A DNA stretch of 64,000 nucleotides from an uncultured Acidimicrobiaceae bacterium. Lineage in GTDB: Bacteria > Actinomycetota > Acidimicrobiia > Acidimicrobiales > RAAP-2. The notes below the pieces were generated by a model. That model was given only the letters and a program-made list of their open reading frames with translations, did not search any database and was not told the DNA's origin. A program made the translations under genes and the position numbers. Positions 1 to 64,000 of the stretch are shown piece after piece (the stretch's first letter is position 1; every line of letters starts with the position of its first letter). The stretch spans positions 62,822-126,821 of the forward strand of contig CAVUVM010000001.1 in the NCBI GenBank assembly GCA_963744935.1, given 5' to 3'.

Positions 1-65
1 TTTGCGATCTGCGAAAGATCCCAAAGCAACACCCAAAGCAGAGCAACCACAGAAGGAGAAAACCT

Positions 66-1193
66 GTGAAGACATTGATGCGCGCGGCATGGCTCACACG
101 GGGAGCGGTCGTCGCCACGGTGGCAGCCCTCGCCTTGAGCTCCGCCGTCCTCGGCTCAGCCGCGTCAGCCGCCAGCGTCAAGCTGCCCAGCAGCGGCGTC
201 GAAACCCCGTCGAGCGGCACCGTCACCGAGACCGGGAGCACCCTCTTGTATCCGCTGTTCAACCTGTGGGCCGGCGGGTACAACACCAAGTACTCGAGCG
301 TCACCATCCAGACGGCGGGTAGCGGGTCGGGTACGGGGATCTCCGAAGCGGAGAACGGTGCCATCGACATCGGTGCCTCCGATGCCTACCTGTCACCGAG
401 TGTCGCTCAGTCCAACCCGGACTTGAAGAACATCCCGCTCGCGATTTCCGCGCAGATCGTCGCCTACAACGTGCCGGGCGTCACCGCGCACCTGAAGCTC
501 ACCGGCAAGGTGCTCTCGGCCATCTACCAAGGTCAGATCACGAAGTGGAACGCCACGCAGATCGCGAGCTTGAACCCGGGCGTCATGCTGCCCAGCACGC
601 CGATCGTGACGCTGCACCGCTCCGACAGCAGCGGCGACACGTTCCTCTTCACCACGTACTTGTCGAAGACGGATTCGTCGGGGTGGGGCGCCAAGATCGG
701 CTTCAACACCACCGTCCCGTGGCCGGCTGCGCCCGGTGCGCTCGGCGAGGACGGCAACTCGGGCATGGTCTCGGGCTGCAAGGCCACCGTGGGCTGCATC
801 GCCTACGTCGGCATCAGCTATTTGACCCAGACGCTCCAGGCCGGCCTCGGCTACGCGCAGCTCCAGAACGCCAAGAAGCAGTACGAGCTGCCGACGGCAC
901 AGGCGATTGCGGCAGAGGCGGCTGCGTTCGTCAGCAAGACCCCGGCGAACGGCACCATCTCGCTGATCTACGGTCCGGCCAACGGCGGCTACCCGATCAT
1001 CAACTACGAGTACGCCATCGTCTCGACCCACCAGCCGTCGTCCACGACGGCGAAGAACGTCCGCTCCGTCCTGGAGTGGGCGATCAACAAGAAGTACGGA
1101 TCGAACACCTCGTACCTGTCCCAGGTCGACTTCCAGCCACTCCCCTCAAAGGTGCAGGCACAGTCGACCAAGCAAGTCCTGAGCATCTCCTAA
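66..1193 (+). CDS. pstS: Phosphate ABC transporter substrate-binding protein PstS
   Basis: GTG start 7 nt after AAGGAG. N-terminal signal peptide. PstS-type motif GSGSGTGISEAENGAIDIGASDAYLS. Directly followed by pstC and pstA. Confidence 0.9.
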   Translation: MKTLMRAAWLTRGAVVATVAALALSSAVLGSAASAASVKLPSSGVETPSSGTVTETGSTLLYPLFNLWAGGYNTKYSSVTIQTAGSGSGTGISEAENGAIDIGASDAYLSPSVAQSNPDLKNIPLAISAQIVAYNVPGVTAHLKLTGKVLSAIYQGQITKWNATQIASLNPGVMLPSTPIVTLHRSDSSGDTFLFTTYLSKTDSSGWGAKIGFNTTVPWPAAPGALGEDGNSGMVSGCKATVGCIAYVGISYLTQTLQAGLGYAQLQNAKKQYELPTAQAIAAEAAAFVSKTPANGTISLIYGPANGGYPIINYEYAIVSTHQPSSTTAKNVRSVLEWAINKKYGSNTSYLSQVDFQPLPSKVQAQSTKQVLSIS

Positions 1194-1199
1194 GCAGAG

Positions 1200-2288
1200 G
1201 TGACAGCCGTCAGCGGCGTGGCGGGGAGCGTCCCCGCCACGCCGCACCCGGAATCACTCGGCAAGCCCTCGCTGCCCAAGCGGGTCATGAGCTTCGCCCG
1301 CCGCAACGAGGAGCACGCCTGGCGCGGCTCGGCGTGGATCGCGGTGATCCTGCCGCTGGCGGCCTTGGTCTTCGCCGTGACGATCCTCGCCCTCAAGGCG
1401 TGGCCGGCCGTCCGCCTCAACGGGTGGTACTTCTTGTACGGGCGCACCTGGACCTACGGCAGCGGCTACGCGAGCGTGGTCCATACCGACGGCATCGCCC
1501 ACCTCCAGGGCGAGAAGTTCGGTGCCTGGGCCATCCTCTGGGGCACTCTCGTCTCGTCGCTCATCGCCATCGTCATCGCCGTGCCGTTGTCGCTGGGTGC
1601 GGCGTTCGCGCTGACCGAGCGCATGCCCAAATGGATCTCGCGGCCACTGGGCTTCACCGTCGAGATCCTGGCCGGCATCCCGAGCGTGGTCATCGGTTTG
1701 TGGGGGATCCTCACCTTCGGTCCCTGGCTGGCCAAGCACGTCTATCCGGTCATCGCCAACAACATGCCCGACGTGCCGGTGCTGCGGTACTTCCGGAACC
1801 CCGTCGGCACCGGTGAGGGCCTGCTCTCGGCCGGCATCGTGCTGGCCCTGATGATCGTGCCCATCATCGCCTCGACCACGCGGGACCTCTTCTTGCAGGT
1901 GCCGCCGTTGCCCAAGGAGGGCGCGTCCGCGCTCGGCATGACCGACTGGGAGGTGGCCAGCAAGGTGACGGTCCCGTGGGTGCGCTCGGGCATCATCGGT
2001 GCCACCGTCCTCGGTCTCGGCCGCGCGCTCGGCGAGACGATTGCCATCGCCATGATCGGCGGCGCGTCCCTGCAGATCCCCCACACCGTCTATCTGCCTT
2101 TCACGACGGTGGCGGCGACCATCCTCCAACAGCTCGACGGCGCGCTGACCGACGGCACCGGCTTCGCCGTGGCCACGCTGGCGGAGCTGGCGTTGGTGCT
2201 CGCGGTCATCTCCGTCGGCGTCAACCTGGTGGCGCGCCTCATCGTCAACCGCACGGGCCGCGTCCACGCGCCGACCGGTGGCGCCTGA
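1200..2288 (+). CDS. pstC: Phosphate ABC transporter permease PstC
   Basis: Polytopic permease with the EAA-type loop region (ASALGMTDWEV). Sits between pstS and pstA. Start uncertain: GTG 1200 or ATG 1287. Confidence 0.85.
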   Translation: MTAVSGVAGSVPATPHPESLGKPSLPKRVMSFARRNEEHAWRGSAWIAVILPLAALVFAVTILALKAWPAVRLNGWYFLYGRTWTYGSGYASVVHTDGIAHLQGEKFGAWAILWGTLVSSLIAIVIAVPLSLGAAFALTERMPKWISRPLGFTVEILAGIPSVVIGLWGILTFGPWLAKHVYPVIANNMPDVPVLRYFRNPVGTGEGLLSAGIVLALMIVPIIASTTRDLFLQVPPLPKEGASALGMTDWEVASKVTVPWVRSGIIGATVLGLGRALGETIAIAMIGGASLQIPHTVYLPFTTVAATILQQLDGALTDGTGFAVATLAELALVLAVISVGVNLVARLIVNRTGRVHAPTGGA

Positions 2289-3259
2289 TGACGTCGCTGG
2301 CCGCGGCCCCCACGACGCGCCGGCGCCGCGTGCGCTCGGGCACCTGGCTCGCCCTCACCTACCTGGCGCTCTTGCTCATCATGGCGCCCGCGGCGTGGCT
2401 CCTCATCGGCGTCGTGGCGCGAGCCTTGCCGCATTGGCAGTGGGACGTCCTGTGGACCAAGCTGACACCGGCCGGCGGCGGCCTGCGGGACCAGATCCTG
2501 GGCACCTTGATCCTCATGCTGGGTACCTTCATCGTCGCCGGCAGCATCGGCGTGCTGGCCGGCATCCACCTGGCCGAGCTGGCGCGGCCCAACAAGCGCA
2601 GCGGCAAGCTGAGCGGCCCGCTGCGCACGGCTTCGGACATCCTCTCGGGCTTCCCCTCCATCGTGCTCGGCTACGTCGGGTACACCGCGTTCGTCATCGG
2701 CCTGCACTGGGGCTTCTCGCTCATCGCGGGCGTCATCATCCTCTCGATCATGGTGATCCCCTACATCGCCAAGACCACCGAGAACTCACTGCGTCAGGTG
2801 CCCACCGGCTACCGGGAGGGGGCCGAAGCCCTCGGCCTGTCGATGGGATACAGCCTGCGCAAGGTGATCCTCAAGAGTGCGTTGCCCGGCATCGTCACCG
2901 GTCTGCTTCTGGCGCTGGCCATCGCGGCCGGCGAGACCGCCCCGCTGATCTACACCCTCGGGTTTGCGCCATCGCTGCCGCACTCGCTGACGCACTCACA
3001 GTTCCCCTATCTGACCTACGTCGTCTTCCAGTACTACAACGCGCCGGAACCGAACTACCACGCGCTCTCCTACGACGCGGCACTCATCTTGGTGGTGATC
3101 GTGCTGCTCTTGCTGGTGGCGAGCCGGATCATCGTGGCGAGGACGCAGCGCCACGCGGAAGGTGCGGGAGTGCCCACCTCGCGCGTGTGGCGGCGCCTGT
3201 GGCGGGCCCGGGCGGACGAGCCGCTGCTCGGGGAGGCGACCGGCGCGCTGCCTCGCTAG
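2288..3259 (+). CDS. pstA: Phosphate ABC transporter permease PstA
   Basis: ATG at 2288 overlaps the pstC stop by 1 nt. Sequence runs MTSLAAAPTTRRRR then TM helices. Contains the PstA-type loop YREGAEALGLS. Confidence 0.85.
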   Translation: MTSLAAAPTTRRRRVRSGTWLALTYLALLLIMAPAAWLLIGVVARALPHWQWDVLWTKLTPAGGGLRDQILGTLILMLGTFIVAGSIGVLAGIHLAELARPNKRSGKLSGPLRTASDILSGFPSIVLGYVGYTAFVIGLHWGFSLIAGVIILSIMVIPYIAKTTENSLRQVPTGYREGAEALGLSMGYSLRKVILKSALPGIVTGLLLALAIAAGETAPLIYTLGFAPSLPHSLTHSQFPYLTYVVFQYYNAPEPNYHALSYDAALILVVIVLLLLVASRIIVARTQRHAEGAGVPTSRVWRRLWRARADEPLLGEATGALPR

Positions 3260-3260
3260 G

Positions 3261-3315
3261 CCCCGTCCCCGTCCCCGTCCCCGTCGCCGTCCACGTCCAC
3301 TCCACGTCCATGTCC
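3261..3315. repeat. Degenerate hexamer tandem repeat: (CCCCGT)x4, then CGCCGT/CCACGT/CCATGT variants
   Basis: Read directly in the pstA-downstream spacer. Confidence 0.7.
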
Positions 3316-3365
3316 AGGTTGGCCCGCCCTGCTCTAAGGTGGCGTCGCCGACGCAGCGGGTGCGT

Positions 3366-3411
3366 CCTGACCGCAGAGACCCTGACCGCGGAGATCCTGA
3401 CCCGCGGAGAT
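3366..3411. repeat. 15-16 bp tandem repeat x3 (CCTGACCGCRGAGAY)
   Basis: Units at 3366-3380, 3381-3395 and 3396-3411, read directly. Confidence 0.7.
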
Positions 3412-3449
3412 GCGGACACGCACACGCGCAGACACACCGAGGAGGAACG

Positions 3450-4016
3450 TTGAGCGCTGGACCTGAGTGGGGGCCGCTGGCCCGCCTGGCGGGCATCTGG
3501 GAGGGCGAGAGGGGCGAAGACGTCGCCTACGCCAACGAGACGGGCAAGATCGGGCTCACCCCCTACCGAGAGCACGTCGAGTTCAAGCCCTTCGGGCCGG
3601 TGGAGAACGGGTCCCAGGTGCTCTACGGGCTCGACTACCGCATGGCGGGGTGGCGTGGCGAGGAGGAGAACCCGTTCCACACCGAAGTCGGCTACTGGAT
3701 GTGGGACGCCCGCGACAGCGAGGTGGTCCGCTGCTTCATCATCCCACGCGGCACGGCCGTCGTCGCCGGTGGCACGGTGGCTGCGGACGCCACCACCTTC
3801 ACCCTCACGGCCCACGTCGGCAACCAGACCTACGGCATCCTGGCCAACAACTGGCTGGACAAGAACGCCCAGTCGGTCAGCTTCGAGGTGACGCTCGATA
3901 CCAGCGTCGAGGGCGAGTTCACCTACACCGAAACCACCGTGATCAAGCACGCCAAGGTGGCCGAAGAGGTCATCCACACCGATCGCAACACGTTGCGGCG
4001 CATCGCCGACGCGTAG
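3450..4016 (+). CDS. Heme-binding beta-barrel (nitrobindin/DUF1794-like, FABP-fold) protein
   Basis: TTG start preceded by GGAGGA. WEGERGED...LYGLDY...FHTEVGYWMW pattern is typical of the THAP4/nitrobindin-like barrel. Confidence 0.6.
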   Translation: MSAGPEWGPLARLAGIWEGERGEDVAYANETGKIGLTPYREHVEFKPFGPVENGSQVLYGLDYRMAGWRGEEENPFHTEVGYWMWDARDSEVVRCFIIPRGTAVVAGGTVAADATTFTLTAHVGNQTYGILANNWLDKNAQSVSFEVTLDTSVEGEFTYTETTVIKHAKVAEEVIHTDRNTLRRIADA

Positions 4017-4087
4017 GGCGGCCCGGTAGGGTCACCCTCGGCGGCTCGGCTCCGGCGGGGCCCGACGAGACGCCAGGGAGGGTTGTC

Positions 4088-5344
4088 ATGTTCGAGTGGT
4101 CCGAGGAACAACTGGCGATCCGCGACGCGGTCCGGCGCTTCGTCGAGGAAGAGGTCAAGCCCAACGTCGAAGAGCTCGAGCACGGGGACACGCCTCCGTA
4201 CGAGGTGATCCGCAAGCTGTACAAGACCTTCGGGCTCGACGCCGCCGCCCGGGACTCCTTCAAGCGGGCGCTCGAGCGCAAGACGTCGGGGTCGGGGTCG
4301 GTGTCGGGGGCGGTTGCGGCCTCGGACGCGGCCGCAACGCGGGGCGGGGGCGGCTCCAACGCGGCCGTGACCCTGATCCCGATCATCGAGCTGTGCCACT
4401 ACTGCCCCGGCATCGTGACCGCGCTCGGGGTGAGCACGGGATTGGCCGGCGGCACCATCATGAAGAGCGGCACGCCGGCGCAGATGGAGCGCTGGGGCCT
4501 CGACCTGATGACGTTCGACAAGATCGGCGCCTGGGCCATCACCGAGCCCAACTCGGGCTCCGACGCGCTGGGTGGCATGAAGTCGACCGCCGTGCGCGAC
4601 GGCGACGAGTACGTGCTGAACGGCAACAAGACCTTCATCACCAACGGCCCCTACGCCGACACGATCGTCTTCTACGCCAAGCTCGAAGACGGCGGCGATA
4701 CGCCGCTGCGCCAGCGTCCGGTGCTGACCTTCATCCTCGACTCGGGCATGCCCGGGCTCACCCAGTCCAAGCCCTTCCGCAAGATGGGCCTGCACTCGTC
4801 CCCCACCGGCGAGCTCTTCCTCTCCGACGTGCGCGTCGGCAAGGAGCGGCTGCTCGGCGAGACCGAGGGGAGCCCCGGCGGCAACGAGGGCCGCGAGAGC
4901 GCCAAGGGCAACTTCGTCACCGAGCGGGCGGGGGTAGCCGCCATGTCGCTCGGCCTCATCGAGGAGTGCCTCAAGCTGTCGGTGCAGTACGCCAAGGACC
5001 GCATGCTGTGGGAACGGCCGATCTCGGAGTTCGAGCTGATCCAGCTGAAGCTGGCCAAGATGGAGATCGCCCGGCTCAACGTCGAGAACCTGGTGTTCCG
5101 CCATATCGAGATGTCGGAGGCCGGGAAGAGCCTGACGCTGGCCGAGGCCTCGGCCATGAAGCTGTACTCCGCGCAGTCGGCCTCCGAGGTGGCCATGGAG
5201 GCGGTGCAGCTCTTCGGCGGCAACGGCTACATGTCCGAGTTCCGGGTGGAGCAGCTGGCCCGCGACGCGAAGGTGTTCCAGATCTATGCCGGGACTGACG
5301 AGATCCAGGTGACGCACATCGCCCGTGACCTCTTGAACCGGTGA
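4088..5344 (+). CDS. Acyl-CoA dehydrogenase
   Basis: ATG at 4088. ACAD motifs: AWAITEPNSGSDA, NGNKTFITNG, and C-terminal QLFGGNGY...IYAGTDEIQ. Carries a Gly/Ser/Ala-rich insert near the N-terminus. Confidence 0.9.
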   Translation: MFEWSEEQLAIRDAVRRFVEEEVKPNVEELEHGDTPPYEVIRKLYKTFGLDAAARDSFKRALERKTSGSGSVSGAVAASDAAATRGGGGSNAAVTLIPIIELCHYCPGIVTALGVSTGLAGGTIMKSGTPAQMERWGLDLMTFDKIGAWAITEPNSGSDALGGMKSTAVRDGDEYVLNGNKTFITNGPYADTIVFYAKLEDGGDTPLRQRPVLTFILDSGMPGLTQSKPFRKMGLHSSPTGELFLSDVRVGKERLLGETEGSPGGNEGRESAKGNFVTERAGVAAMSLGLIEECLKLSVQYAKDRMLWERPISEFELIQLKLAKMEIARLNVENLVFRHIEMSEAGKSLTLAEASAMKLYSAQSASEVAMEAVQLFGGNGYMSEFRVEQLARDAKVFQIYAGTDEIQVTHIARDLLNR

Positions 5345-5354
5345 GGACGGGTTC

Positions 5355-6534
5355 GTGAACGACGTGTTCGGGTCGTCGGCGGCCGACACGGTCTACGACG
5401 ACATGGTCGACCAACGGCGCCTTCTGCACCGCCGGCCGGAGTTGGCCTTCGAGGAGCACGAGACGACGGCGCTGATCCGCGCGCACATGGCGTCGCTCGG
5501 CATCGAGGAGGTGCTCCGGACCACCGAGACCGGCGGGATCTTCACCATGGAGGGCGGGCGGCCCGGCGGCAGCGTCGTGCTGCGCGGCGACATCGACGCG
5601 CTGCCCGTCCACGAGGACGAGGCGCGGGCGGTCCACTCGGAGGTCGAGGGCCTGATGCACGCCTGTGGCCACGACGTCCACGTGGCCGCGCTGCTCGGGG
5701 CGGCCTCGGTCCTGGCATCTCGGCGTGAGGAGCTGCCCGGGCGCTACATCTTCTTGTTCCAGCCGGCCGAGGAAGCGTTGTGCGGCGCCACCGCGATGCT
5801 CGAACGCGGCGCGCTCGACGGTCATGGAGGGGGCGCGCCTCATCGGTTTCCACGTGTCGTCCCTTTTGCCGACCGGCTTCGTCGCCCTGAAGGACGGCAT
5901 CGCCATGTCCGAGGCGAACTCGCTGCGCATCACGCTGAGTGGCCCGGGCGGGCACGGCGCCATGCCGTCGGACCAGGGCGACGTCATCCGGGCCACGGCC
6001 GAGCTGGTCAGCCGGCTCGGCGAGGTGGCTGCAGGTCTGTCCTACGAAGGGACCGACTGCGTCTGCAGTGCCGGCACGATCCACGCCGGGACGGCCATCA
6101 ACGTGGTGCCCACCATGGCCCGCGTCACCGGCACGCTGCGCACCTTCACCGAAGCCCAACACCACGAGGCGCTCGACCGCCTCCAGGCCCTGTGCGACTC
6201 GGTGGGCGACGACCAGGGCGTCCATGTGGAGCTCGCGGTACCCGAGCACACCCGCCCCGTGGTCAACGATGCCGCGGCCGCCGCGGTGGTCGAGGCGGAA
6301 GCAGCCGTCGTGGTCGGCCCCGACCAGGTCTTCCGCATGCCGCCCGTCGGGCCCAGCGACGACGTGAGCGAGTTCTTGCACCACCTGCCCGGCTGCTACT
6401 TCTTCGTCGGCGGCGGGGCGGCCGACGGCTCGAGCGGGACACACCACAGCCCCACCTTCCTCGTCGAAGACGAGGCATTGCGCGTCGGCACCAACGTGCT
6501 CGTGCGCGGCGCCCTGGCGCTGGCCGCGCCGTGA
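5355..6534 (+). pseudogene. M20D-family amidohydrolase (hippurate hydrolase/aminoacylase-like), split by a 1-nt frameshift near 5820-5824
   Basis: N-terminal part in the frame of ORF 5355 (HRRPELAFEEHETT, GDIDALP, HACGHDVH, LFQPAEE). C-terminal part continues in the frame of ORF 5665 (RLIGFHV...SGPGGHGAMP...HHSPTF). Confidence 0.7.
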
Positions 6535-6576
6535 GCGTTTCGGCGTGAGTGGTCGCGTCGCGGGCACAATGATCCG

Positions 6577-7350
6577 ATGACGGCCTCCGACCTCTTCGAC
6601 GTCGCCGGGAAGACGGCGCTGGTGACGGGAGGGAGCCGCGGCATCGGCAAGATGATCGCCGAGGGCTTCGTCGACGCCGGGGTCAGCGTCTACATCTCGT
6701 CACGCAAGGCGGACGTATGTCAGGAGGTGGCCACCGAACTCTCGGAGAAGGGGACGTGCGTCGCCGTCCCCGCCGACCTCTCCACCGAGGAGGAGTGCCG
6801 TCGCCTGGCCGGCGAGATCGCGGCGCGGGAGAGCTCGCTCGACATATTGGTCAACAACGCCGGCGCCACCTGGGGCGCGCCGCTGGCGGACTTCGACGAG
6901 GCCGCCTTCGAGCGTGTGCTCGCCTTGAACGTCAAGGGCGTCTTCCACCTGACCAAGTTCTTGGTGCCGCTGCTCGAAGCGGCCGGGACGGTGGACGAGC
7001 CCGCCCGCGTCATCAACATCGGCTCCATCGACGGCATTCACGTGCCGACGCTCGAGACGTACTCCTACTCGGCCTCCAAGGCGGCCGTACACCAGCTCAC
7101 GCGCCACCTGGCCAAGCGCCTGGCGCCGCTGGTCACGGTCAACGCCATCGCACCCGGGCCTTTCGAGTCCAAGATGATGGCCGCCACCTTGGAGGCCTTC
7201 GGGGAGCAGATCGCATCCAGCGCGCCGTTGAAGCGCATCGGCCGGCCCGACGACATGGCGGGGGCTGCCATCTACCTGTCGTCGCGGGCGGGCGCCTATC
7301 TGACCGGGGTCATACTCCCGGTCGACGGGGGCATCGCCACAACTCGCTGA
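6577..7350 (+). CDS. SDR-family oxidoreductase (3-oxoacyl-ACP reductase-like)
   Basis: TGGSRGIG cofactor motif, NNAG, catalytic YSASKAAV, PGPF. Confidence 0.9.
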   Translation: MTASDLFDVAGKTALVTGGSRGIGKMIAEGFVDAGVSVYISSRKADVCQEVATELSEKGTCVAVPADLSTEEECRRLAGEIAARESSLDILVNNAGATWGAPLADFDEAAFERVLALNVKGVFHLTKFLVPLLEAAGTVDEPARVINIGSIDGIHVPTLETYSYSASKAAVHQLTRHLAKRLAPLVTVNAIAPGPFESKMMAATLEAFGEQIASSAPLKRIGRPDDMAGAAIYLSSRAGAYLTGVILPVDGGIATTR

Positions 7351-7394
7351 GTCACACCATCACGACGGACTCCACTCACAGGGGGTACACCACA

Positions 7395-8105
7395 GTGTTG
7401 TTGCTGCACGAGGTCCACCGCGTTGCCGGTACCAAGGAAGACGCCTTCGACGACGCCTACCGCGACGAGTACATACCTGCCTTGGCGACATCGGAGGGGA
7501 GCCGGCTGCTGTGGTACCTGCGACTGGCCCACGGCAGCGGGCAGGCCTACACCATCGTCACCATCACAGGCTGTCGCGACGCCACGGCATGGGCGCAGCT
7601 GGCCGAGCGCGTGCGCGGCGGCGATCTGGCCGCGTGGTCGGCCAAGGTCGACGGCATGCGCCACAAGTGCGAGGCCAAGGTCCTCCAGCCGGTGCCGTGG
7701 TCGCCGCTCCAGGACATCGACCTCTCGAGCGTCCCGGTCGACGGCGCGACGCATGCCAACTCGCTCTTCATGGAGGACACCGCCTGGCCCTTCGCCGGGG
7801 GACTCCAGGCGTATCTGGACAAAGCGGGCACGCTCTACGACCACACGCTGAGCAGCCAGAAGGAAGAGGGCACGGGCATGATCGAGCTCGAGGCCGCCTT
7901 CCAGCCGGTGTTCGGCACTCACATGACGACCGAGGTGATCCTCTGGCAGCGGGTGGTCAACACGAAGGCCGTGATGTGGATGCTCGGCCACGACCTCCCT
8001 CCGGAAGCCTCGGCCCCCGGCACGTGGCTGCACGACGCGCTCGAGGTGCGCGACCGCTGGGAGAGCCGGCTGCTGCGCAGCGCGGCGTGGTCGCCGCTCT
8101 ACTGA
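7395..8105 (+). CDS. Hypothetical protein, possibly a duplicated NIPSNAP-like/dimeric alpha-beta barrel
   Basis: GTG start after AGGGGG. Two roughly 100-aa halves with similar character. No catalytic motif recognised. Confidence 0.5.
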   Translation: MLLLHEVHRVAGTKEDAFDDAYRDEYIPALATSEGSRLLWYLRLAHGSGQAYTIVTITGCRDATAWAQLAERVRGGDLAAWSAKVDGMRHKCEAKVLQPVPWSPLQDIDLSSVPVDGATHANSLFMEDTAWPFAGGLQAYLDKAGTLYDHTLSSQKEEGTGMIELEAAFQPVFGTHMTTEVILWQRVVNTKAVMWMLGHDLPPEASAPGTWLHDALEVRDRWESRLLRSAAWSPLY

Positions 8106-8129
8106 GCTCTCGAGCAACCCGGCGCGACG

Positions 8130-8561
8130 ATGCCTTCGACGAGCGAGCCTTTCGACGAGCAGCCTTTCGACCTGTCCCACACCTTCGTGCACCTCGGGCT
8201 CGGCTCGACGGCGACGGTCCTGCCCGACTTCACCTGGACGCCCGAGTGTCTCGAGTCCTATGCCGCGCGCTTCGCGTCCGACGGCAGAGAGGGCCGGCTG
8301 GTGTGCATCACACCGCAGTCCGCCACCTGGGACACCTGGGAACGCCACCCCGCCGGCGAGGAGGTCGTGGTGCTCCTCTCGGGCCGGGTCGACCTCGTCC
8401 AGGACTTCGACGGGGACGAGCGAGTCGTCGCGCTGCGACCCGGTCAGGCCGCGGTCAACCCGGCCGGGGTCTGGCACACTGCGCGGGTGCACGAGCCCGG
8501 CGCCGCGCTCTTCATCACCCCGGGAGCGGGGACCGAGCACAAGCCGGCCGCTGTCCGCTGA
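8130..8561 (+). CDS. Cupin domain protein
   Basis: 143 aa. WERHPAGEEVVVLLSG ... NPAGVWHTA resembles the two cupin motifs. Confidence 0.65.
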   Translation: MPSTSEPFDEQPFDLSHTFVHLGLGSTATVLPDFTWTPECLESYAARFASDGREGRLVCITPQSATWDTWERHPAGEEVVVLLSGRVDLVQDFDGDERVVALRPGQAAVNPAGVWHTARVHEPGAALFITPGAGTEHKPAAVR

Positions 8562-8592
8562 GCTCCACCACTTCGGATAGAGCCTTGCCCCT

Positions 8593-10035
8593 TTACGTCG
8601 TGGCGACAGGCGTGCCGACGACCTCGGCGTTGAGCCCGTGGGCAGAGGGCCACACGAAGACCCCGTTGACGGTCACGCCGACGGTGCTCGGTGTGCTCGG
8701 TGGCGGCCCTGACGCAGGTGCGTCGTCCTGCGTGCACGGGGAGTACTGCGTCGTACCGGTCCGCTTGCCGCCGCCCGGAGTGCCCTTCGCGACCGTGACC
8801 GTGTAGGTCGGGATCGTCTCGCACCACAGTCTCTGGTGCGCCTTCAGGGGCGCCGCCGTACCGGTGGACGTGTCGAGCACCACCGTCTTGCCGCTCACGG
8901 ATTGGACGACGACGTGCGTCGCATCGACGAAACGCAATCCGTTGCCATACGCCAGGGCGCTCACGTCGGACACGGGATAGGACCACAGAGGCGACCCGGT
9001 CGCAGGGTCGAATCCCACCAGCTTCAATGTGAGCCCGCGCAGCGACGGCGGGCTCGTGGCGGTCTTCGAGTAGTGGACCGTGCCGGTGTATTGACAGCTC
9101 ACCTGCGACGTCAAGAAGGCCAGCGAGCCCAGGCACTGGTAGGAGCCCCCGATGCTCCACTGCGTGGCTCCGGTCGCCACCGAGAAGCCAACGGTCTTGT
9201 AGTTGCCAAAATCAAAGCTGGTGCCACTGCTGAGGACCCCGACCGTGCCGACATTGAGGCCGCCCACGGCATCGATGTTCCACCCGTAGCTGGGGTCGTA
9301 CCCCGGGCCGAAGATTGAGGCCACACTCTTCGTCCACGCGATGGCGCCCGTCGCAGACAGCTGCTCGAGCGTCGGCGTCGAGGCACTGCTCTGGTACAGG
9401 CTCGGTGCCAAGGCCCGATCGGGACCGCTGACGACGAGACGTGTCTGACCGGTCGACGCATCGATGATGGTGAGCTCGGACGACGCGTTGGCGCCGTACG
9501 TTGGGATGCAGAAGTCCTGATTGCTCACACACGCGGCTGGGTTGTCGGCAACGATGAATGGGCCCGGCTGCTCCCATTCGACCGCCCCCGTCGCGGCGTT
9601 TATCCCGGCGAGCATCACGGTCGGCTCCACCGTGCTCCCGGCGGGGACGAGGTCGGCCACGACGGCCCCGGCGGAAGCCGGTGTGAGCGCGACGCCATTC
9701 GTCACAGCCGAACCGGCGTAGGGATGTCGCCACAGCACGGTGTCGCTGACCGGATCGACGCCGTCGAGATACAGCGAATGGTTCGCGTCGACGCTCACCA
9801 CGACCGCTGTCGATCCGACCGCGATGGGACCACCGACGACGTCGAGTGACCGGGCGGACAGAGCCTGCACCGCGCCATCCGCCGCGGTCGCTGTGAGCGC
9901 GGTCACCGCGGCGAGGGACGAGACCAGCCCGATCGACGCCGCCGCGGACACGAGAAGCCGGAGCCGCGTCCTCGGCACTGGCGAGGCGCGCCTTCCTGCG
10001 CGGCTACAGCGGTGCACAGTCACCCTTCGGCGCAT
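8593..10035 (-). CDS. Secreted beta-propeller (PQQ-like repeat) protein
   Basis: Arg-rich N-terminus plus a hydrophobic signal. Repeated W-containing beta-strand units (LWRHPY, VEWEQPG, IAWTKS, TQWSIG, PLWSYP). Confidence 0.6.
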   Translation of the reverse strand: MRRRVTVHRCSRAGRRASPVPRTRLRLLVSAAASIGLVSSLAAVTALTATAADGAVQALSARSLDVVGGPIAVGSTAVVVSVDANHSLYLDGVDPVSDTVLWRHPYAGSAVTNGVALTPASAGAVVADLVPAGSTVEPTVMLAGINAATGAVEWEQPGPFIVADNPAACVSNQDFCIPTYGANASSELTIIDASTGQTRLVVSGPDRALAPSLYQSSASTPTLEQLSATGAIAWTKSVASIFGPGYDPSYGWNIDAVGGLNVGTVGVLSSGTSFDFGNYKTVGFSVATGATQWSIGGSYQCLGSLAFLTSQVSCQYTGTVHYSKTATSPPSLRGLTLKLVGFDPATGSPLWSYPVSDVSALAYGNGLRFVDATHVVVQSVSGKTVVLDTSTGTAAPLKAHQRLWCETIPTYTVTVAKGTPGGGKRTGTTQYSPCTQDDAPASGPPPSTPSTVGVTVNGVFVWPSAHGLNAEVVGTPVATT

Positions 10036-10183
10036 TGACGCCGGTGCCAGAGGACGACGGGCACGAAGTGCACCGGCGGCCCGACGAATTGAGGGCAGGT
10101 TGTCGGGCTGCCCCGGCGTCCAGCCGGCAACCCGACCACAATTGCCACCCGAGGCCGGACCTGCTCCCTTTAACGTCTAGGGC

Positions 10184-10663
10184 ATGACTACGGGCGAATC
10201 GCAACCGTGGCTGCGCCCGTCGCCGGAACTCTGGCGGATGCGACGGGCCGAGGTGCTCACCATCACCCTTGTCTTCGGGGCGTTCTTCGGCCTCACCTTC
10301 CTGGTTACACGCGGACCGTTGGCGGGCCTGATCAGCGTGCTCGTGTGGGTCGCGCTCGGTGGCCTGTTCGCCTGGTTCTTCCGCCGCCGGTTTCGGGCCT
10401 GGCGTTACCAGGAGCGTCACGAGGACCTGCTGGTGGCCCGCGGCGTCATGGTGCAGCGGCTCTCCGTCGTGCCATATGGGCGCATGCAGTTCGTCGAGGT
10501 GACCGCCGGGCCTATTGAGCGCCTGTTCCATCTCTCGACGGTCAAGTTGCACACCGCGGCCGCGGCGAGCGACGCCCGCATCCCCGGCCTCGAGACCGTC
10601 GAGGCGGCGCAGTTGCGTGATCGGCTCACCGAGCTGGGTGAGGCGATGGCGGCGGGGATGTGA
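10184..10663 (+). CDS. Bacterial PH-domain membrane protein (YdbS-like)
   Basis: Two TM helices followed by a bPH_2-type domain (VARGVMVQRLSVVPYGRMQFVEVTAGPIERLF). Stop overlaps the next start (GTGA). Confidence 0.8.
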   Translation: MTTGESQPWLRPSPELWRMRRAEVLTITLVFGAFFGLTFLVTRGPLAGLISVLVWVALGGLFAWFFRRRFRAWRYQERHEDLLVARGVMVQRLSVVPYGRMQFVEVTAGPIERLFHLSTVKLHTAAAASDARIPGLETVEAAQLRDRLTELGEAMAAGM

Positions 10664-12213
10664 CACCGGAGACACCGGAGACACCGGAGCCACCCCAGGG
10701 CCCCGCAGCGGCCGAGGCTCCTGAGGCGCAGCCGGCCGAGAGCGAGTGGCAGCGCCTCCATCCGCTCACGCCGATCGCCCGCATCGGCCGGCTGGCCCCC
10801 GCGCTCGTCTTCTTGGTGCTCGTCTCCACCGTGCACTCGAGGGCCGAGAACAGCACGGCCGAGACCGACTACCTCGTCGTCATCACGCTCGGGTCGGCCG
10901 TCTACGGCTACGTCCACTGGATGGTGACGCGCTGGCGCTTCGAGGGCGACACGCTGCGCATTGAGACCGGGCTCATCCGCAAGGACTCGCGCCGCCTGCC
11001 GCTCGCCCGGATCCAGGCCGTCGACATCGTCCGCCCGCTGCTGGCCCGCCTCCTCGGCGTGTCCGAGCTGCGCGTGCGCCTGGCGGGGTCGGGGTCAACC
11101 GACGGGCGGCTGGCCTATCTCTCACAATCCCAGGCGGCCGAGCTCCGCCTCGTTCTCCTGGCCGGGCACCGAGAGGCCGACGCGGCTCTCTCCCCGAACA
11201 CCGGCCTGCCGATGGCGGCGGTCACCCCGGGCCGGTTGATCAGCTCGGTGCTGCTCTCGCTCATCACCTTCGTGCTCGTCGGCACGGTGGCCGCGCTCGC
11301 CACGCTCGACCAGTTCGAGCCGAGCACGGCCCGCGTGGCGACGGGGTTCGTCGCCGTGTACCTGGTCAGCTTCGCCGGAGTGATGTGGCGGCGCCTCTCG
11401 GGCCAGTACGGCTTCATCGCGGTGGAGGGGCCCGAGGGTGTGCGCATCCGCCGGGGCTTGCTCCAGACCATCTCCGAGACGGTGCCGTATTCGCGCATAC
11501 AGGCGGTGCGCCAGGTCCAGCCCATCTTGTGGCGGCCCTTTGGCTGGGTGCGCCTGGAGGTCGACGTGGCGGGCGCGACGGCGCGCAACCAACGGGGCGA
11601 GGGCACAAGCGTGGTGCGCAAGGCCGTGTTGCCGGTGGGCTCCCAACAGGATTCGTGGCACCTCTTGGCGCGGCTCCTCGGCGCGCCCGACCCGGCGCGC
11701 ACACCGCCACCGACGCGCGCACGCTGGAAGGCGCCGCTCAGCTTCCACTTCCTCTCGGCCGGCTTCGACGACAGCCATGCCATGTGCGTCACCGGCCGGC
11801 TCAATCGCACGACCACGTGGGTCCCCTTCGAGAAGACCCAGAGCATCCGCCGGGTCCAGGGCCCGCTGCAGCGCCCACTCGGTCTCGCCACAGTGCACGT
11901 GGACGTGGCAGGGAGACGCACGCGGGCGGAGTTCCGCGACCGTGAGGAGGCCGACGCCGACCGACTGGTCGAGGAGCTGACTGCGCTCAGCCGGGCGGCT
12001 CGGCTGCGGCGCTCGGCCGGGGCTGCGGCAGCGGCAGCGGCCGACGGATTGGCAGCTGCGGCAGCGCCAGGTTCAGCCGGCGTGCCGCCCTCGGGTTGGT
12101 ACCCCGACCCCTCGGGCCGGCACGAACAGCGCTACTGGCACGACGGCCGCTGGACCGAGCAGGTCGGCGACGGCGGCCGTCGCAGCGTCGAAGCGCTTAC
12201 GCCGATGCCGTGA
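10660..12213 (+). CDS. YdbT-like membrane protein with repeated PH domains and a C-terminal WYPDP...RYWDG motif
   Basis: Three bPH_2-like units (RIQAVDIVRPLLARLLG, RIQAVRQVQPILWRPFG, SIRRVQGPLQRPLG). C-terminus GWYPDPSGRHEQRYWHDGRWTEQV is DUF2510-like. Confidence 0.8.
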   Translation: MTPETPETPEPPQGPAAAEAPEAQPAESEWQRLHPLTPIARIGRLAPALVFLVLVSTVHSRAENSTAETDYLVVITLGSAVYGYVHWMVTRWRFEGDTLRIETGLIRKDSRRLPLARIQAVDIVRPLLARLLGVSELRVRLAGSGSTDGRLAYLSQSQAAELRLVLLAGHREADAALSPNTGLPMAAVTPGRLISSVLLSLITFVLVGTVAALATLDQFEPSTARVATGFVAVYLVSFAGVMWRRLSGQYGFIAVEGPEGVRIRRGLLQTISETVPYSRIQAVRQVQPILWRPFGWVRLEVDVAGATARNQRGEGTSVVRKAVLPVGSQQDSWHLLARLLGAPDPARTPPPTRARWKAPLSFHFLSAGFDDSHAMCVTGRLNRTTTWVPFEKTQSIRRVQGPLQRPLGLATVHVDVAGRRTRAEFRDREEADADRLVEELTALSRAARLRRSAGAAAAAAADGLAAAAAPGSAGVPPSGWYPDPSGRHEQRYWHDGRWTEQVGDGGRRSVEALTPMP

Positions 12214-13444
12214 AGCGCATCGGGAAGTGGTCGATGGAGCGGATGCCCGGCGTGTAGACGAGCGTGTGCCCCGGCTCGATCTCGTACTCGGGGATCCGCT
12301 TGTGCCACTCCCGCAGCGCCACGCGCAACTCGAGGCGCGCCAGGTGCGAGCCCAGGCAGCGGTGGATGCCGCCGCCGAAGGCGATGTGCGGGTTGACGTC
12401 GCGGTCGAAGCGCACGACGTCGCCGTCGGGGAACTCGGCCTCGTCCGTGTTGGCCGACCCGATCATCACCATGACCGCGTCCCCCGCCTGCACGGGGCAT
12501 CCGCCGAGCTCGGTGTCGGCCACCGCCACGCGTGCGATGCCCATGACCGGGGTCTCCCAGCGCAGCAGCTCCTCGATGGCGTTGGGGATCACCTCGGGGT
12601 CCTCCACCAGTTGGCTCCGATGGTCGGGGTGCTGGGCCAGGAAGGAGAACATGCAGTCGAGGGTCGCGGTGACGGTGTCGAGACCGGCGATGAGGAACAG
12701 GAAGCAGATGTCCAAGATGTCCTCGCGTGTCAGCCGGTCACCCTCCATCTCGGCGTCGAGGAACATCGAGAGCAGGTCGTCCTTGCGCTCGATCTCGCGC
12801 TTGTCGAGCACTTCGTTGAAGTAGTCGTAGACCGAGTCGGCGATCTGCTGCTGGTAGGCCTTCGCCTCGGTCGAGCCGTAGAGCTTCCCGACGACGTGGT
12901 CGGGCCGGATGATGCCATCCTTCATTTTGAGGAAGGTGTCGAGCTCCTCGAGCGGCAGGCCCAACAGGGTCAAGAAGACCTCGGAGGGGAACGGGATCGA
13001 GAACTGCTTGGCGAAGTCCACCTCTCCCTTGTCGATGAAGCCGTCGATCAGGTTGTTGACGAGGGTCGAGACCTCGGCGTCCATCGCCTGCATCTTGCGC
13101 GGCGCGAAGATCGGGTCGAGGAGCTTGCGGAACTTCTTATGATCCGGCGGGTCGATCTGCAGCGGGATCATCGGCCGCTTGTTGCACAAGTCGACCGCAT
13201 CCATGTTGGAGGAGAAGATCTCGGGGTGCCGCAGCGCCTCCATGATGTCCTCCTTGCGCGAGAGTAAGACCCCCTTGCCGGAGGGCAGGTCGTTGATCGG
13301 CATGACCGGCATCTCGTCGCGCAGCGCCTTCCAGACCGGCTGCGGGTTGGCCGCCATGTCGGGGCCCATGCCGTCCATCACGCCCCCCGAGCCGTATCCC
13401 TCTTGGCTGCTCTCCCCCTCGGTGGTCTCCAAGGTCTCTGACAT
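12197..13444 (-). CDS. Cytochrome P450
   Basis: Heme-ligand motif FGGGIHRCLGSHLA, EELLRWE (ExxR), and I-helix AGLDTVT. ATG at 13444 preceded by GGAG. Confidence 0.9.
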   Translation of the reverse strand: MSETLETTEGESSQEGYGSGGVMDGMGPDMAANPQPVWKALRDEMPVMPINDLPSGKGVLLSRKEDIMEALRHPEIFSSNMDAVDLCNKRPMIPLQIDPPDHKKFRKLLDPIFAPRKMQAMDAEVSTLVNNLIDGFIDKGEVDFAKQFSIPFPSEVFLTLLGLPLEELDTFLKMKDGIIRPDHVVGKLYGSTEAKAYQQQIADSVYDYFNEVLDKREIERKDDLLSMFLDAEMEGDRLTREDILDICFLFLIAGLDTVTATLDCMFSFLAQHPDHRSQLVEDPEVIPNAIEELLRWETPVMGIARVAVADTELGGCPVQAGDAVMVMIGSANTDEAEFPDGDVVRFDRDVNPHIAFGGGIHRCLGSHLARLELRVALREWHKRIPEYEIEPGHTLVYTPGIRSIDHFPMRFTASA

Positions 13445-13448
13445 CTCG

Positions 13449-14069
13449 TTACTCCGATCTGATCTGAAGGATGTGGTTGACGGACTCGACGAGCGACGCA
13501 TCGTCTGACTCGGGGATGATCCAGCTCGATGCGAAGAGGCGCACGATCACGTCGGCCAGCTGCTCGCGCCCGAGCGCCCCGCTGGCGACCGCGGGCACCG
13601 TGTCGAGCGCGTCGCCGAGGCGGTAGACGAGCTCGTCACGCAGCGACGGCAGGTGGTCGAGCAGGTAGCCGATGACGAAGCCGGACTCGGACTCGAAGAG
13701 CGGGCGGCACGGGTGGGTGCGGATGAAGTCGAACGAGTACGCCATGAAGGCGCCGATCCGTTCCTCGGGCTGCACCGCGGTCGCCAGGACCTCGTCGAGC
13801 CCGTGGCTGAAGCGCACCGCGTCGTAGTCCGCCGCGGCAGCGAGGACGGAGTCCTTGCTCGGGAAGTAGCGGTACAGGGTCCCTCGCGACACCCCGGCCT
13901 TCTCTGCGATCTCTTGCATCCCGAGCCGCTTGACGCCGCGCCGGCCGACGAGGCCGAGCGCGGCGGTGAGCAGGCGCTCCTCGGTGGCACTGAACGTTCG
14001 TACGGACACGCCCAGCGTGTCGAGCCCCCTGGCCTGGCCCTGATGGACCTCGTCAAGCGTGGCGGTCAT
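13449..14069 (-). CDS. TetR-family transcriptional regulator
   Basis: N-terminal HTH: GMQEIAEKAGVSRGTLYRYFPSKD. Immediately upstream of the P450 on the same strand. Confidence 0.9.
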   Translation of the reverse strand: MTATLDEVHQGQARGLDTLGVSVRTFSATEERLLTAALGLVGRRGVKRLGMQEIAEKAGVSRGTLYRYFPSKDSVLAAAADYDAVRFSHGLDEVLATAVQPEERIGAFMAYSFDFIRTHPCRPLFESESGFVIGYLLDHLPSLRDELVYRLGDALDTVPAVASGALGREQLADVIVRLFASSWIIPESDDASLVESVNHILQIRSE

Positions 14070-14084
14070 TACCTACACATATTA

Positions 14085-14097
14085 GACACTTTGTGTC
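14085..14097. promoter_or_regulatory. Candidate TetR operator palindrome GACACTTTGTGTC
   Basis: Palindrome with 5-bp arms, 16 bp upstream of the TetR start, in an AT-rich patch. Confidence 0.3.
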
Positions 14098-14227
14098 CGT
14101 TTTGTCCGACCACTGCGGGCGGCGACGCTCCGGGGGGAAGCGTTTTCGCTGCTGAGAGCATTGCTGGCGCAGAGCCCGGAGCGGGCCGGCGCTGGGCCGC
14201 CGCGGGGCCGGCGCGGGCCGATCCGGG

Positions 14228-16939
14228 TCAGGCCTGCGGGAGCCCGCCACTCTGGTCCGGCGTCGGCGGGGCCGGGCGCGGTGACCACCAGCGGCGAACC
14301 GTCGGCACCACGAACAGCGCGAGGAGAGCGACCAGGCCGATGAGCGTCGCCAACAGGCCGAGCGTGTCGGCCGAGGACCCGCCGTAGTTGAGGGTCACGT
14401 CGTGGCTCGTCGGCACCACCACCATGAGGTTGGGGGTGACCCGCCACGGACCGTCGGCGCCGCTCGCGTGCCAGTTGGGGAAGTAGGACACCTTCACCAG
14501 CACGGGCGTCCCCACCCGCGAGACGTGGAAGCTCACGGACGTGTTCGTGTCGGAGATGTCCGAGACCTTGGTCGTGCCCACGTGCTTGGCGGTCGCCACG
14601 ATGTCGTTGAGGGGTGTGCGGGGCCACGACGAGGGCCCGTCTTGGGCCAGCTCCACGTTCCACCGGGTCGGGTCGTCGTACCAGGCGACCGACGGCGCGA
14701 GCCAGCTCGACGGCGCCGGCTTCACGCCCGAGAGCACGACGGGGTCGTTGGCCAACGGGGTGACCAGCGAGGAATCCTTCACCACGTAGATGTCCCACGT
14801 CGTGTGCGTGAGGATCCCGTCATAGTTGTAGGTCCACGGTCCCGTCCTGGCCACGAGCTTGAGCGCGGGATCGGCGTTTGCCTGCTGCTCCACCTCGGGT
14901 GACTCGGCCATGAAGTACTTCACACCGAGCAGCTGGAGGTGCTGCACCCCGAGGGTCACGTCCACGGAGCCGTAGGGCAGGCCGACCTCGGGGTCCGAGG
15001 GCGCCTCGGACAGCTCGGCCTGGTCGAGGAAGTGATACGGCGTCGTCGTCGACGACTCGAAGAGCAAGCCCTCCATGGAGTCGATGCAGCCGTTCGTCCA
15101 ATAGGGAAGGAGCATGAGCGCCTCGGGCGTGCCGAAGCGGTTCTCGCTGGCGCTGTACTCCCACATCTCGCGGCCGCAGCCGTAGCGCTTCGAGACCGAG
15201 TCCATCGTCTCCATGATGGAGTGGTACTCGGGATAGGAGGACTGTCCCTCGTAGCCGATGTAGTTGTAGCTCGACCAGTTGGTCACCTCGTTGGGGCCCA
15301 CCGTCACCGGCAGGGCCGAGGCCGAGACGAAGAAGGGGGGCGTCACGATGGCCATGACAACCAGGAGGCCCAGCACCGCGCCCCCGACCGCGGCGGGGGC
15401 CCATCGCCGCGGAGGAGCCGGGCGGCGCCGGCGCGGCGCCTCGGGCTCAGGCTCGGGGTGAACGGGCTGCTCGGTCTGCTCTGGCTGCTCGGGCTGCACC
15501 GGCCCGGTCGGTGGGCTGTATACGCCCGCAGACATCTGCGTCGTCGCGGCGGGAAAGTCCGGCGCCTCCCACGCAGGCGCGGAGGGTGGTGGCACCGCCA
15601 CCGCCACCCAGACCGGTTCTCGAGCAGGCTGCTCCCGTCTGCGGTCGGCTCGGCGCCGCCAGATCTCGGCCACCGCGATGCAGATCGTCCCGAACGTCCA
15701 TGCCGCCATGAGGTACACCGAGATGAACCAAAGCGGCAGAAGCCGGACGTTGTAGAGGCTGCCCTGTGGATCGACGGCGGTGGCGACCGCGGAGGCGATA
15801 CCCAGGATCGTGAGCGCGATCCCGAACCGGCTCCGCAACCAGAAGGCCAGTAGGACGCCGATGCCGGCGGTCACGAGCGCCCAGGCGTCGGCTTCGCGGA
15901 AGTACTGGGCCCAGCCCTCGACGTTCGTGTAACCCATCGACGTGGTGTAGGCGTGCTCCAGGCCGAAGGGCACCAGCCAGAAGCCTGAGAGCAGGAGGCC
16001 GATCCCCACGGTCGACCCGGCCCACCACAGTGTCCGCGTCCACGGGACACGCGCACGGGGTGCGTTGTTGCGCCACAACAGCTCGCCCCCGTCTGCGATG
16101 CCCCACCGGACGGGCAGGAGCTCGATCACGGTCAGGATCAGCGCACCGCCGAGCGCGTACATGGCGGGGAGGATGTGGGCCAGCACGCACCCGGCCAGCA
16201 CGAACGCCGCCCAGCCCCGGTATTTCCCCTCCCGTACCGCGCAGGCGAAAAGGCCGAGGAACAAGATGGCGAGGGACAGGCTGAAGGAGTACGCGTACTC
16301 CCCGGCCATGGTCGAGAAGAGGTTCCCCCCGTAGATCGTGAACGTGTAGTCGAACAAAAAGGGCAGGGTGGCCGCTGCCAAAAGGGTGGGAAGAGGAGGG
16401 CGCAGGCGGAAGAACCGACCGCAGGCCCAGGCGCAGACGGGCAGCAGCACCGAGCCGAGGATCGTGCCCAACTTGAACGCGACGTCGTAGGAGATGATCC
16501 AGCCGCCGACGGCGATGAAGAAGTCGGGCAGCGTGAAATAGAAGGTGTAGAGCGGGAAGCCGTCGTACCAACCGGGATCCCACCCGGTCAGATGGCCGTG
16601 CGAGATGAGCGACTCGAGGTACTTGGGCATCGCGATGTGCGCGCCCGTGTCGCCGCCCGTCGTCGTCGTGTTCGAGAAGAGCAGGCTCGGGTGGAGCTGC
16701 CACAGGGTGACGACGATGACGCTGGCGATCGTGATGACGGTGATCACACCGGGCACCCACCACCAGGTGGGGCGGCCGGTTCGGGCGAAAGCCGGCGCAG
16801 GGGGCCCAGTCGCCGGCGTCGGCACCGCCGCGGGCGCCGGCTCTGAGGGCGGCTCCTGGACGCTCACGGCTTCGATGTCGGGTGGGTCAATCACCGTCGA
16901 TCGTGGGCCATAGGGCGCGGCCGGACCTCTTCCTCGCAC
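14228..16939 (-). CDS. Large polytopic membrane protein (GT-C-like/6-pyruvoyl-tetrahydropterin-synthase-related membrane family) with a big extracytoplasmic C-terminal domain
   Basis: 903 aa with about 12 TM helices. Has a Pro/Glu-rich linker (PEQPEQTEQPVHPEPEPE), a further TM helix and a soluble domain of about 380 aa. Confidence 0.65.
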   Translation of the reverse strand: MRGRGPAAPYGPRSTVIDPPDIEAVSVQEPPSEPAPAAVPTPATGPPAPAFARTGRPTWWWVPGVITVITIASVIVVTLWQLHPSLLFSNTTTTGGDTGAHIAMPKYLESLISHGHLTGWDPGWYDGFPLYTFYFTLPDFFIAVGGWIISYDVAFKLGTILGSVLLPVCAWACGRFFRLRPPLPTLLAAATLPFLFDYTFTIYGGNLFSTMAGEYAYSFSLSLAILFLGLFACAVREGKYRGWAAFVLAGCVLAHILPAMYALGGALILTVIELLPVRWGIADGGELLWRNNAPRARVPWTRTLWWAGSTVGIGLLLSGFWLVPFGLEHAYTTSMGYTNVEGWAQYFREADAWALVTAGIGVLLAFWLRSRFGIALTILGIASAVATAVDPQGSLYNVRLLPLWFISVYLMAAWTFGTICIAVAEIWRRRADRRREQPAREPVWVAVAVPPPSAPAWEAPDFPAATTQMSAGVYSPPTGPVQPEQPEQTEQPVHPEPEPEAPRRRRPAPPRRWAPAAVGGAVLGLLVVMAIVTPPFFVSASALPVTVGPNEVTNWSSYNYIGYEGQSSYPEYHSIMETMDSVSKRYGCGREMWEYSASENRFGTPEALMLLPYWTNGCIDSMEGLLFESSTTTPYHFLDQAELSEAPSDPEVGLPYGSVDVTLGVQHLQLLGVKYFMAESPEVEQQANADPALKLVARTGPWTYNYDGILTHTTWDIYVVKDSSLVTPLANDPVVLSGVKPAPSSWLAPSVAWYDDPTRWNVELAQDGPSSWPRTPLNDIVATAKHVGTTKVSDISDTNTSVSFHVSRVGTPVLVKVSYFPNWHASGADGPWRVTPNLMVVVPTSHDVTLNYGGSSADTLGLLATLIGLVALLALFVVPTVRRWWSPRPAPPTPDQSGGLPQA

Positions 16940-17107
16940 CGCGCTCGTACGGCCACATCCGGTTTACGTTACTGGCCGCATCTTTGACGGAGGGCTCGGG
17001 CAACGCCCCCCTCTACTCGCCGTGAACCGCCCGTACACTGCCCTGACCTGGGGCACGACGGGGCACGACTGGGACCTCGGGGCCGCCGCCCCGGCGCGCG
17101 TCCCGAG

Positions 17108-17431
17108 CTAGCGCGCCGCGGCGACCGGCTCCCGCGCCCGGGTTGTCGTCGGGTACGACGACTCATCGGCATCGGGCTTCAATGCCCGCAACAACGGGGT
17201 GAACATTGGCGGCGGGTCCCCGGCTTCGGGAGCCAACACCGAGTCGATGCTGCGGGCGGCGTGTTGGAGCGCCCCGTAGAGGCGTTTGCGCCGCCGGTCA
17301 CCGTTCTCCGTGTCGAAGTAGTAGGCCACCCCGAAGCCGAGGGCGGAAACCAAGATCCTCCCCGAGGTTTTCCTTGCCCGCCGCGCCCGCCTGTTCGCTG
17401 AACTGATCAGCTCCTGCCGGTTGATGTGCAT
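17108..17431 (-). CDS. Hypothetical small protein (YtxH/stress-protein-like N-terminus)
   Basis: ATG at 17431 preceded by GGGAGG. One hydrophobic segment, then the FDTENGDRRRKRL motif. Confidence 0.5.
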   Translation of the reverse strand: MHINRQELISSANRRARRARKTSGRILVSALGFGVAYYFDTENGDRRRKRLYGALQHAARSIDSVLAPEAGDPPPMFTPLLRALKPDADESSYPTTTRAREPVAAAR

Positions 17432-17610
17432 TGCACAACCTCCCTCGCATGATGCGATACCCGGGGTTCTGCCCGGGAAAACCCCCGTGATCACGGCGGC
17501 AGATGGGATTGCACCCAATCGGGCGCCCCGGATCAGAGGGTCGTGCTGAGGTACCGCAGCCGGGAACCGCGCCGAGCCGACGACCAGGAGCCGGGGAACT
17601 CCTCCTCTTC

Positions 17611-17727
17611 TGTATATGCAGCCCTCCGAAACCCACCCCAATTAACGAAGGATCGACCCCCCATTTAACGAAGGATAAGCGAATATCCTTCCGTAAACCC
17701 CCCCAATTAACGAAGGTTACATATACA
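17611..17727 (+). repeat. AT-rich repeat element, copy A (three direct TTAACGAAGG decamers plus one inverted)
   Basis: Decamers at 17642, 17665 and 17707; inverted CCTTCCGTAA at 17687. About 80% identical to the reverse complement of 35216-35320. Ends are TGTATATGCAGCC / GGTTACATATACA. Confidence 0.8.
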
Positions 17728-17806
17728 AGCCGCAAACCACAACCGGCCATCGGCTCAGCTCACCGAGCCCGACCTCGCCGCCCCACGCAGGCGCCAGGTC
17801 CCTCGA

Positions 17807-18112
17807 TTAGGACATCTGCGCCAGGATCTTCGACTTCTGGTCGTTGAACTCGGCCTCGGTCAAGATCCCCTGGTCCTTCAGGGTGGCCAGCTCCTTCAAT
17901 TTGCTGATCAGCTCGTCGGAGTCGCCGCCCGCGGGCGCCACAGCCGGCGCGGCGGCCGGAGCCTGTGCCGCCCCCTGCTGAGCCTGGGCATCCTGCTCGG
18001 CGTATTTGTTCTGCTGGTGCCGGTTCACCTGGCCCGCCACCACCGAGGCGGTGCCGGCGATGACTGCCGTGCGCCCCACTGTCCGCATGACCGGACGTCG
18101 CCTCATTGGCAT
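17807..18112 (-). CDS. SHOCT domain protein
   Basis: ATG after AAGGAG. C-terminal SHOCT motif: LKELATLKDQGILTEAEFNDQKSKIL. Confidence 0.8.
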   Translation of the reverse strand: MPMRRRPVMRTVGRTAVIAGTASVVAGQVNRHQQNKYAEQDAQAQQGAAQAPAAAPAVAPAGGDSDELISKLKELATLKDQGILTEAEFNDQKSKILAQMS

Positions 18113-18151
18113 CGTTGTGCTCCTTTCCCTCTCGTTCTCAACTCTCGGTTC

Positions 18152-18580
18152 TCAGCTCTTGAGCGCCGCCGCGAGATCCTCGAGCGCCGAGTCGACCAGC
18201 GCCGCTGGGATCCGCGCCGAGTCCACGACCACGCCACCCGACGCGCGCACTGCGTCAGCGAGCGGACGGGCCCAGACGTCCTCCCACACGATGACCAGCG
18301 CGGAATTGCCCTCGGGCAAGCTGTCCGCCACGTGGTCGAGGTCCTCCTTGTTGACCAGGCCGCCGACCTCGCCATCCATCTCGTCGAAGGCCGCGAGCTC
18401 GTCCATCTGGTCGAACTCGAGGCTGATCGTCTCGCCCTGTTCGTCCTTGGCCACGAAGACCAGGTCGAGGATGCGCACGAGCCCGCTCTCCACGAGCTTG
18501 GCGACTTCGGGCGCGATGTCCCCGTTGAACTGGTTGCCCGGGAAGGCGACCACCGTGTAGCTGACTGGTCCTAACGACAT
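18152..18580 (-). CDS. DUF6325-like protein
   Basis: ATG at 18580 after GGAGAGGAG. Begins SYTVVAFPGNQFNGDIAPE. The family assignment is from memory. Confidence 0.6.
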   Translation of the reverse strand: MSLGPVSYTVVAFPGNQFNGDIAPEVAKLVESGLVRILDLVFVAKDEQGETISLEFDQMDELAAFDEMDGEVGGLVNKEDLDHVADSLPEGNSALVIVWEDVWARPLADAVRASGGVVVDSARIPAALVDSALEDLAAALKS

Positions 18581-18626
18581 TGCGGCTCCTCTCCGTGTTC
18601 GTTGGGTCCGCGTGACTCGCCCGCGG

Positions 18627-19031
18627 CTAGCTCGCAGCCAGGATCTTCGACTTCTGGGCCTCGAACTCCGCATCGGTCAGCACACCCTGGCTCTTGAGGT
18701 CGGCCAACTTGGAGAGTTGGGAGGCGCTGTCGGCGCCGGGGGTGCCGGCGGCCTGACGCACGTACTGGTCGAAGGCCTTCTGCTGCTGTGCCGCATCCGA
18801 CGCTGCCCGCTCGTGCATCTTGGAGCCCCGGGCGATGAGGTACACGAAGACACCGAGGTAGGGGACGATGATGACGAAGATCACCCACAGCGCCTTAGCC
18901 AAGCCTCCGATGTCATGGCTGCGGAAGATGTCCATGAACACCATGATCAACAGCCAGATCCAGATGATGAAGAGGAAGAAGTACAGCATCGTCAGGAAGG
19001 CATCGAGGACCGGGTAACTCGAGGCAAGCAT
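18627..19031 (-). CDS. PLDc_N (phospholipase-D-nuclease N-terminal) membrane domain + SHOCT domain protein
   Basis: Two TM helices with the WVIFVIIVPYLGVFVYLI motif. C-terminal SHOCT: LADLKSQGVLTDAEFEAQKSKIL. Confidence 0.85.
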   Translation of the reverse strand: MLASSYPVLDAFLTMLYFFLFIIWIWLLIMVFMDIFRSHDIGGLAKALWVIFVIIVPYLGVFVYLIARGSKMHERAASDAAQQQKAFDQYVRQAAGTPGADSASQLSKLADLKSQGVLTDAEFEAQKSKILAAS

Positions 19032-19142
19032 GCAGGCTCCTTAGGTCGCGTTGTGGTGACTCCTCAACGGCGGTTTGCTCATTCTGCCCCGAAACGATGA
19101 CGCGTGTCGCCGATTGGCCAGGACAATTCTTCGAGCCGTGGC

Positions 19143-20606
19143 TCAGATCCCCTCCTCGGCATGCAACCGGCCGCTTTTACAGGCAGCGGCGAAGGCCTCG
19201 TGGTCGCGCTCGTTCTGGTCGGCGTAGGCCTCTGCAAAGCGGAGGAGCGCCTTCTCGAACGACGGCTTCGCGCCCAGGTACGACGCGATGGCGATCCGGT
19301 CCCCCGACCGGGCGTGGGCCCGGGCGAGGCTGTGACCGCAGAGTTCGGCATAGGCCGCGACGCCCTCGGGGATGGCGCTCTCGGGGTCGACCGATCCCTT
19401 CCAGTCCTGGAGCTGGCGGACGTAGTAGTCGCGGGTCACCCCGTCGACGCCGTGAGCCCGCTGCCAGCCCAAGAAGATGTCGCTGCTCGCCTGCATCAGG
19501 CGCTGGCCGGCCACCACGCGTTCCCCGTGGTTGTCGTACTGGCTCTTCTTCACGAAGCGCTCGAGGACCGAGGCCTCGGCCTCTTTGGCCTGGAGGAAGA
19601 GGACGTCCTCCGCACGTGGTCCGTGCAACAGGATGATCCAGGCCCGGGTGCCGACGCTGCCCACGCCCACGACCTTGCGCGCCATCTGGCTCAGTGTGTA
19701 CTGCTCGAGGAGTTGCCGGCGATCGGTCGGCAGGCTGTTGCGGTAGCGGCGGAGCAAGTCGCGGAATATGTCGATCATCGCGGCGGACTCGATCTCTGGA
19801 AACAGCTCCTCGATCGGCACGATGACGGGCGGGTCGCTGACGATCCGTCGCTGGCCGTCGACCACGTGTGTCAGCTTGTCGAGCGCGGTCATGGAGTCCT
19901 TGGTGTGCGCCTTGGCGACGATCTTGGACGCGGTGCTCGCCATCCTCACTTGGGCCTTGGTGCCCCGCGCGTCGGCCTGGGCCTTCAAGATGTCCACGAT
20001 CGGCTCGACCTCGACCCGGCTGTACCAGACGTCGAGGTTGTTCATCATCGCCATCAGGCGCATCGACTCGCGGTAGTTCCTCCCGAGGCCCACGACGGCA
20101 TCCGCCCGCACGTCCTTGGAGAAGCCGCGGTGGCGCGCTGCGACGACGATGCTGGCGGCCAGCCGCTTGACGTCCCACTCCCACGGCCCGGGCAGCGTCT
20201 CGTCGAAGTCGTTGCAGTCGAACACGAGCTGGCGTTCGGGCGACCCGAAGACGCCGAAGTTCGACAGGTGGGCGTCACCGCAGATCTGGGCACCCAACCC
20301 CGAGCGGGGCGTGGTGGCGAGGTCCGACGCCATCGCCAGCGCCGCGCCGCGGAAGTAGGTGAACGGCGAGACGAGCATGCGCCCGTAGCGGATCGGCACC
20401 AGCTCGGGGACCCTCGTCTTGGCCTGCTCCTCGAGCAACGCAATCGGGTCGGGCCGCTCCGGTCCGGGATCGAAGACCCCCTGGCTGTCCCGGGGCACCT
20501 TTTCCCGTGCCGCCCTCCCCTTGGCCTTGCTCTCCTCCTCGGTCAGGTGAGGAATCGCCTTGGCGATTGACGTATCCGCCAACGGGACCCGGTCCTCCAC
20601 GGTCAT
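19143..20606 (-). CDS. DUF2252 family protein
   Basis: 487 aa. Contains RYGRMLVSPFTYFRGAA...CGDAHLSNFG...NDFDET, as recalled for DUF2252. Confidence 0.75.
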   Translation of the reverse strand: MTVEDRVPLADTSIAKAIPHLTEEESKAKGRAAREKVPRDSQGVFDPGPERPDPIALLEEQAKTRVPELVPIRYGRMLVSPFTYFRGAALAMASDLATTPRSGLGAQICGDAHLSNFGVFGSPERQLVFDCNDFDETLPGPWEWDVKRLAASIVVAARHRGFSKDVRADAVVGLGRNYRESMRLMAMMNNLDVWYSRVEVEPIVDILKAQADARGTKAQVRMASTASKIVAKAHTKDSMTALDKLTHVVDGQRRIVSDPPVIVPIEELFPEIESAAMIDIFRDLLRRYRNSLPTDRRQLLEQYTLSQMARKVVGVGSVGTRAWIILLHGPRAEDVLFLQAKEAEASVLERFVKKSQYDNHGERVVAGQRLMQASSDIFLGWQRAHGVDGVTRDYYVRQLQDWKGSVDPESAIPEGVAAYAELCGHSLARAHARSGDRIAIASYLGAKPSFEKALLRFAEAYADQNERDHEAFAAACKSGRLHAEEGI

Positions 20607-20708
20607 CGTGGCCTCCTCCCCGGGGCGCGTCGCCGCGTCGTCGTGCCGTGTAGCAGGCTACGCCAGAGTGACAATGGCGTGATCGGGGACCAACGTGAGG
20701 GGTCGAAG

Positions 20709-21668
20709 GTGACGACGGACGAGGACGGGGACGAGCGGAGCGCATCCGGCGCCACCCCACCCTCCACGCGCCGTCCAGGCGTCGGGGCGTCCATCGTCCG
20801 CCTCGTCGACGCCATCCGCACCAGCGACGACGACGCCGTCGAGCAGGCGGTGCTCCAGCTGAGCCAGCGCCGCCGCTGGCTCGCCCCCCTGGCGCTGATC
20901 GTCGGCGCGTTCCTCATGCTCTTCCAGGGCCTCAAGCTGCTCATCACGAACTGGCGCCTCACGCTGGTGCAGATCATCCCCGCCATGTGGATCTGGCTCG
21001 CCTTGCTCGATATCAAGCTCCACGTGCTCCACGGCAAACAGTTCCATGTCGTCCGGGGGCCCGTCCTCATCCCGGCCGTCCTGGCCGTGACCTTGCTCAC
21101 GGCGGCGAGCTTCTACCTCAACGGCGTCTTCGCTTTCGCCATCTCGGTTCCGGGCAAGCCCGAGATCCGTCCGGCGTTCGCCAAGGCCAACCAGCACCTG
21201 GGGGTGATCAGCGCCTGGGGAGTCTCCATCGGCCTGGCGCTGTCGTTCTCCGCACTCATCGCGACGCGCTGGGGTCACTGGCCGTTCGTCATCAGCCAGA
21301 GCATCGTGGTCGGCATCATGATGCTGTGCTATCTGGCGGTGCCGGCGCGCATCGTGGGCATCGAGAAGAAGCGCAACAGCCGCGACAAGTTGGCCGCGAC
21401 CGCCATCGGCGGCGCGGTCGGTGCCATCGTGTGCTCGCCGCCCTATGCGCTGGGTCGCCTCGGCATCTTGATGCTCGGCTGGCGCTACCTCTTCTGGCCC
21501 GGGGTCATCCTCATCGTGATCGGCGCCACCTTGCAGACGGGCGTCACCAGTGCGGTCAAGGCGGTCAAGTTCTCCGCCAAGCTGGTCGGTTCCCCCGAGC
21601 GCGCAGTCAAAGAAGCCGAGGCCCATGCGCAGGCGCACGCGCAGGCACCGACGCAGGCTACGCCCTAA
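20709..21668 (+). CDS. Hypothetical polytopic membrane protein
   Basis: GTG after GAGGGG (the ORF opens at 20643). About 7 TM helices. AHAQAHAQAPTQA tail. Confidence 0.55.
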   Translation: MTTDEDGDERSASGATPPSTRRPGVGASIVRLVDAIRTSDDDAVEQAVLQLSQRRRWLAPLALIVGAFLMLFQGLKLLITNWRLTLVQIIPAMWIWLALLDIKLHVLHGKQFHVVRGPVLIPAVLAVTLLTAASFYLNGVFAFAISVPGKPEIRPAFAKANQHLGVISAWGVSIGLALSFSALIATRWGHWPFVISQSIVVGIMMLCYLAVPARIVGIEKKRNSRDKLAATAIGGAVGAIVCSPPYALGRLGILMLGWRYLFWPGVILIVIGATLQTGVTSAVKAVKFSAKLVGSPERAVKEAEAHAQAHAQAPTQATP

Positions 21669-21678
21669 CGTTCGCCCG

Positions 21679-22566
21679 ATGCCGACGACACTCGAATGGT
21701 TCGGGACCGCGACGTTCCGCGTGCGCGACGCGGGGCTCGACCTCTTTTTCGATGCCTACATCGACCGGCTGCCCGGGCTCCCTCCCGTGGGCCTCACGAC
21801 AGCCGCCGTCGACAAGGCCGATTTCGTCTTCATCAGCCACGCGCACTTCGACCATCTCTACGGCGCCGAACCGATCGCGCGCGGCACCGGCGCGACGGTG
21901 GTGTGCTCGCCCGAGTCCGCGCGCTGTCTGCGCGCCGACGGCGTGCCCGAGGAGCGCCTCCTCGTGGTGACCGGCGGCGAGACCGTGCACTGCGGGCCCT
22001 CGACCCGCGTCAAGGTGCTGCCGGCGCTGCATTCGTGCCTGTTCGCCCACAGCGAGTCCGACTCCTCGGTCGCCTGCCTGGGCGACCTCGACATCAGTGC
22101 ACAACAGCGCGCCGCCAAGATCGCCGGCCTGTTCGGCGCCATGGAGTCGATCTCGTCCAACCCGGCGGGCCAGGCGCTGATCGCCATGAACGAGGTGTGC
22201 TCGCGCCTCGACGGCGGGCAGCTCGCCTATCTGCTGACGACCTCGAGCGGCACGGTGCTCGTGAGCGGGAGCGCGGGCTATTGGCGGGGCATCTTCAGCG
22301 GGTTGCGCCCCGACGTGGCGCTGCTCTCGCTCGGCGGCCGCCCCAACGTCGACGGCGAGCCGTTCCAGGGATCCTCGGTGCAGTTCATGCTCGAGCAGGT
22401 GCAGCTGCTCCGGCCCGGCACGGTCGCGTTCTGCCACCACGACCCGCTCTTCCCCGGGCTGCCCGGCGTCGACATCGCTCCGGCCGCGGCGGCCCTCGAC
22501 GTCCCGGGCGCGCCGGCTGACTACTTCGAGCTCGAGCTCGGCACGCCGGTACCGCTCTTCCGCTGA
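21679..22566 (+). CDS. MBL-fold metallo-hydrolase
   Basis: ISHAHFDH (HxHxDH) motif near the N-terminus. ATG at 21679. Confidence 0.8.
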   Translation: MPTTLEWFGTATFRVRDAGLDLFFDAYIDRLPGLPPVGLTTAAVDKADFVFISHAHFDHLYGAEPIARGTGATVVCSPESARCLRADGVPEERLLVVTGGETVHCGPSTRVKVLPALHSCLFAHSESDSSVACLGDLDISAQQRAAKIAGLFGAMESISSNPAGQALIAMNEVCSRLDGGQLAYLLTTSSGTVLVSGSAGYWRGIFSGLRPDVALLSLGGRPNVDGEPFQGSSVQFMLEQVQLLRPGTVAFCHHDPLFPGLPGVDIAPAAAALDVPGAPADYFELELGTPVPLFR

Positions 22567-22573
22567 CCCACCC

Positions 22574-23185
22574 TCAGCGCAACCGCAACGTCCGCCGCCA
22601 GATCTGCGCCAGCACCGCGACCGGCTCGGCGATGTCGACGGCCGCCGACCGACCGTAGATGTCGAGCAGATACCGGTCGATGAGCACCGACAGCGCCCGG
22701 ATGGTCTCGTCGGGGTGTTCGCATTCGGCCCGTCCCTGCGCGACGAGCACGCGCAGGTGCGCCACTCCGGGCTCAATGAGGCTGTCGAGGGTCGCCCGCC
22801 ACGCCTGGTGCACGTCGAACCCCGCCCCGGCGGCGTCGGAGAACGCCTGCATGACGCGGCCATGGTCGCGGTAGATGGCGGCGATGCGCATGCCCGCCGC
22901 GACGAGCTGGGCGTCGGGGTCCTCGGCGGCCAGCCAGTATTGCGAGGCGAGGGAGAGCTCGTGGGCGATGCCACCCATGTGGCGCCGCACGACGCTCTCG
23001 AGGTCGGGGAAGTAGCGGTAGAAGGCGGTGCGGCCGAGGCCGGCCAGGTCCATCACGTCCTCGACAGTCAGGTCGCGGAACGGCCGGGTCTCGAGCAGGG
23101 ACTCGGTGGCGTCGAGGATCGCCTGCTCGGTCGCCGCCCGGCGCTGTTGCGCGGCGGCCCGGGTTCGCGTGCGCGTCGGCGTCAT
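22574..23185 (-). CDS. TetR-family transcriptional regulator
   Basis: HTH VEDVMDLAGLGRTAFYRYFPD. ATG at 23185 overlaps the stop of the upstream M24 gene (ATGA). Confidence 0.85.
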   Translation of the reverse strand: MTPTRTRTRAAAQQRRAATEQAILDATESLLETRPFRDLTVEDVMDLAGLGRTAFYRYFPDLESVVRRHMGGIAHELSLASQYWLAAEDPDAQLVAAGMRIAAIYRDHGRVMQAFSDAAGAGFDVHQAWRATLDSLIEPGVAHLRVLVAQGRAECEHPDETIRALSVLIDRYLLDIYGRSAAVDIAEPVAVLAQIWRRTLRLR

Positions 23186-24138
23186 AGCCTGCGGAGCGGC
23201 TCGATTCCGTAGCCTGCTGCCGCCCACCGTTGCGCGTGCGGCAGGTGGTCGTCCAACCAGAAGGCGTCGTCCTCGGTGACGACGAGGATCTCTTCGAACT
23301 TCACGCCGACGCCGTCGCGGCCGATGTGCGGCTCGACCGCCCACAGCCCCGGCGAGGCGGGGTAGTCACTGAAGGAGGTGTCGTTCCAGACCGGGTAGGA
23401 GGTCCCGCCCTCGACGGCGGCGACGCCGGCGGCAAGCAGCCCTTCGGCCGCGGCGGTCCCGAACCCCGGCAGCGGGGACGGACGCTCGGGGTCGGCCTCG
23501 AGGGGGAACACCAGGTGCCCGATCGCCCGGTCCGGGTAGTGCTGGTGGCAGTTCTCCCACCCCCGCTGGGCCAACTGGACGTCGAGCTCGCGGTACAGCG
23601 TGAGCAGCGACTCCCCGGCCCGGATGCCCTCCAAGAGAAACGAACGGATCCGCGGCATGACCCGGTCGATGTCGTGGAACAACGGATTGGCGCCCACGAC
23701 ACACGAGTAGCCGATGTCGGTCGAGATGCCGCCGACGACCGGGGCCAGGTCGATGATGACCGGCGCGCCGTCGGCGATGGCCCGGGTGGTGGGGAAGAAC
23801 GGCGTCCCCGGGCGCACGCCCGCCGCGAGGTCCTTGGCGCCGAGGGCGGTCGTGATCCAGTCGGCCCCGAGGATGGTGCGGCGTCCGATCCAGGCGAACG
23901 GCTCGTGGAAGACCTGGGTGACGTCGTTGTTGGCCTGGGCGGCGGCGATGAGGAGGCAGACGTCGAGCTCGGTCATGCCCGGCTCGAGCTGGGACTCGAC
24001 GTGCTGGGCGATGTCGTAGGCCAAGCGCTGGACCTGGCGGAAGCGATCGAGCTCCTCAGCAGAGTACGGAAAGGTGCTGCCGGACACGTCGGTTGCTTCC
24101 CCTGTCAGGTGCTCGATGCAATGGGCCACCCGTGCCAT
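23182..24138 (-). CDS. M24-family metallopeptidase (creatinase/Xaa-Pro peptidase fold)
   Basis: Pita-bread-fold motifs: VIIDLAPVVGGISTDIGYS, HLVFPLE, VKFEEILVVT. Start is ATG 24138 or GTG 24150. Confidence 0.7.
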   Translation of the reverse strand: MARVAHCIEHLTGEATDVSGSTFPYSAEELDRFRQVQRLAYDIAQHVESQLEPGMTELDVCLLIAAAQANNDVTQVFHEPFAWIGRRTILGADWITTALGAKDLAAGVRPGTPFFPTTRAIADGAPVIIDLAPVVGGISTDIGYSCVVGANPLFHDIDRVMPRIRSFLLEGIRAGESLLTLYRELDVQLAQRGWENCHQHYPDRAIGHLVFPLEADPERPSPLPGFGTAAAEGLLAAGVAAVEGGTSYPVWNDTSFSDYPASPGLWAVEPHIGRDGVGVKFEEILVVTEDDAFWLDDHLPHAQRWAAAGYGIEPLRRL

Positions 24139-24143
24139 TGCCG

Positions 24144-24158
24144 GTGACACAGTGTCAC
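24144..24158. promoter_or_regulatory. Perfect 15-bp palindrome GTGACACAGTGTCAC, candidate TetR operator
   Basis: Lies at the 5' end of the M24-TetR operon, 6 bp upstream of ATG 24138. Confidence 0.4.
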
Positions 24159-24260
24159 TCAGGCTGTCACAGCGTCTGCGCGCCTTCCAGTCGTCGCGCC
24201 ACCTCTTGCTCTACCTGGGGATCCACCCCGTCGTCCGCCCACCGCGTCCGCCCGGGGAGC

Positions 24261-24659
24261 TCAGGCCGCCGAGACGAGCGCGTCGGTCAGCCCGTTGATC
24301 CCCTCGAACGCCGCAGCTTGCTCCGCCGTCAGCCCGTAACGGGCCGCCAACGCGGCCGGCGCGGTGTAGCTCACCTGGGTCCCGCGCTCACCGTCGGCCC
24401 AGACGAGGACCTTGAGAGGGAGGTCCAAGGCGGACAGCGGGACGGCGTCCATGACGCCGGTGCCGGCCGCAGGGTTGCCGAAGACGACCAGGGTGGTCTC
24501 TCGCAAGTCGAGGCCGACGGCGCGGGCCTCGGCGCGCTGGTCGATGACCGAGAACACCCTGAGACCTTTGGATCCGAGCAACTCGAGGAACCGGTCGACG
24601 GTGTCGGCCACCGAGCGAGGGCTCGCCTTGGTGACGACGTCGTCAGCCGCGCCACCCAT
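24261..24659 (-). CDS. DUF302 domain protein
   Basis: 132 aa. Contains TTLVVFGNPAAGTGVM...PLKVLVW, typical of DUF302. Confidence 0.75.
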   Translation of the reverse strand: MGGAADDVVTKASPRSVADTVDRFLELLGSKGLRVFSVIDQRAEARAVGLDLRETTLVVFGNPAAGTGVMDAVPLSALDLPLKVLVWADGERGTQVSYTAPAALAARYGLTAEQAAAFEGINGLTDALVSAA

Positions 24660-24674
24660 CGCTCGAGGGGTGCT

Positions 24675-24866
24675 TTATGAAGCGACAGCCCGCCGGACGG
24701 GCCGGGTGGCGTGGTTCTCGCGGAGCCGCTCGGCCGTGTCGCGATCGCGCAGCGGCATCCCGATACCGATCGGGACCGCGGAGGTGAGGTCGTTCCGACA
24801 CTGTGGGCACTCGACCACCCACGTGCGATCCGGGCGTTGAGCAATCTTCGGGTGATGATTTTGCAT
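24675..24866 (-). CDS. Possible small protein (63 aa) with a CPQC motif
   Basis: ATG after GGGAG. Ends 16 nt before the DUF302 start. No family recognised. Confidence 0.3.
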   Translation of the reverse strand: MQNHHPKIAQRPDRTWVVECPQCRNDLTSAVPIGIGMPLRDRDTAERLRENHATRPVRRAVAS

Positions 24867-25023
24867 CTCAAGACTCCCTGGCGGTTTCCCTGGGTGACGC
24901 GCAACCATAGTGAGCGAGGAGCAAAAACGAAAATGGAATTCGCATGATCTGCCGGCTAATCCGTGCTCAAACGATCGTTTGCCCCCCGAGCCATCCGGGG
25001 GAGGACCCGACCGGGCGTCCGCA

Positions 25024-25860
25024 GTGCCGACGCTGAACTCGCCCCAGGCGTATCTGGCCCGGATCGGCCTGGCGACAACCTCTGATCCGGGGCTCGCCGA
25101 GCTCCATCGCGCCCATGCCACCACCATCTCCTTCGAGAACTTCGACTCCTATTCCCGACGGCCCGTCTCACTCGACCTCGCCGACCTCGAAGCCAAGATC
25201 GTCGCCCGCCGCCGGGGCGGCTACTGCTTCGAGCACAACCTCCTGCTGGCCGGGGCGTTGGAGTCTCTCGGGGGCCGAGAGGTCGACCCGATCTTGGCCC
25301 GCGTGCGTCTCGGGCCGGAGGGCGCACCCCGCCCGCTCAACCATCTGCTCCTTCGGGTGCGCGACCGCGACGGTTCGCTCTGGCTGGCCGACGTCGGCTT
25401 GGGCGGGGGCGGGCTCCTCGACCCCGTCCCCTTCGAGGTCGGTCGCGAGTCCGAGCAATCCGGCTGGCGCTATCGGCTGCGCCAGGACGAAGCCGAACTC
25501 GTCCTCCAGGTGTTCTTGGACGGGGACTGGAGTGACATGTACGGCTTCGTCCCCGAGCCGGCGCAACGCGTCGACATCGAGGTCAACAACTGGTACACCG
25601 CGACGCACCCCGAGTCGTCCTTCGTGACGAACATCATGACGGGGCTGCGCAGCCCTGAGCGGTGCCTGACGCTGATCGTGAGCGAGGGTGCCGTGCTCAT
25701 CGAGCGGCCCGTGGGCGGCGCGTCGGGCGTGAGCGAGGTCTCCCTCGACGAGCTGCCCGGTCTGCTCGCCACGCGTCTTGGCATTCCGAACGTGGAGTTG
25801 ACCGACGACGGGACTCGGATCGCACTGCACGACGGCGACGAGCAGACGACGCGCTCTTGA
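25024..25860 (+). CDS. Arylamine N-acetyltransferase
   Basis: YLARIGL..., the catalytic Cys motif RGGYCFEHN, and later HL/D residues. Start is GTG 25024 or ATG 24910. Confidence 0.85.
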   Translation: MPTLNSPQAYLARIGLATTSDPGLAELHRAHATTISFENFDSYSRRPVSLDLADLEAKIVARRRGGYCFEHNLLLAGALESLGGREVDPILARVRLGPEGAPRPLNHLLLRVRDRDGSLWLADVGLGGGGLLDPVPFEVGRESEQSGWRYRLRQDEAELVLQVFLDGDWSDMYGFVPEPAQRVDIEVNNWYTATHPESSFVTNIMTGLRSPERCLTLIVSEGAVLIERPVGGASGVSEVSLDELPGLLATRLGIPNVELTDDGTRIALHDGDEQTTRS

Positions 25861-25891
25861 GCGCGCCGATGCGCGCAGCCGCTCTCTCCCG

Positions 25892-26122
25892 TTACGTGGA
25901 CAGCGGTGCGTCCGCCGGCCTCGCGATGACGTAGAAGAGCGCGCCGAAGAAGGGGATCAAGAGGATCAACACCGTCCAGCCGCCCTTCGCCCAGCCACTG
26001 TGATCACGGCGACGGAAATTGTCGACGAAACACCAGATGACGAAGAAGAGCAGAAGGAAGATCCCGGCGAACATCAGGAATGTCCACAACAGATTGAGCA
26101 GGGGCCACGTGTAAGCGAGCAT
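25892..26122 (-). CDS. PLDc_N-domain small membrane protein
   Basis: ATG after GGAGG. Two TM helices with WTVLILLIPFFGALFYVI. Confidence 0.7.
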   Translation of the reverse strand: MLAYTWPLLNLLWTFLMFAGIFLLLFFVIWCFVDNFRRRDHSGWAKGGWTVLILLIPFFGALFYVIARPADAPLST

Positions 26123-26206
26123 CGTGCACCTCCGGGCTCCGACGTTACCGACCACTCCTGTTGCGCCGGTGGATCCCACGCTCGCAAGCGCCGCCTGGCA
26201 GTACGC

Positions 26207-26869
26207 TTACTCGCCGCTCACAAGTCCGTAGATGCTCACCGCCATCAGATACAGGCCGAGCCCCAGCGACAGGAACACGATGGCCTGGTCGCGGTGGGTG
26301 TTGATCCACTCCAAGAGTGAGGCAAGCAAAGCCTTGACCTTGACCGGCCGGAGCGCCGCGTACACCTCCATGATGATGTAGCTCGCCGAGCACAACAGGC
26401 AGAACGCGAAGACGGCGAAGTACTGGAGCGGCGAGGAGAGCTTGGCCTCGGTGATCGTCGTCACACCCGCCACGACCAGCACCCAGGGCTGGAGGAGGAA
26501 GGCCAGGCCGGCGGCGGCCAGCGGGTTGACCCGGTCGATGCCGCTCATCCACTTGGGCTGCTTCCTCTCCTGCGGAGCGGTCGAGGCCGGCCTGCCCCGG
26601 CGCCGGTAGCCGATGAAGACCAAGACGACGCCGATGGCGAGCTTGATCGTCAACGCCGCCGTCGACGGCGAGGTCTGGGGAAGCAGCGGCTTGCCCCCGG
26701 TGACCACGACGGTCAGCGCGACGATCGCAACGAGGGTGGTCATCCAACCGAGGACGTAGCCGAGACCCTTGAGCAGCCCGCCGTCTGCGGCCAGCAGGAG
26801 GATCATCGCAGTGAGGGGGATCGGCTCCAAGGTGATCACGAGGCCGATTAGGAACAGCTCAAGAAGCAT
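26207..26869 (-). CDS. GAP-family/LysE-like polytopic membrane protein
   Basis: 220 aa with about 6 TM helices and an MLLELFLIGLVITLEPIP start. Confidence 0.6.
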   Translation of the reverse strand: MLLELFLIGLVITLEPIPLTAMILLLAADGGLLKGLGYVLGWMTTLVAIVALTVVVTGGKPLLPQTSPSTAALTIKLAIGVVLVFIGYRRRGRPASTAPQERKQPKWMSGIDRVNPLAAAGLAFLLQPWVLVVAGVTTITEAKLSSPLQYFAVFAFCLLCSASYIIMEVYAALRPVKVKALLASLLEWINTHRDQAIVFLSLGLGLYLMAVSIYGLVSGE

Positions 26870-27268
26870 TCGTCACCACCGCTACGCCGGGCACCGCAGA
26901 ACGTAGCCTCGCCGAGGCCTGCAACCCCCGGATACCCAACGGCGATGCCGTCGCGCCGACAGTGCCGTGCGCCGGGGCCAGTCACGAAAAGGCCTGACGA
27001 GACGAGTAACGAAACCAGGAACGAAACCTGTAAAAGAAATAAGAGGACGAGTGGCCGCCGGGGGCTCGGGACCCCGTTCCATCGATAAAACGACACTTGC
27101 CTCGTGGCGTCGTGTCGGATCCGTCGAGGGCGAACTGCAGCGCCGGCGGCCGCTCGTCCTAGCCAGAATCATGCAGCGAATTGCGGTCGAGCACTAGGGC
27201 AAAAAGTCCTTAGAAGAGGAGGACCAATATCGTCATACACGGCCGTGTGGCGCGCCGCGGCTCGGTAG

Positions 27269-27535
27269 CCTGCGCTCCACGGCGGCGCAGTCATGGCGCT
27301 GGCCGACAGCACGGGGGGTGCATGTGCGTTCCTCAACCTGCCGGAGCAGTCCTCGGGGACGACGACGGTGGAGTCGAAGACCAACTTCCTCCGCGGCGTG
27401 CGCGAGGGCTACATCGAGGCGGTGTCCCACCCGTTGCACATCGGACGCACCGTGGTCGTGGTCGAGACCGACGTACGCGACCAGAACGAACGTCTGGTCG
27501 CCCGCGTTACCCAGACCGAGCTCGTCTTGACCTGA
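27269..27535 (+). pseudogene. 5'-truncated PaaI/hotdog-fold thioesterase fragment
   Basis: The reading frame gives PALHGGAVMALADSTGG...ESKTNFLRG...GRTVVVVETDV. An in-frame TAG at 27266 removes roughly the first 50 aa. Confidence 0.6.
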
Positions 27536-27570
27536 CCCGTGCGCTCAGCGAATGCGCTCAGCGCCTGTGC

Positions 27571-29199
27571 TCAGCCGCGCCGCGGGGGGCCACCGCGGCC
27601 CAGCCGGGCCCGCACGTCCTTGCCGAGGTCCAACACGGTGACGGCCGAGAGCGGCAACAGCTCGGGCAGCGTCACCGTGAGCAACCCATCCTCGCTCGAC
27701 CACTCGAGCTGGACGTCGGGCGATCCCACCAGTCGGACCCGCTGGATCCGCCAGGCGTCGATGGACCGCAGCGTCAGGCGCCGCCCCTGCGGCATCCCCA
27801 TCACGAGCGCGTAGACGCCCCCGCCGCTCTGCGTGAAGCGAAGCGGCGTCCCCTCGACCGTCTGCGACTCCGTGATCACCCACGGCCTCGAGCCGTAGAT
27901 GGCCTCGCCGTTGGCCGCCAGCCACGACCCCAACCGTCGTAACGGTGCCATCTGCGTGTCGGGAACGGTCCCGTCGGGACGCGGCCCGATCCCGATGAGC
28001 AGGTTCCCGTTTTTCGACACGATGTCGCAGAACATCTGAATGAGCTCGGTCTCACCGATGATGTCCTCGGCCTGTTCGTCGCGGTTCGCCCCGAAGGAGT
28101 GCCCGACGCCGCGCGCCATCTCCCACTTCTGCTGGGACACGGTCTGCAAGACGTCGTATTCGGGCGTCCGGAAGTCGTAATGCTTCGGCGTGGCAAAGGT
28201 CAGGTGCTTGCGTTTCTGGGGGATGATCGGCCACAGCCCTTGCACCAGTGCGCCCGCGACACGCACCACGCCGTCCATCGCCTTGTTGCGCGGGCCGGAC
28301 TCTCGCCAGCGGTCGTTGACGACCCCCTCCTCGACCGCGTTGTAGTAGTACGCGAAGAGCTCGGCCAACCTCCCGTCGAGCGGCCAGCCGATGTCGTTCC
28401 AGAGCACCGACGGTTGGTAGCGGTCGATCAGCTCGCGCACGTGCGCGGTGACGTACTGCACATAGCCCTGGCCGTAGGGCACGGCGAGGACCGCGTCGGC
28501 GGCGGTGCGCAACACTGCGTTGTTGTAGGGCCAGTCGTAGCCGCCCGAGTAGTAGAGCCCCATGCGCATGCGACGGGCCCGGACTGCCTCGGCCAGGTCA
28601 CCGACGAGGTCACGCGATGCGTGATAGCGGCCTTTGGTGGGGTGGGCGAGGCCCGAGGGCCACAGCGCGAAGCCGTCGTGGTGCTTGGTCGTGAGGACCA
28701 CGTAGCGCGCGCCGGCAGACCGGCAGGCGTCGGCCATGGCGTCGAGGTTCGCTCCCGCCGACGCGTCGTTGAACGTCTTGACGAAGTTGTCATAGGGATA
28801 GTCGTCGCCGTAGACACGGGCGTGGTGCAGCTGGGTGGGACTGCCCTTGATCTGCAGCGAGTTCAGGTACCACTCGGCGTAGGGGTTCTCCCGCAGCATC
28901 CGCTTGGGTCCGTCCTTGACGAGCAGGTGCTGGATGTCGGGCACCCGCGGCGCCCAGCCCGGCACCGAGTAGAGGCCCCAGTGGAGGAAGACGCCCAACT
29001 TGGCGTCGTCGTACCAGTCGGGCACCGTGTGTGTGCCGACCGATTCCCACGTCCCCTCATACACGGCGGTTGGGTCCTCGCATGTCTCTGTCCCGGCCAG
29101 GCAACGTCCCGCCGGCAATGTAGCCAGCTCCTGAAACGCGCATCGCACCGCAGAGACGCCCTCGCCAAGGCCGGCGCCCCTGACATTCTCTCGGAGCAC
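27571..29199 (-). CDS. Alpha-L-fucosidase (GH29)
   Basis: GVFLHWGLYSVPGW, TKHHDGFALWPS and YYSGGYDW motifs. Confidence 0.85.
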   Translation of the reverse strand: MLRENVRGAGLGEGVSAVRCAFQELATLPAGRCLAGTETCEDPTAVYEGTWESVGTHTVPDWYDDAKLGVFLHWGLYSVPGWAPRVPDIQHLLVKDGPKRMLRENPYAEWYLNSLQIKGSPTQLHHARVYGDDYPYDNFVKTFNDASAGANLDAMADACRSAGARYVVLTTKHHDGFALWPSGLAHPTKGRYHASRDLVGDLAEAVRARRMRMGLYYSGGYDWPYNNAVLRTAADAVLAVPYGQGYVQYVTAHVRELIDRYQPSVLWNDIGWPLDGRLAELFAYYYNAVEEGVVNDRWRESGPRNKAMDGVVRVAGALVQGLWPIIPQKRKHLTFATPKHYDFRTPEYDVLQTVSQQKWEMARGVGHSFGANRDEQAEDIIGETELIQMFCDIVSKNGNLLIGIGPRPDGTVPDTQMAPLRRLGSWLAANGEAIYGSRPWVITESQTVEGTPLRFTQSGGGVYALVMGMPQGRRLTLRSIDAWRIQRVRLVGSPDVQLEWSSEDGLLTVTLPELLPLSAVTVLDLGKDVRARLGRGGPPRRG

Positions 29200-29356
29200 A
29201 CCCCGTGCGCCTTGACACCGCTCGCCTCACTGCGACCGCCCCGCCACCGACCTGGTGGCGCCGCACGAGCACGGGCCCAGGGGCCTACGCACCGGGGCCA
29301 GGTGCTTCATGAACCCATGAGGCTGTGTCCTGCGCTCCTCGCGCTGAGCGACGGCG

Positions 29357-30583
29357 TCAGCCTGCGGCAAGGGCCGGCCCACTGACGCCGCCGGTCCCGT
29401 CACCCGGCGCGCCGTAACGCAAGCGGAAGGCGAAGTAGGCGAAGGGGCCCACGAGGATTGGCAGCCAGTACGAGATTATGCGATAGGCAAGCGTCGCCAG
29501 CACGGCGGCGCCACTGGGCACGCCGGCCAGGATCAACAGCGCGCTCAGCCCGGCCTCGACGATGCCCAACCCACCGGGCGTAATAGGGATGAGCGCGAGG
29601 AGGCCGGCCACCGCGTAGGCCAGCAGGACGAGAGACGGATTGGGTTTCACCCCGGTGGCCCGGATCGTCGCCAGCAGCGTCCCGTAGTCGAAGGCGAGCC
29701 GTCCACTGCTCAGCAGCAAGGCCGCTTTCCATTGCTTGCCCAGGACCTCGCGAATCCGGTTCCGCTCGTAGACGAGGCGATCCGACAGCCCGGTGATGGG
29801 TGCCCGCTTGCGCAGCAGCCGGTTGTGCGCCGACTGCACGATCCGCCCGGCCCAACGAAGCGGTCCGTCCAGCACCAGGACCGCGGCCCCGAAGCCGGCG
29901 AAGAGGATGAAGGCGACGATGCCGAGGAGGGCCGCATGTTGGAGGCCGCTGGCGATCGGAGTCCCGGCCAAAATGGCGGGCAGGACGAAGATGGGCAGGG
30001 CGAGCAGCCCGCCGATGCCGAGCAACGAGAACGCGGTCAGTCCGGCCACCGCCGTGCCCGAGTCGTTGCCCGACGCGGCGAGCATCCGGAACTGTGTCGC
30101 CGCACCGAACGCCGCGCCCCCGGGCACGATCAGGCTGATGGCGTTGCCCGCCAGCTGCGACGTTGCCACCGAGAACCAGGCCTTGGTCCGCAGGGCAATC
30201 CGCTGCAGGGCGATCGTGCAGGTGAAGTGCGCCACCTGGAGCACCACGGCGAACGCGAACCAGATGAAGTCGATATCGGTGAGCTTGGGGAATGAGGAGA
30301 AGACCTCGACCAGGCTGGGAAAGAGGAGGTAGATGGTGATGCCCGCCACCACCACCAAGACGCTCTTCTTGACGATGGAGCGCCATGGCAGCGGCGCCGC
30401 GACGTCCTGCTCGATGCGCGTCGCCATACGCTCCGACATGGCATCGCTCTCGCCGTCACGACTCTGGCGCTCGCCGCCGGCCGCGCGCTCGGGCGAGCCG
30501 GCGACCGGGCCCACCGAGCCGGCGACCGGGCCCGCCGCGCCGGTCCCCTGTTCAGCCCCTTCGGGCTCGTCCTGCGCCGTCAC
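29357..30583 (-). CDS. Flippase-like/lysylphosphatidylglycerol-synthase TM-region (UPF0104) membrane protein
   Basis: About 8 TM helices. Contains LAGNAISLIVPGGAAFGAATQFRML and PITPGGLGIVEAGL. Confidence 0.7.
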   Translation of the reverse strand: MTAQDEPEGAEQGTGAAGPVAGSVGPVAGSPERAAGGERQSRDGESDAMSERMATRIEQDVAAPLPWRSIVKKSVLVVVAGITIYLLFPSLVEVFSSFPKLTDIDFIWFAFAVVLQVAHFTCTIALQRIALRTKAWFSVATSQLAGNAISLIVPGGAAFGAATQFRMLAASGNDSGTAVAGLTAFSLLGIGGLLALPIFVLPAILAGTPIASGLQHAALLGIVAFILFAGFGAAVLVLDGPLRWAGRIVQSAHNRLLRKRAPITGLSDRLVYERNRIREVLGKQWKAALLLSSGRLAFDYGTLLATIRATGVKPNPSLVLLAYAVAGLLALIPITPGGLGIVEAGLSALLILAGVPSGAAVLATLAYRIISYWLPILVGPFAYFAFRLRYGAPGDGTGGVSGPALAAG

Positions 30584-30628
30584 CGCGTCGCCATCAATGT
30601 CGCCATCAATGACAGACGCAGGCTCCGT

Positions 30629-31030
30629 CTAGCTGGCCAAGACCTTGGCTTTTTCGGCCTCGAACTCGGCGTCGGTCAGCACGCCCTGATTCTTGAGGTC
30701 GGCCAGTTTGGAGAGCTGGGAGGCGGTGTCGGCACCCGGCGTTCCCGCCGCCTGCCGGACGTACTCGTCGAAGGCCTTCTGTTGCAGCTGCGCCTGGTGG
30801 ATGCGCCGCTCGTGCATCGACCCGCCGCGTGCGATCAGGTACACGAGCACCCCGAGGAAGGGGAAGATGACGATGAAGATCACCCATAGCGCCTTGGCCC
30901 AGCCTCCCATGTCGTGGCTGCCGAAGATGTCGAAGAACACCATGATCGCAAGCCAGATCCAGATGAAGAACAAGAAGAAGTACAGGATCGTCAAAAAGGC
31001 GTCGAGCACCGGGTAGCTAGTTCCAAGCAT
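30629..31030 (-). CDS. PLDc_N + SHOCT domain protein (paralog of 18627-19031)
   Basis: Collinear with the 18.6-kb copy along its full length; by eye about 80% nt identity. Confidence 0.85.
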   Translation of the reverse strand: MLGTSYPVLDAFLTILYFFLFFIWIWLAIMVFFDIFGSHDMGGWAKALWVIFIVIFPFLGVLVYLIARGGSMHERRIHQAQLQQKAFDEYVRQAAGTPGADTASQLSKLADLKNQGVLTDAEFEAEKAKVLAS

Positions 31031-31244
31031 GAATCTGGCTCCTTGTCGTCATGGTCGGCGAGAACCCCCGACACGCAATTTCTACCCCGATTACCTGGTC
31101 GGATGCTGGAATAGCCCTACCCGGCAACCCAGGGGCGCACCTGAACCCGCGGATCACGAGCTCGGCCGGAACACACGACGTCGCCTCGATTCCCTCGAGC
31201 CGCCGGCCCGACGCCGGTGGGCTCGCTCAGTGCGGTGTGCTGGT

Positions 31245-32132
31245 TCAGTACTGCCAGGGGTAGGGCGACCAGTCGGCCGGCCGCTTCTCCAAGAAGGCGT
31301 CGCGCCCCTCGGCCGCCTCGGGCGACGCGTAGGCGAGGCGGGTCGCTTCCCCCGCGAAGAGCTGCTGGCCCACGAGCCCGTCATCGATCAGGTTGAAGGC
31401 GTACTTGAGCATCCGGATGGCCGTCGGGCTCTTCTGGTTGATCGTGGCACCCCACTCCAGGGCGAGGCGCTCGAGCTCGACGTGCGGCACGACCCGGTTG
31501 ACCGCGCCCATGTGGTAGGCCTCGGCCGCCGTGTAGGCCTCCGCCAGGAAGAAAACCTCGCGGGCGCGCTTCTGGCCGACCTGCCGGGCCAGATAGGCCG
31601 AGCCGAACCCCCCGTCGAAGCTGGCCACGTCGGCGTCGGTCTGCTTGAAACGAGCGTGTTCCTCGCTCGCCAGCGTGAGATCGCACACGACGTGGAGGCT
31701 GTGACCGCCGCCGGCGGCCCACCCCGGCACCACGGCGATCACCACCTTGGGCATGAAGCGGATGAGGCGCTGCACCTCGAGGATGTGCAACCGCCCGACC
31801 TTGGGCCCGTCGTCGCCCGCGCCGTCGTACTGGTAGCCGTCGGCGCCGCGGATCCGCTGGTCCCCACCCGAGCAGAAGGCCCAGACGCCGTCGCGGGGCG
31901 ACGGGCCGTTCCCTGTCAGGAGGACACAGCCCACGTCGGCCGACTGGTACGCGTGCTCGAACGCGACGATCAGCTCGTCGACCGTGTGAGGCCGGAAGGC
32001 GTTCCGGACCTCCGGGCGGTCGAAGGCGATGCGGACGGTGCCGTGCGCCTTGGCCCGGTGGTAGGTGATGTCGGTGAACTCGAAGCCCGGCACCTCGGTC
32101 CACGCCGCATCGTCGAAGAGCTCTGAGACCAC
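31245..32132 (-). CDS. menB: 1,4-dihydroxy-2-naphthoyl-CoA synthase
   Basis: Crotonase fold with MenB-specific stretches: RIAFDRPEVRNAF, FCSGGDQRIRG, and a C-terminal WSPYPW. Confidence 0.9.
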   Translation of the reverse strand: MVSELFDDAAWTEVPGFEFTDITYHRAKAHGTVRIAFDRPEVRNAFRPHTVDELIVAFEHAYQSADVGCVLLTGNGPSPRDGVWAFCSGGDQRIRGADGYQYDGAGDDGPKVGRLHILEVQRLIRFMPKVVIAVVPGWAAGGGHSLHVVCDLTLASEEHARFKQTDADVASFDGGFGSAYLARQVGQKRAREVFFLAEAYTAAEAYHMGAVNRVVPHVELERLALEWGATINQKSPTAIRMLKYAFNLIDDGLVGQQLFAGEATRLAYASPEAAEGRDAFLEKRPADWSPYPWQY

Positions 32133-32468
32133 GGCGAGAGCATAGGAGGACCCTGCACATCTGGTCGGCGGCCAGGACGGCAGGCGATCTCGATGGTGGT
32201 CCGGCGGCTGCGGTCCGGCCCCGGGAACGAGCGGAGTTCAGCGCGTCGGGGCCAACGAAGACCGAACCAGAACGCGAACCAAGACCGAGCCAAAAGCCGG
32301 AACCGAATCGAACCGAAAACGTGACTACGACCGAACGAAAACGGAACGCGCAAACGCGGCGCAAACCGTTGTGCGCGAGGTGACATGCAACCGGATCGCA
32401 ACCCCGCCTCCAACCGCGATTGGCCGAGATGAAACGTACGTGATCGAGCATGGAGAGGGAGCGGATCG

Positions 32469-35123
32469 GTGCCGGAGCAACGCATCTTGCGCAACGCCAG
32501 TGGGATGAAGTGGCACCGTCGGTCTTCGCGAGTGGCGGGCGCTGACGCGTCGACGTCGTCGACGTCGGCGGGAGACACACCCGCTGACGCGTCGTGCGGC
32601 CTGCCGGCGGGCGCATCGAACTTGCCGCCCGGTGCCGGCGACACGGACACCTTCAACTCGGTCACTGAAGCCTTCTTGCATCTCCCTGACGCCCTCGTGA
32701 TGGTCGACACGCAGGGCACCATCGTGTGGGGGAACCGGTCCGCCGAGCGGACCTTCGGGCGGTCCTTCGATGAATGGGTCGGCCGATCGGGCCTCGACCT
32801 CGTGCATCCAGACGACCAGGAGCTGGTGCTGCGCTCTTTGGTCAGCATCCAGGGCAAGGACATCGGCTCGCCGATTGAGCTGCGGATCAACGCGGCGAAC
32901 GGCTGGCGCCTGGTCGAAGTCGTGGGCACCACGGTCCACTGGTTCGGCCAGCGCGTGATCCTGCTCTCGCTGCGCGACCTGACCGAGCGCCGCCGTTACG
33001 AGCTGGCCTCCGGCCACGAGGCGCGCTTCCGCTCCCTCGTACACAACGCGGGCTCCATCATCATGTTGGTCTCCTCCGTCGGCACGCTCGAGTCGGTGTC
33101 GGGTGCGATCACCCGGCTGCTCGGCCACGACCCCGAGCAGCTCGAGCAGCGCCCTCTGCTCGACATCGTGGATCCGGCCGACCGCACCAAGCTCGCCGGC
33201 GCGCTCACGGCGGCCTCCCACGGCGCCTCCTCGGCCCACCCGGCGTCGGTGCGCGTTGGGCTGTTGCGCCACGACGGGAGCGAGGTCGTGCCCTTCGAGA
33301 TGAGCATCGTTGACCTGCTCGACGATCCGACGGTCGAAGGCTTCGTCATCTCGGCGCACGACGCCTCCGTGCAGGCGCGGACCGAGCACGAGCTCGGCCA
33401 GGCCCTGTCGCTCTTGACGGCCACCCTCGATTCGACCGCCGACGGCCTTCTCGTCATCGACAACAACGGACTGATCACCACGTTCAACGGCCGCTTCTCC
33501 GAAACCTGGCATATCCCAGAGCAAGACTGGAAGCCTGGGGACGAGGCGACGAAGCTCGCCTTCGTCCTCGACCAGCTCGTCAACCCCGAGGGGTTCCTCG
33601 CTACGTGGCGCGAGCTCAACGAGAACCCCGACCTGGAGACCTTCAACAGCCTCGAGTTCAAGGACGGGCGCGTCGTCGAGCTCTACTCCAAGGCGCAGCG
33701 CATCGACGGCGAGATCGTGGGCCGGGTCTGGAGCTTCCGCGACACGACCGACCGCACCCGCCTCGAAGACGAGCTCGAGTACCGGGCCTTCCACGACCCG
33801 CTGACCGGGCTGGCCAACAAGGCGCTGTTCCAGGACCGCTTGGAGCACGCGCTGGCTCGGGCCGAGCAGACGAACTCACACCTGGCGGTCCTCTTCATCG
33901 ACCTCGACGACTTCAAGACGGTCAACGACAGCCTGGGCCACAGCGAGGGCGACCTGTTGCTCAAGCGCGTGGCGACGACGCTGGTCGAGTGCCTGCGGCC
34001 CTTGGACACGGCGGCCCGGATGGGCGGCGACGAGTTCGCCATCCTCATCGAAGACGTGCAGTCGCGCGACGACATCACCGAGCTGGCCGAACGCATCCTC
34101 GAATCGCTGCGGCCCCTGGTGCTGCTGGGGTCCAAAGCGGTGAGCTCAGCCGGCAGCGTCGGCATCGCCTTTGACGTCGAGGGCATCACCAGCGACCATC
34201 TGCTGCGCAACGCGGACATCGCGATGTACAAGGCCAAGGAGGCGGGCAAGAACCGCTACGAGGTCTACCGCGACGAGATGCACGCGCTGGTCTTGGCTCG
34301 CGTCGAATTGGAAGACGAGCTGCGGGCGGCAATCCTTGGCGGGAACCTGATCACCCACTACCAGCCGATCTTCGACCTGCGGACGAGCGCCCTGGTCGGG
34401 TTCGAAGCGCTGGTGCGGTGGTCGCATCCACGGGGCGGGTTGGTGGACCCGCGCCTGTTCGTCTCCATCGCGGAGGAGATGGGCCTGGTGGGCGAGATCG
34501 ACATATTCGTGTTGCGCTCGGCCTGCCGCCAGGCGCACGACTGGCGCGCCGAAGGGCTCGGCGGTCCGGGCTTCGCCATGAGCGTCAACGTGTCGGCGGG
34601 CCGGCTGGTCGACCCGGAGTTGGCCGACCGGATCGCCGACGATGTTGAGGAGTCCGGATTCGACCCCTCGTCGCTGATGCTCGAGATCACCGAGAGCGAG
34701 ATTCTCACCGAGAGCGAGGTGATCGTGCGCAACCTGGCGACGCTGCGAGGGTTGGGCATCCGCATCGCGCTGGACGACTTCGGCACGGGGTTCTCGTCCT
34801 TGGCCCATCTCGACCGGCTGCAGGTCGACATCGTCAAGATCGACAAGTCCTTCGTGCAGGCGCTCGGGACGAAGGACGACACGCGGAGCATGGCGGCGGC
34901 CATGATCCAGCTGGCGCGGACGTTGGGGTACGACACCATCGCCGAGGGCGTGGAGAAGCGGTCCCAGGAGGCGAGCCTGCGCGCGTTGGGATGTCGGCTG
35001 GCGCAGGGGTACCAGCTCGGGCGGCCGGCGGACGCGGAGCAGACTCGTTTGCTGCTCGTGACCGATGACCGGCGGGAGCAGCTGGCCGAGCACTTGGGGC
35101 ACCCACAGCAGCCGGGAGGCTGA
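32469..35123 (+). CDS. PAS-PAS-PAS-GGDEF-EAL signalling protein (c-di-GMP turnover)
   Basis: GTG after GGAGAGGGAG. GGDEF site RMGGDEFAIL and EAL site FEALVRW with DDFGTG. Confidence 0.9.
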   Translation: MPEQRILRNASGMKWHRRSSRVAGADASTSSTSAGDTPADASCGLPAGASNLPPGAGDTDTFNSVTEAFLHLPDALVMVDTQGTIVWGNRSAERTFGRSFDEWVGRSGLDLVHPDDQELVLRSLVSIQGKDIGSPIELRINAANGWRLVEVVGTTVHWFGQRVILLSLRDLTERRRYELASGHEARFRSLVHNAGSIIMLVSSVGTLESVSGAITRLLGHDPEQLEQRPLLDIVDPADRTKLAGALTAASHGASSAHPASVRVGLLRHDGSEVVPFEMSIVDLLDDPTVEGFVISAHDASVQARTEHELGQALSLLTATLDSTADGLLVIDNNGLITTFNGRFSETWHIPEQDWKPGDEATKLAFVLDQLVNPEGFLATWRELNENPDLETFNSLEFKDGRVVELYSKAQRIDGEIVGRVWSFRDTTDRTRLEDELEYRAFHDPLTGLANKALFQDRLEHALARAEQTNSHLAVLFIDLDDFKTVNDSLGHSEGDLLLKRVATTLVECLRPLDTAARMGGDEFAILIEDVQSRDDITELAERILESLRPLVLLGSKAVSSAGSVGIAFDVEGITSDHLLRNADIAMYKAKEAGKNRYEVYRDEMHALVLARVELEDELRAAILGGNLITHYQPIFDLRTSALVGFEALVRWSHPRGGLVDPRLFVSIAEEMGLVGEIDIFVLRSACRQAHDWRAEGLGGPGFAMSVNVSAGRLVDPELADRIADDVEESGFDPSSLMLEITESEILTESEVIVRNLATLRGLGIRIALDDFGTGFSSLAHLDRLQVDIVKIDKSFVQALGTKDDTRSMAAAMIQLARTLGYDTIAEGVEKRSQEASLRALGCRLAQGYQLGRPADAEQTRLLLVTDDRREQLAEHLGHPQQPGG

Positions 35124-35148
35124 CGAGAGCAGCCGGGAGGCTGACGAG
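35107..35148. repeat. Perfect 21-bp tandem duplication (AGCAGCCGGGAGGCTGACGAG x2) spanning the GGDEF-EAL stop codon
   Basis: Units at 35107-35127 and 35128-35148, read directly. Confidence 0.85.
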
Positions 35149-35215
35149 GACATTCACGACGCACCGCACGGCCGGACACCGCGCACCGAGCACCACCCTG
35201 ACGGGCCCTTTCGCA

Positions 35216-35320
35216 TGTATATGCAGCCTTCGTTAATTGGGTGGGGTTACGGAAGGATATCTGCGTATCCTTCGTTAACTCGACGTCGATCCTTCGTGAA
35301 TCGAGGTGGGTTCGGAGGGC
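35216..35320 (-). repeat. AT-rich repeat element, copy B (inverted relative to copy A)
   Basis: The reverse complement aligns with 17621-17727 at about 80% identity, including all four decamer sites and the central hairpin. Confidence 0.8.
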
Positions 35321-35363
35321 CTTGGCAGACAGGCGATGCGGCAGCGCGGCTGTCTTGCCGAGA

Positions 35364-35417
35364 GAAGCTGCGTGGCCGAGTGAAGCTGCGTAGCCGAGTG
35401 AGGCTGTGTAGCCGAAG
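35364..35417. repeat. 18-bp tandem repeat x3 (GARGCTGYGTRGCCGAGT)
   Basis: Units at 35364, 35382 and 35400. Lies between repeat element B and the PhyH gene. Confidence 0.75.
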
Positions 35418-35501
35418 CCGCTCGACGGCGAATGCGCGTCGTTGCCCGGTGTTGCCCGAAGGCGTCACAATCGCGGCGTGCCGACTCGATCCCACGGACA
35501 T

Positions 35502-36317
35502 ATGACTGTGCGCTCCGACCCGGCGCCCGCCGCGGTGGAGAGCTTGCGGACAGAGGGATACGTGCAGCTCCACGGCGTCTTCGCCGGGGACGAGGTCGCA
35601 GCGCTGCGCGCCGACGTCGAGCGGGTCTTCGAGGAATACCCACCAGACGATCGCGGAGACTCGCCCGAAGACTCGTCTCCCTTTCGCTACGAGATGCTCA
35701 ATCGGAGCAGCCTCGTCCAGCAGGCGATCGCGCACCCGCGGATCCTCGAGGTCGTCGAATTCCTCCTGGGTGAGGATTGCCACGTGATCGCCAACACCGC
35801 GTGGTGGCAACACCCGGGCGACAATCGCCACCTCGGGCGCTACTGGCACATCGACGCCGGGCCGCACGTGCCACGTGATCCCGGCGTTCCGTGGGACCCA
35901 CGGATCCCCTATCCGATCTTCGCCATCGCCACCCACCTCTATCTCCAGGACTGCCCGATCGAGTCCGGCCCGACCGGTGTCATTCCGGGGAGCCATATGT
36001 CAGGACAGGCTCCCCCTTTCAAGAGGCTCGCCGACGACGACTTGGAGTGGGAAGGCCGCGGCACGGTGCCGATCGTGGCCGAGGCGGGTGACGTCGCCCT
36101 GTTCGCCTCGGACGTCTGGCACAGACGGTTGCCGCTCGGGCCTGATGATCCTGGTCGGATGTTCGTCCAGTGCCACTACGGACGACGCGATCTCGCCCAA
36201 CGAATTCGGCCGACATCAGAGGTGAACCACCTCTCGGCGGAGGCAGTGGCGCGGGCACGGACACCGAGGGAACAGACGCTCGTCGGGCTTCATCCATTGG
36301 GCTTCTACGACGGCTGA
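35502..36317 (+). CDS. Phytanoyl-CoA dioxygenase (PhyH) family Fe(II)/2OG oxygenase
   Basis: WHIDAG (HxD), GPTGVIPGSH, and a later H/R. ATG at 35502. Confidence 0.8.
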   Translation: MTVRSDPAPAAVESLRTEGYVQLHGVFAGDEVAALRADVERVFEEYPPDDRGDSPEDSSPFRYEMLNRSSLVQQAIAHPRILEVVEFLLGEDCHVIANTAWWQHPGDNRHLGRYWHIDAGPHVPRDPGVPWDPRIPYPIFAIATHLYLQDCPIESGPTGVIPGSHMSGQAPPFKRLADDDLEWEGRGTVPIVAEAGDVALFASDVWHRRLPLGPDDPGRMFVQCHYGRRDLAQRIRPTSEVNHLSAEAVARARTPREQTLVGLHPLGFYDG

Positions 36318-36376
36318 AACCGGCAGACACAGCCGGGTGCCCGTCGTACAGCGCTGTAGTGCGGCACCATGGGCGG

Positions 36377-37282
36377 ATGCAAAAACTGATTTTGGTCGCG
36401 GGCCTGTGGGTCTCGGCGGTCGTGATTGCGCTGGCCGCGCTCCCGCCGACGGCTCAGGCTGCGGTGCGCACGACGCACAGCCGCCAGCCGACCTATTACG
36501 TCTCGCTCGGTGACTCCTACTCGGTCGGCTACCAGCCCGGCCTCGGGTCGACGCCCGGCTACACGGTCTACGTGGCGCAGCACACCGGACTGACGCTGGT
36601 GAACTTCGGTTGCGGCGGGGCCACGACGTCGTCCATCCTCAACACGGTCGGGTGTCCCGACGTCCTCCCCCACACGGTCGGAGCTATGAGCTATCCGACG
36701 ACGACCCAAATCGCCGCCGCCGACGCGTTCATCACGGCGCACCGCGGCCACATTGGCCTCATCACCGTGTCCATCGGCGGCAACGACGTCACGGCGTGCG
36801 CGACACAGAGCAATCCGATCGCGTGCGTCGGGACGGCAGTGAAGAGCATCACTGCCAACGTCACGGCCCTGGCCGATGATCTGCGCGCCGCGGCCGGCCC
36901 GAACGTCCCGATCATCGGGTCGACCTATCCCGACGTGATCCTGGGCGCCTACGTCTACCCGAAGAACCCGGGGCCGCCCGCGGCGATCACCCTGGCCAAG
37001 GAGTCGGTCGTCGCGTTCAAGCTCCTCATCAATCCGGCGCTGTCCAAGGCCTACCAATCAGCACAGGGCTCGCTGGTCGACGTGACCAAGGCGACCGGCG
37101 CCTACGGCCCTCTGACCACCGCGGTGAAGACCAAGACCTACGGCACCATCCCCGTCCCGGTGGCGACGGTCTGCACGCTGACCTGGTTCTGCGCCAAGGG
37201 AGACATCCACTCCCGGACGCCGGGGTACAACCTGATCGGGAGGCTCTACGTCGCCCGCTACAAGCAGGTCACGAAGCACTGA
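36377..37282 (+). CDS. Secreted SGNH/GDSL hydrolase
   Basis: Signal peptide ending TAQA. GDSYSVG block I and GGND block III. Confidence 0.8.
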   Translation: MQKLILVAGLWVSAVVIALAALPPTAQAAVRTTHSRQPTYYVSLGDSYSVGYQPGLGSTPGYTVYVAQHTGLTLVNFGCGGATTSSILNTVGCPDVLPHTVGAMSYPTTTQIAAADAFITAHRGHIGLITVSIGGNDVTACATQSNPIACVGTAVKSITANVTALADDLRAAAGPNVPIIGSTYPDVILGAYVYPKNPGPPAAITLAKESVVAFKLLINPALSKAYQSAQGSLVDVTKATGAYGPLTTAVKTKTYGTIPVPVATVCTLTWFCAKGDIHSRTPGYNLIGRLYVARYKQVTKH

Positions 37283-37354
37283 CCTTCTTCCGGGCTCGCT
37301 CGCCCGGGTGACTTCCAACCCGTTGAGACTGGCCCAGTCCATCGGTGCCACCAT

Positions 37355-38221
37355 GTGACCGTGACGATCAGCCAGGTCGACCTCGATGTCCGCCCGCTCA
37401 GCCCCTCCATCGGTGCCGAGATCCGCGGGGTCGACTGCACCGCGGACCTCGACGACGACGTCATCGCGGCCATCCGCCAGATCTGGCTGGAACGCCTGGT
37501 CGTCTTCTTCCCCGACCAGCATCTCGAGGACGACTCCCAGATCGTCTTCGCCAGCCGGTTCGGTGAGCTGACCGAGAGCCATCCCGTCGAGCCGCAGGTG
37601 CTCGAACGCAAGGAGGTCCACTCCATCGAGAGCGGCAAGGACCGGGTCGACTTCTGGCACACCGACATCACGTTCATGAATCGGCCGGCGATGGCGTCCA
37701 TGCTGCGCTCCGTGGTCGTGCCCGAGGCGGGTGGCGACACGATGTGGTCGGACACCAGGGCGGCCTACGAAGCCCTGGCCGAACCACTCCAACGACTCTG
37801 CGACGAGCTCAGCGCCTACCACTACGACCCGTTCTACGCGCAGGCGGTAGCTGAAGGCCACGGCAACGTGTGGGAAGGAAAGAAGCTCGTGCGGCTGTCG
37901 CCGGCGCTGCACCCCGTCGTGCGCGTGCATCCCGAGACTGGCCGCAAGAACCTCTTTGTCAACCCGAAGTTCACGCACAGCATCAAGGACATGCCTGAGA
38001 GCCAGAGCCGCCGCTTGCTCGGCCTCCTCTACGACCACATGACCGACCCGGCGTTCATCGTGCGCTACCACTGGAAGCCGCGGACCCTCGCCATCTGGGA
38101 CAACCGTTCCACCATGCACTACGGGATCTTCGACTACGAGGGCGAGCGCAGGGTCATGCACCGCGTGACGCTGCGCGGCGAGCGGCCATACGGCCCCGCG
38201 GCGTCCGGCGCGTCGTCCTGA
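37355..38221 (+). CDS. TauD/TfdA-family Fe(II)/2OG dioxygenase
   Basis: WHTDITF (HxD), GGDTMW, and C-terminal WDNRSTMH. Confidence 0.9.
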   Translation: MTVTISQVDLDVRPLSPSIGAEIRGVDCTADLDDDVIAAIRQIWLERLVVFFPDQHLEDDSQIVFASRFGELTESHPVEPQVLERKEVHSIESGKDRVDFWHTDITFMNRPAMASMLRSVVVPEAGGDTMWSDTRAAYEALAEPLQRLCDELSAYHYDPFYAQAVAEGHGNVWEGKKLVRLSPALHPVVRVHPETGRKNLFVNPKFTHSIKDMPESQSRRLLGLLYDHMTDPAFIVRYHWKPRTLAIWDNRSTMHYGIFDYEGERRVMHRVTLRGERPYGPAASGASS

Positions 38222-38223
38222 GT

Positions 38224-38249
38224 CCGGCGGGAGCAACCGGCGGGAGCAA
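38224..38249. repeat. Perfect 13-bp tandem duplication (CCGGCGGGAGCAA x2)
   Basis: Starts 3 nt after the TauD stop codon, read directly. Confidence 0.85.
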
Positions 38250-38343
38250 GAGGCCCGCTCCGAGATGATGTAGCGCGAATCGCGGGCTCCGCCTCCGGCG
38301 TCGTCTTGGCGCGTTCACCAGGGAAGACGGTTGCCAGCGACCG

Positions 38344-39066
38344 GTGGCCCTGGGCGCAACCTGGGTAGTATCCGCCGGGTGGACGGGGGGAAGGTCCAGA
38401 TGGACCGCCGGGCGCGACGCGGACAAGGATGGGTCTGCGGCGCGCTCGGCGCTGCTGGCTCTCGGCGCCGCCTCATGCGCCAACGGAGGCTCGGGCGGGG
38501 GCGTGGTCATGATCCACTCGGGTCAGGCCCCACCCGGCGCCATCCCGACCGGTGGCCTGGGCAAGCTGGCCAGCGCGGCCGCGACCACCGTTCCGCTGGC
38601 GCAGCAGAACCCGACGACCGCCCTCTTCACGGCGACCGGCGTCTTTCAATCCTGCTTGAGCAATTTGGGCGTGACGTTCCAGGGTGCTCCGAACCCGAGC
38701 GACCCGTCATCGCCCGCCAACAACCCCGGCTACCTCAAGAACCTCGTCACCTGCGCGACGAAGAGCAACATCGTCCAAGCCCTCAAGGCGGTCCAATCGG
38801 CCCAGGACAACCTGACCCCGTCACAGGTGAAAAAGGAGAACAAGGACTACCTCCACTGGCGCAAATGCATGATCTCGAGGGGATGGGGGATCCCGCAGCC
38901 GACCCCCAACGCCAAAGGCCTCTTGTTCTCCTTTGGCGGCACCGGTGGTGGCAGCGGGGGCGGAGCGGGCGGCGCTTCGGGGTTCAAACCACCGCCCGGG
39001 CAGAGCCTCCTCAACAGCAGCGACCTCCAGCAGTGCGCGGCGGTCGCGCAGCAGGGCGGCTCGTGA
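38344..39066 (+). CDS. Putative lipoprotein, Gly-rich C-terminus
   Basis: Lipobox-like LALGAASC. Start unclear: no clean signal N-terminus in this frame. Confidence 0.45.
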   Translation: MALGATWVVSAGWTGGRSRWTAGRDADKDGSAARSALLALGAASCANGGSGGGVVMIHSGQAPPGAIPTGGLGKLASAAATTVPLAQQNPTTALFTATGVFQSCLSNLGVTFQGAPNPSDPSSPANNPGYLKNLVTCATKSNIVQALKAVQSAQDNLTPSQVKKENKDYLHWRKCMISRGWGIPQPTPNAKGLLFSFGGTGGGSGGGAGGASGFKPPPGQSLLNSSDLQQCAAVAQQGGS

Positions 39067-39120
39067 TCAGCCGGGTCCCTATGGCGGGGACCGCCACGCA
39101 AAACCATCGAGGGAGCGGCA

Positions 39121-41637
39121 ATGTCCCGTAGACAAAAGACAATAGGTGCCGTCGTCCTCGTGGTCGTCTTGGTGGCCGCCACCGGCATCGCCTACGCGGT
39201 CTCGTCGAGCGGGAGCACGTCGTCTGGCAACCAGGTGGTGGTCCTGGGCACGGTGCAGAAGCGCACCCTCCAGGGGACGGTCGCCCTCACCGGGACACTG
39301 GCGCGCAAGCAGCTGCGCAACGTCACCGCCGCGACCCAGGCGTTGGTGAGCAACGTGTCGGCCACAGCAGAAACGTTCACGTCAGCGGGTCAGGTGATGT
39401 TCGCGCTGAACGGCCGCGACGCCATCGCCGAGAACGGCGACCTCCCCTTCTTCCGCTCCCTCGTCCCCGGAGACTCCGGCGCCGACGTGCTGGAGCTGAA
39501 GCAGATCCTCGACGCGGCCGGCGACTACGCCGGCCCGACCAACGACCTCTATACGGAACAGACACAGTTCGCGCTGGCCCAGTGGCAAGCACAGCACGGG
39601 TATCCGAATTCGACGCCGGCCACGCCTGAGTCGGTCTCCGTCTCCCTCGAACAGGGGACGGGCTACGAGCTGGGCGACCAGGACAGTGCCGGACTGATCA
39701 TCGGGCCGCCAGCGACGCAAACGGCGTCGCTCACTGCCGGGAAGGGCGGCGCGACCGCCGGCGCGACCGCCGGCGCGACCGCCGGCACGACCACCCGGGC
39801 GGCGGGCGATGGAGCCGTACTCGCGGCGGACATGTTGCCGCAGGACGACCCCACCCCGACGCTCACGATCCAGTCGGTGGCGGACCAGGTGACGGCAGGC
39901 CAACCGGCGAACTTCATCGTCAGCACCTCCGCGACGTCGACCTCCGACCTGACCGTCAACCTCACTCCGGGCGGCACCGCAGGCCCCGACAACGTCGTCA
40001 CCCCACCGACGACCGCGACCATCACCGCGGGTGCGACGGAGACCGAGGTGACGGTGCAGACCCGCGTCACCAGCACCGTGCAACCGGACACGACCGTCTC
40101 CATGGCCATCGCAGCCGGCACCGGATACTCGGTGGGGACCCCGAGCTCGGCCCAGACCACCATCGAGAACGGCACGGTACCCACGCTGCAGATCACCGGT
40201 GGCACCACGGTGTCGCCCGGAGGCTCCGCCACGCTCACCATCACCGCCAACCAGGCACCGTTACAGAACATGCAGGTGGCGCTGAGCTTCGGCGGGAACG
40301 CCACCGCCGGAAGCGCCTACATGGTGCCCGACCCGGTGGTGACGCTCGCCGCAGGCACCACGAGCACCACGGTCACCCTCACCACCCTCAACAGCAACAC
40401 GATTCAGCCCAACACGTACGTCGTCGTCTCGCTCTCCCCCAGCCCCTCGCAGTACACGGTGGGGTCTCCCGGGTCGGCGGTCGTCACCATCGGCGGCTCG
40501 TTCAGCGTCCCGACGGTCACCTTGACCTCGGCGACCACGTACCTGCAGAAGGGCCAGCCCTACGTGGTGTCGGTCGGGCTGAATCAGGCCCAGAGCACGC
40601 CGCTCACTATCAACCTCTCCTACGGGGGAACGGCGACACCGGGCGTGGACTACACCGTGCCGGCGGGCACGCTGGTGGTGCCGGCCGGGCAGACCTCCCT
40701 GACGGTGCAGATCCCCACCGTGACCGACAACCTGGTGGAGTCCGACCGCGTGCTGAGCGTGTCACTGGCCGCCGGCGGCGGCTACAGCATCGGCTCACCC
40801 TCGAGTGCGTCGGTGACGATCACGTCGCAGGTCGTCCCCAAGCTCACCATCGCGGCCAGCACTTCCACGCTGGCCCAAGGTGGCGCAGCAGCCTTCGTCA
40901 TCACCGCGTCCGCGGCCCCGACGCAGAACACGTCGGTCAGCTTCTCGGTGCAGGGAACCGCGCAGCCGGGCCAGAACTACGAGCCGTTGACCGGTGCCGC
41001 CCTCCTGGCCGCGGGCCAGACCCAGGTCACCGTGACGCTGCAGTCTCTCCAGCGCAACATCACCTTCGATCCGACAGACATGATCGTCGGTACGTGGCCC
41101 ACCCGCGTGGGCACGGTGTACGTGAAGGCCGGACAGCCCGTGGCTCCCGGCACGGCCATCCTCTCGCTGACCGAGCCGGAACTGACGGTGACCCTCGACG
41201 CCTCCGCATCCAACCGCACCCAGCTGGCGGTAGGGCAGTCGTGCACCGTCCAGATCGACGGCGAGAGCAACACCGTCTCGGGCACCATCACCGAGCTGGA
41301 CTCCACGCCGACGTCGGTCGCGTCCTCGAGCGGGCAGGGATCGCAACAGCTCTATGAAGGCAAGATCGAGGCACCGGGGCTCGACGGCGCCGACGGCTCC
41401 TCGGTCTCCATCAGCGTGGTCACCCAGCAGAAGTCGAACGCGCTGACGGTGCCCATCGCCGCGGTGAAGCAGAACGGAACGGGCCGGGACGTCGTGCGCG
41501 TGGTCCAGGTCTCGCACGGTGACCGCATCGTCGAGGTGCCGGTGACGACGGGCCTCACCGAAGGGTCCTACATCGAGATCACGCGCGGCCTTCACGCCGG
41601 CGAGACGGTCGTCGTCGAGGTAGACCAGAACTCGTGA
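39121..41637 (+). CDS. MacA/HlyD-type periplasmic adaptor with a peptidoglycan-binding domain and four Calx-beta-like repeats
   Basis: ATG after GAGGGAG, then an N-terminal TM helix. PG_binding_1-like GDSGADVLELKQIL...FALAQWQAQHGYP. Four repeats of about 105 aa, then a C-terminal HlyD beta-barrel. Confidence 0.8.
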   Translation: MSRRQKTIGAVVLVVVLVAATGIAYAVSSSGSTSSGNQVVVLGTVQKRTLQGTVALTGTLARKQLRNVTAATQALVSNVSATAETFTSAGQVMFALNGRDAIAENGDLPFFRSLVPGDSGADVLELKQILDAAGDYAGPTNDLYTEQTQFALAQWQAQHGYPNSTPATPESVSVSLEQGTGYELGDQDSAGLIIGPPATQTASLTAGKGGATAGATAGATAGTTTRAAGDGAVLAADMLPQDDPTPTLTIQSVADQVTAGQPANFIVSTSATSTSDLTVNLTPGGTAGPDNVVTPPTTATITAGATETEVTVQTRVTSTVQPDTTVSMAIAAGTGYSVGTPSSAQTTIENGTVPTLQITGGTTVSPGGSATLTITANQAPLQNMQVALSFGGNATAGSAYMVPDPVVTLAAGTTSTTVTLTTLNSNTIQPNTYVVVSLSPSPSQYTVGSPGSAVVTIGGSFSVPTVTLTSATTYLQKGQPYVVSVGLNQAQSTPLTINLSYGGTATPGVDYTVPAGTLVVPAGQTSLTVQIPTVTDNLVESDRVLSVSLAAGGGYSIGSPSSASVTITSQVVPKLTIAASTSTLAQGGAAAFVITASAAPTQNTSVSFSVQGTAQPGQNYEPLTGAALLAAGQTQVTVTLQSLQRNITFDPTDMIVGTWPTRVGTVYVKAGQPVAPGTAILSLTEPELTVTLDASASNRTQLAVGQSCTVQIDGESNTVSGTITELDSTPTSVASSSGQGSQQLYEGKIEAPGLDGADGSSVSISVVTQQKSNALTVPIAAVKQNGTGRDVVRVVQVSHGDRIVEVPVTTGLTEGSYIEITRGLHAGETVVVEVDQNS

Positions 41638-42380
41638 CGGCCACGGATACGACGTCGTCGCCCGTGTCCAGTGGCGATCCCCCCGATCGGCCTCTCCTCG
41701 AGCTCGACCACGTGACGCGCCTGTACGGGGACGAAGTCATCGTCTACGCATTGCGAGACGTGTCGCTGCGGATCATGGCGGGCGAGCTCGTCTCGATCGT
41801 GGGGCCGTCGGGGTCGGGGAAGTCGACGATGCTCGGCCTGCTCGGGGTGCTCGACCTGCCGTCGGCCGGTACCGTCCGGGTCGGCGGTCGCGACGTCGGC
41901 CGGCTCGACGACGCGACCCGCTCGCGGCTGCGCGGCGACTCGATCGGCTTCGTCTTCCAACAATTCCATCTCATCCCCCACCTGAGCGCCCTAGGCAACG
42001 TGGAGACGGCACTCCTCTATCGCGACATGCGGCCGCGCGAACGGCGCGACAAGGCGCGCCAGGCGCTCGAACAACTCGGCATGGGCCCGCGCGTCGACCA
42101 CCGGCCGGTGCAACTCTCCGGTGGTGAGCAACAACGCGTGGCGCTGGCTCGGGCCATCGTGACGGATCCATTGATGGTATTGGCCGACGAGCCGACGGGC
42201 GCCCTCGATTCGGCCAACGCCGCGCACGTGCTCGAGATCTTCCAAAGCCTGCAGTCGCCCGAGCGGGCGGTGGTCATGGTGACCCACGACCCGAACGTGG
42301 CCAACACCGCCCGGCGCCGGATCTCCATGCGTGACGGCACCATCGTGGCCGACGAACTTCTGTCGGGGGCATCCGCGTGA
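41634..42380 (+). CDS. ABC transporter ATP-binding protein (MacB/LolD type)
   Basis: Walker A GPSGSGKST, signature LSGGEQQR, Walker B VLADEPTGALD. Start overlaps the adaptor stop. Confidence 0.9.
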   Translation: MTATDTTSSPVSSGDPPDRPLLELDHVTRLYGDEVIVYALRDVSLRIMAGELVSIVGPSGSGKSTMLGLLGVLDLPSAGTVRVGGRDVGRLDDATRSRLRGDSIGFVFQQFHLIPHLSALGNVETALLYRDMRPRERRDKARQALEQLGMGPRVDHRPVQLSGGEQQRVALARAIVTDPLMVLADEPTGALDSANAAHVLEIFQSLQSPERAVVMVTHDPNVANTARRRISMRDGTIVADELLSGASA

Positions 42381-43561
42381 GCCAATCGCGCGATCTGGTC
42401 GGCGTCGCACTGACCGGGCTCACCGCCCGCAAGGTGCGGACGCTGCTGATCATGCTCGGCCCCATCATCGGGGTGGCCGCCATGGTGTGCGCCATCGGCC
42501 TCACCGAGAGCGCCAAGGGACAGCTCCAGGCCCAGTTGGCCCAGCTCGGCACCAACCTGATCATCGCCCAGGCCGGCGGCACCTTCGGCTCGCAGAACCC
42601 CACGTTCCCGGAGAACGCGGTCGCCCGGGTGGAGGCGGTATCGACCATCGATGGGGCGGCAGCTACGGCCAATCTCTCGGGAGTCGTCTCGGTGCCCGTG
42701 GAGGGAGCCAAGGATTACTACGAGGCGTTCCCGGTGCCGGTGCGCGCCGCGGGCGTCGGCCTGCCCGCAGTGCTGCAAGTACCGGTAATCAGTGGGCGAT
42801 GGCTCGACCGCGCCGACCTCCAACTTCACACGGCTGCCGCCGTCCTCGGCGAGGGCATCGCCAAGCAGTACGGGTACCTGCCCGGCGAGGACCGCACCAT
42901 CAGGCTGAACAACGCCAACTTCGCGGTGGTCGGCGTCTTGGGCTCGGTTGCGCTCGATCCCGAGCTCGACAACGCCGTCTTCGTGACGGAGTGGGCCGCC
43001 AAGAACATCCTCGGCACCAACGGTGAGCCGAACCAGCTCTACATCCGCGCTGCGCCGGGCACCACCCAAGCCACCGCCAACGCCATCCCCACCGCGATCA
43101 GTCTCGGTGGGTCCAATCAGGTCTCGACCCAGATCCCGAGCGACGTGCTGCAGGCGGCGGCGCAGGCCAACAAGACCTTGCAGCAGGTGGCGCTCCTGGC
43201 CGGCTTGCTCGCGCTCGTCGTCGGCGGCGTCGGCATCGCCAACGTGATGTCCATCTCGGTGATCCAACGGTCATCGGAGATCGGGATCCGGCGCGCCGTC
43301 GGGCACAGCCGATCCAAGATCGCCGGCCAGTTCCTGCTCGAGTCGCTGTTCGTGGGCCTGCTCGGTGGGCTCATCGGCGCGGCATTGGGCGTCGCCATCG
43401 TCTACGGCGTCTCGGCCCTGCAGGGGTGGGTCGTCGTGATCAACTACAAGCAGATCCCGTTGTGGATGGGCCTGGCACTCGTCGTCGCCGTCGTGGCCGG
43501 GCTGTTCCCCTCGATCAAGGCCGCGCGCCTCGAGCCGCTGGAAACTCTGCGCCTGGGCTGA
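42377..43561 (+). CDS. ABC transporter permease (FtsX/MacB-type)
   Basis: N-terminal TM helix, a large periplasmic domain, and a C-terminal FtsX module (IGIRRAVGHSRSKI). Confidence 0.9.
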   Translation: MSQSRDLVGVALTGLTARKVRTLLIMLGPIIGVAAMVCAIGLTESAKGQLQAQLAQLGTNLIIAQAGGTFGSQNPTFPENAVARVEAVSTIDGAAATANLSGVVSVPVEGAKDYYEAFPVPVRAAGVGLPAVLQVPVISGRWLDRADLQLHTAAAVLGEGIAKQYGYLPGEDRTIRLNNANFAVVGVLGSVALDPELDNAVFVTEWAAKNILGTNGEPNQLYIRAAPGTTQATANAIPTAISLGGSNQVSTQIPSDVLQAAAQANKTLQQVALLAGLLALVVGGVGIANVMSISVIQRSSEIGIRRAVGHSRSKIAGQFLLESLFVGLLGGLIGAALGVAIVYGVSALQGWVVVINYKQIPLWMGLALVVAVVAGLFPSIKAARLEPLETLRLG

Positions 43562-43571
43562 GCTTCGATGA

Positions 43572-44438
43572 TCAGGGCAGGGTTGTCGTCGCACCGCTGG
43601 GGATCGAGGAAGAGGTGTCTTCGCTGCCGCTCGAGGAGCCGCCGCTCGCGCTTGCGCCAGCACCACTGCCCGGTCCCGGTCCCGATCCCGATCCCGCTGA
43701 ACTGCCGGCACCCGATCCCGACTTGCTGCCGGCGGATTTCCCCGTCCCCGTTTTCGCCCCGGCCGTGCTCGAGCCCGCACCCGCGGTCGCGGCGGAGCCC
43801 CCGCCAGCACCGAGCCGACTCGCACCTCCTCCGGTGTTCCCGCCGTTGCCCGAGTTGCCGGCTCCGGAGTTGCCGAGACCCGTATTGCCCGAGGAGCCAA
43901 CCGCGCCCGCAGCCAACGAGCCACCGGCCGCACCGGAATTGCCGGTTGCGCCCGTGACCCCCGTCGCGCCAGAGTTGGCGCCGTTCGTCGCGCTCGAGCC
44001 GGCCCCGGAGTTCCCGCCACCGGTCGATCCCGAGCCCGAATCCCCCGTGCTCCCCGTCGCCCCCGAGGGATGTGGTACCGAAGTGATGGCCGAGTCATTT
44101 CCGCTCGAACCCAGCCAGATGCCAGCGAGGGTGCCGGCACCAGCGATGAGCGCGACGCCAATGCACAGCGTGGCCACCAACGCGACAGGCTGGTGCCACC
44201 AGTGCTGGGGCGGATCGAGCAGCTCGTCGTCTGGGTCGCCCGACGCGGAATTGTCAACGGGTTGCTCCAGCGTGCGTGGAGGCTCGTCAGTATCGCTCGA
44301 GCTCTGTGCGGTCGCCGTCGGATCACTCACTGCAGGTACCCACCCCGGGTTGGAAGCGTACCCGAGGGACGAACGAGGAGACCCTCGCGACCCGGCCTGT
44401 GCTTCTCGATCGGCTTCAGCATCCTCCGAGCACACCAA
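43572..44438 (-). CDS. Single-pass membrane protein with a Gly/Ser/Ala/Asn low-complexity ectodomain
   Basis: TTG start, acidic N-terminus and one TM helix (VALVATLCIGVALIAGAGTLAGIWL). Competes with a Pro-rich shadow ORF on the + strand. Confidence 0.45.
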   Translation of the reverse strand: MVCSEDAEADREAQAGSRGSPRSSLGYASNPGWVPAVSDPTATAQSSSDTDEPPRTLEQPVDNSASGDPDDELLDPPQHWWHQPVALVATLCIGVALIAGAGTLAGIWLGSSGNDSAITSVPHPSGATGSTGDSGSGSTGGGNSGAGSSATNGANSGATGVTGATGNSGAAGGSLAAGAVGSSGNTGLGNSGAGNSGNGGNTGGGASRLGAGGGSAATAGAGSSTAGAKTGTGKSAGSKSGSGAGSSAGSGSGPGPGSGAGASASGGSSSGSEDTSSSIPSGATTTLP

Positions 44439-44458
44439 CGCCGGATCTCTGGAATGTG

Positions 44459-44486
44459 CTCCCTACTCCCTACTCCCTACTCCCTA
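44459..44486. repeat. Perfect heptamer tandem repeat (CTCCCTA)x4
   Basis: Read directly. Lies between the ABC-2 permease stop and the Gly-rich gene start. Confidence 0.9.
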
Positions 44487-44494
44487 CCCCCGCC

Positions 44495-45403
44495 TCACGC
44501 GTCGCGACGCACCAGGACCCAGCACCCCAGTCCCAGGACAAACACCGTGTAGAGCACCAGCAGCGCAAACCCTGTCCACGGACTGAAGGCCGGGCCCAGA
44601 TGATCGGGCACTTCGCTCGTGGAGAACAACACAAGGCCGATGTTGGCTGGCAGATATCGAGCGACGGCGTCGTTGATCGATGCCGGCAAGGCCTCGACGA
44701 TGAGCGGCAGCACGAGGACGACCCCGACGAAGGCTGAGATGGCGCCCGCGGTGTGCCGGATGATGGTGGCCAATCCCAGTGCCAGTAACCCGAGCACCGC
44801 CAAGTAAAGGCCGGCGCCGACGACCGCTCGGAGGACTCCTGGCTGTCCGAGCGAGGCCGAACCGGTCGACGAGACCAGACCCTTGACGGCGGGAGGCACC
44901 TTCACGCCGAGTTGGTGCGCGTGCTGCGCAATGATCGCTTGGGCCCCCACCGCGTGTCGGGCCGACAAGATGGCCTGGCCGATGGCGAACGCCACGAAGG
45001 TGAAGACCTCGCTCACGACCAGTGCCACCCCTCCGAACACGAGGATCTTTGCCGCGAGCACGACGGGTCGGCGAGGAATCGCGGCCAAGGTGGCGCGGAT
45101 CGTGCCCGTGCCGTACTCGGCGCTCATCACCAGGACGCCCAAGACTCCGAAGATGAGCTGACCAAGAAAGACTCCGATCAGGCTCAGACGAGTTGGGTCG
45201 TCGACGATGTCGGAGGCACTTCGTGTTCCCGTGCTGAGGGCCGACAGTCCGACGACCGCGACCGCGGTGGCGACGAGGGTCCACATCGTCGAGCGGACCG
45301 ACCACATCTTGGTCCATTCGGCCGTCATCGCCCGCCGCAGGCCGACTCGACCGGGGATCTGCTCCATGGCGAAGGGGGGCGGAGCTTCGAGCACAGCGGT
45401 CAT
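44495..45403 (-). CDS. ABC-2 type transporter permease
   Basis: 302 aa with 6 TM helices. Has the TAEWTKMWSVRST N-terminal motif typical of actinobacterial ABC-2 permeases. Confidence 0.75.
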   Translation of the reverse strand: MTAVLEAPPPFAMEQIPGRVGLRRAMTAEWTKMWSVRSTMWTLVATAVAVVGLSALSTGTRSASDIVDDPTRLSLIGVFLGQLIFGVLGVLVMSAEYGTGTIRATLAAIPRRPVVLAAKILVFGGVALVVSEVFTFVAFAIGQAILSARHAVGAQAIIAQHAHQLGVKVPPAVKGLVSSTGSASLGQPGVLRAVVGAGLYLAVLGLLALGLATIIRHTAGAISAFVGVVLVLPLIVEALPASINDAVARYLPANIGLVLFSTSEVPDHLGPAFSPWTGFALLVLYTVFVLGLGCWVLVRRDA

Positions 45404-46303
45404 TGGCCCGCCCGAAATTCCACAGCTTGTTCGGTCAGCTCCATGAAGGCATCCTCGAGCGAGGCGACCGGGGTCAGTTCGTGCAGCGCCACCCCGATCG
45501 ACAGTGCCAGATCACCGACTTGCTCGGCCGACAACCCGGTGACGGTCACGGACCCGTCCGGATCGGAGATGGCGGTGCCGCCGGCATTGGTCACCGCGTC
45601 GCTCAGTTGATGGGGCGCCGGCGTTCGGACCTTGACCGATTGACGAGAGCTGCGCGCGACGAAGTCAGCCACCGAGGTCTCGGCAATCAGCTTGCCCTTG
45701 CCGATCACGACGAGATGATCAGCCGTCAGCGCCATCTCGGCCATGAGGTGGCTCGAGACGAACACGGTACGACCCTCGGCGGCCAAGCTCTTGCAGAGCG
45801 TGCGCACCCAGCGGATTCCCTCTGGGTCGAGTCCGTTCACCGGCTCGTCGAAGAGGAGCACCGCCGGATCGCCGAGCAAGGCGGCGGCGATACCGAGTCG
45901 CTGGCCCATCCCGAGAGAGAACTTGCCGGCTCGTTTGGTCGCCACCGCGGTGAGTCCGACGAGTTCGAGCACCTCGTCGACCCGCTGTCCGAGTGATGCC
46001 GTTGCTGCGCGCCAGGCCAACGAGATGGGCCCGGGCGGAGCGGCCCGGGTGGATGGCCTTCGCTTCGAGCAGCGCGCCCACTTCTCGCAGCGGCCAGGGC
46101 AGGTCGTGATAGCGGCGGCCCAACACCGTGACCGTGCCCGACCCCGGTGCATCGAGTCCCATGATCATGCGCATCGTGGTCGACTTGCCCGAACCGTTGG
46201 GCCCGAGGAAGCCGGTGACGGTACCCGGTTGTACGTCAAAGGACAGCTGGTCCACGGCGAGCACGTCTCCAAAACGCTTGGAGAGTCCACGGGCCTGGAT
46301 CAC
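45400..46303 (-). pseudogene. ABC transporter ATP-binding protein, split by a 1-nt frameshift near 45990-45996
   Basis: Walker A GPNGSGKST lies in the frame of ORF 45719-46303. Signature FSLGMGQR and Walker B LLFDEPVNGLD lie in the frame of ORF 45400-46152. Confidence 0.7.
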
Positions 46304-46456
46304 CCCGCAACCCTTACACGACGATCGATGCTCTCGATATCAGGGACATTCCTGATGTGCCCTGTCGCATTGTCAACCGAAGGTAGGGATCACCACCTCC
46401 CTGAGGATGAGTGTCCCCCCACCATGCGCCCGTTCGGTTTCGGTGCCCGATCCGGC

Positions 46457-46966
46457 TTATGCGCCACCGCCGCCACCGCCGCCACCGCCGCCACCGCCGG
46501 CACCGCCGCTCGGCGGCGCGTGCTCCTCGAGCGCCTTCACCAACAGCCGTCGCAACTCCGCCCGCTCCGCCTGAGTCAAACCCGCCAGGATCTCGTCCTC
46601 GATACTCCCCTGCGCCGCCTCGGCCTGCTCGAGCGCCTCGAGGCCGGCGTCAGTGATCGTGACGAGGTGTCGCCGCCGATCCGACGGGTCGCGGCGCCGC
46701 TCGGCATATTCCAAATCCTCGAGGTCGTTGAGGACGAGGACCCCGGTGTTGGAGTCCATGGAGAGGTGCTCGGTCATGGCCTGCTGGGAGACGCCGGGGT
46801 GGTCGCGCAGGTAGGCGAGGACGACCATGTTGCGCAGGTTCATTCCGACCAGCTCGAGCGAAGAGCGCAGGTAGACGGCCCGGGCCAGCTGGGTCAGCAG
46901 GACGATGGTGCCGGTGGCGGGACGGGCCGACGAGCGGGCGGCGTTCACGACCCGGACCCCCGGCAA
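46457..46966 (-). CDS. MarR-family transcriptional regulator with a poly-Gly C-terminal tail
   Basis: Winged-HTH region DRRRHLVTITDAG. Divergent from the MFS gene. Tail reads GGAGGGGGGGGGGGGA. Confidence 0.85.
   Translation of the reverse strand: MPGVRVVNAARSSARPATGTIVLLTQLARAVYLRSSLELVGMNLRNMVVLAYLRDHPGVSQQAMTEHLSMDSNTGVLVLNDLEDLEYAERRRDPSDRRRHLVTITDAGLEALEQAEAAQGSIEDEILAGLTQAERAELRRLLVKALEEHAPPSGGAGGGGGGGGGGGGA
46463..46507. repeat. 9-bp tandem repeat (GCCACCGCC x4 plus one variant) encoding the poly-Gly tail
   Basis: Read directly. Confidence 0.85.
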
Positions 46967-47015
46967 CCTGCCTGCACGACCCCATCCATCATCCCCCTAG
47001 GATAGTCCCGAAATC

Positions 47016-48537
47016 ATGACGATCAACGCACCAGGGACGGTCGCCGACCTCACGGGCACCGGGGACGCCGCCGGCGACCGCCGGCGCTGGATCGCCCTGG
47101 TCGTCGTCTGCCTGGCCATGTTCATGAACGCGCTCGACGGCTCGATCGTCAATGTGGCGCTCCCCGACATCCAGAAGAGCCTGCACTTCAGCCAGTCCGG
47201 CCTGACCTGGGTGGTCGACGCCTACCTCATCTCCTTCGGCAGCTTCCTCCTCATGGCAGGGCGCCTGGGCGACCTCATCGGGCGCAAGAAGGTGTTCCTC
47301 GCCGGCGTGGCGCTGTTCACGCTCGCCTCCATCGCCTGCGGGTCGGCCGACAGCCAGGGCCTGCTCGTGGCGGCGCGCTTCGTCCAGGGCATCGGCGGCG
47401 CGCTCGAGCTCGTCGGTGATCGTCGCCATCATCGTCACTGAGTTCCCGAGCCCGCGCGAGCGGGCCAACGCGATGAGCGCGTATGTGTTCGTGGCCGTCG
47501 GCGGCGGCTCGATCGGGCTCCTCGCCGGCGGCGTGCTCACCCAAGCCCTGTCCTGGCACTGGATCTTCTTCGTGAATGTGCCTGTCGGCATCGCCACCCT
47601 CGCCGCGGGTTCCATACTCCTGGTGGACAACGTCGGCCTCGGCATCAAGGAGGGCGTCGACTGGGTGGGCTCCGTCCTCGTGACGGCGTCGGTCATGGTG
47701 GTGATCTACGCCATCGTGACGGCGTCGACCTACGGCTGGGTCTCGGCCCACACGCTCGGCTTCATCGGCCTGGCCCTCGCGCTGGGCGTCGCCTTCGTCG
47801 TGCTCGAGTCGCGCGTCTCCAAGCCGATCATGCCCTTGCGCATCCTCAAGCTGCGCACGCTGACCGGCTCGGGGGTCATCCGGGGCTTCCTCATCATCGG
47901 GATGTTCTCGACGTTCTTCATCGGCGCCCTCTACTTCGAGCACGTGCAGGGCTACAGCCCGCTGAAGACGGGTCTGGCGTTCCTGCCCCAGGCGCTCGCC
48001 ATGGCCGGCATGTCGACGGGCATCACCGCCGGGCTGGTCGGCCGCTTCGGGAACAAGCGCGTGATGTACCCGGGCATGGCGTCCGCCGCCATCGGACTGC
48101 TGCTCTTCGCCTCGGCCGGCCCGCACGCGGCCTACTTCCCCCGCATCTTCTTCGCGTTCTTGCTGATGGGCCTCGGCGCCGGGACCTCGTTCATGCCGCT
48201 CCTGCAGATCGGGATGTCGGAGATCCCCAACGAGGATGCCGGCCTCGGCTCGGGCATCGTGAACGTATCCCAGCAGCTGGCCGGCGCCATCGGCCTGGCC
48301 GCGTTGAGCACGATCGCCGCCAACAAGTCGAAGGCGCTCCTCGCCGCGGGGCACGACATGATCACCGCCCTGGCGGACGGCTACCGGCTGGCGCTCTTGA
48401 TCGCAGCTGCGTGCGTCATCCTCGGACTCGTGCTCTCGCCGGTGCTGCTGCGCACCAACGAGTCTGCCGAGGAGCAGGCCGCGCACATCAAGGAGAACAT
48501 GGCGAACCCCGAGTCCATGGAGCACCTGGTCCTCTAG
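47016..48537 (+). pseudogene. MFS drug-efflux transporter (DHA2/EmrB-like), split by a 1-nt frameshift near 47400-47416
   Basis: TM1-4 with LDGSIVNVALP and GRLGDLIGRKK lie in the frame of ORF 47016. The remainder, from SSSVIVAIIVTEFP, lies in the frame of ORF 47416. Confidence 0.7.
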
Positions 48538-48575
48538 TTTGTCGTCGACGTCATCGCGGCAATCACCCGACGGCG

Positions 48576-51560
48576 ATGCAATCATGGGCCGATGGGGCGG
48601 GCTCGACGGATCGCCGACGAAGGGACCCAGTGAGACGCCTCCTCCTCCCCTTCGTCCTCCTGCTGGCGGTGTCACTGGGAACAACGCTTCTCGTGCCGGA
48701 GTCGGGATCCGCGGCGGCCGCGTCCTCGTCAGGGGAGGCGACCTCGGACACCGCACCGGTGGATCTCGCGACGCCCGTCGACATGGGAGCGGGGATCGCG
48801 CACGCCCGTGCCGTCGTGCACGTTGGTGCCGTTCGCGTCGAGGTCCTGAGCCCGACCCTGTTCCGCCTCGAGTACTCACCGTCGCAGCACTTCGAGAATC
48901 TTCCGACGGTCAACACCATCAACCGGCGGATGGCGGTTCCTCCCTATACGTCATCCACCTCGGGGGGCTTCCTGGTCGTCCGTACTGCCGGTGCCACCCT
49001 GCGCTACAAGCTGGGCTCTGGACCGTTCGGCCCGCTCAACACCACGCTCCAGCTGTCGGTGGGAGGGCAGAGCTCCACGGTCGCACCGACGTGGGAGTGG
49101 GAGTGCATTTTCGGCCAGGTTTGTCAGGCCGGCGCCGCGACGCTCGGCGGGGGGGCCACCCTCAGCCAGACGTTCCCCGACTATGACAGCACGGCCGGCT
49201 ACGCGGGCTTCTTCGTCAAGTCCGGCGCCAGCGTGACGTGGCACGTCCTGGGTGCGGCGGCCGGTCCGGCCGCGGTCTCGCTGCGCTACTACAACGTGGC
49301 GAGCCCTCCGCTGGCACCGACCACGAGCCTCCTCGACCTCGACGTCAACGGGCGGCTGCAGCAGGTCCTCACTGCGGCCCCCACCACGGCGGCCGCGCCC
49401 TGGGCCACCTTCACGACCACCGTGCCGCTGGTGTCGGGGACCAACTCGATCAGCGTGGTGAACACCACCGCCAACAGCTTCGACCTCGGCATCGACACCC
49501 TGGCAGTCGGTCCCGGCGGTTCGCCAGCTCCCTCGCCGGCGTCGAACGGACCGCTCGGCGGCTGGTTCCGCGGGTTCGACACCGACACCTACAACGACAA
49601 CCCAACCTGTGGCCCCGGGCAGTCCGGAGCCACCTGCCAGGCCGTCATCCAGCCGCTCAACACCGACGGGCTGCTCGACACCGCGGGCTGGCGCCTGCTC
49701 GACGACACCCAGGGCGCGGTGTGGACCTCCAAGGGATGGGTCCAAGCCCGCCCGAAGAACGGCGACCTCGAAGACGGGTACCTCTTCGCCTACGGACACG
49801 ACTACGCCGGCGCCCTGCACACCCTCGCCGAGCTGACCGGCCCGGCTCCCCTGCTGCCCAAAGACGTGTTCGGTGTGTGGTACTCCGACTACACGCCCTA
49901 TTCCAACAACGACGTCGAGGCGCTCTCTCGCGCCTTCGTCAGCAACAAGGTGCCGCTCAACACGCTCTCGCTCGACACCGACTGGAAGGCGCCGAACGAC
50001 TGGAACGGCTGGGAGTGGAACCGCTCTCTGTTCCCCAATCCGTCGTCGTTCCTCAAGTGGGCGCACTCGCACGGGATCGACGTGACGCTGAACGTCCACT
50101 CGAGCATCGAGGACAACGACCCGAAGCTGCCAGAGACCGAGCGCATCGCGGGCCACGATCTCGCCTCGTCGAGCTGCACCAATGGAAGCTGCAAGGTGTG
50201 GGACTGGAGCTCGATGTCCCAGGCGGAGTCCAACTTCGCGCTCCAGCAGAGCTTTCAGAAGCAGGGAGTCGCCTTCTGGTGGCTCGACTGGTGCTGCGAC
50301 AATTCGGTCGTGTCGTCGGCGGGTGTCACGCCCGACGCGTGGATCGGGCATCTCTACGCGCAGGACATGATCAACCTGGGCGAGCGCGGGTTCGTCCTGG
50401 CCCGTATCGGTGGCTCCAACGGCGAGCCCCAGGAGGTGTACCCGGCGGGGCCATGGTCGGACCACACCTCGGCCATCGCCTTCACCGGTGACGCATGGGG
50501 AACGTGGAACACCCTGGCCATGGAAGCGCAGTTGGTCCCCGACGAGGCGACCATCGGCGAGCCCTACGTCAGCAGCGACATCGGGAGCTATCTCGGTCCC
50601 CCTCCGACGCAGTCGGGCGCCGATCCGCCCGACCTCTACGACCGCTGGGTGCAGCTCGGCACCTTCGAGCCGATCCTCCGGCTCCACTCCAACAACGAAG
50701 ACCGCCTGCCCTGGCAGTACCCCCAACCCGTGCAGGGCATCACCGAGTCGTTCCTCCGGCTCCGCGAGACGCTGATTCCGTACACCTACACCTTGGCCGC
50801 CGACGCCAACCAAACCGGACTGCCGATGGCCCGGCCGCTCTACCTCGACTATCCCGACCAGCAGGCCGCCTACCAGAACCCCACCGAGTACCTCTACGGC
50901 ACCGACATGCTCGTGGCCCCGGTGACCACGCCGGGCAACGACGCCGCGACCACGGTGTGGTTTCCCCCGGGACGCTGGGTCGACTTCTTCACCGGCGCCA
51001 CGTTCACGGGTCCGTCGACGGTCACCATGTCGGTGCCGCTCGACCGGATGCCGGTCTTCGTCCGCCAAGGTGGCATCGTGCCCGAGCAGCCGTCGACCGG
51101 AGCAGCCGCGCACTCGAATGCCCTCACCGCGCTCGTCTATCCGGGAGCAGCGGGATCCTTCGAGCTCTACGGCGATGCGGGAACGGGCCTGGGCTACACC
51201 AAGGGTCAGCGCACCGAGACCCTCATCACGACGTCGTCTGGCGCGTCGGGAGCCGGACAACCGTCCGTGTCGGTCACGATCGACGCGGCGCACGGCAGCT
51301 ATCCGGGCGAGCCCACTTCGGTGCCCACCACCATCGACATGGTCGACGTCAGCCGACCGCAGCAGGTCACTCTCGACGGTCGGGCTCTCAGCGCCCAGCG
51401 CGCTGGGTCCGGTCCTGGTTGGACCTTCGAGGCGTCCACGGCGACCCTGACCGTGCACATCGGGCCGCGGCCGGTCGGGGCCGCTGCGCACATCGTCGCG
51501 GTCGGCGCCGCGTCGGTCTCTCGGGCGGAACCGAGTGTGAGCCTGTCAGGTTCGTCGTAG
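48576..51560 (+). CDS. Secreted GH31 glycoside hydrolase with an inserted CBM6/35-like module
   Basis: Signal peptide, then a CBM-like stretch (SLRYYNV...LDVNG...GTNSISV). GH31 core: WLDWCCDN, FTGD, and the RLHSNN region. Confidence 0.8.
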   Translation: MQSWADGAGSTDRRRRDPVRRLLLPFVLLLAVSLGTTLLVPESGSAAAASSSGEATSDTAPVDLATPVDMGAGIAHARAVVHVGAVRVEVLSPTLFRLEYSPSQHFENLPTVNTINRRMAVPPYTSSTSGGFLVVRTAGATLRYKLGSGPFGPLNTTLQLSVGGQSSTVAPTWEWECIFGQVCQAGAATLGGGATLSQTFPDYDSTAGYAGFFVKSGASVTWHVLGAAAGPAAVSLRYYNVASPPLAPTTSLLDLDVNGRLQQVLTAAPTTAAAPWATFTTTVPLVSGTNSISVVNTTANSFDLGIDTLAVGPGGSPAPSPASNGPLGGWFRGFDTDTYNDNPTCGPGQSGATCQAVIQPLNTDGLLDTAGWRLLDDTQGAVWTSKGWVQARPKNGDLEDGYLFAYGHDYAGALHTLAELTGPAPLLPKDVFGVWYSDYTPYSNNDVEALSRAFVSNKVPLNTLSLDTDWKAPNDWNGWEWNRSLFPNPSSFLKWAHSHGIDVTLNVHSSIEDNDPKLPETERIAGHDLASSSCTNGSCKVWDWSSMSQAESNFALQQSFQKQGVAFWWLDWCCDNSVVSSAGVTPDAWIGHLYAQDMINLGERGFVLARIGGSNGEPQEVYPAGPWSDHTSAIAFTGDAWGTWNTLAMEAQLVPDEATIGEPYVSSDIGSYLGPPPTQSGADPPDLYDRWVQLGTFEPILRLHSNNEDRLPWQYPQPVQGITESFLRLRETLIPYTYTLAADANQTGLPMARPLYLDYPDQQAAYQNPTEYLYGTDMLVAPVTTPGNDAATTVWFPPGRWVDFFTGATFTGPSTVTMSVPLDRMPVFVRQGGIVPEQPSTGAAAHSNALTALVYPGAAGSFELYGDAGTGLGYTKGQRTETLITTSSGASGAGQPSVSVTIDAAHGSYPGEPTSVPTTIDMVDVSRPQQVTLDGRALSAQRAGSGPGWTFEASTATLTVHIGPRPVGAAAHIVAVGAASVSRAEPSVSLSGSS

Positions 51561-51609
51561 GACCACAGCTCGACCAAGTCCTCTGGTCAGACGGGTCGCC
51601 GGCCGCTGC

Positions 51610-53562
51610 TCACACGCCGCCGAACTCGTAGTGCGCCCGGTCGATGTGGCGGGTCCACCCCCAGTACTGGTCGAGCGGCCACGGCGAGAGCGTGAAGACC
51701 TTGCCGTCGCGGTTCTTGTAGTGGCTGTGCTCGATGGCGGGATGCGCCCACACCAGCTGGCTGATCTCGGCCTGGTAGCGCTCGGCGTAGTCGTCGTGCG
51801 CGTCGGCCCGCACCTCGGCCCACAGCGCGTCGAACGCCAGCGTCTCGTGAATGGCGTCGAGGGCATAGTGCACCTGGAATTCGGCGTGGTAGAAGAGGCT
51901 GGCGCCGAAGGCCAAGTTGGTCCCCGGGCCGTAGATGCAGAAGAGGTTGGGGAAGTTCGGCATCGTGATGCCGAGGTACGCCGTCGGCTCGTCCCCCCAC
52001 TGGTCGCGCAACGAGATGCCGTGCCTCCCTCGCACGTCCATGGACGCCAGGAACTCGTTGTGCCGGAAGCCGGTGGCGTAGCAGATGACGTCGGCGGGGT
52101 AGTGCGTTCCGTCGGTCGTGACGATCCCGTCGGGGACCACCCGCTCGATGCTCGTGCGCACCAGCTCGACGTTGGGCTTCTGCAGCGTGCGCAGCCAGGT
52201 GCCGTCGTCTTGGAGGATGCGCTTGCCCGTGGCGGGGTAGTCGGGGACGACCTTCTCGAGCAGCTCGGGGTCGTCGCCGACGAGTGATTTCATGGAGGCC
52301 ACCAGCGCCGCCGCCCGTTTGGCGTTGACGGCGTTGATCGACTGGTGGGTCGGATCGTCGTGCTCGGGGTCGATGCGGTACATCTCCACGCCGGCCGCGA
52401 TGCCGGCGTACGTCATGACGAAGCGGTACCAGCGCCCGTAGAAGGGCAGGTGCTTCAGCGCCCAGGCGTCGCCGGGCGGCACGGGCGTGTGGTACAGCCG
52501 GTTGGGGAGGATCCACTGCGCGGTGCGCTGGAAGATCGTGAGCTGTTCGACCTCGTCGGCAATGGCGGGGCCGATCTGGAACCCGCTGGCGCCGGCGCCG
52601 ACGAGCGCGAACCTTGTCCCGCGGATGTCGAGGTCCTCGGGCCAGCGTGCCGAGTGGAACGACGGCCCGGCGAAACTTTCCATGCCCGGGAACTCAGGCA
52701 GCCGGGGCAGGTTGAGCGAGCCGACGGCGCTGATGACGAAGCGGGCCTCGAGCACCTCGTCGGCGCCACTGGCGTCGCGCACGGTGACGCGCCACATGGC
52801 CCGGTCCTCCTGCCACACCACTTCGGTGACCGCTGTCTCGAAACGGCAGTGCGGCCGGAGGTCGAACTTGTCGACGATCGCACCGAAGTAGGCGCGCAGC
52901 TCGGGCTGCTGGCAGTAGTACTCGCTCCACAGCTCGGCCGGCTCGAAGGAGAAGCAGTACTGGTGGCTCCCGACGTCGACGCGTGCGCCGGGGTAGTGGT
53001 TCTCCCACCAGGTCCCGCCCGGACCCGCGTTCTTGTCGATGATCGTGAAAGGCAGCCCGGCCTGCTTGAGGCGGATGCCGGCCAAGATCCCACCCATCCC
53101 GCAACCGATCACGACGACCGGTGATTCGGTCTTCTGGGATTCCGAGATCTCGTCACCCCACGAGATCTCCCCGTTGTCACCGCCCTCGAACTGCAGGTCG
53201 TCGAAGAAGAGCCCGGCCAGCTCGCCTTCGACCTGACGACGGCCCAGGAAGCCCATCATCTCGAGCAACAGGTCGCGGGACAGCTCGACCGGGACGCAGC
53301 CGCTGTCGTGGTAGGCGGCGATCACCGGGAGGGCACGGCGGCGGACTTCCGCCATGTCCTCTTCGGACATTCCACCCTGGATGTCCAACGACATGCCCAC
53401 GTTCGGCTGGATCTCGCCCCGCACCCACGAGGGGTCGCCGGTCATGTGCACGAGCGAGGCCATGAGCGCCGGGATGCTGACGTCTTGGAGCGCGCGGGCG
53501 ATGGCCTCGTCGCCGTCCTCGAACGGCTCTCCGGCGAAACGGTTCCTCGTCACGACCGACAT
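51610..53562 (-). CDS. Flavin-dependent (Baeyer-Villiger type) monooxygenase
   Basis: ATG at 53562. FAD motif GCGMGG, fingerprint GGTWWENHYPGARVD, and the second Rossmann motif GAGASG. Confidence 0.85.
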   Translation of the reverse strand: MSVVTRNRFAGEPFEDGDEAIARALQDVSIPALMASLVHMTGDPSWVRGEIQPNVGMSLDIQGGMSEEDMAEVRRRALPVIAAYHDSGCVPVELSRDLLLEMMGFLGRRQVEGELAGLFFDDLQFEGGDNGEISWGDEISESQKTESPVVVIGCGMGGILAGIRLKQAGLPFTIIDKNAGPGGTWWENHYPGARVDVGSHQYCFSFEPAELWSEYYCQQPELRAYFGAIVDKFDLRPHCRFETAVTEVVWQEDRAMWRVTVRDASGADEVLEARFVISAVGSLNLPRLPEFPGMESFAGPSFHSARWPEDLDIRGTRFALVGAGASGFQIGPAIADEVEQLTIFQRTAQWILPNRLYHTPVPPGDAWALKHLPFYGRWYRFVMTYAGIAAGVEMYRIDPEHDDPTHQSINAVNAKRAAALVASMKSLVGDDPELLEKVVPDYPATGKRILQDDGTWLRTLQKPNVELVRTSIERVVPDGIVTTDGTHYPADVICYATGFRHNEFLASMDVRGRHGISLRDQWGDEPTAYLGITMPNFPNLFCIYGPGTNLAFGASLFYHAEFQVHYALDAIHETLAFDALWAEVRADAHDDYAERYQAEISQLVWAHPAIEHSHYKNRDGKVFTLSPWPLDQYWGWTRHIDRAHYEFGGV

Positions 53563-53736
53563 CCTCGTCGTCGGCGCCCCCACCAGGCAATCGAGGTGGT
53601 GGGTGCGCCGAACGGGCGGCATCCGCCCGGGGCCGCCTCGCCGCGCGCGTGGCTGCGTCACCAGTGCCGTAGGTCCCTGGTTGTTGAGGGCCAACGTCCC
53701 TAGAGCTCGTGGCCGGGCCGGCCGGATACTGGCTAC

Positions 53737-54624
53737 GTGTTGTTGAGTCGTCCAAAGACGCTGGTGGACGAGGCCGATTCGAATGAGGCGCGCCCGCGCC
53801 GAGGTCCCCCGGCACCGCCCAGGGCTCCGCATCGTCACCGCCGCTGGCCGTGGGTGCTCGGGGCCTTCGGAGCGGTCCTGGCGGCGTTCGCCATCTACGT
53901 CGTCGTGACCTGGGACCCAGCGCGTCCCGTCTCGATGGGCCAGGCGGAGCAGCGGCTCGGGATCGAAGGGCAGGGAGTGGCGGGGGGGCGACCGGCACGC
54001 GGCGTCTATCTCTATACGGGCACGGGGACCGACAAGTTGTCCCTGCCACCGCTGTCGCAGGCCGAGGGCCCCACCATGCCGGGCACCGTCACCCTCCAGG
54101 CTCATGGCTGCTGGACCTTCCGCGTGGATTACAGCTCACACCACTGGGAGACCTGGAACTTCTGCCGGCAGGGAAACGACACGACGGAACGCGGTGGGCT
54201 GATCTGGCAGCTCTGGGCGATCGGCCCGTTGCACGAGACGAACCTCACGACTCTGACGTGCACAGCGGACACCATGTGGCTCCCAGCCAGCGCGACACCT
54301 GGCCAGAACTGGCACAGCGCCTGCCGGGGTACCAGTTCCGCGCTCAAAGGTGTCGTGCACAGCATCGGCCCGTACCGCTTCGTGCGCACGACAACCCTCG
54401 ACGTAGCCGGACACCCGGTACGCGCAGCCGAGTTCCGCCAACTCCGCACCGAGTCGGGAGCCCAACGGGGGACCGAGCACGACGTGATGTGGATCGACGC
54501 TTCCAATGGCCTGCCGCTACGGATCGACCAGGACATCGCGGTCGTCAGCGCCACACCGTTCGGCTCGTCGACCTACACGCAGAGGGGCACGTTCACGCTG
54601 CGGTCACTGGTCGTCCACAGCTGA
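53737..54624 (+). CDS. Hypothetical membrane-anchored protein
   Basis: GTG start, one TM helix (WVLGAFGAVLAAFAIYVVV), and a Cys/Trp-containing ectodomain. Confidence 0.5.
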   Translation: MLLSRPKTLVDEADSNEARPRRGPPAPPRAPHRHRRWPWVLGAFGAVLAAFAIYVVVTWDPARPVSMGQAEQRLGIEGQGVAGGRPARGVYLYTGTGTDKLSLPPLSQAEGPTMPGTVTLQAHGCWTFRVDYSSHHWETWNFCRQGNDTTERGGLIWQLWAIGPLHETNLTTLTCTADTMWLPASATPGQNWHSACRGTSSALKGVVHSIGPYRFVRTTTLDVAGHPVRAAEFRQLRTESGAQRGTEHDVMWIDASNGLPLRIDQDIAVVSATPFGSSTYTQRGTFTLRSLVVHS

Positions 54625-54904
54625 CGCACGTCGGCCTGGGAGGGCGAAGGCGTTCCGAATGGCAAGACTTGAGGCCATAGCCGGTATACGGGACGTTCCA
54701 TCATCGACCTTCTGAGTGCGCAGTCAGACGCTCGAGCCCGTTGAGCTACGAACGCCGGAGTGAGGCGGTCCATCCCACTGGCGCGCATGAAGTACCGGCA
54801 CCACGAGCTTCCAGACCGGTGTAGGCTTGCACTAAACAGTTGCCCTAGACCTCGGTGACCCAAGCAAGAGTCGGGTGTTACTCGCTCGGCCAAGAAAGGG
54901 AGCC

Positions 54905-55879
54905 GTGTTGGGCACCGTCCTGGACACTCCCGCTGACCCGGTCTCGAAGCCGACGCCGTTCCTGTCAGTTGGCCGCATCGTCACTGCGCTGCTCGTCGCC
55001 GGTCCACTTCTTGGGTTTGCGTGTCTCCTGCCGTTCATCTCGGGCCACCTTCCGAACGTCAGCGACGTTGCGATCGCGGTGGTGCTGTACGTCTTCACCG
55101 GGTTTGGGATCTCGGTCGGCTTTCACCGGTTGCTGACGCACCGGAGCTTCAAGGCCAAGAGAGGCCTCAAGATCGTGTGCGCAGTGGCCGGCTCGATGGC
55201 CCTCGAGGGGTCGGCGATCAGCTGGGTGGCCATCCATCGCCGGCATCACATGTTCTCGGACCAGCCAGAAGACCCTCACTCTCCGCACCGCTACGGACCC
55301 GGACCTGTCGGGACACTGAAGGGGTTCTTGTGGGCACATGTCGGCTGGCTGTTCGCCATGGACCCCACAGACACCAGGCGGTTCGCTCCGGACCTCCATC
55401 GGGACCGGGATTTCGTCGTGATCGATCGGCTGTTTCCGCTGTTGGCCGTTGCTTCCCTGGCTCTGCCCTTCTTCATCGGGTGGGGCCTGTCGGGAACCCT
55501 GTTCGGTGCGCTCAGCGCGCTCCTCTGGGCAGGTCTCGTGAGGATGGCGATCCTCCATCACGTCACATGGAGCATCAACTCGGTCTGCCACTTGTGGGGA
55601 AGACGGCCGTTCGCAACCCACGACCAGAGCACGAATGTCGCAGTCCTCTCCCTCTTCTCCTTTGGGGAGAGCTGGCACAACTTCCACCACGCCGCGCCAT
55701 CCTCAGCCCGCCATGGCGTGTTGCCCCACCAGCACGACCTCTCGGCTCGATTGATCTCGTTCTTTGAGCGACTGGGATGGGTGACGAAAGTGCGCTGGCC
55801 GAATCCGGCTCAGATCGTCGCCCTCCTACAACCAGGACCCGTCGAAGAGGCGATGGCGCGCCGTCCGGTCGGGGTCTAA
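54905..55879 (+). CDS. Membrane acyl-CoA (stearoyl-CoA delta-9-like) desaturase
   Basis: GTG after AAGGGAG. Three His boxes: HRLLTH, HRRHH and HNFHH. Confidence 0.85.
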   Translation: MLGTVLDTPADPVSKPTPFLSVGRIVTALLVAGPLLGFACLLPFISGHLPNVSDVAIAVVLYVFTGFGISVGFHRLLTHRSFKAKRGLKIVCAVAGSMALEGSAISWVAIHRRHHMFSDQPEDPHSPHRYGPGPVGTLKGFLWAHVGWLFAMDPTDTRRFAPDLHRDRDFVVIDRLFPLLAVASLALPFFIGWGLSGTLFGALSALLWAGLVRMAILHHVTWSINSVCHLWGRRPFATHDQSTNVAVLSLFSFGESWHNFHHAAPSSARHGVLPHQHDLSARLISFFERLGWVTKVRWPNPAQIVALLQPGPVEEAMARRPVGV

Positions 55880-55915
55880 GGAGCCCGACACGGGGGCAAC
55901 CTGGAGCGGGACAAA

Positions 55916-56617
55916 GTGCTGAGCGTGGATGTGGCAGAACGGTTCTTGGCCGGAATCACCGACAGATCGGCTGACCGGGCTCCGAGCTTGGACCTCATCT
56001 GCCGGGTCTGTTGCGACGTACTCCCGATCACGATGGCATCGATGGTGCTGACGGGTGACCAGGGGGTCGAGGGGATCACCGGGGCGTCCGACGCACTGGC
56101 AGCCGCCATCCAGAACGAGGAGTTCACTCTGGGTGAGGGCCCGGCGACCGACGTCCGCCGGCAGGGACGGCCGATCCTGGTCTCGGACCTGAGAGCTGTC
56201 ACGAGCGACTGGCTGCGGTTCGTTCCGGCCATCACGCGGCTCGGCATCCGGGCCATGTACGCGATTCCTCTTCGGATCGGAGCGGTCGAGCTTGGCGTCC
56301 TGGTCCTCGGCGGCGCCGACCCCGGGGCCTTGGCCGGCCAGGAGCTCGCCGATTCGTTGGTTCTCGGAGATCTCATCAGTCGGCTGGTCCTCGATCTGCA
56401 GGCCGGGGTCACCTCGGAGTCGTTGGCGTGGGCACTTGACGCCACCGACTCCCGGGCGGTCGTGCACCAGGCCACTGGGATGATCGCGGCCCAGCTCAAC
56501 GTGGGGGTCGCCGAGGCGCTGGTCAGACTCCGAGCGAACGCCTTCGCAACAGATCACCCGATCGATCAGCTGGCCACCGAGGTCGTGGCTGGTCGGCGGC
56601 GTTTCGAGGAGCGGTAG
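55916..56617 (+). CDS. GAF + ANTAR domain RNA-binding regulator
   Basis: C-terminal ANTAR-like helix region VVHQATGMIAAQLNVGVAEALVRLRANAF. Confidence 0.7.
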   Translation: MLSVDVAERFLAGITDRSADRAPSLDLICRVCCDVLPITMASMVLTGDQGVEGITGASDALAAAIQNEEFTLGEGPATDVRRQGRPILVSDLRAVTSDWLRFVPAITRLGIRAMYAIPLRIGAVELGVLVLGGADPGALAGQELADSLVLGDLISRLVLDLQAGVTSESLAWALDATDSRAVVHQATGMIAAQLNVGVAEALVRLRANAFATDHPIDQLATEVVAGRRRFEER

Positions 56618-56718
56618 GCCGACCTGTCCGGGCCGCTCACCCACGGAGGGGCATGCGAGATAATTATTGCGTTCACAGAACCCCCGGACCCTGCCCCGAC
56701 GAGCCAGGAGCGTGACGT

Positions 56719-57483
56719 TTGGACAATCGAGACGAATGGCTTGCTCGGACCTTTGTCGAACTTGCCGACACCCTTGTGGCCGACTTCGACCTCATCGAGT
56801 TTCTCTCGATGCTGGCGGACCGCTGCGTGGAATTGCTCGACGCCGCCGAGGTCGGATTGGTCCTGGTCGGCCCGCGGGGACTGCAAGTGATGGCCTCCTC
56901 GAGCGAGCGCATGAAGGTGACGGAACTGTTGGAGGTGCAGTTCGAGGAGGGTCCGTGCTTCGAGTGTGCTCGTGCGGGGCTCCCCGTCTTGAACCAGCGG
57001 CTCGCGTCGGTCGATGATCGATGGCCGCGCTTTGCCCCAATGGCCCGCGAGAGCGGCTTCCAGATGGTCCACGCGGTGCCATTGCGGCTCCGCGACGAGG
57101 TGATAGGGGCGATGAACGTGTTCGACATCTCGCTCCACGAGATGACGCTCACGGAATCGAATCTGCTCAGGGCCTTTGCTGACGCCGCCACGATCGGGAT
57201 TCTCCAGGAACGGACCGTCAAGCAGCACAGCGATCTTTCAATCCAACTCCAGGGCGCTCTCAACTCCCGGATCGCAGTCGAGCAGGCGAAGGGGGTCGTC
57301 GCGGAACGGTTGAAGGTCGACATGGACACCGCGTTCGGAATGATCCGCAACCACGCCCGGAAACACAACATGCTGCTGAGTGCGGTCGCCGACGCTCTCG
57401 TTCGGGGCTCGCTCAGTGCGACCGAGCTCGCATCGGCATCGGAAGAACGGAGCGCGGACAGGGCGAAGGGGCGACCTGACTGA
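56719..57483 (+). CDS. GAF + ANTAR domain RNA-binding regulator
   Basis: TTG start. FVELADTLVADFDLIEFL, EGPCFEC, and ANTAR IAVEQAKGVVAERLKVDMDTAFGMIRNHARKHN. Confidence 0.85.
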   Translation: MDNRDEWLARTFVELADTLVADFDLIEFLSMLADRCVELLDAAEVGLVLVGPRGLQVMASSSERMKVTELLEVQFEEGPCFECARAGLPVLNQRLASVDDRWPRFAPMARESGFQMVHAVPLRLRDEVIGAMNVFDISLHEMTLTESNLLRAFADAATIGILQERTVKQHSDLSIQLQGALNSRIAVEQAKGVVAERLKVDMDTAFGMIRNHARKHNMLLSAVADALVRGSLSATELASASEERSADRAKGRPD

Positions 57484-57489
57484 TCGGCC

Positions 57490-58320
57490 GTGATGGATGA
57501 CCAGCTCCCGTCCCGAGTGAGTGCTCGTGCCCAAGAGCCCAGTCCACGGCAGCACATTGCATCTCCAACCCTGAGAACGTGGAATTCCTTCGATCGATTC
57601 AGGGAAAATGCCCCACCCTGTGTCGGGAACGAACCAGAAGGCGATACGTTTGAGCGCGTGTGCTTCTCTCCCGAAGGCGATCTTGTCGGGGGACTGGTGG
57701 TCACCGCTATCGGTATCGACGCGTACCGACACCTCCGCGGGCAGGACAACCACCTGTTGTTCGCGACCGTGCCGCTCGTACTCGGAATTCATCAACTCGA
57801 TGAATCGCTCGTTTGGTGGGGGCTCGAGGGACCTGTTCCGCACTCGCTCGGACGGTTCGCAATGTGGATCTACTTGGTGATTGCCATGGTGGTCGTCCCC
57901 ATCCTCGTGCCTCTCTCGATCTGGAAGCTTCAACCAACATCACCACGACGATGGGTCATCGCTCCCTTTCTCGGCCTCGGCATCATCGTGGCGACCATCC
58001 TGCTGATTACTATGTTGCGAGGGCCGGTCACCGTCAGCCTGGGCGCGCACCATCTCGCCTATAGCATCGGGCTCCGCCATGGGATACTGATTATCGGCCT
58101 CTACGTGCTTGCGACGTGTGGATCGCTCCTCTGCTCGGGCTATCGGGACATTACGATCTTCGGCGTTGCCAATCTGATCGCAGTGGTCGTCTTGGCTCGA
58201 CTCACCGCTGATGGATTTGCGTCGCTCTGGTGTGCCTACGCGGCACTTGCAGCCGGGTTCATCTCACTTCACATGCGCCTCGGGAGAGCGCACCGAGCGA
58301 AGCCCTACGCTCTGACCTAA
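57490..58320 (+). CDS. Polytopic membrane protein (DUF6629-like)
   Basis: About 6 TM helices. The true start is likely internal, for example GTG 57658. Confidence 0.55.
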   Translation: MMDDQLPSRVSARAQEPSPRQHIASPTLRTWNSFDRFRENAPPCVGNEPEGDTFERVCFSPEGDLVGGLVVTAIGIDAYRHLRGQDNHLLFATVPLVLGIHQLDESLVWWGLEGPVPHSLGRFAMWIYLVIAMVVVPILVPLSIWKLQPTSPRRWVIAPFLGLGIIVATILLITMLRGPVTVSLGAHHLAYSIGLRHGILIIGLYVLATCGSLLCSGYRDITIFGVANLIAVVVLARLTADGFASLWCAYAALAAGFISLHMRLGRAHRAKPYALT

Positions 58321-58464
58321 GCCTGGTGAGCGACGGAAGCAACCCCCGATCTTCTGATCCGTAGTGGCTCCTGAGCCGTCCAGACCGTTGTACTCAGTGG
58401 CGTTCTGCCAGTTCAGAGTGGGTACCGGATCCAGACAGTCTGACCTGGTCGGCGCAGTTTCTCT

Positions 58465-58557
58465 CAAAAGATTGCCAAAGAGATTGCCAGACGGTGATCA
58501 GAAGGTTGTCTCATTGCGCGATTTCGACTCGACCCATGTGCGCGAATCGCAAACCCA
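58465..58557. repeat. Islet-flanking direct repeat, left copy (DR-A)
   Basis: Aligns with 63176-63270 at about 80% identity. Contains the GATTGCCA-N4-GATTGCCA doublet and the AbiEii stop codon. Confidence 0.8.
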
Positions 58558-59415
58558 TACTCCGACTGCGGTGTCGCGAAATAAAGGGTCGAGAAAGGTG
58601 CGGACCACGCCGAGCGCTTCGTCCAAAGTGCGCGCTGTGTCGAGGAGGGAACGGCGCGCCTCGGCCGCATACCCCCGCTCCCAGAGGATCCGATCGGGCA
58701 CGTCGAAATGATCGGGGAGTGTTAGTTCCCGTCGCTCGAACTCTGAGCGCAGAGCGGCTGACTGTGCCTCCGCTGAAACTGAGGCTGCGGTCACGATCGC
58801 CACCAGATCCACCAGGTCCCGGTAGCGCGTCGATGGTTGCTGGCCCTCACCGTGGCGTTCGTAGGTTGCGGCGATCTTGTCGGCAATGTGATCAACGAGT
58901 GGGTACGCTCGATAGCCGCGCTGCTCGACGTCGGGGATGACCCCTCGAGCCAACGGTGGGACGTCATCAGGCTGACCGGTCATCCGGAGATCGGAACCGA
59001 CGATGTCAACGCGAAATTCCACCCACGTCGTGGCACCGATGACAGCATTCACCGGAAGACGGACGGCACTGGCGGCGACCGGCGTGCCGCCCCCCACTTC
59101 GAATCGAAACCAGTCGCCAACATCGATTGCTGCCGCCTGGCGCAGCTCCTCCTCCGCCACCCCCCTCGCGACATCGCGGTAGAGGTCGATGTCGAGACTT
59201 CCGCGCACACCGATATCCCGGGCGAGCAGAGCGGTGGCACCTTTCACGATCCATCCATCGTCGATGAAATAGAGCCGCTCGATGAGTCGGTCGTAGGCAA
59301 CCTGCCGTTGGAGCTGCTGCAATGACCATCGACCGTCTCTGGCCGCTGTCTTGAGCCGGTCCGTCAGAGCACGCCGAAAGGCGGCCGGGGTCGCGTAGCG
59401 ATCCCCCGCACTCAT
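58498..59415 (-). CDS. Nucleotidyltransferase AbiEii/AbiGii-family toxin (type IV TA)
   Basis: N-terminal FRRALTDRLK...WIVKGATALLAR...GSLDIDL pattern. ATGA overlap with the upstream AbiEi gene. Confidence 0.85.
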   Translation of the reverse strand: MSAGDRYATPAAFRRALTDRLKTAARDGRWSLQQLQRQVAYDRLIERLYFIDDGWIVKGATALLARDIGVRGSLDIDLYRDVARGVAEEELRQAAAIDVGDWFRFEVGGGTPVAASAVRLPVNAVIGATTWVEFRVDIVGSDLRMTGQPDDVPPLARGVIPDVEQRGYRAYPLVDHIADKIAATYERHGEGQQPSTRYRDLVDLVAIVTAASVSAEAQSAALRSEFERRELTLPDHFDVPDRILWERGYAAEARRSLLDTARTLDEALGVVRTFLDPLFRDTAVGVWVCDSRTWVESKSRNETTF

Positions 59416-60119
59416 GTCGCCACCCCTGCAGTGCGAGCGACGTGGGCGCGTGCCTCGTCCATCCACCGATCTCTCTCGGGATTACCGGTCATGTCAAGGA
59501 ACCATCGGAATAGCCCGAGACCGTCGCCCTTGCGGAGGCCGAACCGGGCGGCATGTGCTGCGAGGCTGTCGGCGAAGCTCCCCGGGTAGTCGTAGACGGA
59601 CGAAATCGCATCGGCGATCAGCTGAGCCACCGCCTCCGGGTCCTCGTTGTCCCACAGGAGGTCCGATGCGATGCGCGAAGGCCTGGTGACCGGGAGACCA
59701 CGCTGGCCGATCCATTCCCGATCCTCGAGGGGCCGCACGTGGATGCGTACGTCCGGTCGTCGGGTCTGCTTTCGCTTCGGCACGGTGAACTCGTGCCGGT
59801 CGGCCGGCAGGTGTCCCAGTCCGTAAAGAGATGCCGCCGACCGGTGCGAGACGACCCCCTCGTCCGCGGTCCGCGCCCACGCGGGGACTCGTGGATCAAG
59901 CTGGAGCCAGGCCGCGCGTAGATCGAGGTGGTCGGGGATCGGTGCACCCACCAGCCGGTAGACCCCGGTCGCGACCCGTTCGAGACCCCCTCCCGGTGAC
60001 GTGAGGCGCTCGAGCGTCGTCGAGCCGATTCCCTCATCCTCGATCTGCCGGCGGGTGAGGAGACCCCACTGTTCCTGGGCAAATTCCTGGAGCCGCGGTA
60101 GGGCTGACGGTCTGGGCAC
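59412..60119 (-). CDS. AbiEi-family antitoxin/transcriptional regulator (type IV TA)
   Basis: GTG start. N-terminal winged helix: WGLLTRRQIEDEGIGSTTLERLTSPGGGLERVATGVYRL. Confidence 0.85.
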   Translation of the reverse strand: MPRPSALPRLQEFAQEQWGLLTRRQIEDEGIGSTTLERLTSPGGGLERVATGVYRLVGAPIPDHLDLRAAWLQLDPRVPAWARTADEGVVSHRSAASLYGLGHLPADRHEFTVPKRKQTRRPDVRIHVRPLEDREWIGQRGLPVTRPSRIASDLLWDNEDPEAVAQLIADAISSVYDYPGSFADSLAAHAARFGLRKGDGLGLFRWFLDMTGNPERDRWMDEARAHVARTAGVAT

Positions 60120-60128
60120 TGCTTCATT

Positions 60129-60210
60129 ATACCCCTTATAGGGGGGTAATTGCAGTATTAGGAGGGCGATAGTGCTTCGGAATACCCCTTATAAGGGGGT
60201 TAATGCAGTA
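60129..60210. promoter_or_regulatory. Putative AbiEi operator: two 29-bp direct repeats, each containing a palindrome
   Basis: ATACCCCTTATAGGGGGGTAATTGCAGTA at 60129 and ATACCCCTTATAAGGGGGTTAATGCAGTA at 60182. The repeat starts are 53 bp apart, and the first begins 10 bp upstream of the abiEi start. Confidence 0.6.
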
Positions 60211-60225
60211 GGCGCTGGCTGTCCG

Positions 60226-62613
60226 TCATACCAGCCCACTTGAAGGCATTCGAGCGCGCTTGTCTACCGGGAACCCCAGAGAGCTGTATGCAGGGAGGCG
60301 CTTGGCGTGCATGCGAGCGAGAACGGGGACATTGATATCGACGTAGTCGTGCACCTCGACCCGCGATTTTGATGCCGTAGGCCGAAGCACGCGCCCGACG
60401 TACTGGACGATTCGACCTTTGAATGCCAAGGGAAACGCAAGAAAGAGCGTGTCGAGTTGGGGGAAGTCGAATCCCTCTCCCAGAAAGCTCCCTGTTGCCA
60501 GCAGAACCAATCCACCCGCAGACGCCTTCGCCTGCATGTCTGCCGAGGCCGCCGCGCGAGCCTTCTTGCCCATCCCACCGCGCATCACGACAGATTCGAT
60601 CCCGAGAGCCTGCACTTCGCGGCGGAGTCTTTCGAGGTGCTCAGTCCGTTGCGTCAACACCATGCAGTTTCGGCCGTACCCGACAGCCGCTGCGATATCG
60701 CCACAGATCTGACGAGACCGCTCGTCATCCTCGACAATGGCGCTGAAGATCTCCTGGATCCCCACGTCGTCTGCAGGGGCCTGTTCGTGCTCGGTGACGT
60801 GCGTCACCAGGACCCGCTCGACCCTGAGATCCTCAGCCTCGTCACTGGTCATTCGATGACGCTCCGGGCCGCAGTACATCGTGATGAGCTTCTCGAGGTG
60901 GTCTCGGCGATAAGGCGTCGCGGTTAATCCCAGCCAATGGCGCACCGCAATCTGCCGTACGACACGTTCGAAGGTGACTGCCGGAACGTGATGGCATTCA
61001 TCGACGATCACCAATCCGTACCCGGAGGTGCTTTCCGCGAGATCCTCCCGACGGGCGAGGCTCTGCGCCATCGCGATATCGATGACCCCCTTGGCCCGAT
61101 TTCGTCCACCGCCGAACTGGCCGACCTCGTTAGCCCCCACGCCGAGGTGATCTCCGAGCCGCTCCCGCCATTGATCAACAAGTGGCTGTCGGTCCACCAC
61201 CACGAGCGTCGGGAGCCGGCGATGGGAGATGAGTGCACAGGCGATCACCGTCTTGCCTGAGCCCGGAGGAGCCACAAGGACGCCGAGATCGTGGGGGATA
61301 AGCGCCTCCAGTGCTCGACCCTGGTGATCGGTGAGGTGTGCCTGCAAGGACACGTCGATCGGCTCGGGTGTTCCACACGCGTCCGTGACGGCGAGGCTGC
61401 TTCCGGCGTCTGCGACCATGCTCTTTGCCTGGTCCTGGATCCCGCGAGGGAGATGGAGGCGATCGATGGTCTCGCCGTAACAGCGCAAGAAGCGAGGCGT
61501 GTTCCAGGTGGAGAACCGGAGCCGCTCCTTTTCGTAGTAGTCGGGGTTGTGGAGCGAGGCCAGATGCTTGAGCGCAGCCAGGAGAGCTGGCGGCACGCCG
61601 ATGCGATCGATCTCGAGCATGGCGCCGGCGAAAGCGGGGATGACGTCGGGAGGTTTCTGATCGGCACTATCCCCCCGCGGGCGCCGATACCGAGCGTCGT
61701 CGGGGCCGGCGGCGACGGGTGCGAGCGTCCTCTCAAGTTGAAGCACAGCCTCAGGGGACATTCGAGGCACAGACGCCAAGAACGCCCATTGGTCCTCGTG
61801 CGGTTCGAGGGTTGCTGGATCGAGGAAGACGGTGGTGCCTTGCCGCCGGCACTCACCTTGGAGTGGAAGCGCGATCAGGTTCCCAAAGGACCCTTTCGGG
61901 ACAAAGTCCTGTGTGGGGAACAGTCGGTCGTAGCTCGACAGATCCAGTTCCGCTCTGAACTCCATCGCCTCGCGGAGGATGTGCACGCCGAGACGGCGAG
62001 CAGAGGAGGCTGACACCGGCCCAGAAAAGAAGATCCAGGTGTGCGCCCCGTCACCCGACCGCGATCGCTCGAGGGCCACCGGTACCCCGATCGTTGCGGC
62101 GGCATCGAGGTAGGCCAGCGCATCGAGCACCCAGCCTTCTCCATCAAAATCACAGGCCAGCAGTCGGCACTCGTCGCCACGGCGTAGTGGATAGAGGCCG
62201 AGGTGGCTCTCGCCACCGAGATGTGATTCGACCACTTCTTCGCTGAGCGGCACGTACTGGCGTCCGGGCCTCTTGGCGTTTGCCCAGCCGCCGATTACAG
62301 CGGGACTCCAGCCCGTCTTGCCGGTGCGAGCGCTTTCCCAGCGGAGCGCGTGCACATCGTCGCGTCCCAGAAATAAGGAACGGAAGAGCGCGATTTTGAG
62401 CTCAGCCGGCGAGTTCTTGTCCACACTCGGATGGACATCCTTATGTTCGGACTCGACGAAGAGTGTTGGTTCCCACGGCCGCACGGTCTCCAGCCGGCTC
62501 GGTTGATCGAGGCCCAGCAGCGCACGGAGACGATCGTTCTCCGCCCGGATCGCTTCGATCTCGGCTTCGAGTGCACGGATCTTGGGATCGTCGGAGTCGG
62601 TCACTTCGGACAT
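60226..62613 (-). CDS. Archaeo-eukaryotic primase (PrimPol)-like domain fused to an SF2 DExH helicase
   Basis: ATG at 62613, then an N-terminal coiled coil. AEP motifs: LLACDFDGEGW (DxD), GDGAHTWIFF (sxH), SYDRLFP. Helicase motifs: APPGSGKT, VDECHH, TATP, QYVGRVLR. Confidence 0.85.
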   Translation of the reverse strand: MSEVTDSDDPKIRALEAEIEAIRAENDRLRALLGLDQPSRLETVRPWEPTLFVESEHKDVHPSVDKNSPAELKIALFRSLFLGRDDVHALRWESARTGKTGWSPAVIGGWANAKRPGRQYVPLSEEVVESHLGGESHLGLYPLRRGDECRLLACDFDGEGWVLDALAYLDAAATIGVPVALERSRSGDGAHTWIFFSGPVSASSARRLGVHILREAMEFRAELDLSSYDRLFPTQDFVPKGSFGNLIALPLQGECRRQGTTVFLDPATLEPHEDQWAFLASVPRMSPEAVLQLERTLAPVAAGPDDARYRRPRGDSADQKPPDVIPAFAGAMLEIDRIGVPPALLAALKHLASLHNPDYYEKERLRFSTWNTPRFLRCYGETIDRLHLPRGIQDQAKSMVADAGSSLAVTDACGTPEPIDVSLQAHLTDHQGRALEALIPHDLGVLVAPPGSGKTVIACALISHRRLPTLVVVDRQPLVDQWRERLGDHLGVGANEVGQFGGGRNRAKGVIDIAMAQSLARREDLAESTSGYGLVIVDECHHVPAVTFERVVRQIAVRHWLGLTATPYRRDHLEKLITMYCGPERHRMTSDEAEDLRVERVLVTHVTEHEQAPADDVGIQEIFSAIVEDDERSRQICGDIAAAVGYGRNCMVLTQRTEHLERLRREVQALGIESVVMRGGMGKKARAAASADMQAKASAGGLVLLATGSFLGEGFDFPQLDTLFLAFPLAFKGRIVQYVGRVLRPTASKSRVEVHDYVDINVPVLARMHAKRLPAYSSLGFPVDKRARMPSSGLV

Positions 62614-62651
62614 GAAGCGTCTAGCGGGCTTGAACCGCTGACCTCTGACGA

Positions 62652-63113
62652 CTACGAAGCACGTAGAAACTCCGCGTATCGCTGCTCGAGGCGAATGGGT
62701 TCGGGTCTGGCTGCAGGATTGTGGGGTACGGCGATGAGCGACCCATGCATCTCCTGGAGGCCGTGTTTGAGCATGGGACCATCCTCTTCGTCGAGCAGCT
62801 CTTGATTGATTCTGACCTCGTGCCCGGGGGTGATTCCGAGAAAGTTGCGATCGAACGCAGCATGGTGGATTTTGCACAGTGCCATCCCGTTGGTCACCAC
62901 AGGATCGCCGTCGCCCTCGCCATCACCGATTATGTGAGCAGCGTCGAGCAACTCGGCATGTCGCAGCCGGCACACGGCGCAGTTTGAAGAATACGCATGG
63001 AGCTCGCGTTCGCGAAACATCGGCTGATGGAGTCGTTGTCTGGTCATTCTTGCGGCATAGACCTTTTCGGGACCGGTGAGCGTGGAGAGATCCACCGTCT
63101 GACCGAGTTGCAT
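62652..63113 (-). CDS. HNH endonuclease (HNH_2-like)
   Basis: CAVCRL...LLDAAHIIG...TNGMALCKIHHAAFD beta-beta-alpha-Me motif. Ends 38 nt upstream of the helicase gene on the same strand. Confidence 0.8.
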   Translation of the reverse strand: MQLGQTVDLSTLTGPEKVYAARMTRQRLHQPMFRERELHAYSSNCAVCRLRHAELLDAAHIIGDGEGDGDPVVTNGMALCKIHHAAFDRNFLGITPGHEVRINQELLDEEDGPMLKHGLQEMHGSLIAVPHNPAARPEPIRLEQRYAEFLRAS

Positions 63114-63175
63114 ATCCCCAGCTCAAATAGGGCTCAGTGTCCACTGGGTAAAGCGTTGTCACCTCGAGTATGCCC

Positions 63176-63270
63176 CAAAAGATTGCCAAAAGGATTGCCA
63201 GAAACGACGATCAGAAGGTTGCCTCATTGGACGGTTTCTTGTCGACCAGTGCGCGCAAATCGCGGTCCCA
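63176..63270. repeat. Islet-flanking direct repeat, right copy (DR-B), with a decayed AbiEii-like 3' end
   Basis: Aligns with DR-A. The minus-strand frame ends ...DRDLRALVDKKPSNEATF*, compared with the AbiEii C-terminus ...DSRTWVESKSRNETTF*. Confidence 0.8.
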
Positions 63271-63274
63271 GCCC

Positions 63275-63742
63275 CTAAGTGAAGATGATCTCCCCGCCGG
63301 CGGCCTTTTTGTAGAACTCGCCCACGGTGATGATGTCCTCGACCTGATCGATGAAATCGTCCTTGGTAAAACCGAACAGGTCCACCGAGGCCTTGCACGC
63401 GTAGAGCCCACAGCCAGTATCGGCGATCATCTCCACGAACTCGGGCACGCCGGGGATGTCGTGCTGCTCCATCTTCCTCTCCATCATGTGGGTCGCGATG
63501 GCCGACATACCGGGCAAAACACCGATCAGGCTTGCCATGTGCATTCCCGGATTGCCAACCGCGGCCACCTTCAGGTGTTCGAGCCGCTTTTTGTTGATGG
63601 CGTCGAGGCCGAAGAACGTAAAGAAGAGATTGGCTTCGATCCCCTCGGCGCGCGCTCCGTTGGCCATGATCAAGCCGGGATAGACGCCTTCCAGCGACCC
63701 CTTAGACATGATGATCGACACCTTTTCGATGGCTTCGCCCAT
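63275..63742 (-). CDS. DsrE/DsrF/DsrH-like sulfur-relay family protein
   Basis: 155 aa. Contains FFTFFGLD and CGLYACKASVDLFG motifs. Confidence 0.75.
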   Translation of the reverse strand: MGEAIEKVSIIMSKGSLEGVYPGLIMANGARAEGIEANLFFTFFGLDAINKKRLEHLKVAAVGNPGMHMASLIGVLPGMSAIATHMMERKMEQHDIPGVPEFVEMIADTGCGLYACKASVDLFGFTKDDFIDQVEDIITVGEFYKKAAGGEIIFT

Positions 63743-63765
63743 GTGCGTGCTCCTTTCGTGAGGGA

Positions 63766-64000
63766 TCAGATGCAGCCGCGCGGTTTGGGAATCCCTGCGA
63801 TCTTGGCGGCGGTCTTGGCCGGGCCCTTCGGGAAGAGCTGGTAGAGCTCCTTGATGGGTATTCCGGAGATCTTGGCCAACATCCGCACATTTGGGCCGGA
63901 GCCCGAGGCCTCGTACTGCTGGCGCATGAAGCGGATGACCTGCCAGTGACGCTCGGTGAGGAGATCGATCTCCTCACGGTGTGCCAACTCGACGGCCATC
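63766..64000 (-). CDS. TusE/DsrC-family sulfur relay protein, 5' end cut by the window edge
   Basis: LTERHWQVIRFMRQQY and the C-terminal GIPKPRGCI, typical of TusE/DsrC. About 25 N-terminal residues appear to lie outside the window. Confidence 0.8.
   Translation of the reverse strand, partial: MAVELAHREEIDLLTERHWQVIRFMRQQYEASGSGPNVRMLAKISGIPIKELYQLFPKGPAKTAAKIAGIPKPRGCI

Follow-up and report, generated by a model that had tools for sequence, protein, structure and literature searches.

Between a dsrE-like core gene and a gene for a DUF6629 membrane protein, a 64-kb stretch of DNA from an uncultured Acidimicrobiaceae bacterium (64,000 nucleotides, hereafter the window) carries a small islet of defence genes framed by two imperfect direct repeats. 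How did these genes arrive at a place that holds no recombinase, and what are the repeats around them? The first-pass annotation had taken the repeats as the islet borders and had left the mechanism of acquisition as not obvious. Comparison with related contigs indicates that a tyrosine integrase inserted them at a site derived from tRNA-Arg and that the integrase end was subsequently deleted. In our view the islet is most probably what remains of two sister integrative elements, once inserted as a tandem between dsrE and DUF6629 at a site that derives from tRNA-Arg(ACG). The features on which this reading depends are as follows, in window coordinates.

57490..58320, plus strand: DUF6629 membrane protein gene, the distal-side flank (Pfam DUF6629, E 1e-28; syntenic in L001 and L083)
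58321..58349, minus strand: decayed tRNA-Arg 3′ half (TCGGGGGTTGCTTCC...), aligned with its intact counterparts in L081 and L082, and common to L001 and L083
58350..58364, minus strand: attR core CTACGGATCAGAAGA, from core scans and alignment (L081 homology stops at 58351, L001 homology restarts at 58364)
58365..58464, minus strand: rest of the distal arm (tail), within the 97.7% L081 match (to 14121) and also in L083
58465..58557, minus strand: left repeat (A′ and B′ boxes), internal to the distal arm and single-copy in the complete L081 element
58498..59403, minus strand, open reading frame extendable to 59466: AbiEii toxin (Pfam PF08843; PADLOC AbiEii, E 4e-83)
59412..60119, minus strand: AbiEi antitoxin (Pfam AbiEi_4, PF13338; PADLOC AbiEi, E 3e-71)
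60120..60210, no strand: pair of 38-nt direct repeats immediately upstream of abiEi, both containing a TACCCCTTATAGGGGGGTA palindrome (repeat search)
60226..62877, minus strand: AEP-TOTE primase domain fused to an SF2 (ResIII/DEAD) helicase (Pfam)
62652..63113, minus strand: HNH_2 gene, 5′-truncated (Pfam HNH_2; tblastn with the L081 protein, hnh81)
63091..63097, no strand: deletion junction, apparent arm relic (...GACGGT) joined to mid-HNH sequence (GGATCTCTCC...), with GGA-type microhomology
63095..63175, minus strand: apparent sister-element arm tail relic, cut ~20-25 nt short of the core
63176..63208, minus strand: distal part of the right repeat (‘B box’), a tandem pair of TGGCAATC(C/T)(T/C)TT units (period 12 nt), an apparent sister-arm relic
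63209..63270, minus strand: proximal part of the right repeat (‘A box’), ending in CAACCTTCTGATC, an apparent relic of the last ~20 AbiEii codons
63275..63742, minus strand: dsrE-like core gene, the tRNA-proximal flank (Pfam DrsE_2, E 2e-35; >500 genomes)

The two repeat copies, at 58465-58557 and 63176-63270, align end to end with 75 of 93 positions identical (80.6%) and a single 2-nt indel, and their local alignment score of 54 compares with a maximum of 17 among 2000 random 95-nt pieces of the window; the claim that two copies of about 80% identity bound the stretch thus holds. Either half of the ~93-nt repeat occurs exactly twice in the 64-kb window, where shuffles are expected to give none. 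The longest identical runs of the pair (13–14 nt) are by our estimate close to chance expectation at 80% identity over 93 nt, so that the runs alone are no sign of a crossover core. A 13-mer in both repeats, GATCAGAAGGTTG, is identical to part of tRNA-Arg and is inverted relative to the true core. The codon differences between left and right copy are all non-synonymous (11 of 11), so the right copy is free of coding constraint, and on the same ground we rejected the idea that the repeat encodes a conserved peptide. We likewise rejected the possibility that the A box is a tRNA 3′ half in inverted orientation, as similarity to the AbiEii C-terminus accounts for everything but the 13-mer.

Pfam and PADLOC confirm the four minus-strand genes HNH, AEP-helicase, abiEi and abiEii. 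That the repeats enclose exactly these four is correct as to the gene set, but the left repeat takes in the final 20 codons of abiEii, as comparison of homologue C-termini reveals, and is not purely intergenic. The absence of a recombinase between the repeats extends to the whole window, in which tblastn with the L081 integrase gave zero matches, and none of the open reading frames scanned near the site resembled an integrase such as an integron-type array would have. The AEP-TOTE domain (PF22548, E 2.2e-77) matches profile positions 2-229 of 230 and is followed by the helicase (ResIII, E 4.5e-23); this protein is 97% identical to P0001, and its reading frame is over-extended at the 5′ end, homologues being ~790-800 aa long. 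The HNH protein retains only residues 156-302 of a 302-aa sibling protein (97% identity at 63095..62655, tblastn), with its start codon and first ~6 codons supplied by the arm relic. The AbiEii frame runs ~8 codons beyond the usual C-terminus of its family, into the element arm. The paired repeats upstream of abiEi are a probable candidate for the AbiEi operator, a function assigned by analogy with published AbiEi autoregulation. Judged from their reading frames, the AbiE module and the AEP-helicase look intact and could still serve as defence cargo. The islet interior had also been described as more AT-rich than its named flanks, which its composition contradicts: its GC content of 62.8% exceeds that of dsrE (57.9%) and DUF6629 (59.4%) and is lower only than the window mean of 67.2%.

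The source of the islet is apparent from another Acidimicrobiaceae contig, L081, in which positions 9384..14121 match window positions 63094..58351 at 97.7% identity over 4745 nt. There the element sits at a TetR-ROK-p450/tRNA-Arg site, so that a near-identical copy exists in a different genomic context, as is typical of a mobile element. Its order is tRNA-Arg(ACG) at 7325-7399, Phage_integrase at 7499-8692, HNH_2 (302 aa), AEP-TOTE helicase, AbiEi, AbiEii, a ~240-nt arm and a tRNA-derived core repeat, and CTACGGATCAGAAG stands at either end. Both cores recur in L082, which together with L166 has the same tRNA-Arg, integrase and AEP-TOTE layout with HipA as cargo. Complete members of the family measure ~6.7 kb and comprise tRNA-Arg, core, short arm, tyrosine integrase, cargo, ~240-nt distal arm and core repeat, the cargo being HNH and AEP-TOTE helicase with an AbiE or HipA toxin-antitoxin. 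An integrase gene lies inside the element in L081, L082 and L166; the window copy is without tRNA, integrase and HNH N-terminal half. The distal arms carry a pair of short tandem repeats: the left repeat consists of the last 20 AbiEii codons and two 12-nt tandem TGGCAATC repeats, and the TGGCAATC pair is also found 3′ of AbiEii in L081, L083 and L084, while L082-type arms have an analogous TTGAGAACC pair with an identical 12-nt period. On the integrase-side arm the repeats differ in sequence (a CCCTAC pair). Relatives of AbiEii from JGI metagenomes (identity ≤77%) have no such arm, so the arm is part of the element and not of AbiE.

With a complete element at hand, the true distal end of the islet can be placed at 58351, at the core CTACGGATCAGAAG, 114 nt past the left repeat. 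This core derives from the anticodon loop and stem of tRNA-Arg, and core scans found no second copy in the window. The arrangement seen at complete copies, with direct repeats of a tRNA segment and an intact tRNA at one end, has no counterpart here: the window holds one core, a decayed 3′ half and no tRNA. The repeats are thus not the borders of the mobile unit, which extends 114 nt beyond the left one, is truncated 81 nt inside the right one and, when complete, contains a single copy (in L081 at 13917-14006, within the distal arm).

These results bear on the first-pass suggestion of a decayed att site in its literal form, in which one integration left the repeats as its attL and attR and the integrase then disappeared. 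Such a history would account for ~93-nt direct repeats flanking acquired genes, and the tRNA-Arg 13-mer in each copy would fit it, though inverted relative to the true core. It is nevertheless very improbable: besides the single repeat copy and the outlying cores of L081, the element is cut in mid-HNH and does not end at the right repeat, the right copy is itself a fragment of an AbiEii gene, and it runs on for 80 nt as an arm of a different subtype, that of L084. What survives of the initial interpretation is acquired cargo that has undergone decay; its repeats are not att sites, as L081 ends at tRNA-Arg-derived cores.

The nature of the right repeat follows from its coding content and from what lies beyond it. 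The A box reads WDRDLRALVDKKPSNEATF* and fits the C-terminus of the AbiEii family, ...W(D/E)R(D/E)S(R/G)AW(V/I)ES; L001 has the same A-box relic at the same dsrE junction, and there too the translation gives the conserved AbiEii C-terminus. From the A box inwards, window positions 63223..63094 match L084 10956-11084 at 81.5% over 130 nt (E 3e-29). We therefore read the right repeat and the next 80 nt as the arm relic of a diverged, older sister element, an argument that rests on the match to L084 and not on similarity between the left and right tails, which compared directly is not significant (p ~0.06). The statement that sequence outside the repeats is unrelated accordingly applies to the two tails, but not to the 80 nt beyond the right repeat in their homology to a sister-element arm. 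On this evidence, the 93-nt ‘direct repeats’ would be homologous arm segments of two sister elements, and their 20% difference would be due to the elements being of different subtypes rather than to divergence after a target-site duplication.

The inner edge of the relic was located at ~63094 by a three-way comparison of the window with L081 9350-9420 and L084 11040-11110. This internal junction has been seen in this window only, which comes from a metagenome-assembled genome, and the L083 contig breaks within its element, a sign that such repeats trouble assemblers; the locus might on these grounds be a chimeric join of two element copies. We regard such an artefact as extremely unlikely, since only ~3 nt of microhomology lie at the junction, with no shared repeat at which an assembler could jump, and the outer junctions are each supported independently by L001 and L083.

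Taken as the remains of two sister elements, the locus could have formed in three steps. An older AbiE-type element would have been almost wholly deleted, leaving ~180 nt of distal arm (AbiEii 3′ end, TGGCAATC pair and tail) beside the dsrE stop codon. A younger element, 97–98% identical to copies elsewhere, would then have integrated at the core, and a ~2-kb deletion with GGA microhomology would finally have taken out the old arm's end together with the core, the integrase and the HNH N-terminal half. Homologies, breakpoints and gene content are shown by the comparisons, and the order of these events is what would best fit them. No empty site, intact tRNA-Arg beside dsrE or complete tandem array was found in any genome examined, and we therefore infer the tandem intermediate. 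Counting against this history is the dsrE/A-box junction, which in the window as in L001 follows the dsrE stop codon by only 5 nt, so that the old deletion would have to have fallen in just the right place. As the present islet has one core and lacks an integrase, it cannot be excised site-specifically, and its mobilisation in trans, which had been offered as one route of acquisition, is unlikely with a single core copy left in the window.

Relatives at the same site show that it is variable. In L001, whose flanks are 92-96% identical at the nucleotide level, 3.2 kb of other cargo (Ig-domain proteins and a peptidase A4) lies between the same A box and core; L001 departs from the window exactly after CCTTCTGATC, and flank homology returns at 58364 rather than at the left repeat. 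The element is also present at this site in L083, where another internal deletion has joined an N-terminal portion of the integrase (int81 residues 1-123) to the C-terminus of the AEP-helicase. Elsewhere, the region downstream of dsrE was non-syntenic in 80 species representatives except L001; a DsrE homologue search with cluster listing yielded no nearer relative than L001 (L165, a contig with tandem dsrE, is distant), and exact look-up of the window DsrE returned no identical protein. The synteny comparison suggested by the first-pass annotation therefore yielded different cargo, in L001, but not the empty site with a single repeat, and the proposed hotspot behaviour of the site is borne out.

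Such variability would also be expected if homologous recombination within flanking core genes had brought an already truncated islet into this lineage from a relative, in place of an integration in the lineage itself. The islet is indeed less diverged than its surroundings, which equally fits the later integration of a younger element, third-codon-position divergence between the window and L083 being 3-6% in islet genes and 8-18% in flank genes, although this could partly reflect gene conversion among element copies rather than later arrival. We consider such cassette exchange unlikely: the different internal deletions in the window and L083 imply that each derives from a full-length integrated copy, and the breakpoints lie at the tRNA-derived core and not inside core genes. 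It would moreover account for the arrival of the islet, not for the origin of the repeats, and is compatible with their being relics of two tandem elements.

A further proposal gives the repeat itself a function, as a module of an inverted core half-site and two 12-nt repeats at which a sibling integrase or partner protein would act in arm-level recombination, so that cargo lacking an integrase could be exchanged or mobilised in trans. Conservation across five copies (left and right in the window, L081, L083 and L084) is highest in the CAACCTTCTGATC 13-mer and the TGGCAATC pair, and both the exact point at which L001 splits off and the pair of equal period in L082-type arms would suit such a role. 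Identical runs of 13–14 nt are, however, by our estimate to be expected by chance at 80% identity, no block bounded by two such modules was found at any other locus, the P′ arm repeats beside the integrase gene differ, and the TGGCAATC pair had no match in the JGI metagenome scan; we hold this proposal to be highly unlikely. In a related and similarly speculative form, the arm module would be a working secondary recombination site through which the sibling integrase exchanges or captures toxin-antitoxin and defence cassettes, for which we see only slim chances; if true, it would mean integron-like cargo shuffling in tRNA-Arg elements, leaving integrase-less islets behind. Nor does the repeat behave as a dispersed intergenic (REP- or MITE-like) sequence, with two copies in 64 kb; the possibility of a motif scattered genome-wide is not borne out, as only the syntenic L001 matched among 80 dsrE loci. 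An IMG/VR scan returned nine matches, to a 20-mer only, all unrelated and in low-GC contigs, Rfam had no family in the islet region or the whole window, and a promoter and terminator scan gave nothing over background.

The apparently repeat-bounded, recombinase-less islet would thus be a case of ordinary genomic-island decay, with its missing integrase, its target, tRNA-Arg(ACG), and the true ends of the element now identified. It also documents a family of ~6.7-kb tRNA-Arg-targeting elements in soil Acidimicrobiaceae that combine an AEP-TOTE helicase and HNH with AbiE or HipA toxin modules. For annotation, the lesson is that tandem integration followed by deletion can fix defence genes between look-alike arm relics, and imperfect direct repeats around defence islets are a pattern of which annotators should be aware.

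Among known systems, the family resembles tRNA-targeting tyrosine-integrase islands and small integrative elements: sibling copies occupy tRNA-Arg(ACG), their integrase adjoins the reconstituted tRNA, the opposite end bears a direct repeat derived from the tRNA, and the dsrE/DUF6629 site gains and loses elements as in tandem accretion at tRNA sites. The window copy differs in lacking the tRNA, the integrase and one core, and in occupying a secondary site with only a decayed tRNA 3′ half. Cis-mobilisable elements (CIMEs), known from accretions of the ICESt1/ICESt3 type in Streptococcus thermophilus, are integrase-less and are left by accretion and deletion. The islet is likewise what deletion has left of an integrative element, without an integrase and next to relics of a sister element, but a CIME retains its two att sites, and an incoming element can mobilise it, whereas the islet has a single surviving core, so that its cis-mobilisation is not expected.

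The cargo also has familiar counterparts. As in AbiE type IV toxin-antitoxin systems, AbiEi (a wHTH antitoxin) and AbiEii (a nucleotidyltransferase toxin) are adjacent, with strong Pfam and PADLOC matches and paired palindromic repeats upstream of abiEi, the likeness here being one of sequence; the islet AbiEii departs from it in its extended C-terminus. As in the TOTE conflict system (Pfam PF22548 AEP-TOTE; NCBI naming), AEP-TOTE is fused to an SF2 helicase beside an HNH_2 nuclease, and relatives always adjoin a HipA or AbiE toxin module, but the HNH partner in the islet is without its N-terminal half. Finally, attP sites of the lambda and L5 type contain paired arm-type sites. The ~240-nt arm resembles them in its direct pair of 8-9-nt repeats, spaced by one helical turn ~110-135 nt from the core, and in the second pair (CCCTAC) on the integrase-side arm; these pairs are candidate arm-type sites, and the TGGCAATC pair may have a binding role, although, unlike in lambda or L5, the repeat sequences differ between the two arms of the family.

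The four minus-strand genes HNH, AEP-helicase, abiEi and abiEii do lie between the two imperfect direct repeats, as the first-pass annotation described, with a DUF6629 gene and a DsrE-like gene on either side:

57490-58320, plus strand, DUF6629 flank gene
58498-59466, minus strand, AbiEii
59412-60119, minus strand, AbiEi
60226-62877, minus strand, AEP-TOTE and ResIII/DEAD helicase
62652-63113, minus strand, HNH_2
63275-63742, minus strand, DsrE-like flank gene

The repeats (left, 58465-58557; right, 63176-63270) align end to end with 75 of 93 positions identical and a single 2-nt indel, bearing out the reported identity of about 80%, and their local score is 54, whereas none of 2000 random window pieces scored above 17. 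Each repeat half has exactly two occurrences in the 64 kb and none in shuffled sequence, so a common motif scattered genome-wide does not apply. By our own estimate, identical runs of 13-14 nt are close to chance expectation at 80% identity over 93 nt. Two repeats this similar could support at most rare homologous deletion between them. The window also holds a 150-226-nt direct repeat pair (18637-19032 versus 30636-31031; 83% identity, 12 kb apart) and a 57-66-nt inverted pair (17601-17730 versus 35213-35341; 17.5 kb apart, 70-88% complementary, the 66-nt arm pair 88%), a combination that suggests gene clusters that are paralogous or leader sequences in common.

The islet was said to be more AT-rich than its flanking core genes; its GC content of 62.8% in fact exceeds that of dsrE (57.9%) and DUF6629 (59.4%) and is lower only than the window mean (67.2%). 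At the domain level the genes agree with the predicted AbiE and AEP-TOTE assignments, and AbiEi, AbiEii and the AEP-helicase are full-length and may remain functional. The HNH copy lacks residues 1-155 and keeps the C-terminal 147 residues, HNH motif included. The helicase ORF is listed at 883 aa, with homologues of about 790-800 aa; its true start is probably near 62620, which would make the overlap with the HNH ORF an ORF-calling artefact. Immediately upstream of the abiEi start are two 38-nt direct repeats (60120-60157 and 60173-60210; 84% identical), each with the palindrome TACCCCTTATAGGGGGGTA, probably the operator through which AbiEi regulates itself. The unrelated loci L010, L056, L059, L076 and L165 have similar palindromes, ATACCCC..GGGGTAT, downstream of dsrE and ahead of small Cys-rich ORFs.

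A helicase homologue search, followed by look-up of the closest relative, led to a complete sibling element on another Acidimicrobiaceae contig, L081. Window 63094..58351 corresponds to L081 9384..14121 with 97.7% identity over 4745 nt, and the L081 unit begins with:

L081 7325-7399, tRNA-Arg(ACG)
L081 7499-8692, tyrosine integrase
L081, HNH_2 protein of 302 aa

It goes on with the AEP-TOTE helicase, AbiEi, AbiEii and a non-coding arm of about 240 nt, and the tRNA segment CTACGGATCAGAAG has a second L081 copy at 14108. Two related elements, L082 and L166, have the same layout of tRNA-Arg, integrase, AEP-TOTE helicase and HNH, with HipA replacing AbiE, and occupy the same TetR-ROK chromosomal site as the L081 element. 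The near-identity to L081 and this shared layout place the islet in a family of small integrative elements that target tRNA-Arg. Its copy in the window is without the tRNA, one core (the short tRNA-Arg-derived att repeat), the integrase and the first half of HNH. The absence of a recombinase between the repeats was correctly noted and extends further, since a search with the L081 integrase found no homologue anywhere in the 64-kb window. Having neither an integrase nor two cores, both of which its sibling possesses, the islet is a relic rather than an active member, and it cannot undergo site-specific excision.

The AEP-TOTE helicase lies directly beside a toxin module in every one of L081, L082, L166, L167 and L168. 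L082 and L166 have the order HipA-AEP, L167 and L168 have AbiEi-AbiEii-AEP with 15 nt between the modules, and the window and L081 have AEP-AbiEi-AbiEii. This constant adjacency suggests that the primase-helicase and the toxin-antitoxin pair are functionally linked.

The distal end of the islet does not coincide with the left repeat. Homology to L081 extends to window 58351, and homology to L001, the closest genome at the dsrE/DUF6629 site (92-96% nucleotide identity in the flanks), restarts at 58364. Across this breakpoint the minus strand reads CTACGGATCAGAAG then ATCGGGGGTTGC, the latter a decayed tRNA-Arg 3′ half common to L001 and L083, a third genome with the same element. The core is present once in the window, at this end, and the left repeat, which contains the last 20 abiEii codons, lies 114 nt inward of it. 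As the complete L081 element has a single copy of the repeat, within its distal arm, the left repeat is internal to the element and marks no junction, and the proposal that the repeats bound the islet falls. The anticipated objection, that relatives carry the same four genes with no repeat, holds in part, since the close copy of these genes in L081 has just one repeat.

The right copy begins, on the minus strand, 5 nt past the dsrE stop codon and translates as WDRDLRALVDKKPSNEATF followed by a stop. The C-terminus of about 120 AbiEii homologues is ...G(S/V)W(D/E)R(D/E)S(R/G)AW(V/I)ES; the ancestral WDRD is kept in the right copy, and in the left it has changed to WVCD. The two copies differ at 11 codons, each time non-synonymously, which fits a gene fragment free of constraint. 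Window 63223..63094 also aligns with the sequence that follows AbiEii in L084, a diverged AbiE-type sister element with an 83% identical AbiEii (81.5% over 130 nt, E 3e-29), whose arm runs on to ...CACTACGGA. From this arm match and the AbiEii C-terminal reading, the right repeat and the next 80 nt are a piece, some 180 nt long, of such a sister element's distal arm. The arm relic halts at ...GACGGT, fused to GGATCTCTCC in mid-HNH with a GGA-type microhomology, and supplies the start codon of the truncated HNH gene; this junction, at 63094, is seen in this assembly only.

We infer that the dsrE-DUF6629 interval contains the relic of a tRNA-Arg attachment site at which elements inserted more than once. 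An older AbiE-type element would have shrunk to the arm relic before the lineages of the window and L001 separated, a younger L081-type element would then have integrated at the core, and a deletion of about 2 kb would have taken the core, short arm, integrase and half of HNH. L001 shares the AbiEii relic, at the identical dsrE junction, and past CCTTCTGATC it has different cargo of 3.2 kb (Ig-domain proteins and peptidase A4), which terminates in an arm of L082 type, with its TTGAGAACC pair and TAAGTCCAG, and in the same core (CTACAGATCAGAAG in L001). This cargo (L001 5150-8316; I-set Ig-domain and peptidase A4 genes, without integrase) is another integrase-less relic. In L083 the element adjoins DUF6629 and retains the short arm, the 3′ end of the tRNA and residues 1-123 of the L081-type integrase, but HNH, the remaining integrase and the greater part of the helicase are gone; this different deletion out of a full-length ancestor supports the proposed history. 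Window and L083 are 97.0% identical in the islet versus 91.5% and 90.9% in the flanks, with third-codon-position differences of 3-6% in islet genes and 8-18% in flank genes. This lower divergence points to arrival of the islet, or correction between copies, once the host lineages had split. GTDB representatives, with only one close relative, and JGI metagenomes, with none, yielded neither an empty site nor an intact tandem array. Ordinary decay of integrative elements in tandem explains the puzzle of the paired repeats.

Elsewhere in the window, 54707-54772 (minus strand) is a pseudo-tRNA-Arg with acceptor, D arm, anticodon arm and 17 nt of upstream flank (83% identity to L081 7308-7372), without an ARAGORN or Rfam call. 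It borders a genome-variable segment (53595-54800), of which 53595-54787 is absent in L083 and about 51960-54800 in L001, and has the look of another relic hotspot for integration, at a distance of 3.6 kb from the dsrE-DUF6629 one.

Two blocks of the arm are conserved between subtypes, namely a TGGCAATC pair with a 12-nt period about 110-135 nt from the core and some 30 nt adjoining the core, and the middle is divergent. L082-type arms have the TTGAGAACC pair with the same period, and a CCCTAC pair occurs in the integrase-side arm of L081, L082 and L084. These pairs look like putative arm-type or accessory-protein sites. TGGCAATC-N4-TGGCAATC pairs directly after a gene stop, near contig ends, are also seen in L170, L173 and L176 (unrelated low-GC IMG/VR viral contigs), possibly by coincidence or as arm-type sites of unrelated prophages. 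The 13-mer CAACCTTCTGATC, the reverse complement of tRNA-Arg GATCAGAAGGTTG, lies immediately past the position of the ancestral AbiEii stop in all AbiE-type arms, and L082-type arms lack it:

Window 58496-58508, CAACCTTCTGATC
Window 63209-63221, CAACCTTCTGATC
L081 13969-13981, CAACCTTCTGATC
L084 10957-10970, CAACCTTCTGATC

The integrase-side junction of L084 (1835-1885) has a head-to-head inverted tRNA-3′-like sequence.

CIMEs are integrase-less elements found in streptococcal ICE accretions. Unlike them the islet has no second att site, and like them it has no integrase. It is a degraded tRNA-integrating genomic islet that arose from accretion and deletion, a process already known.
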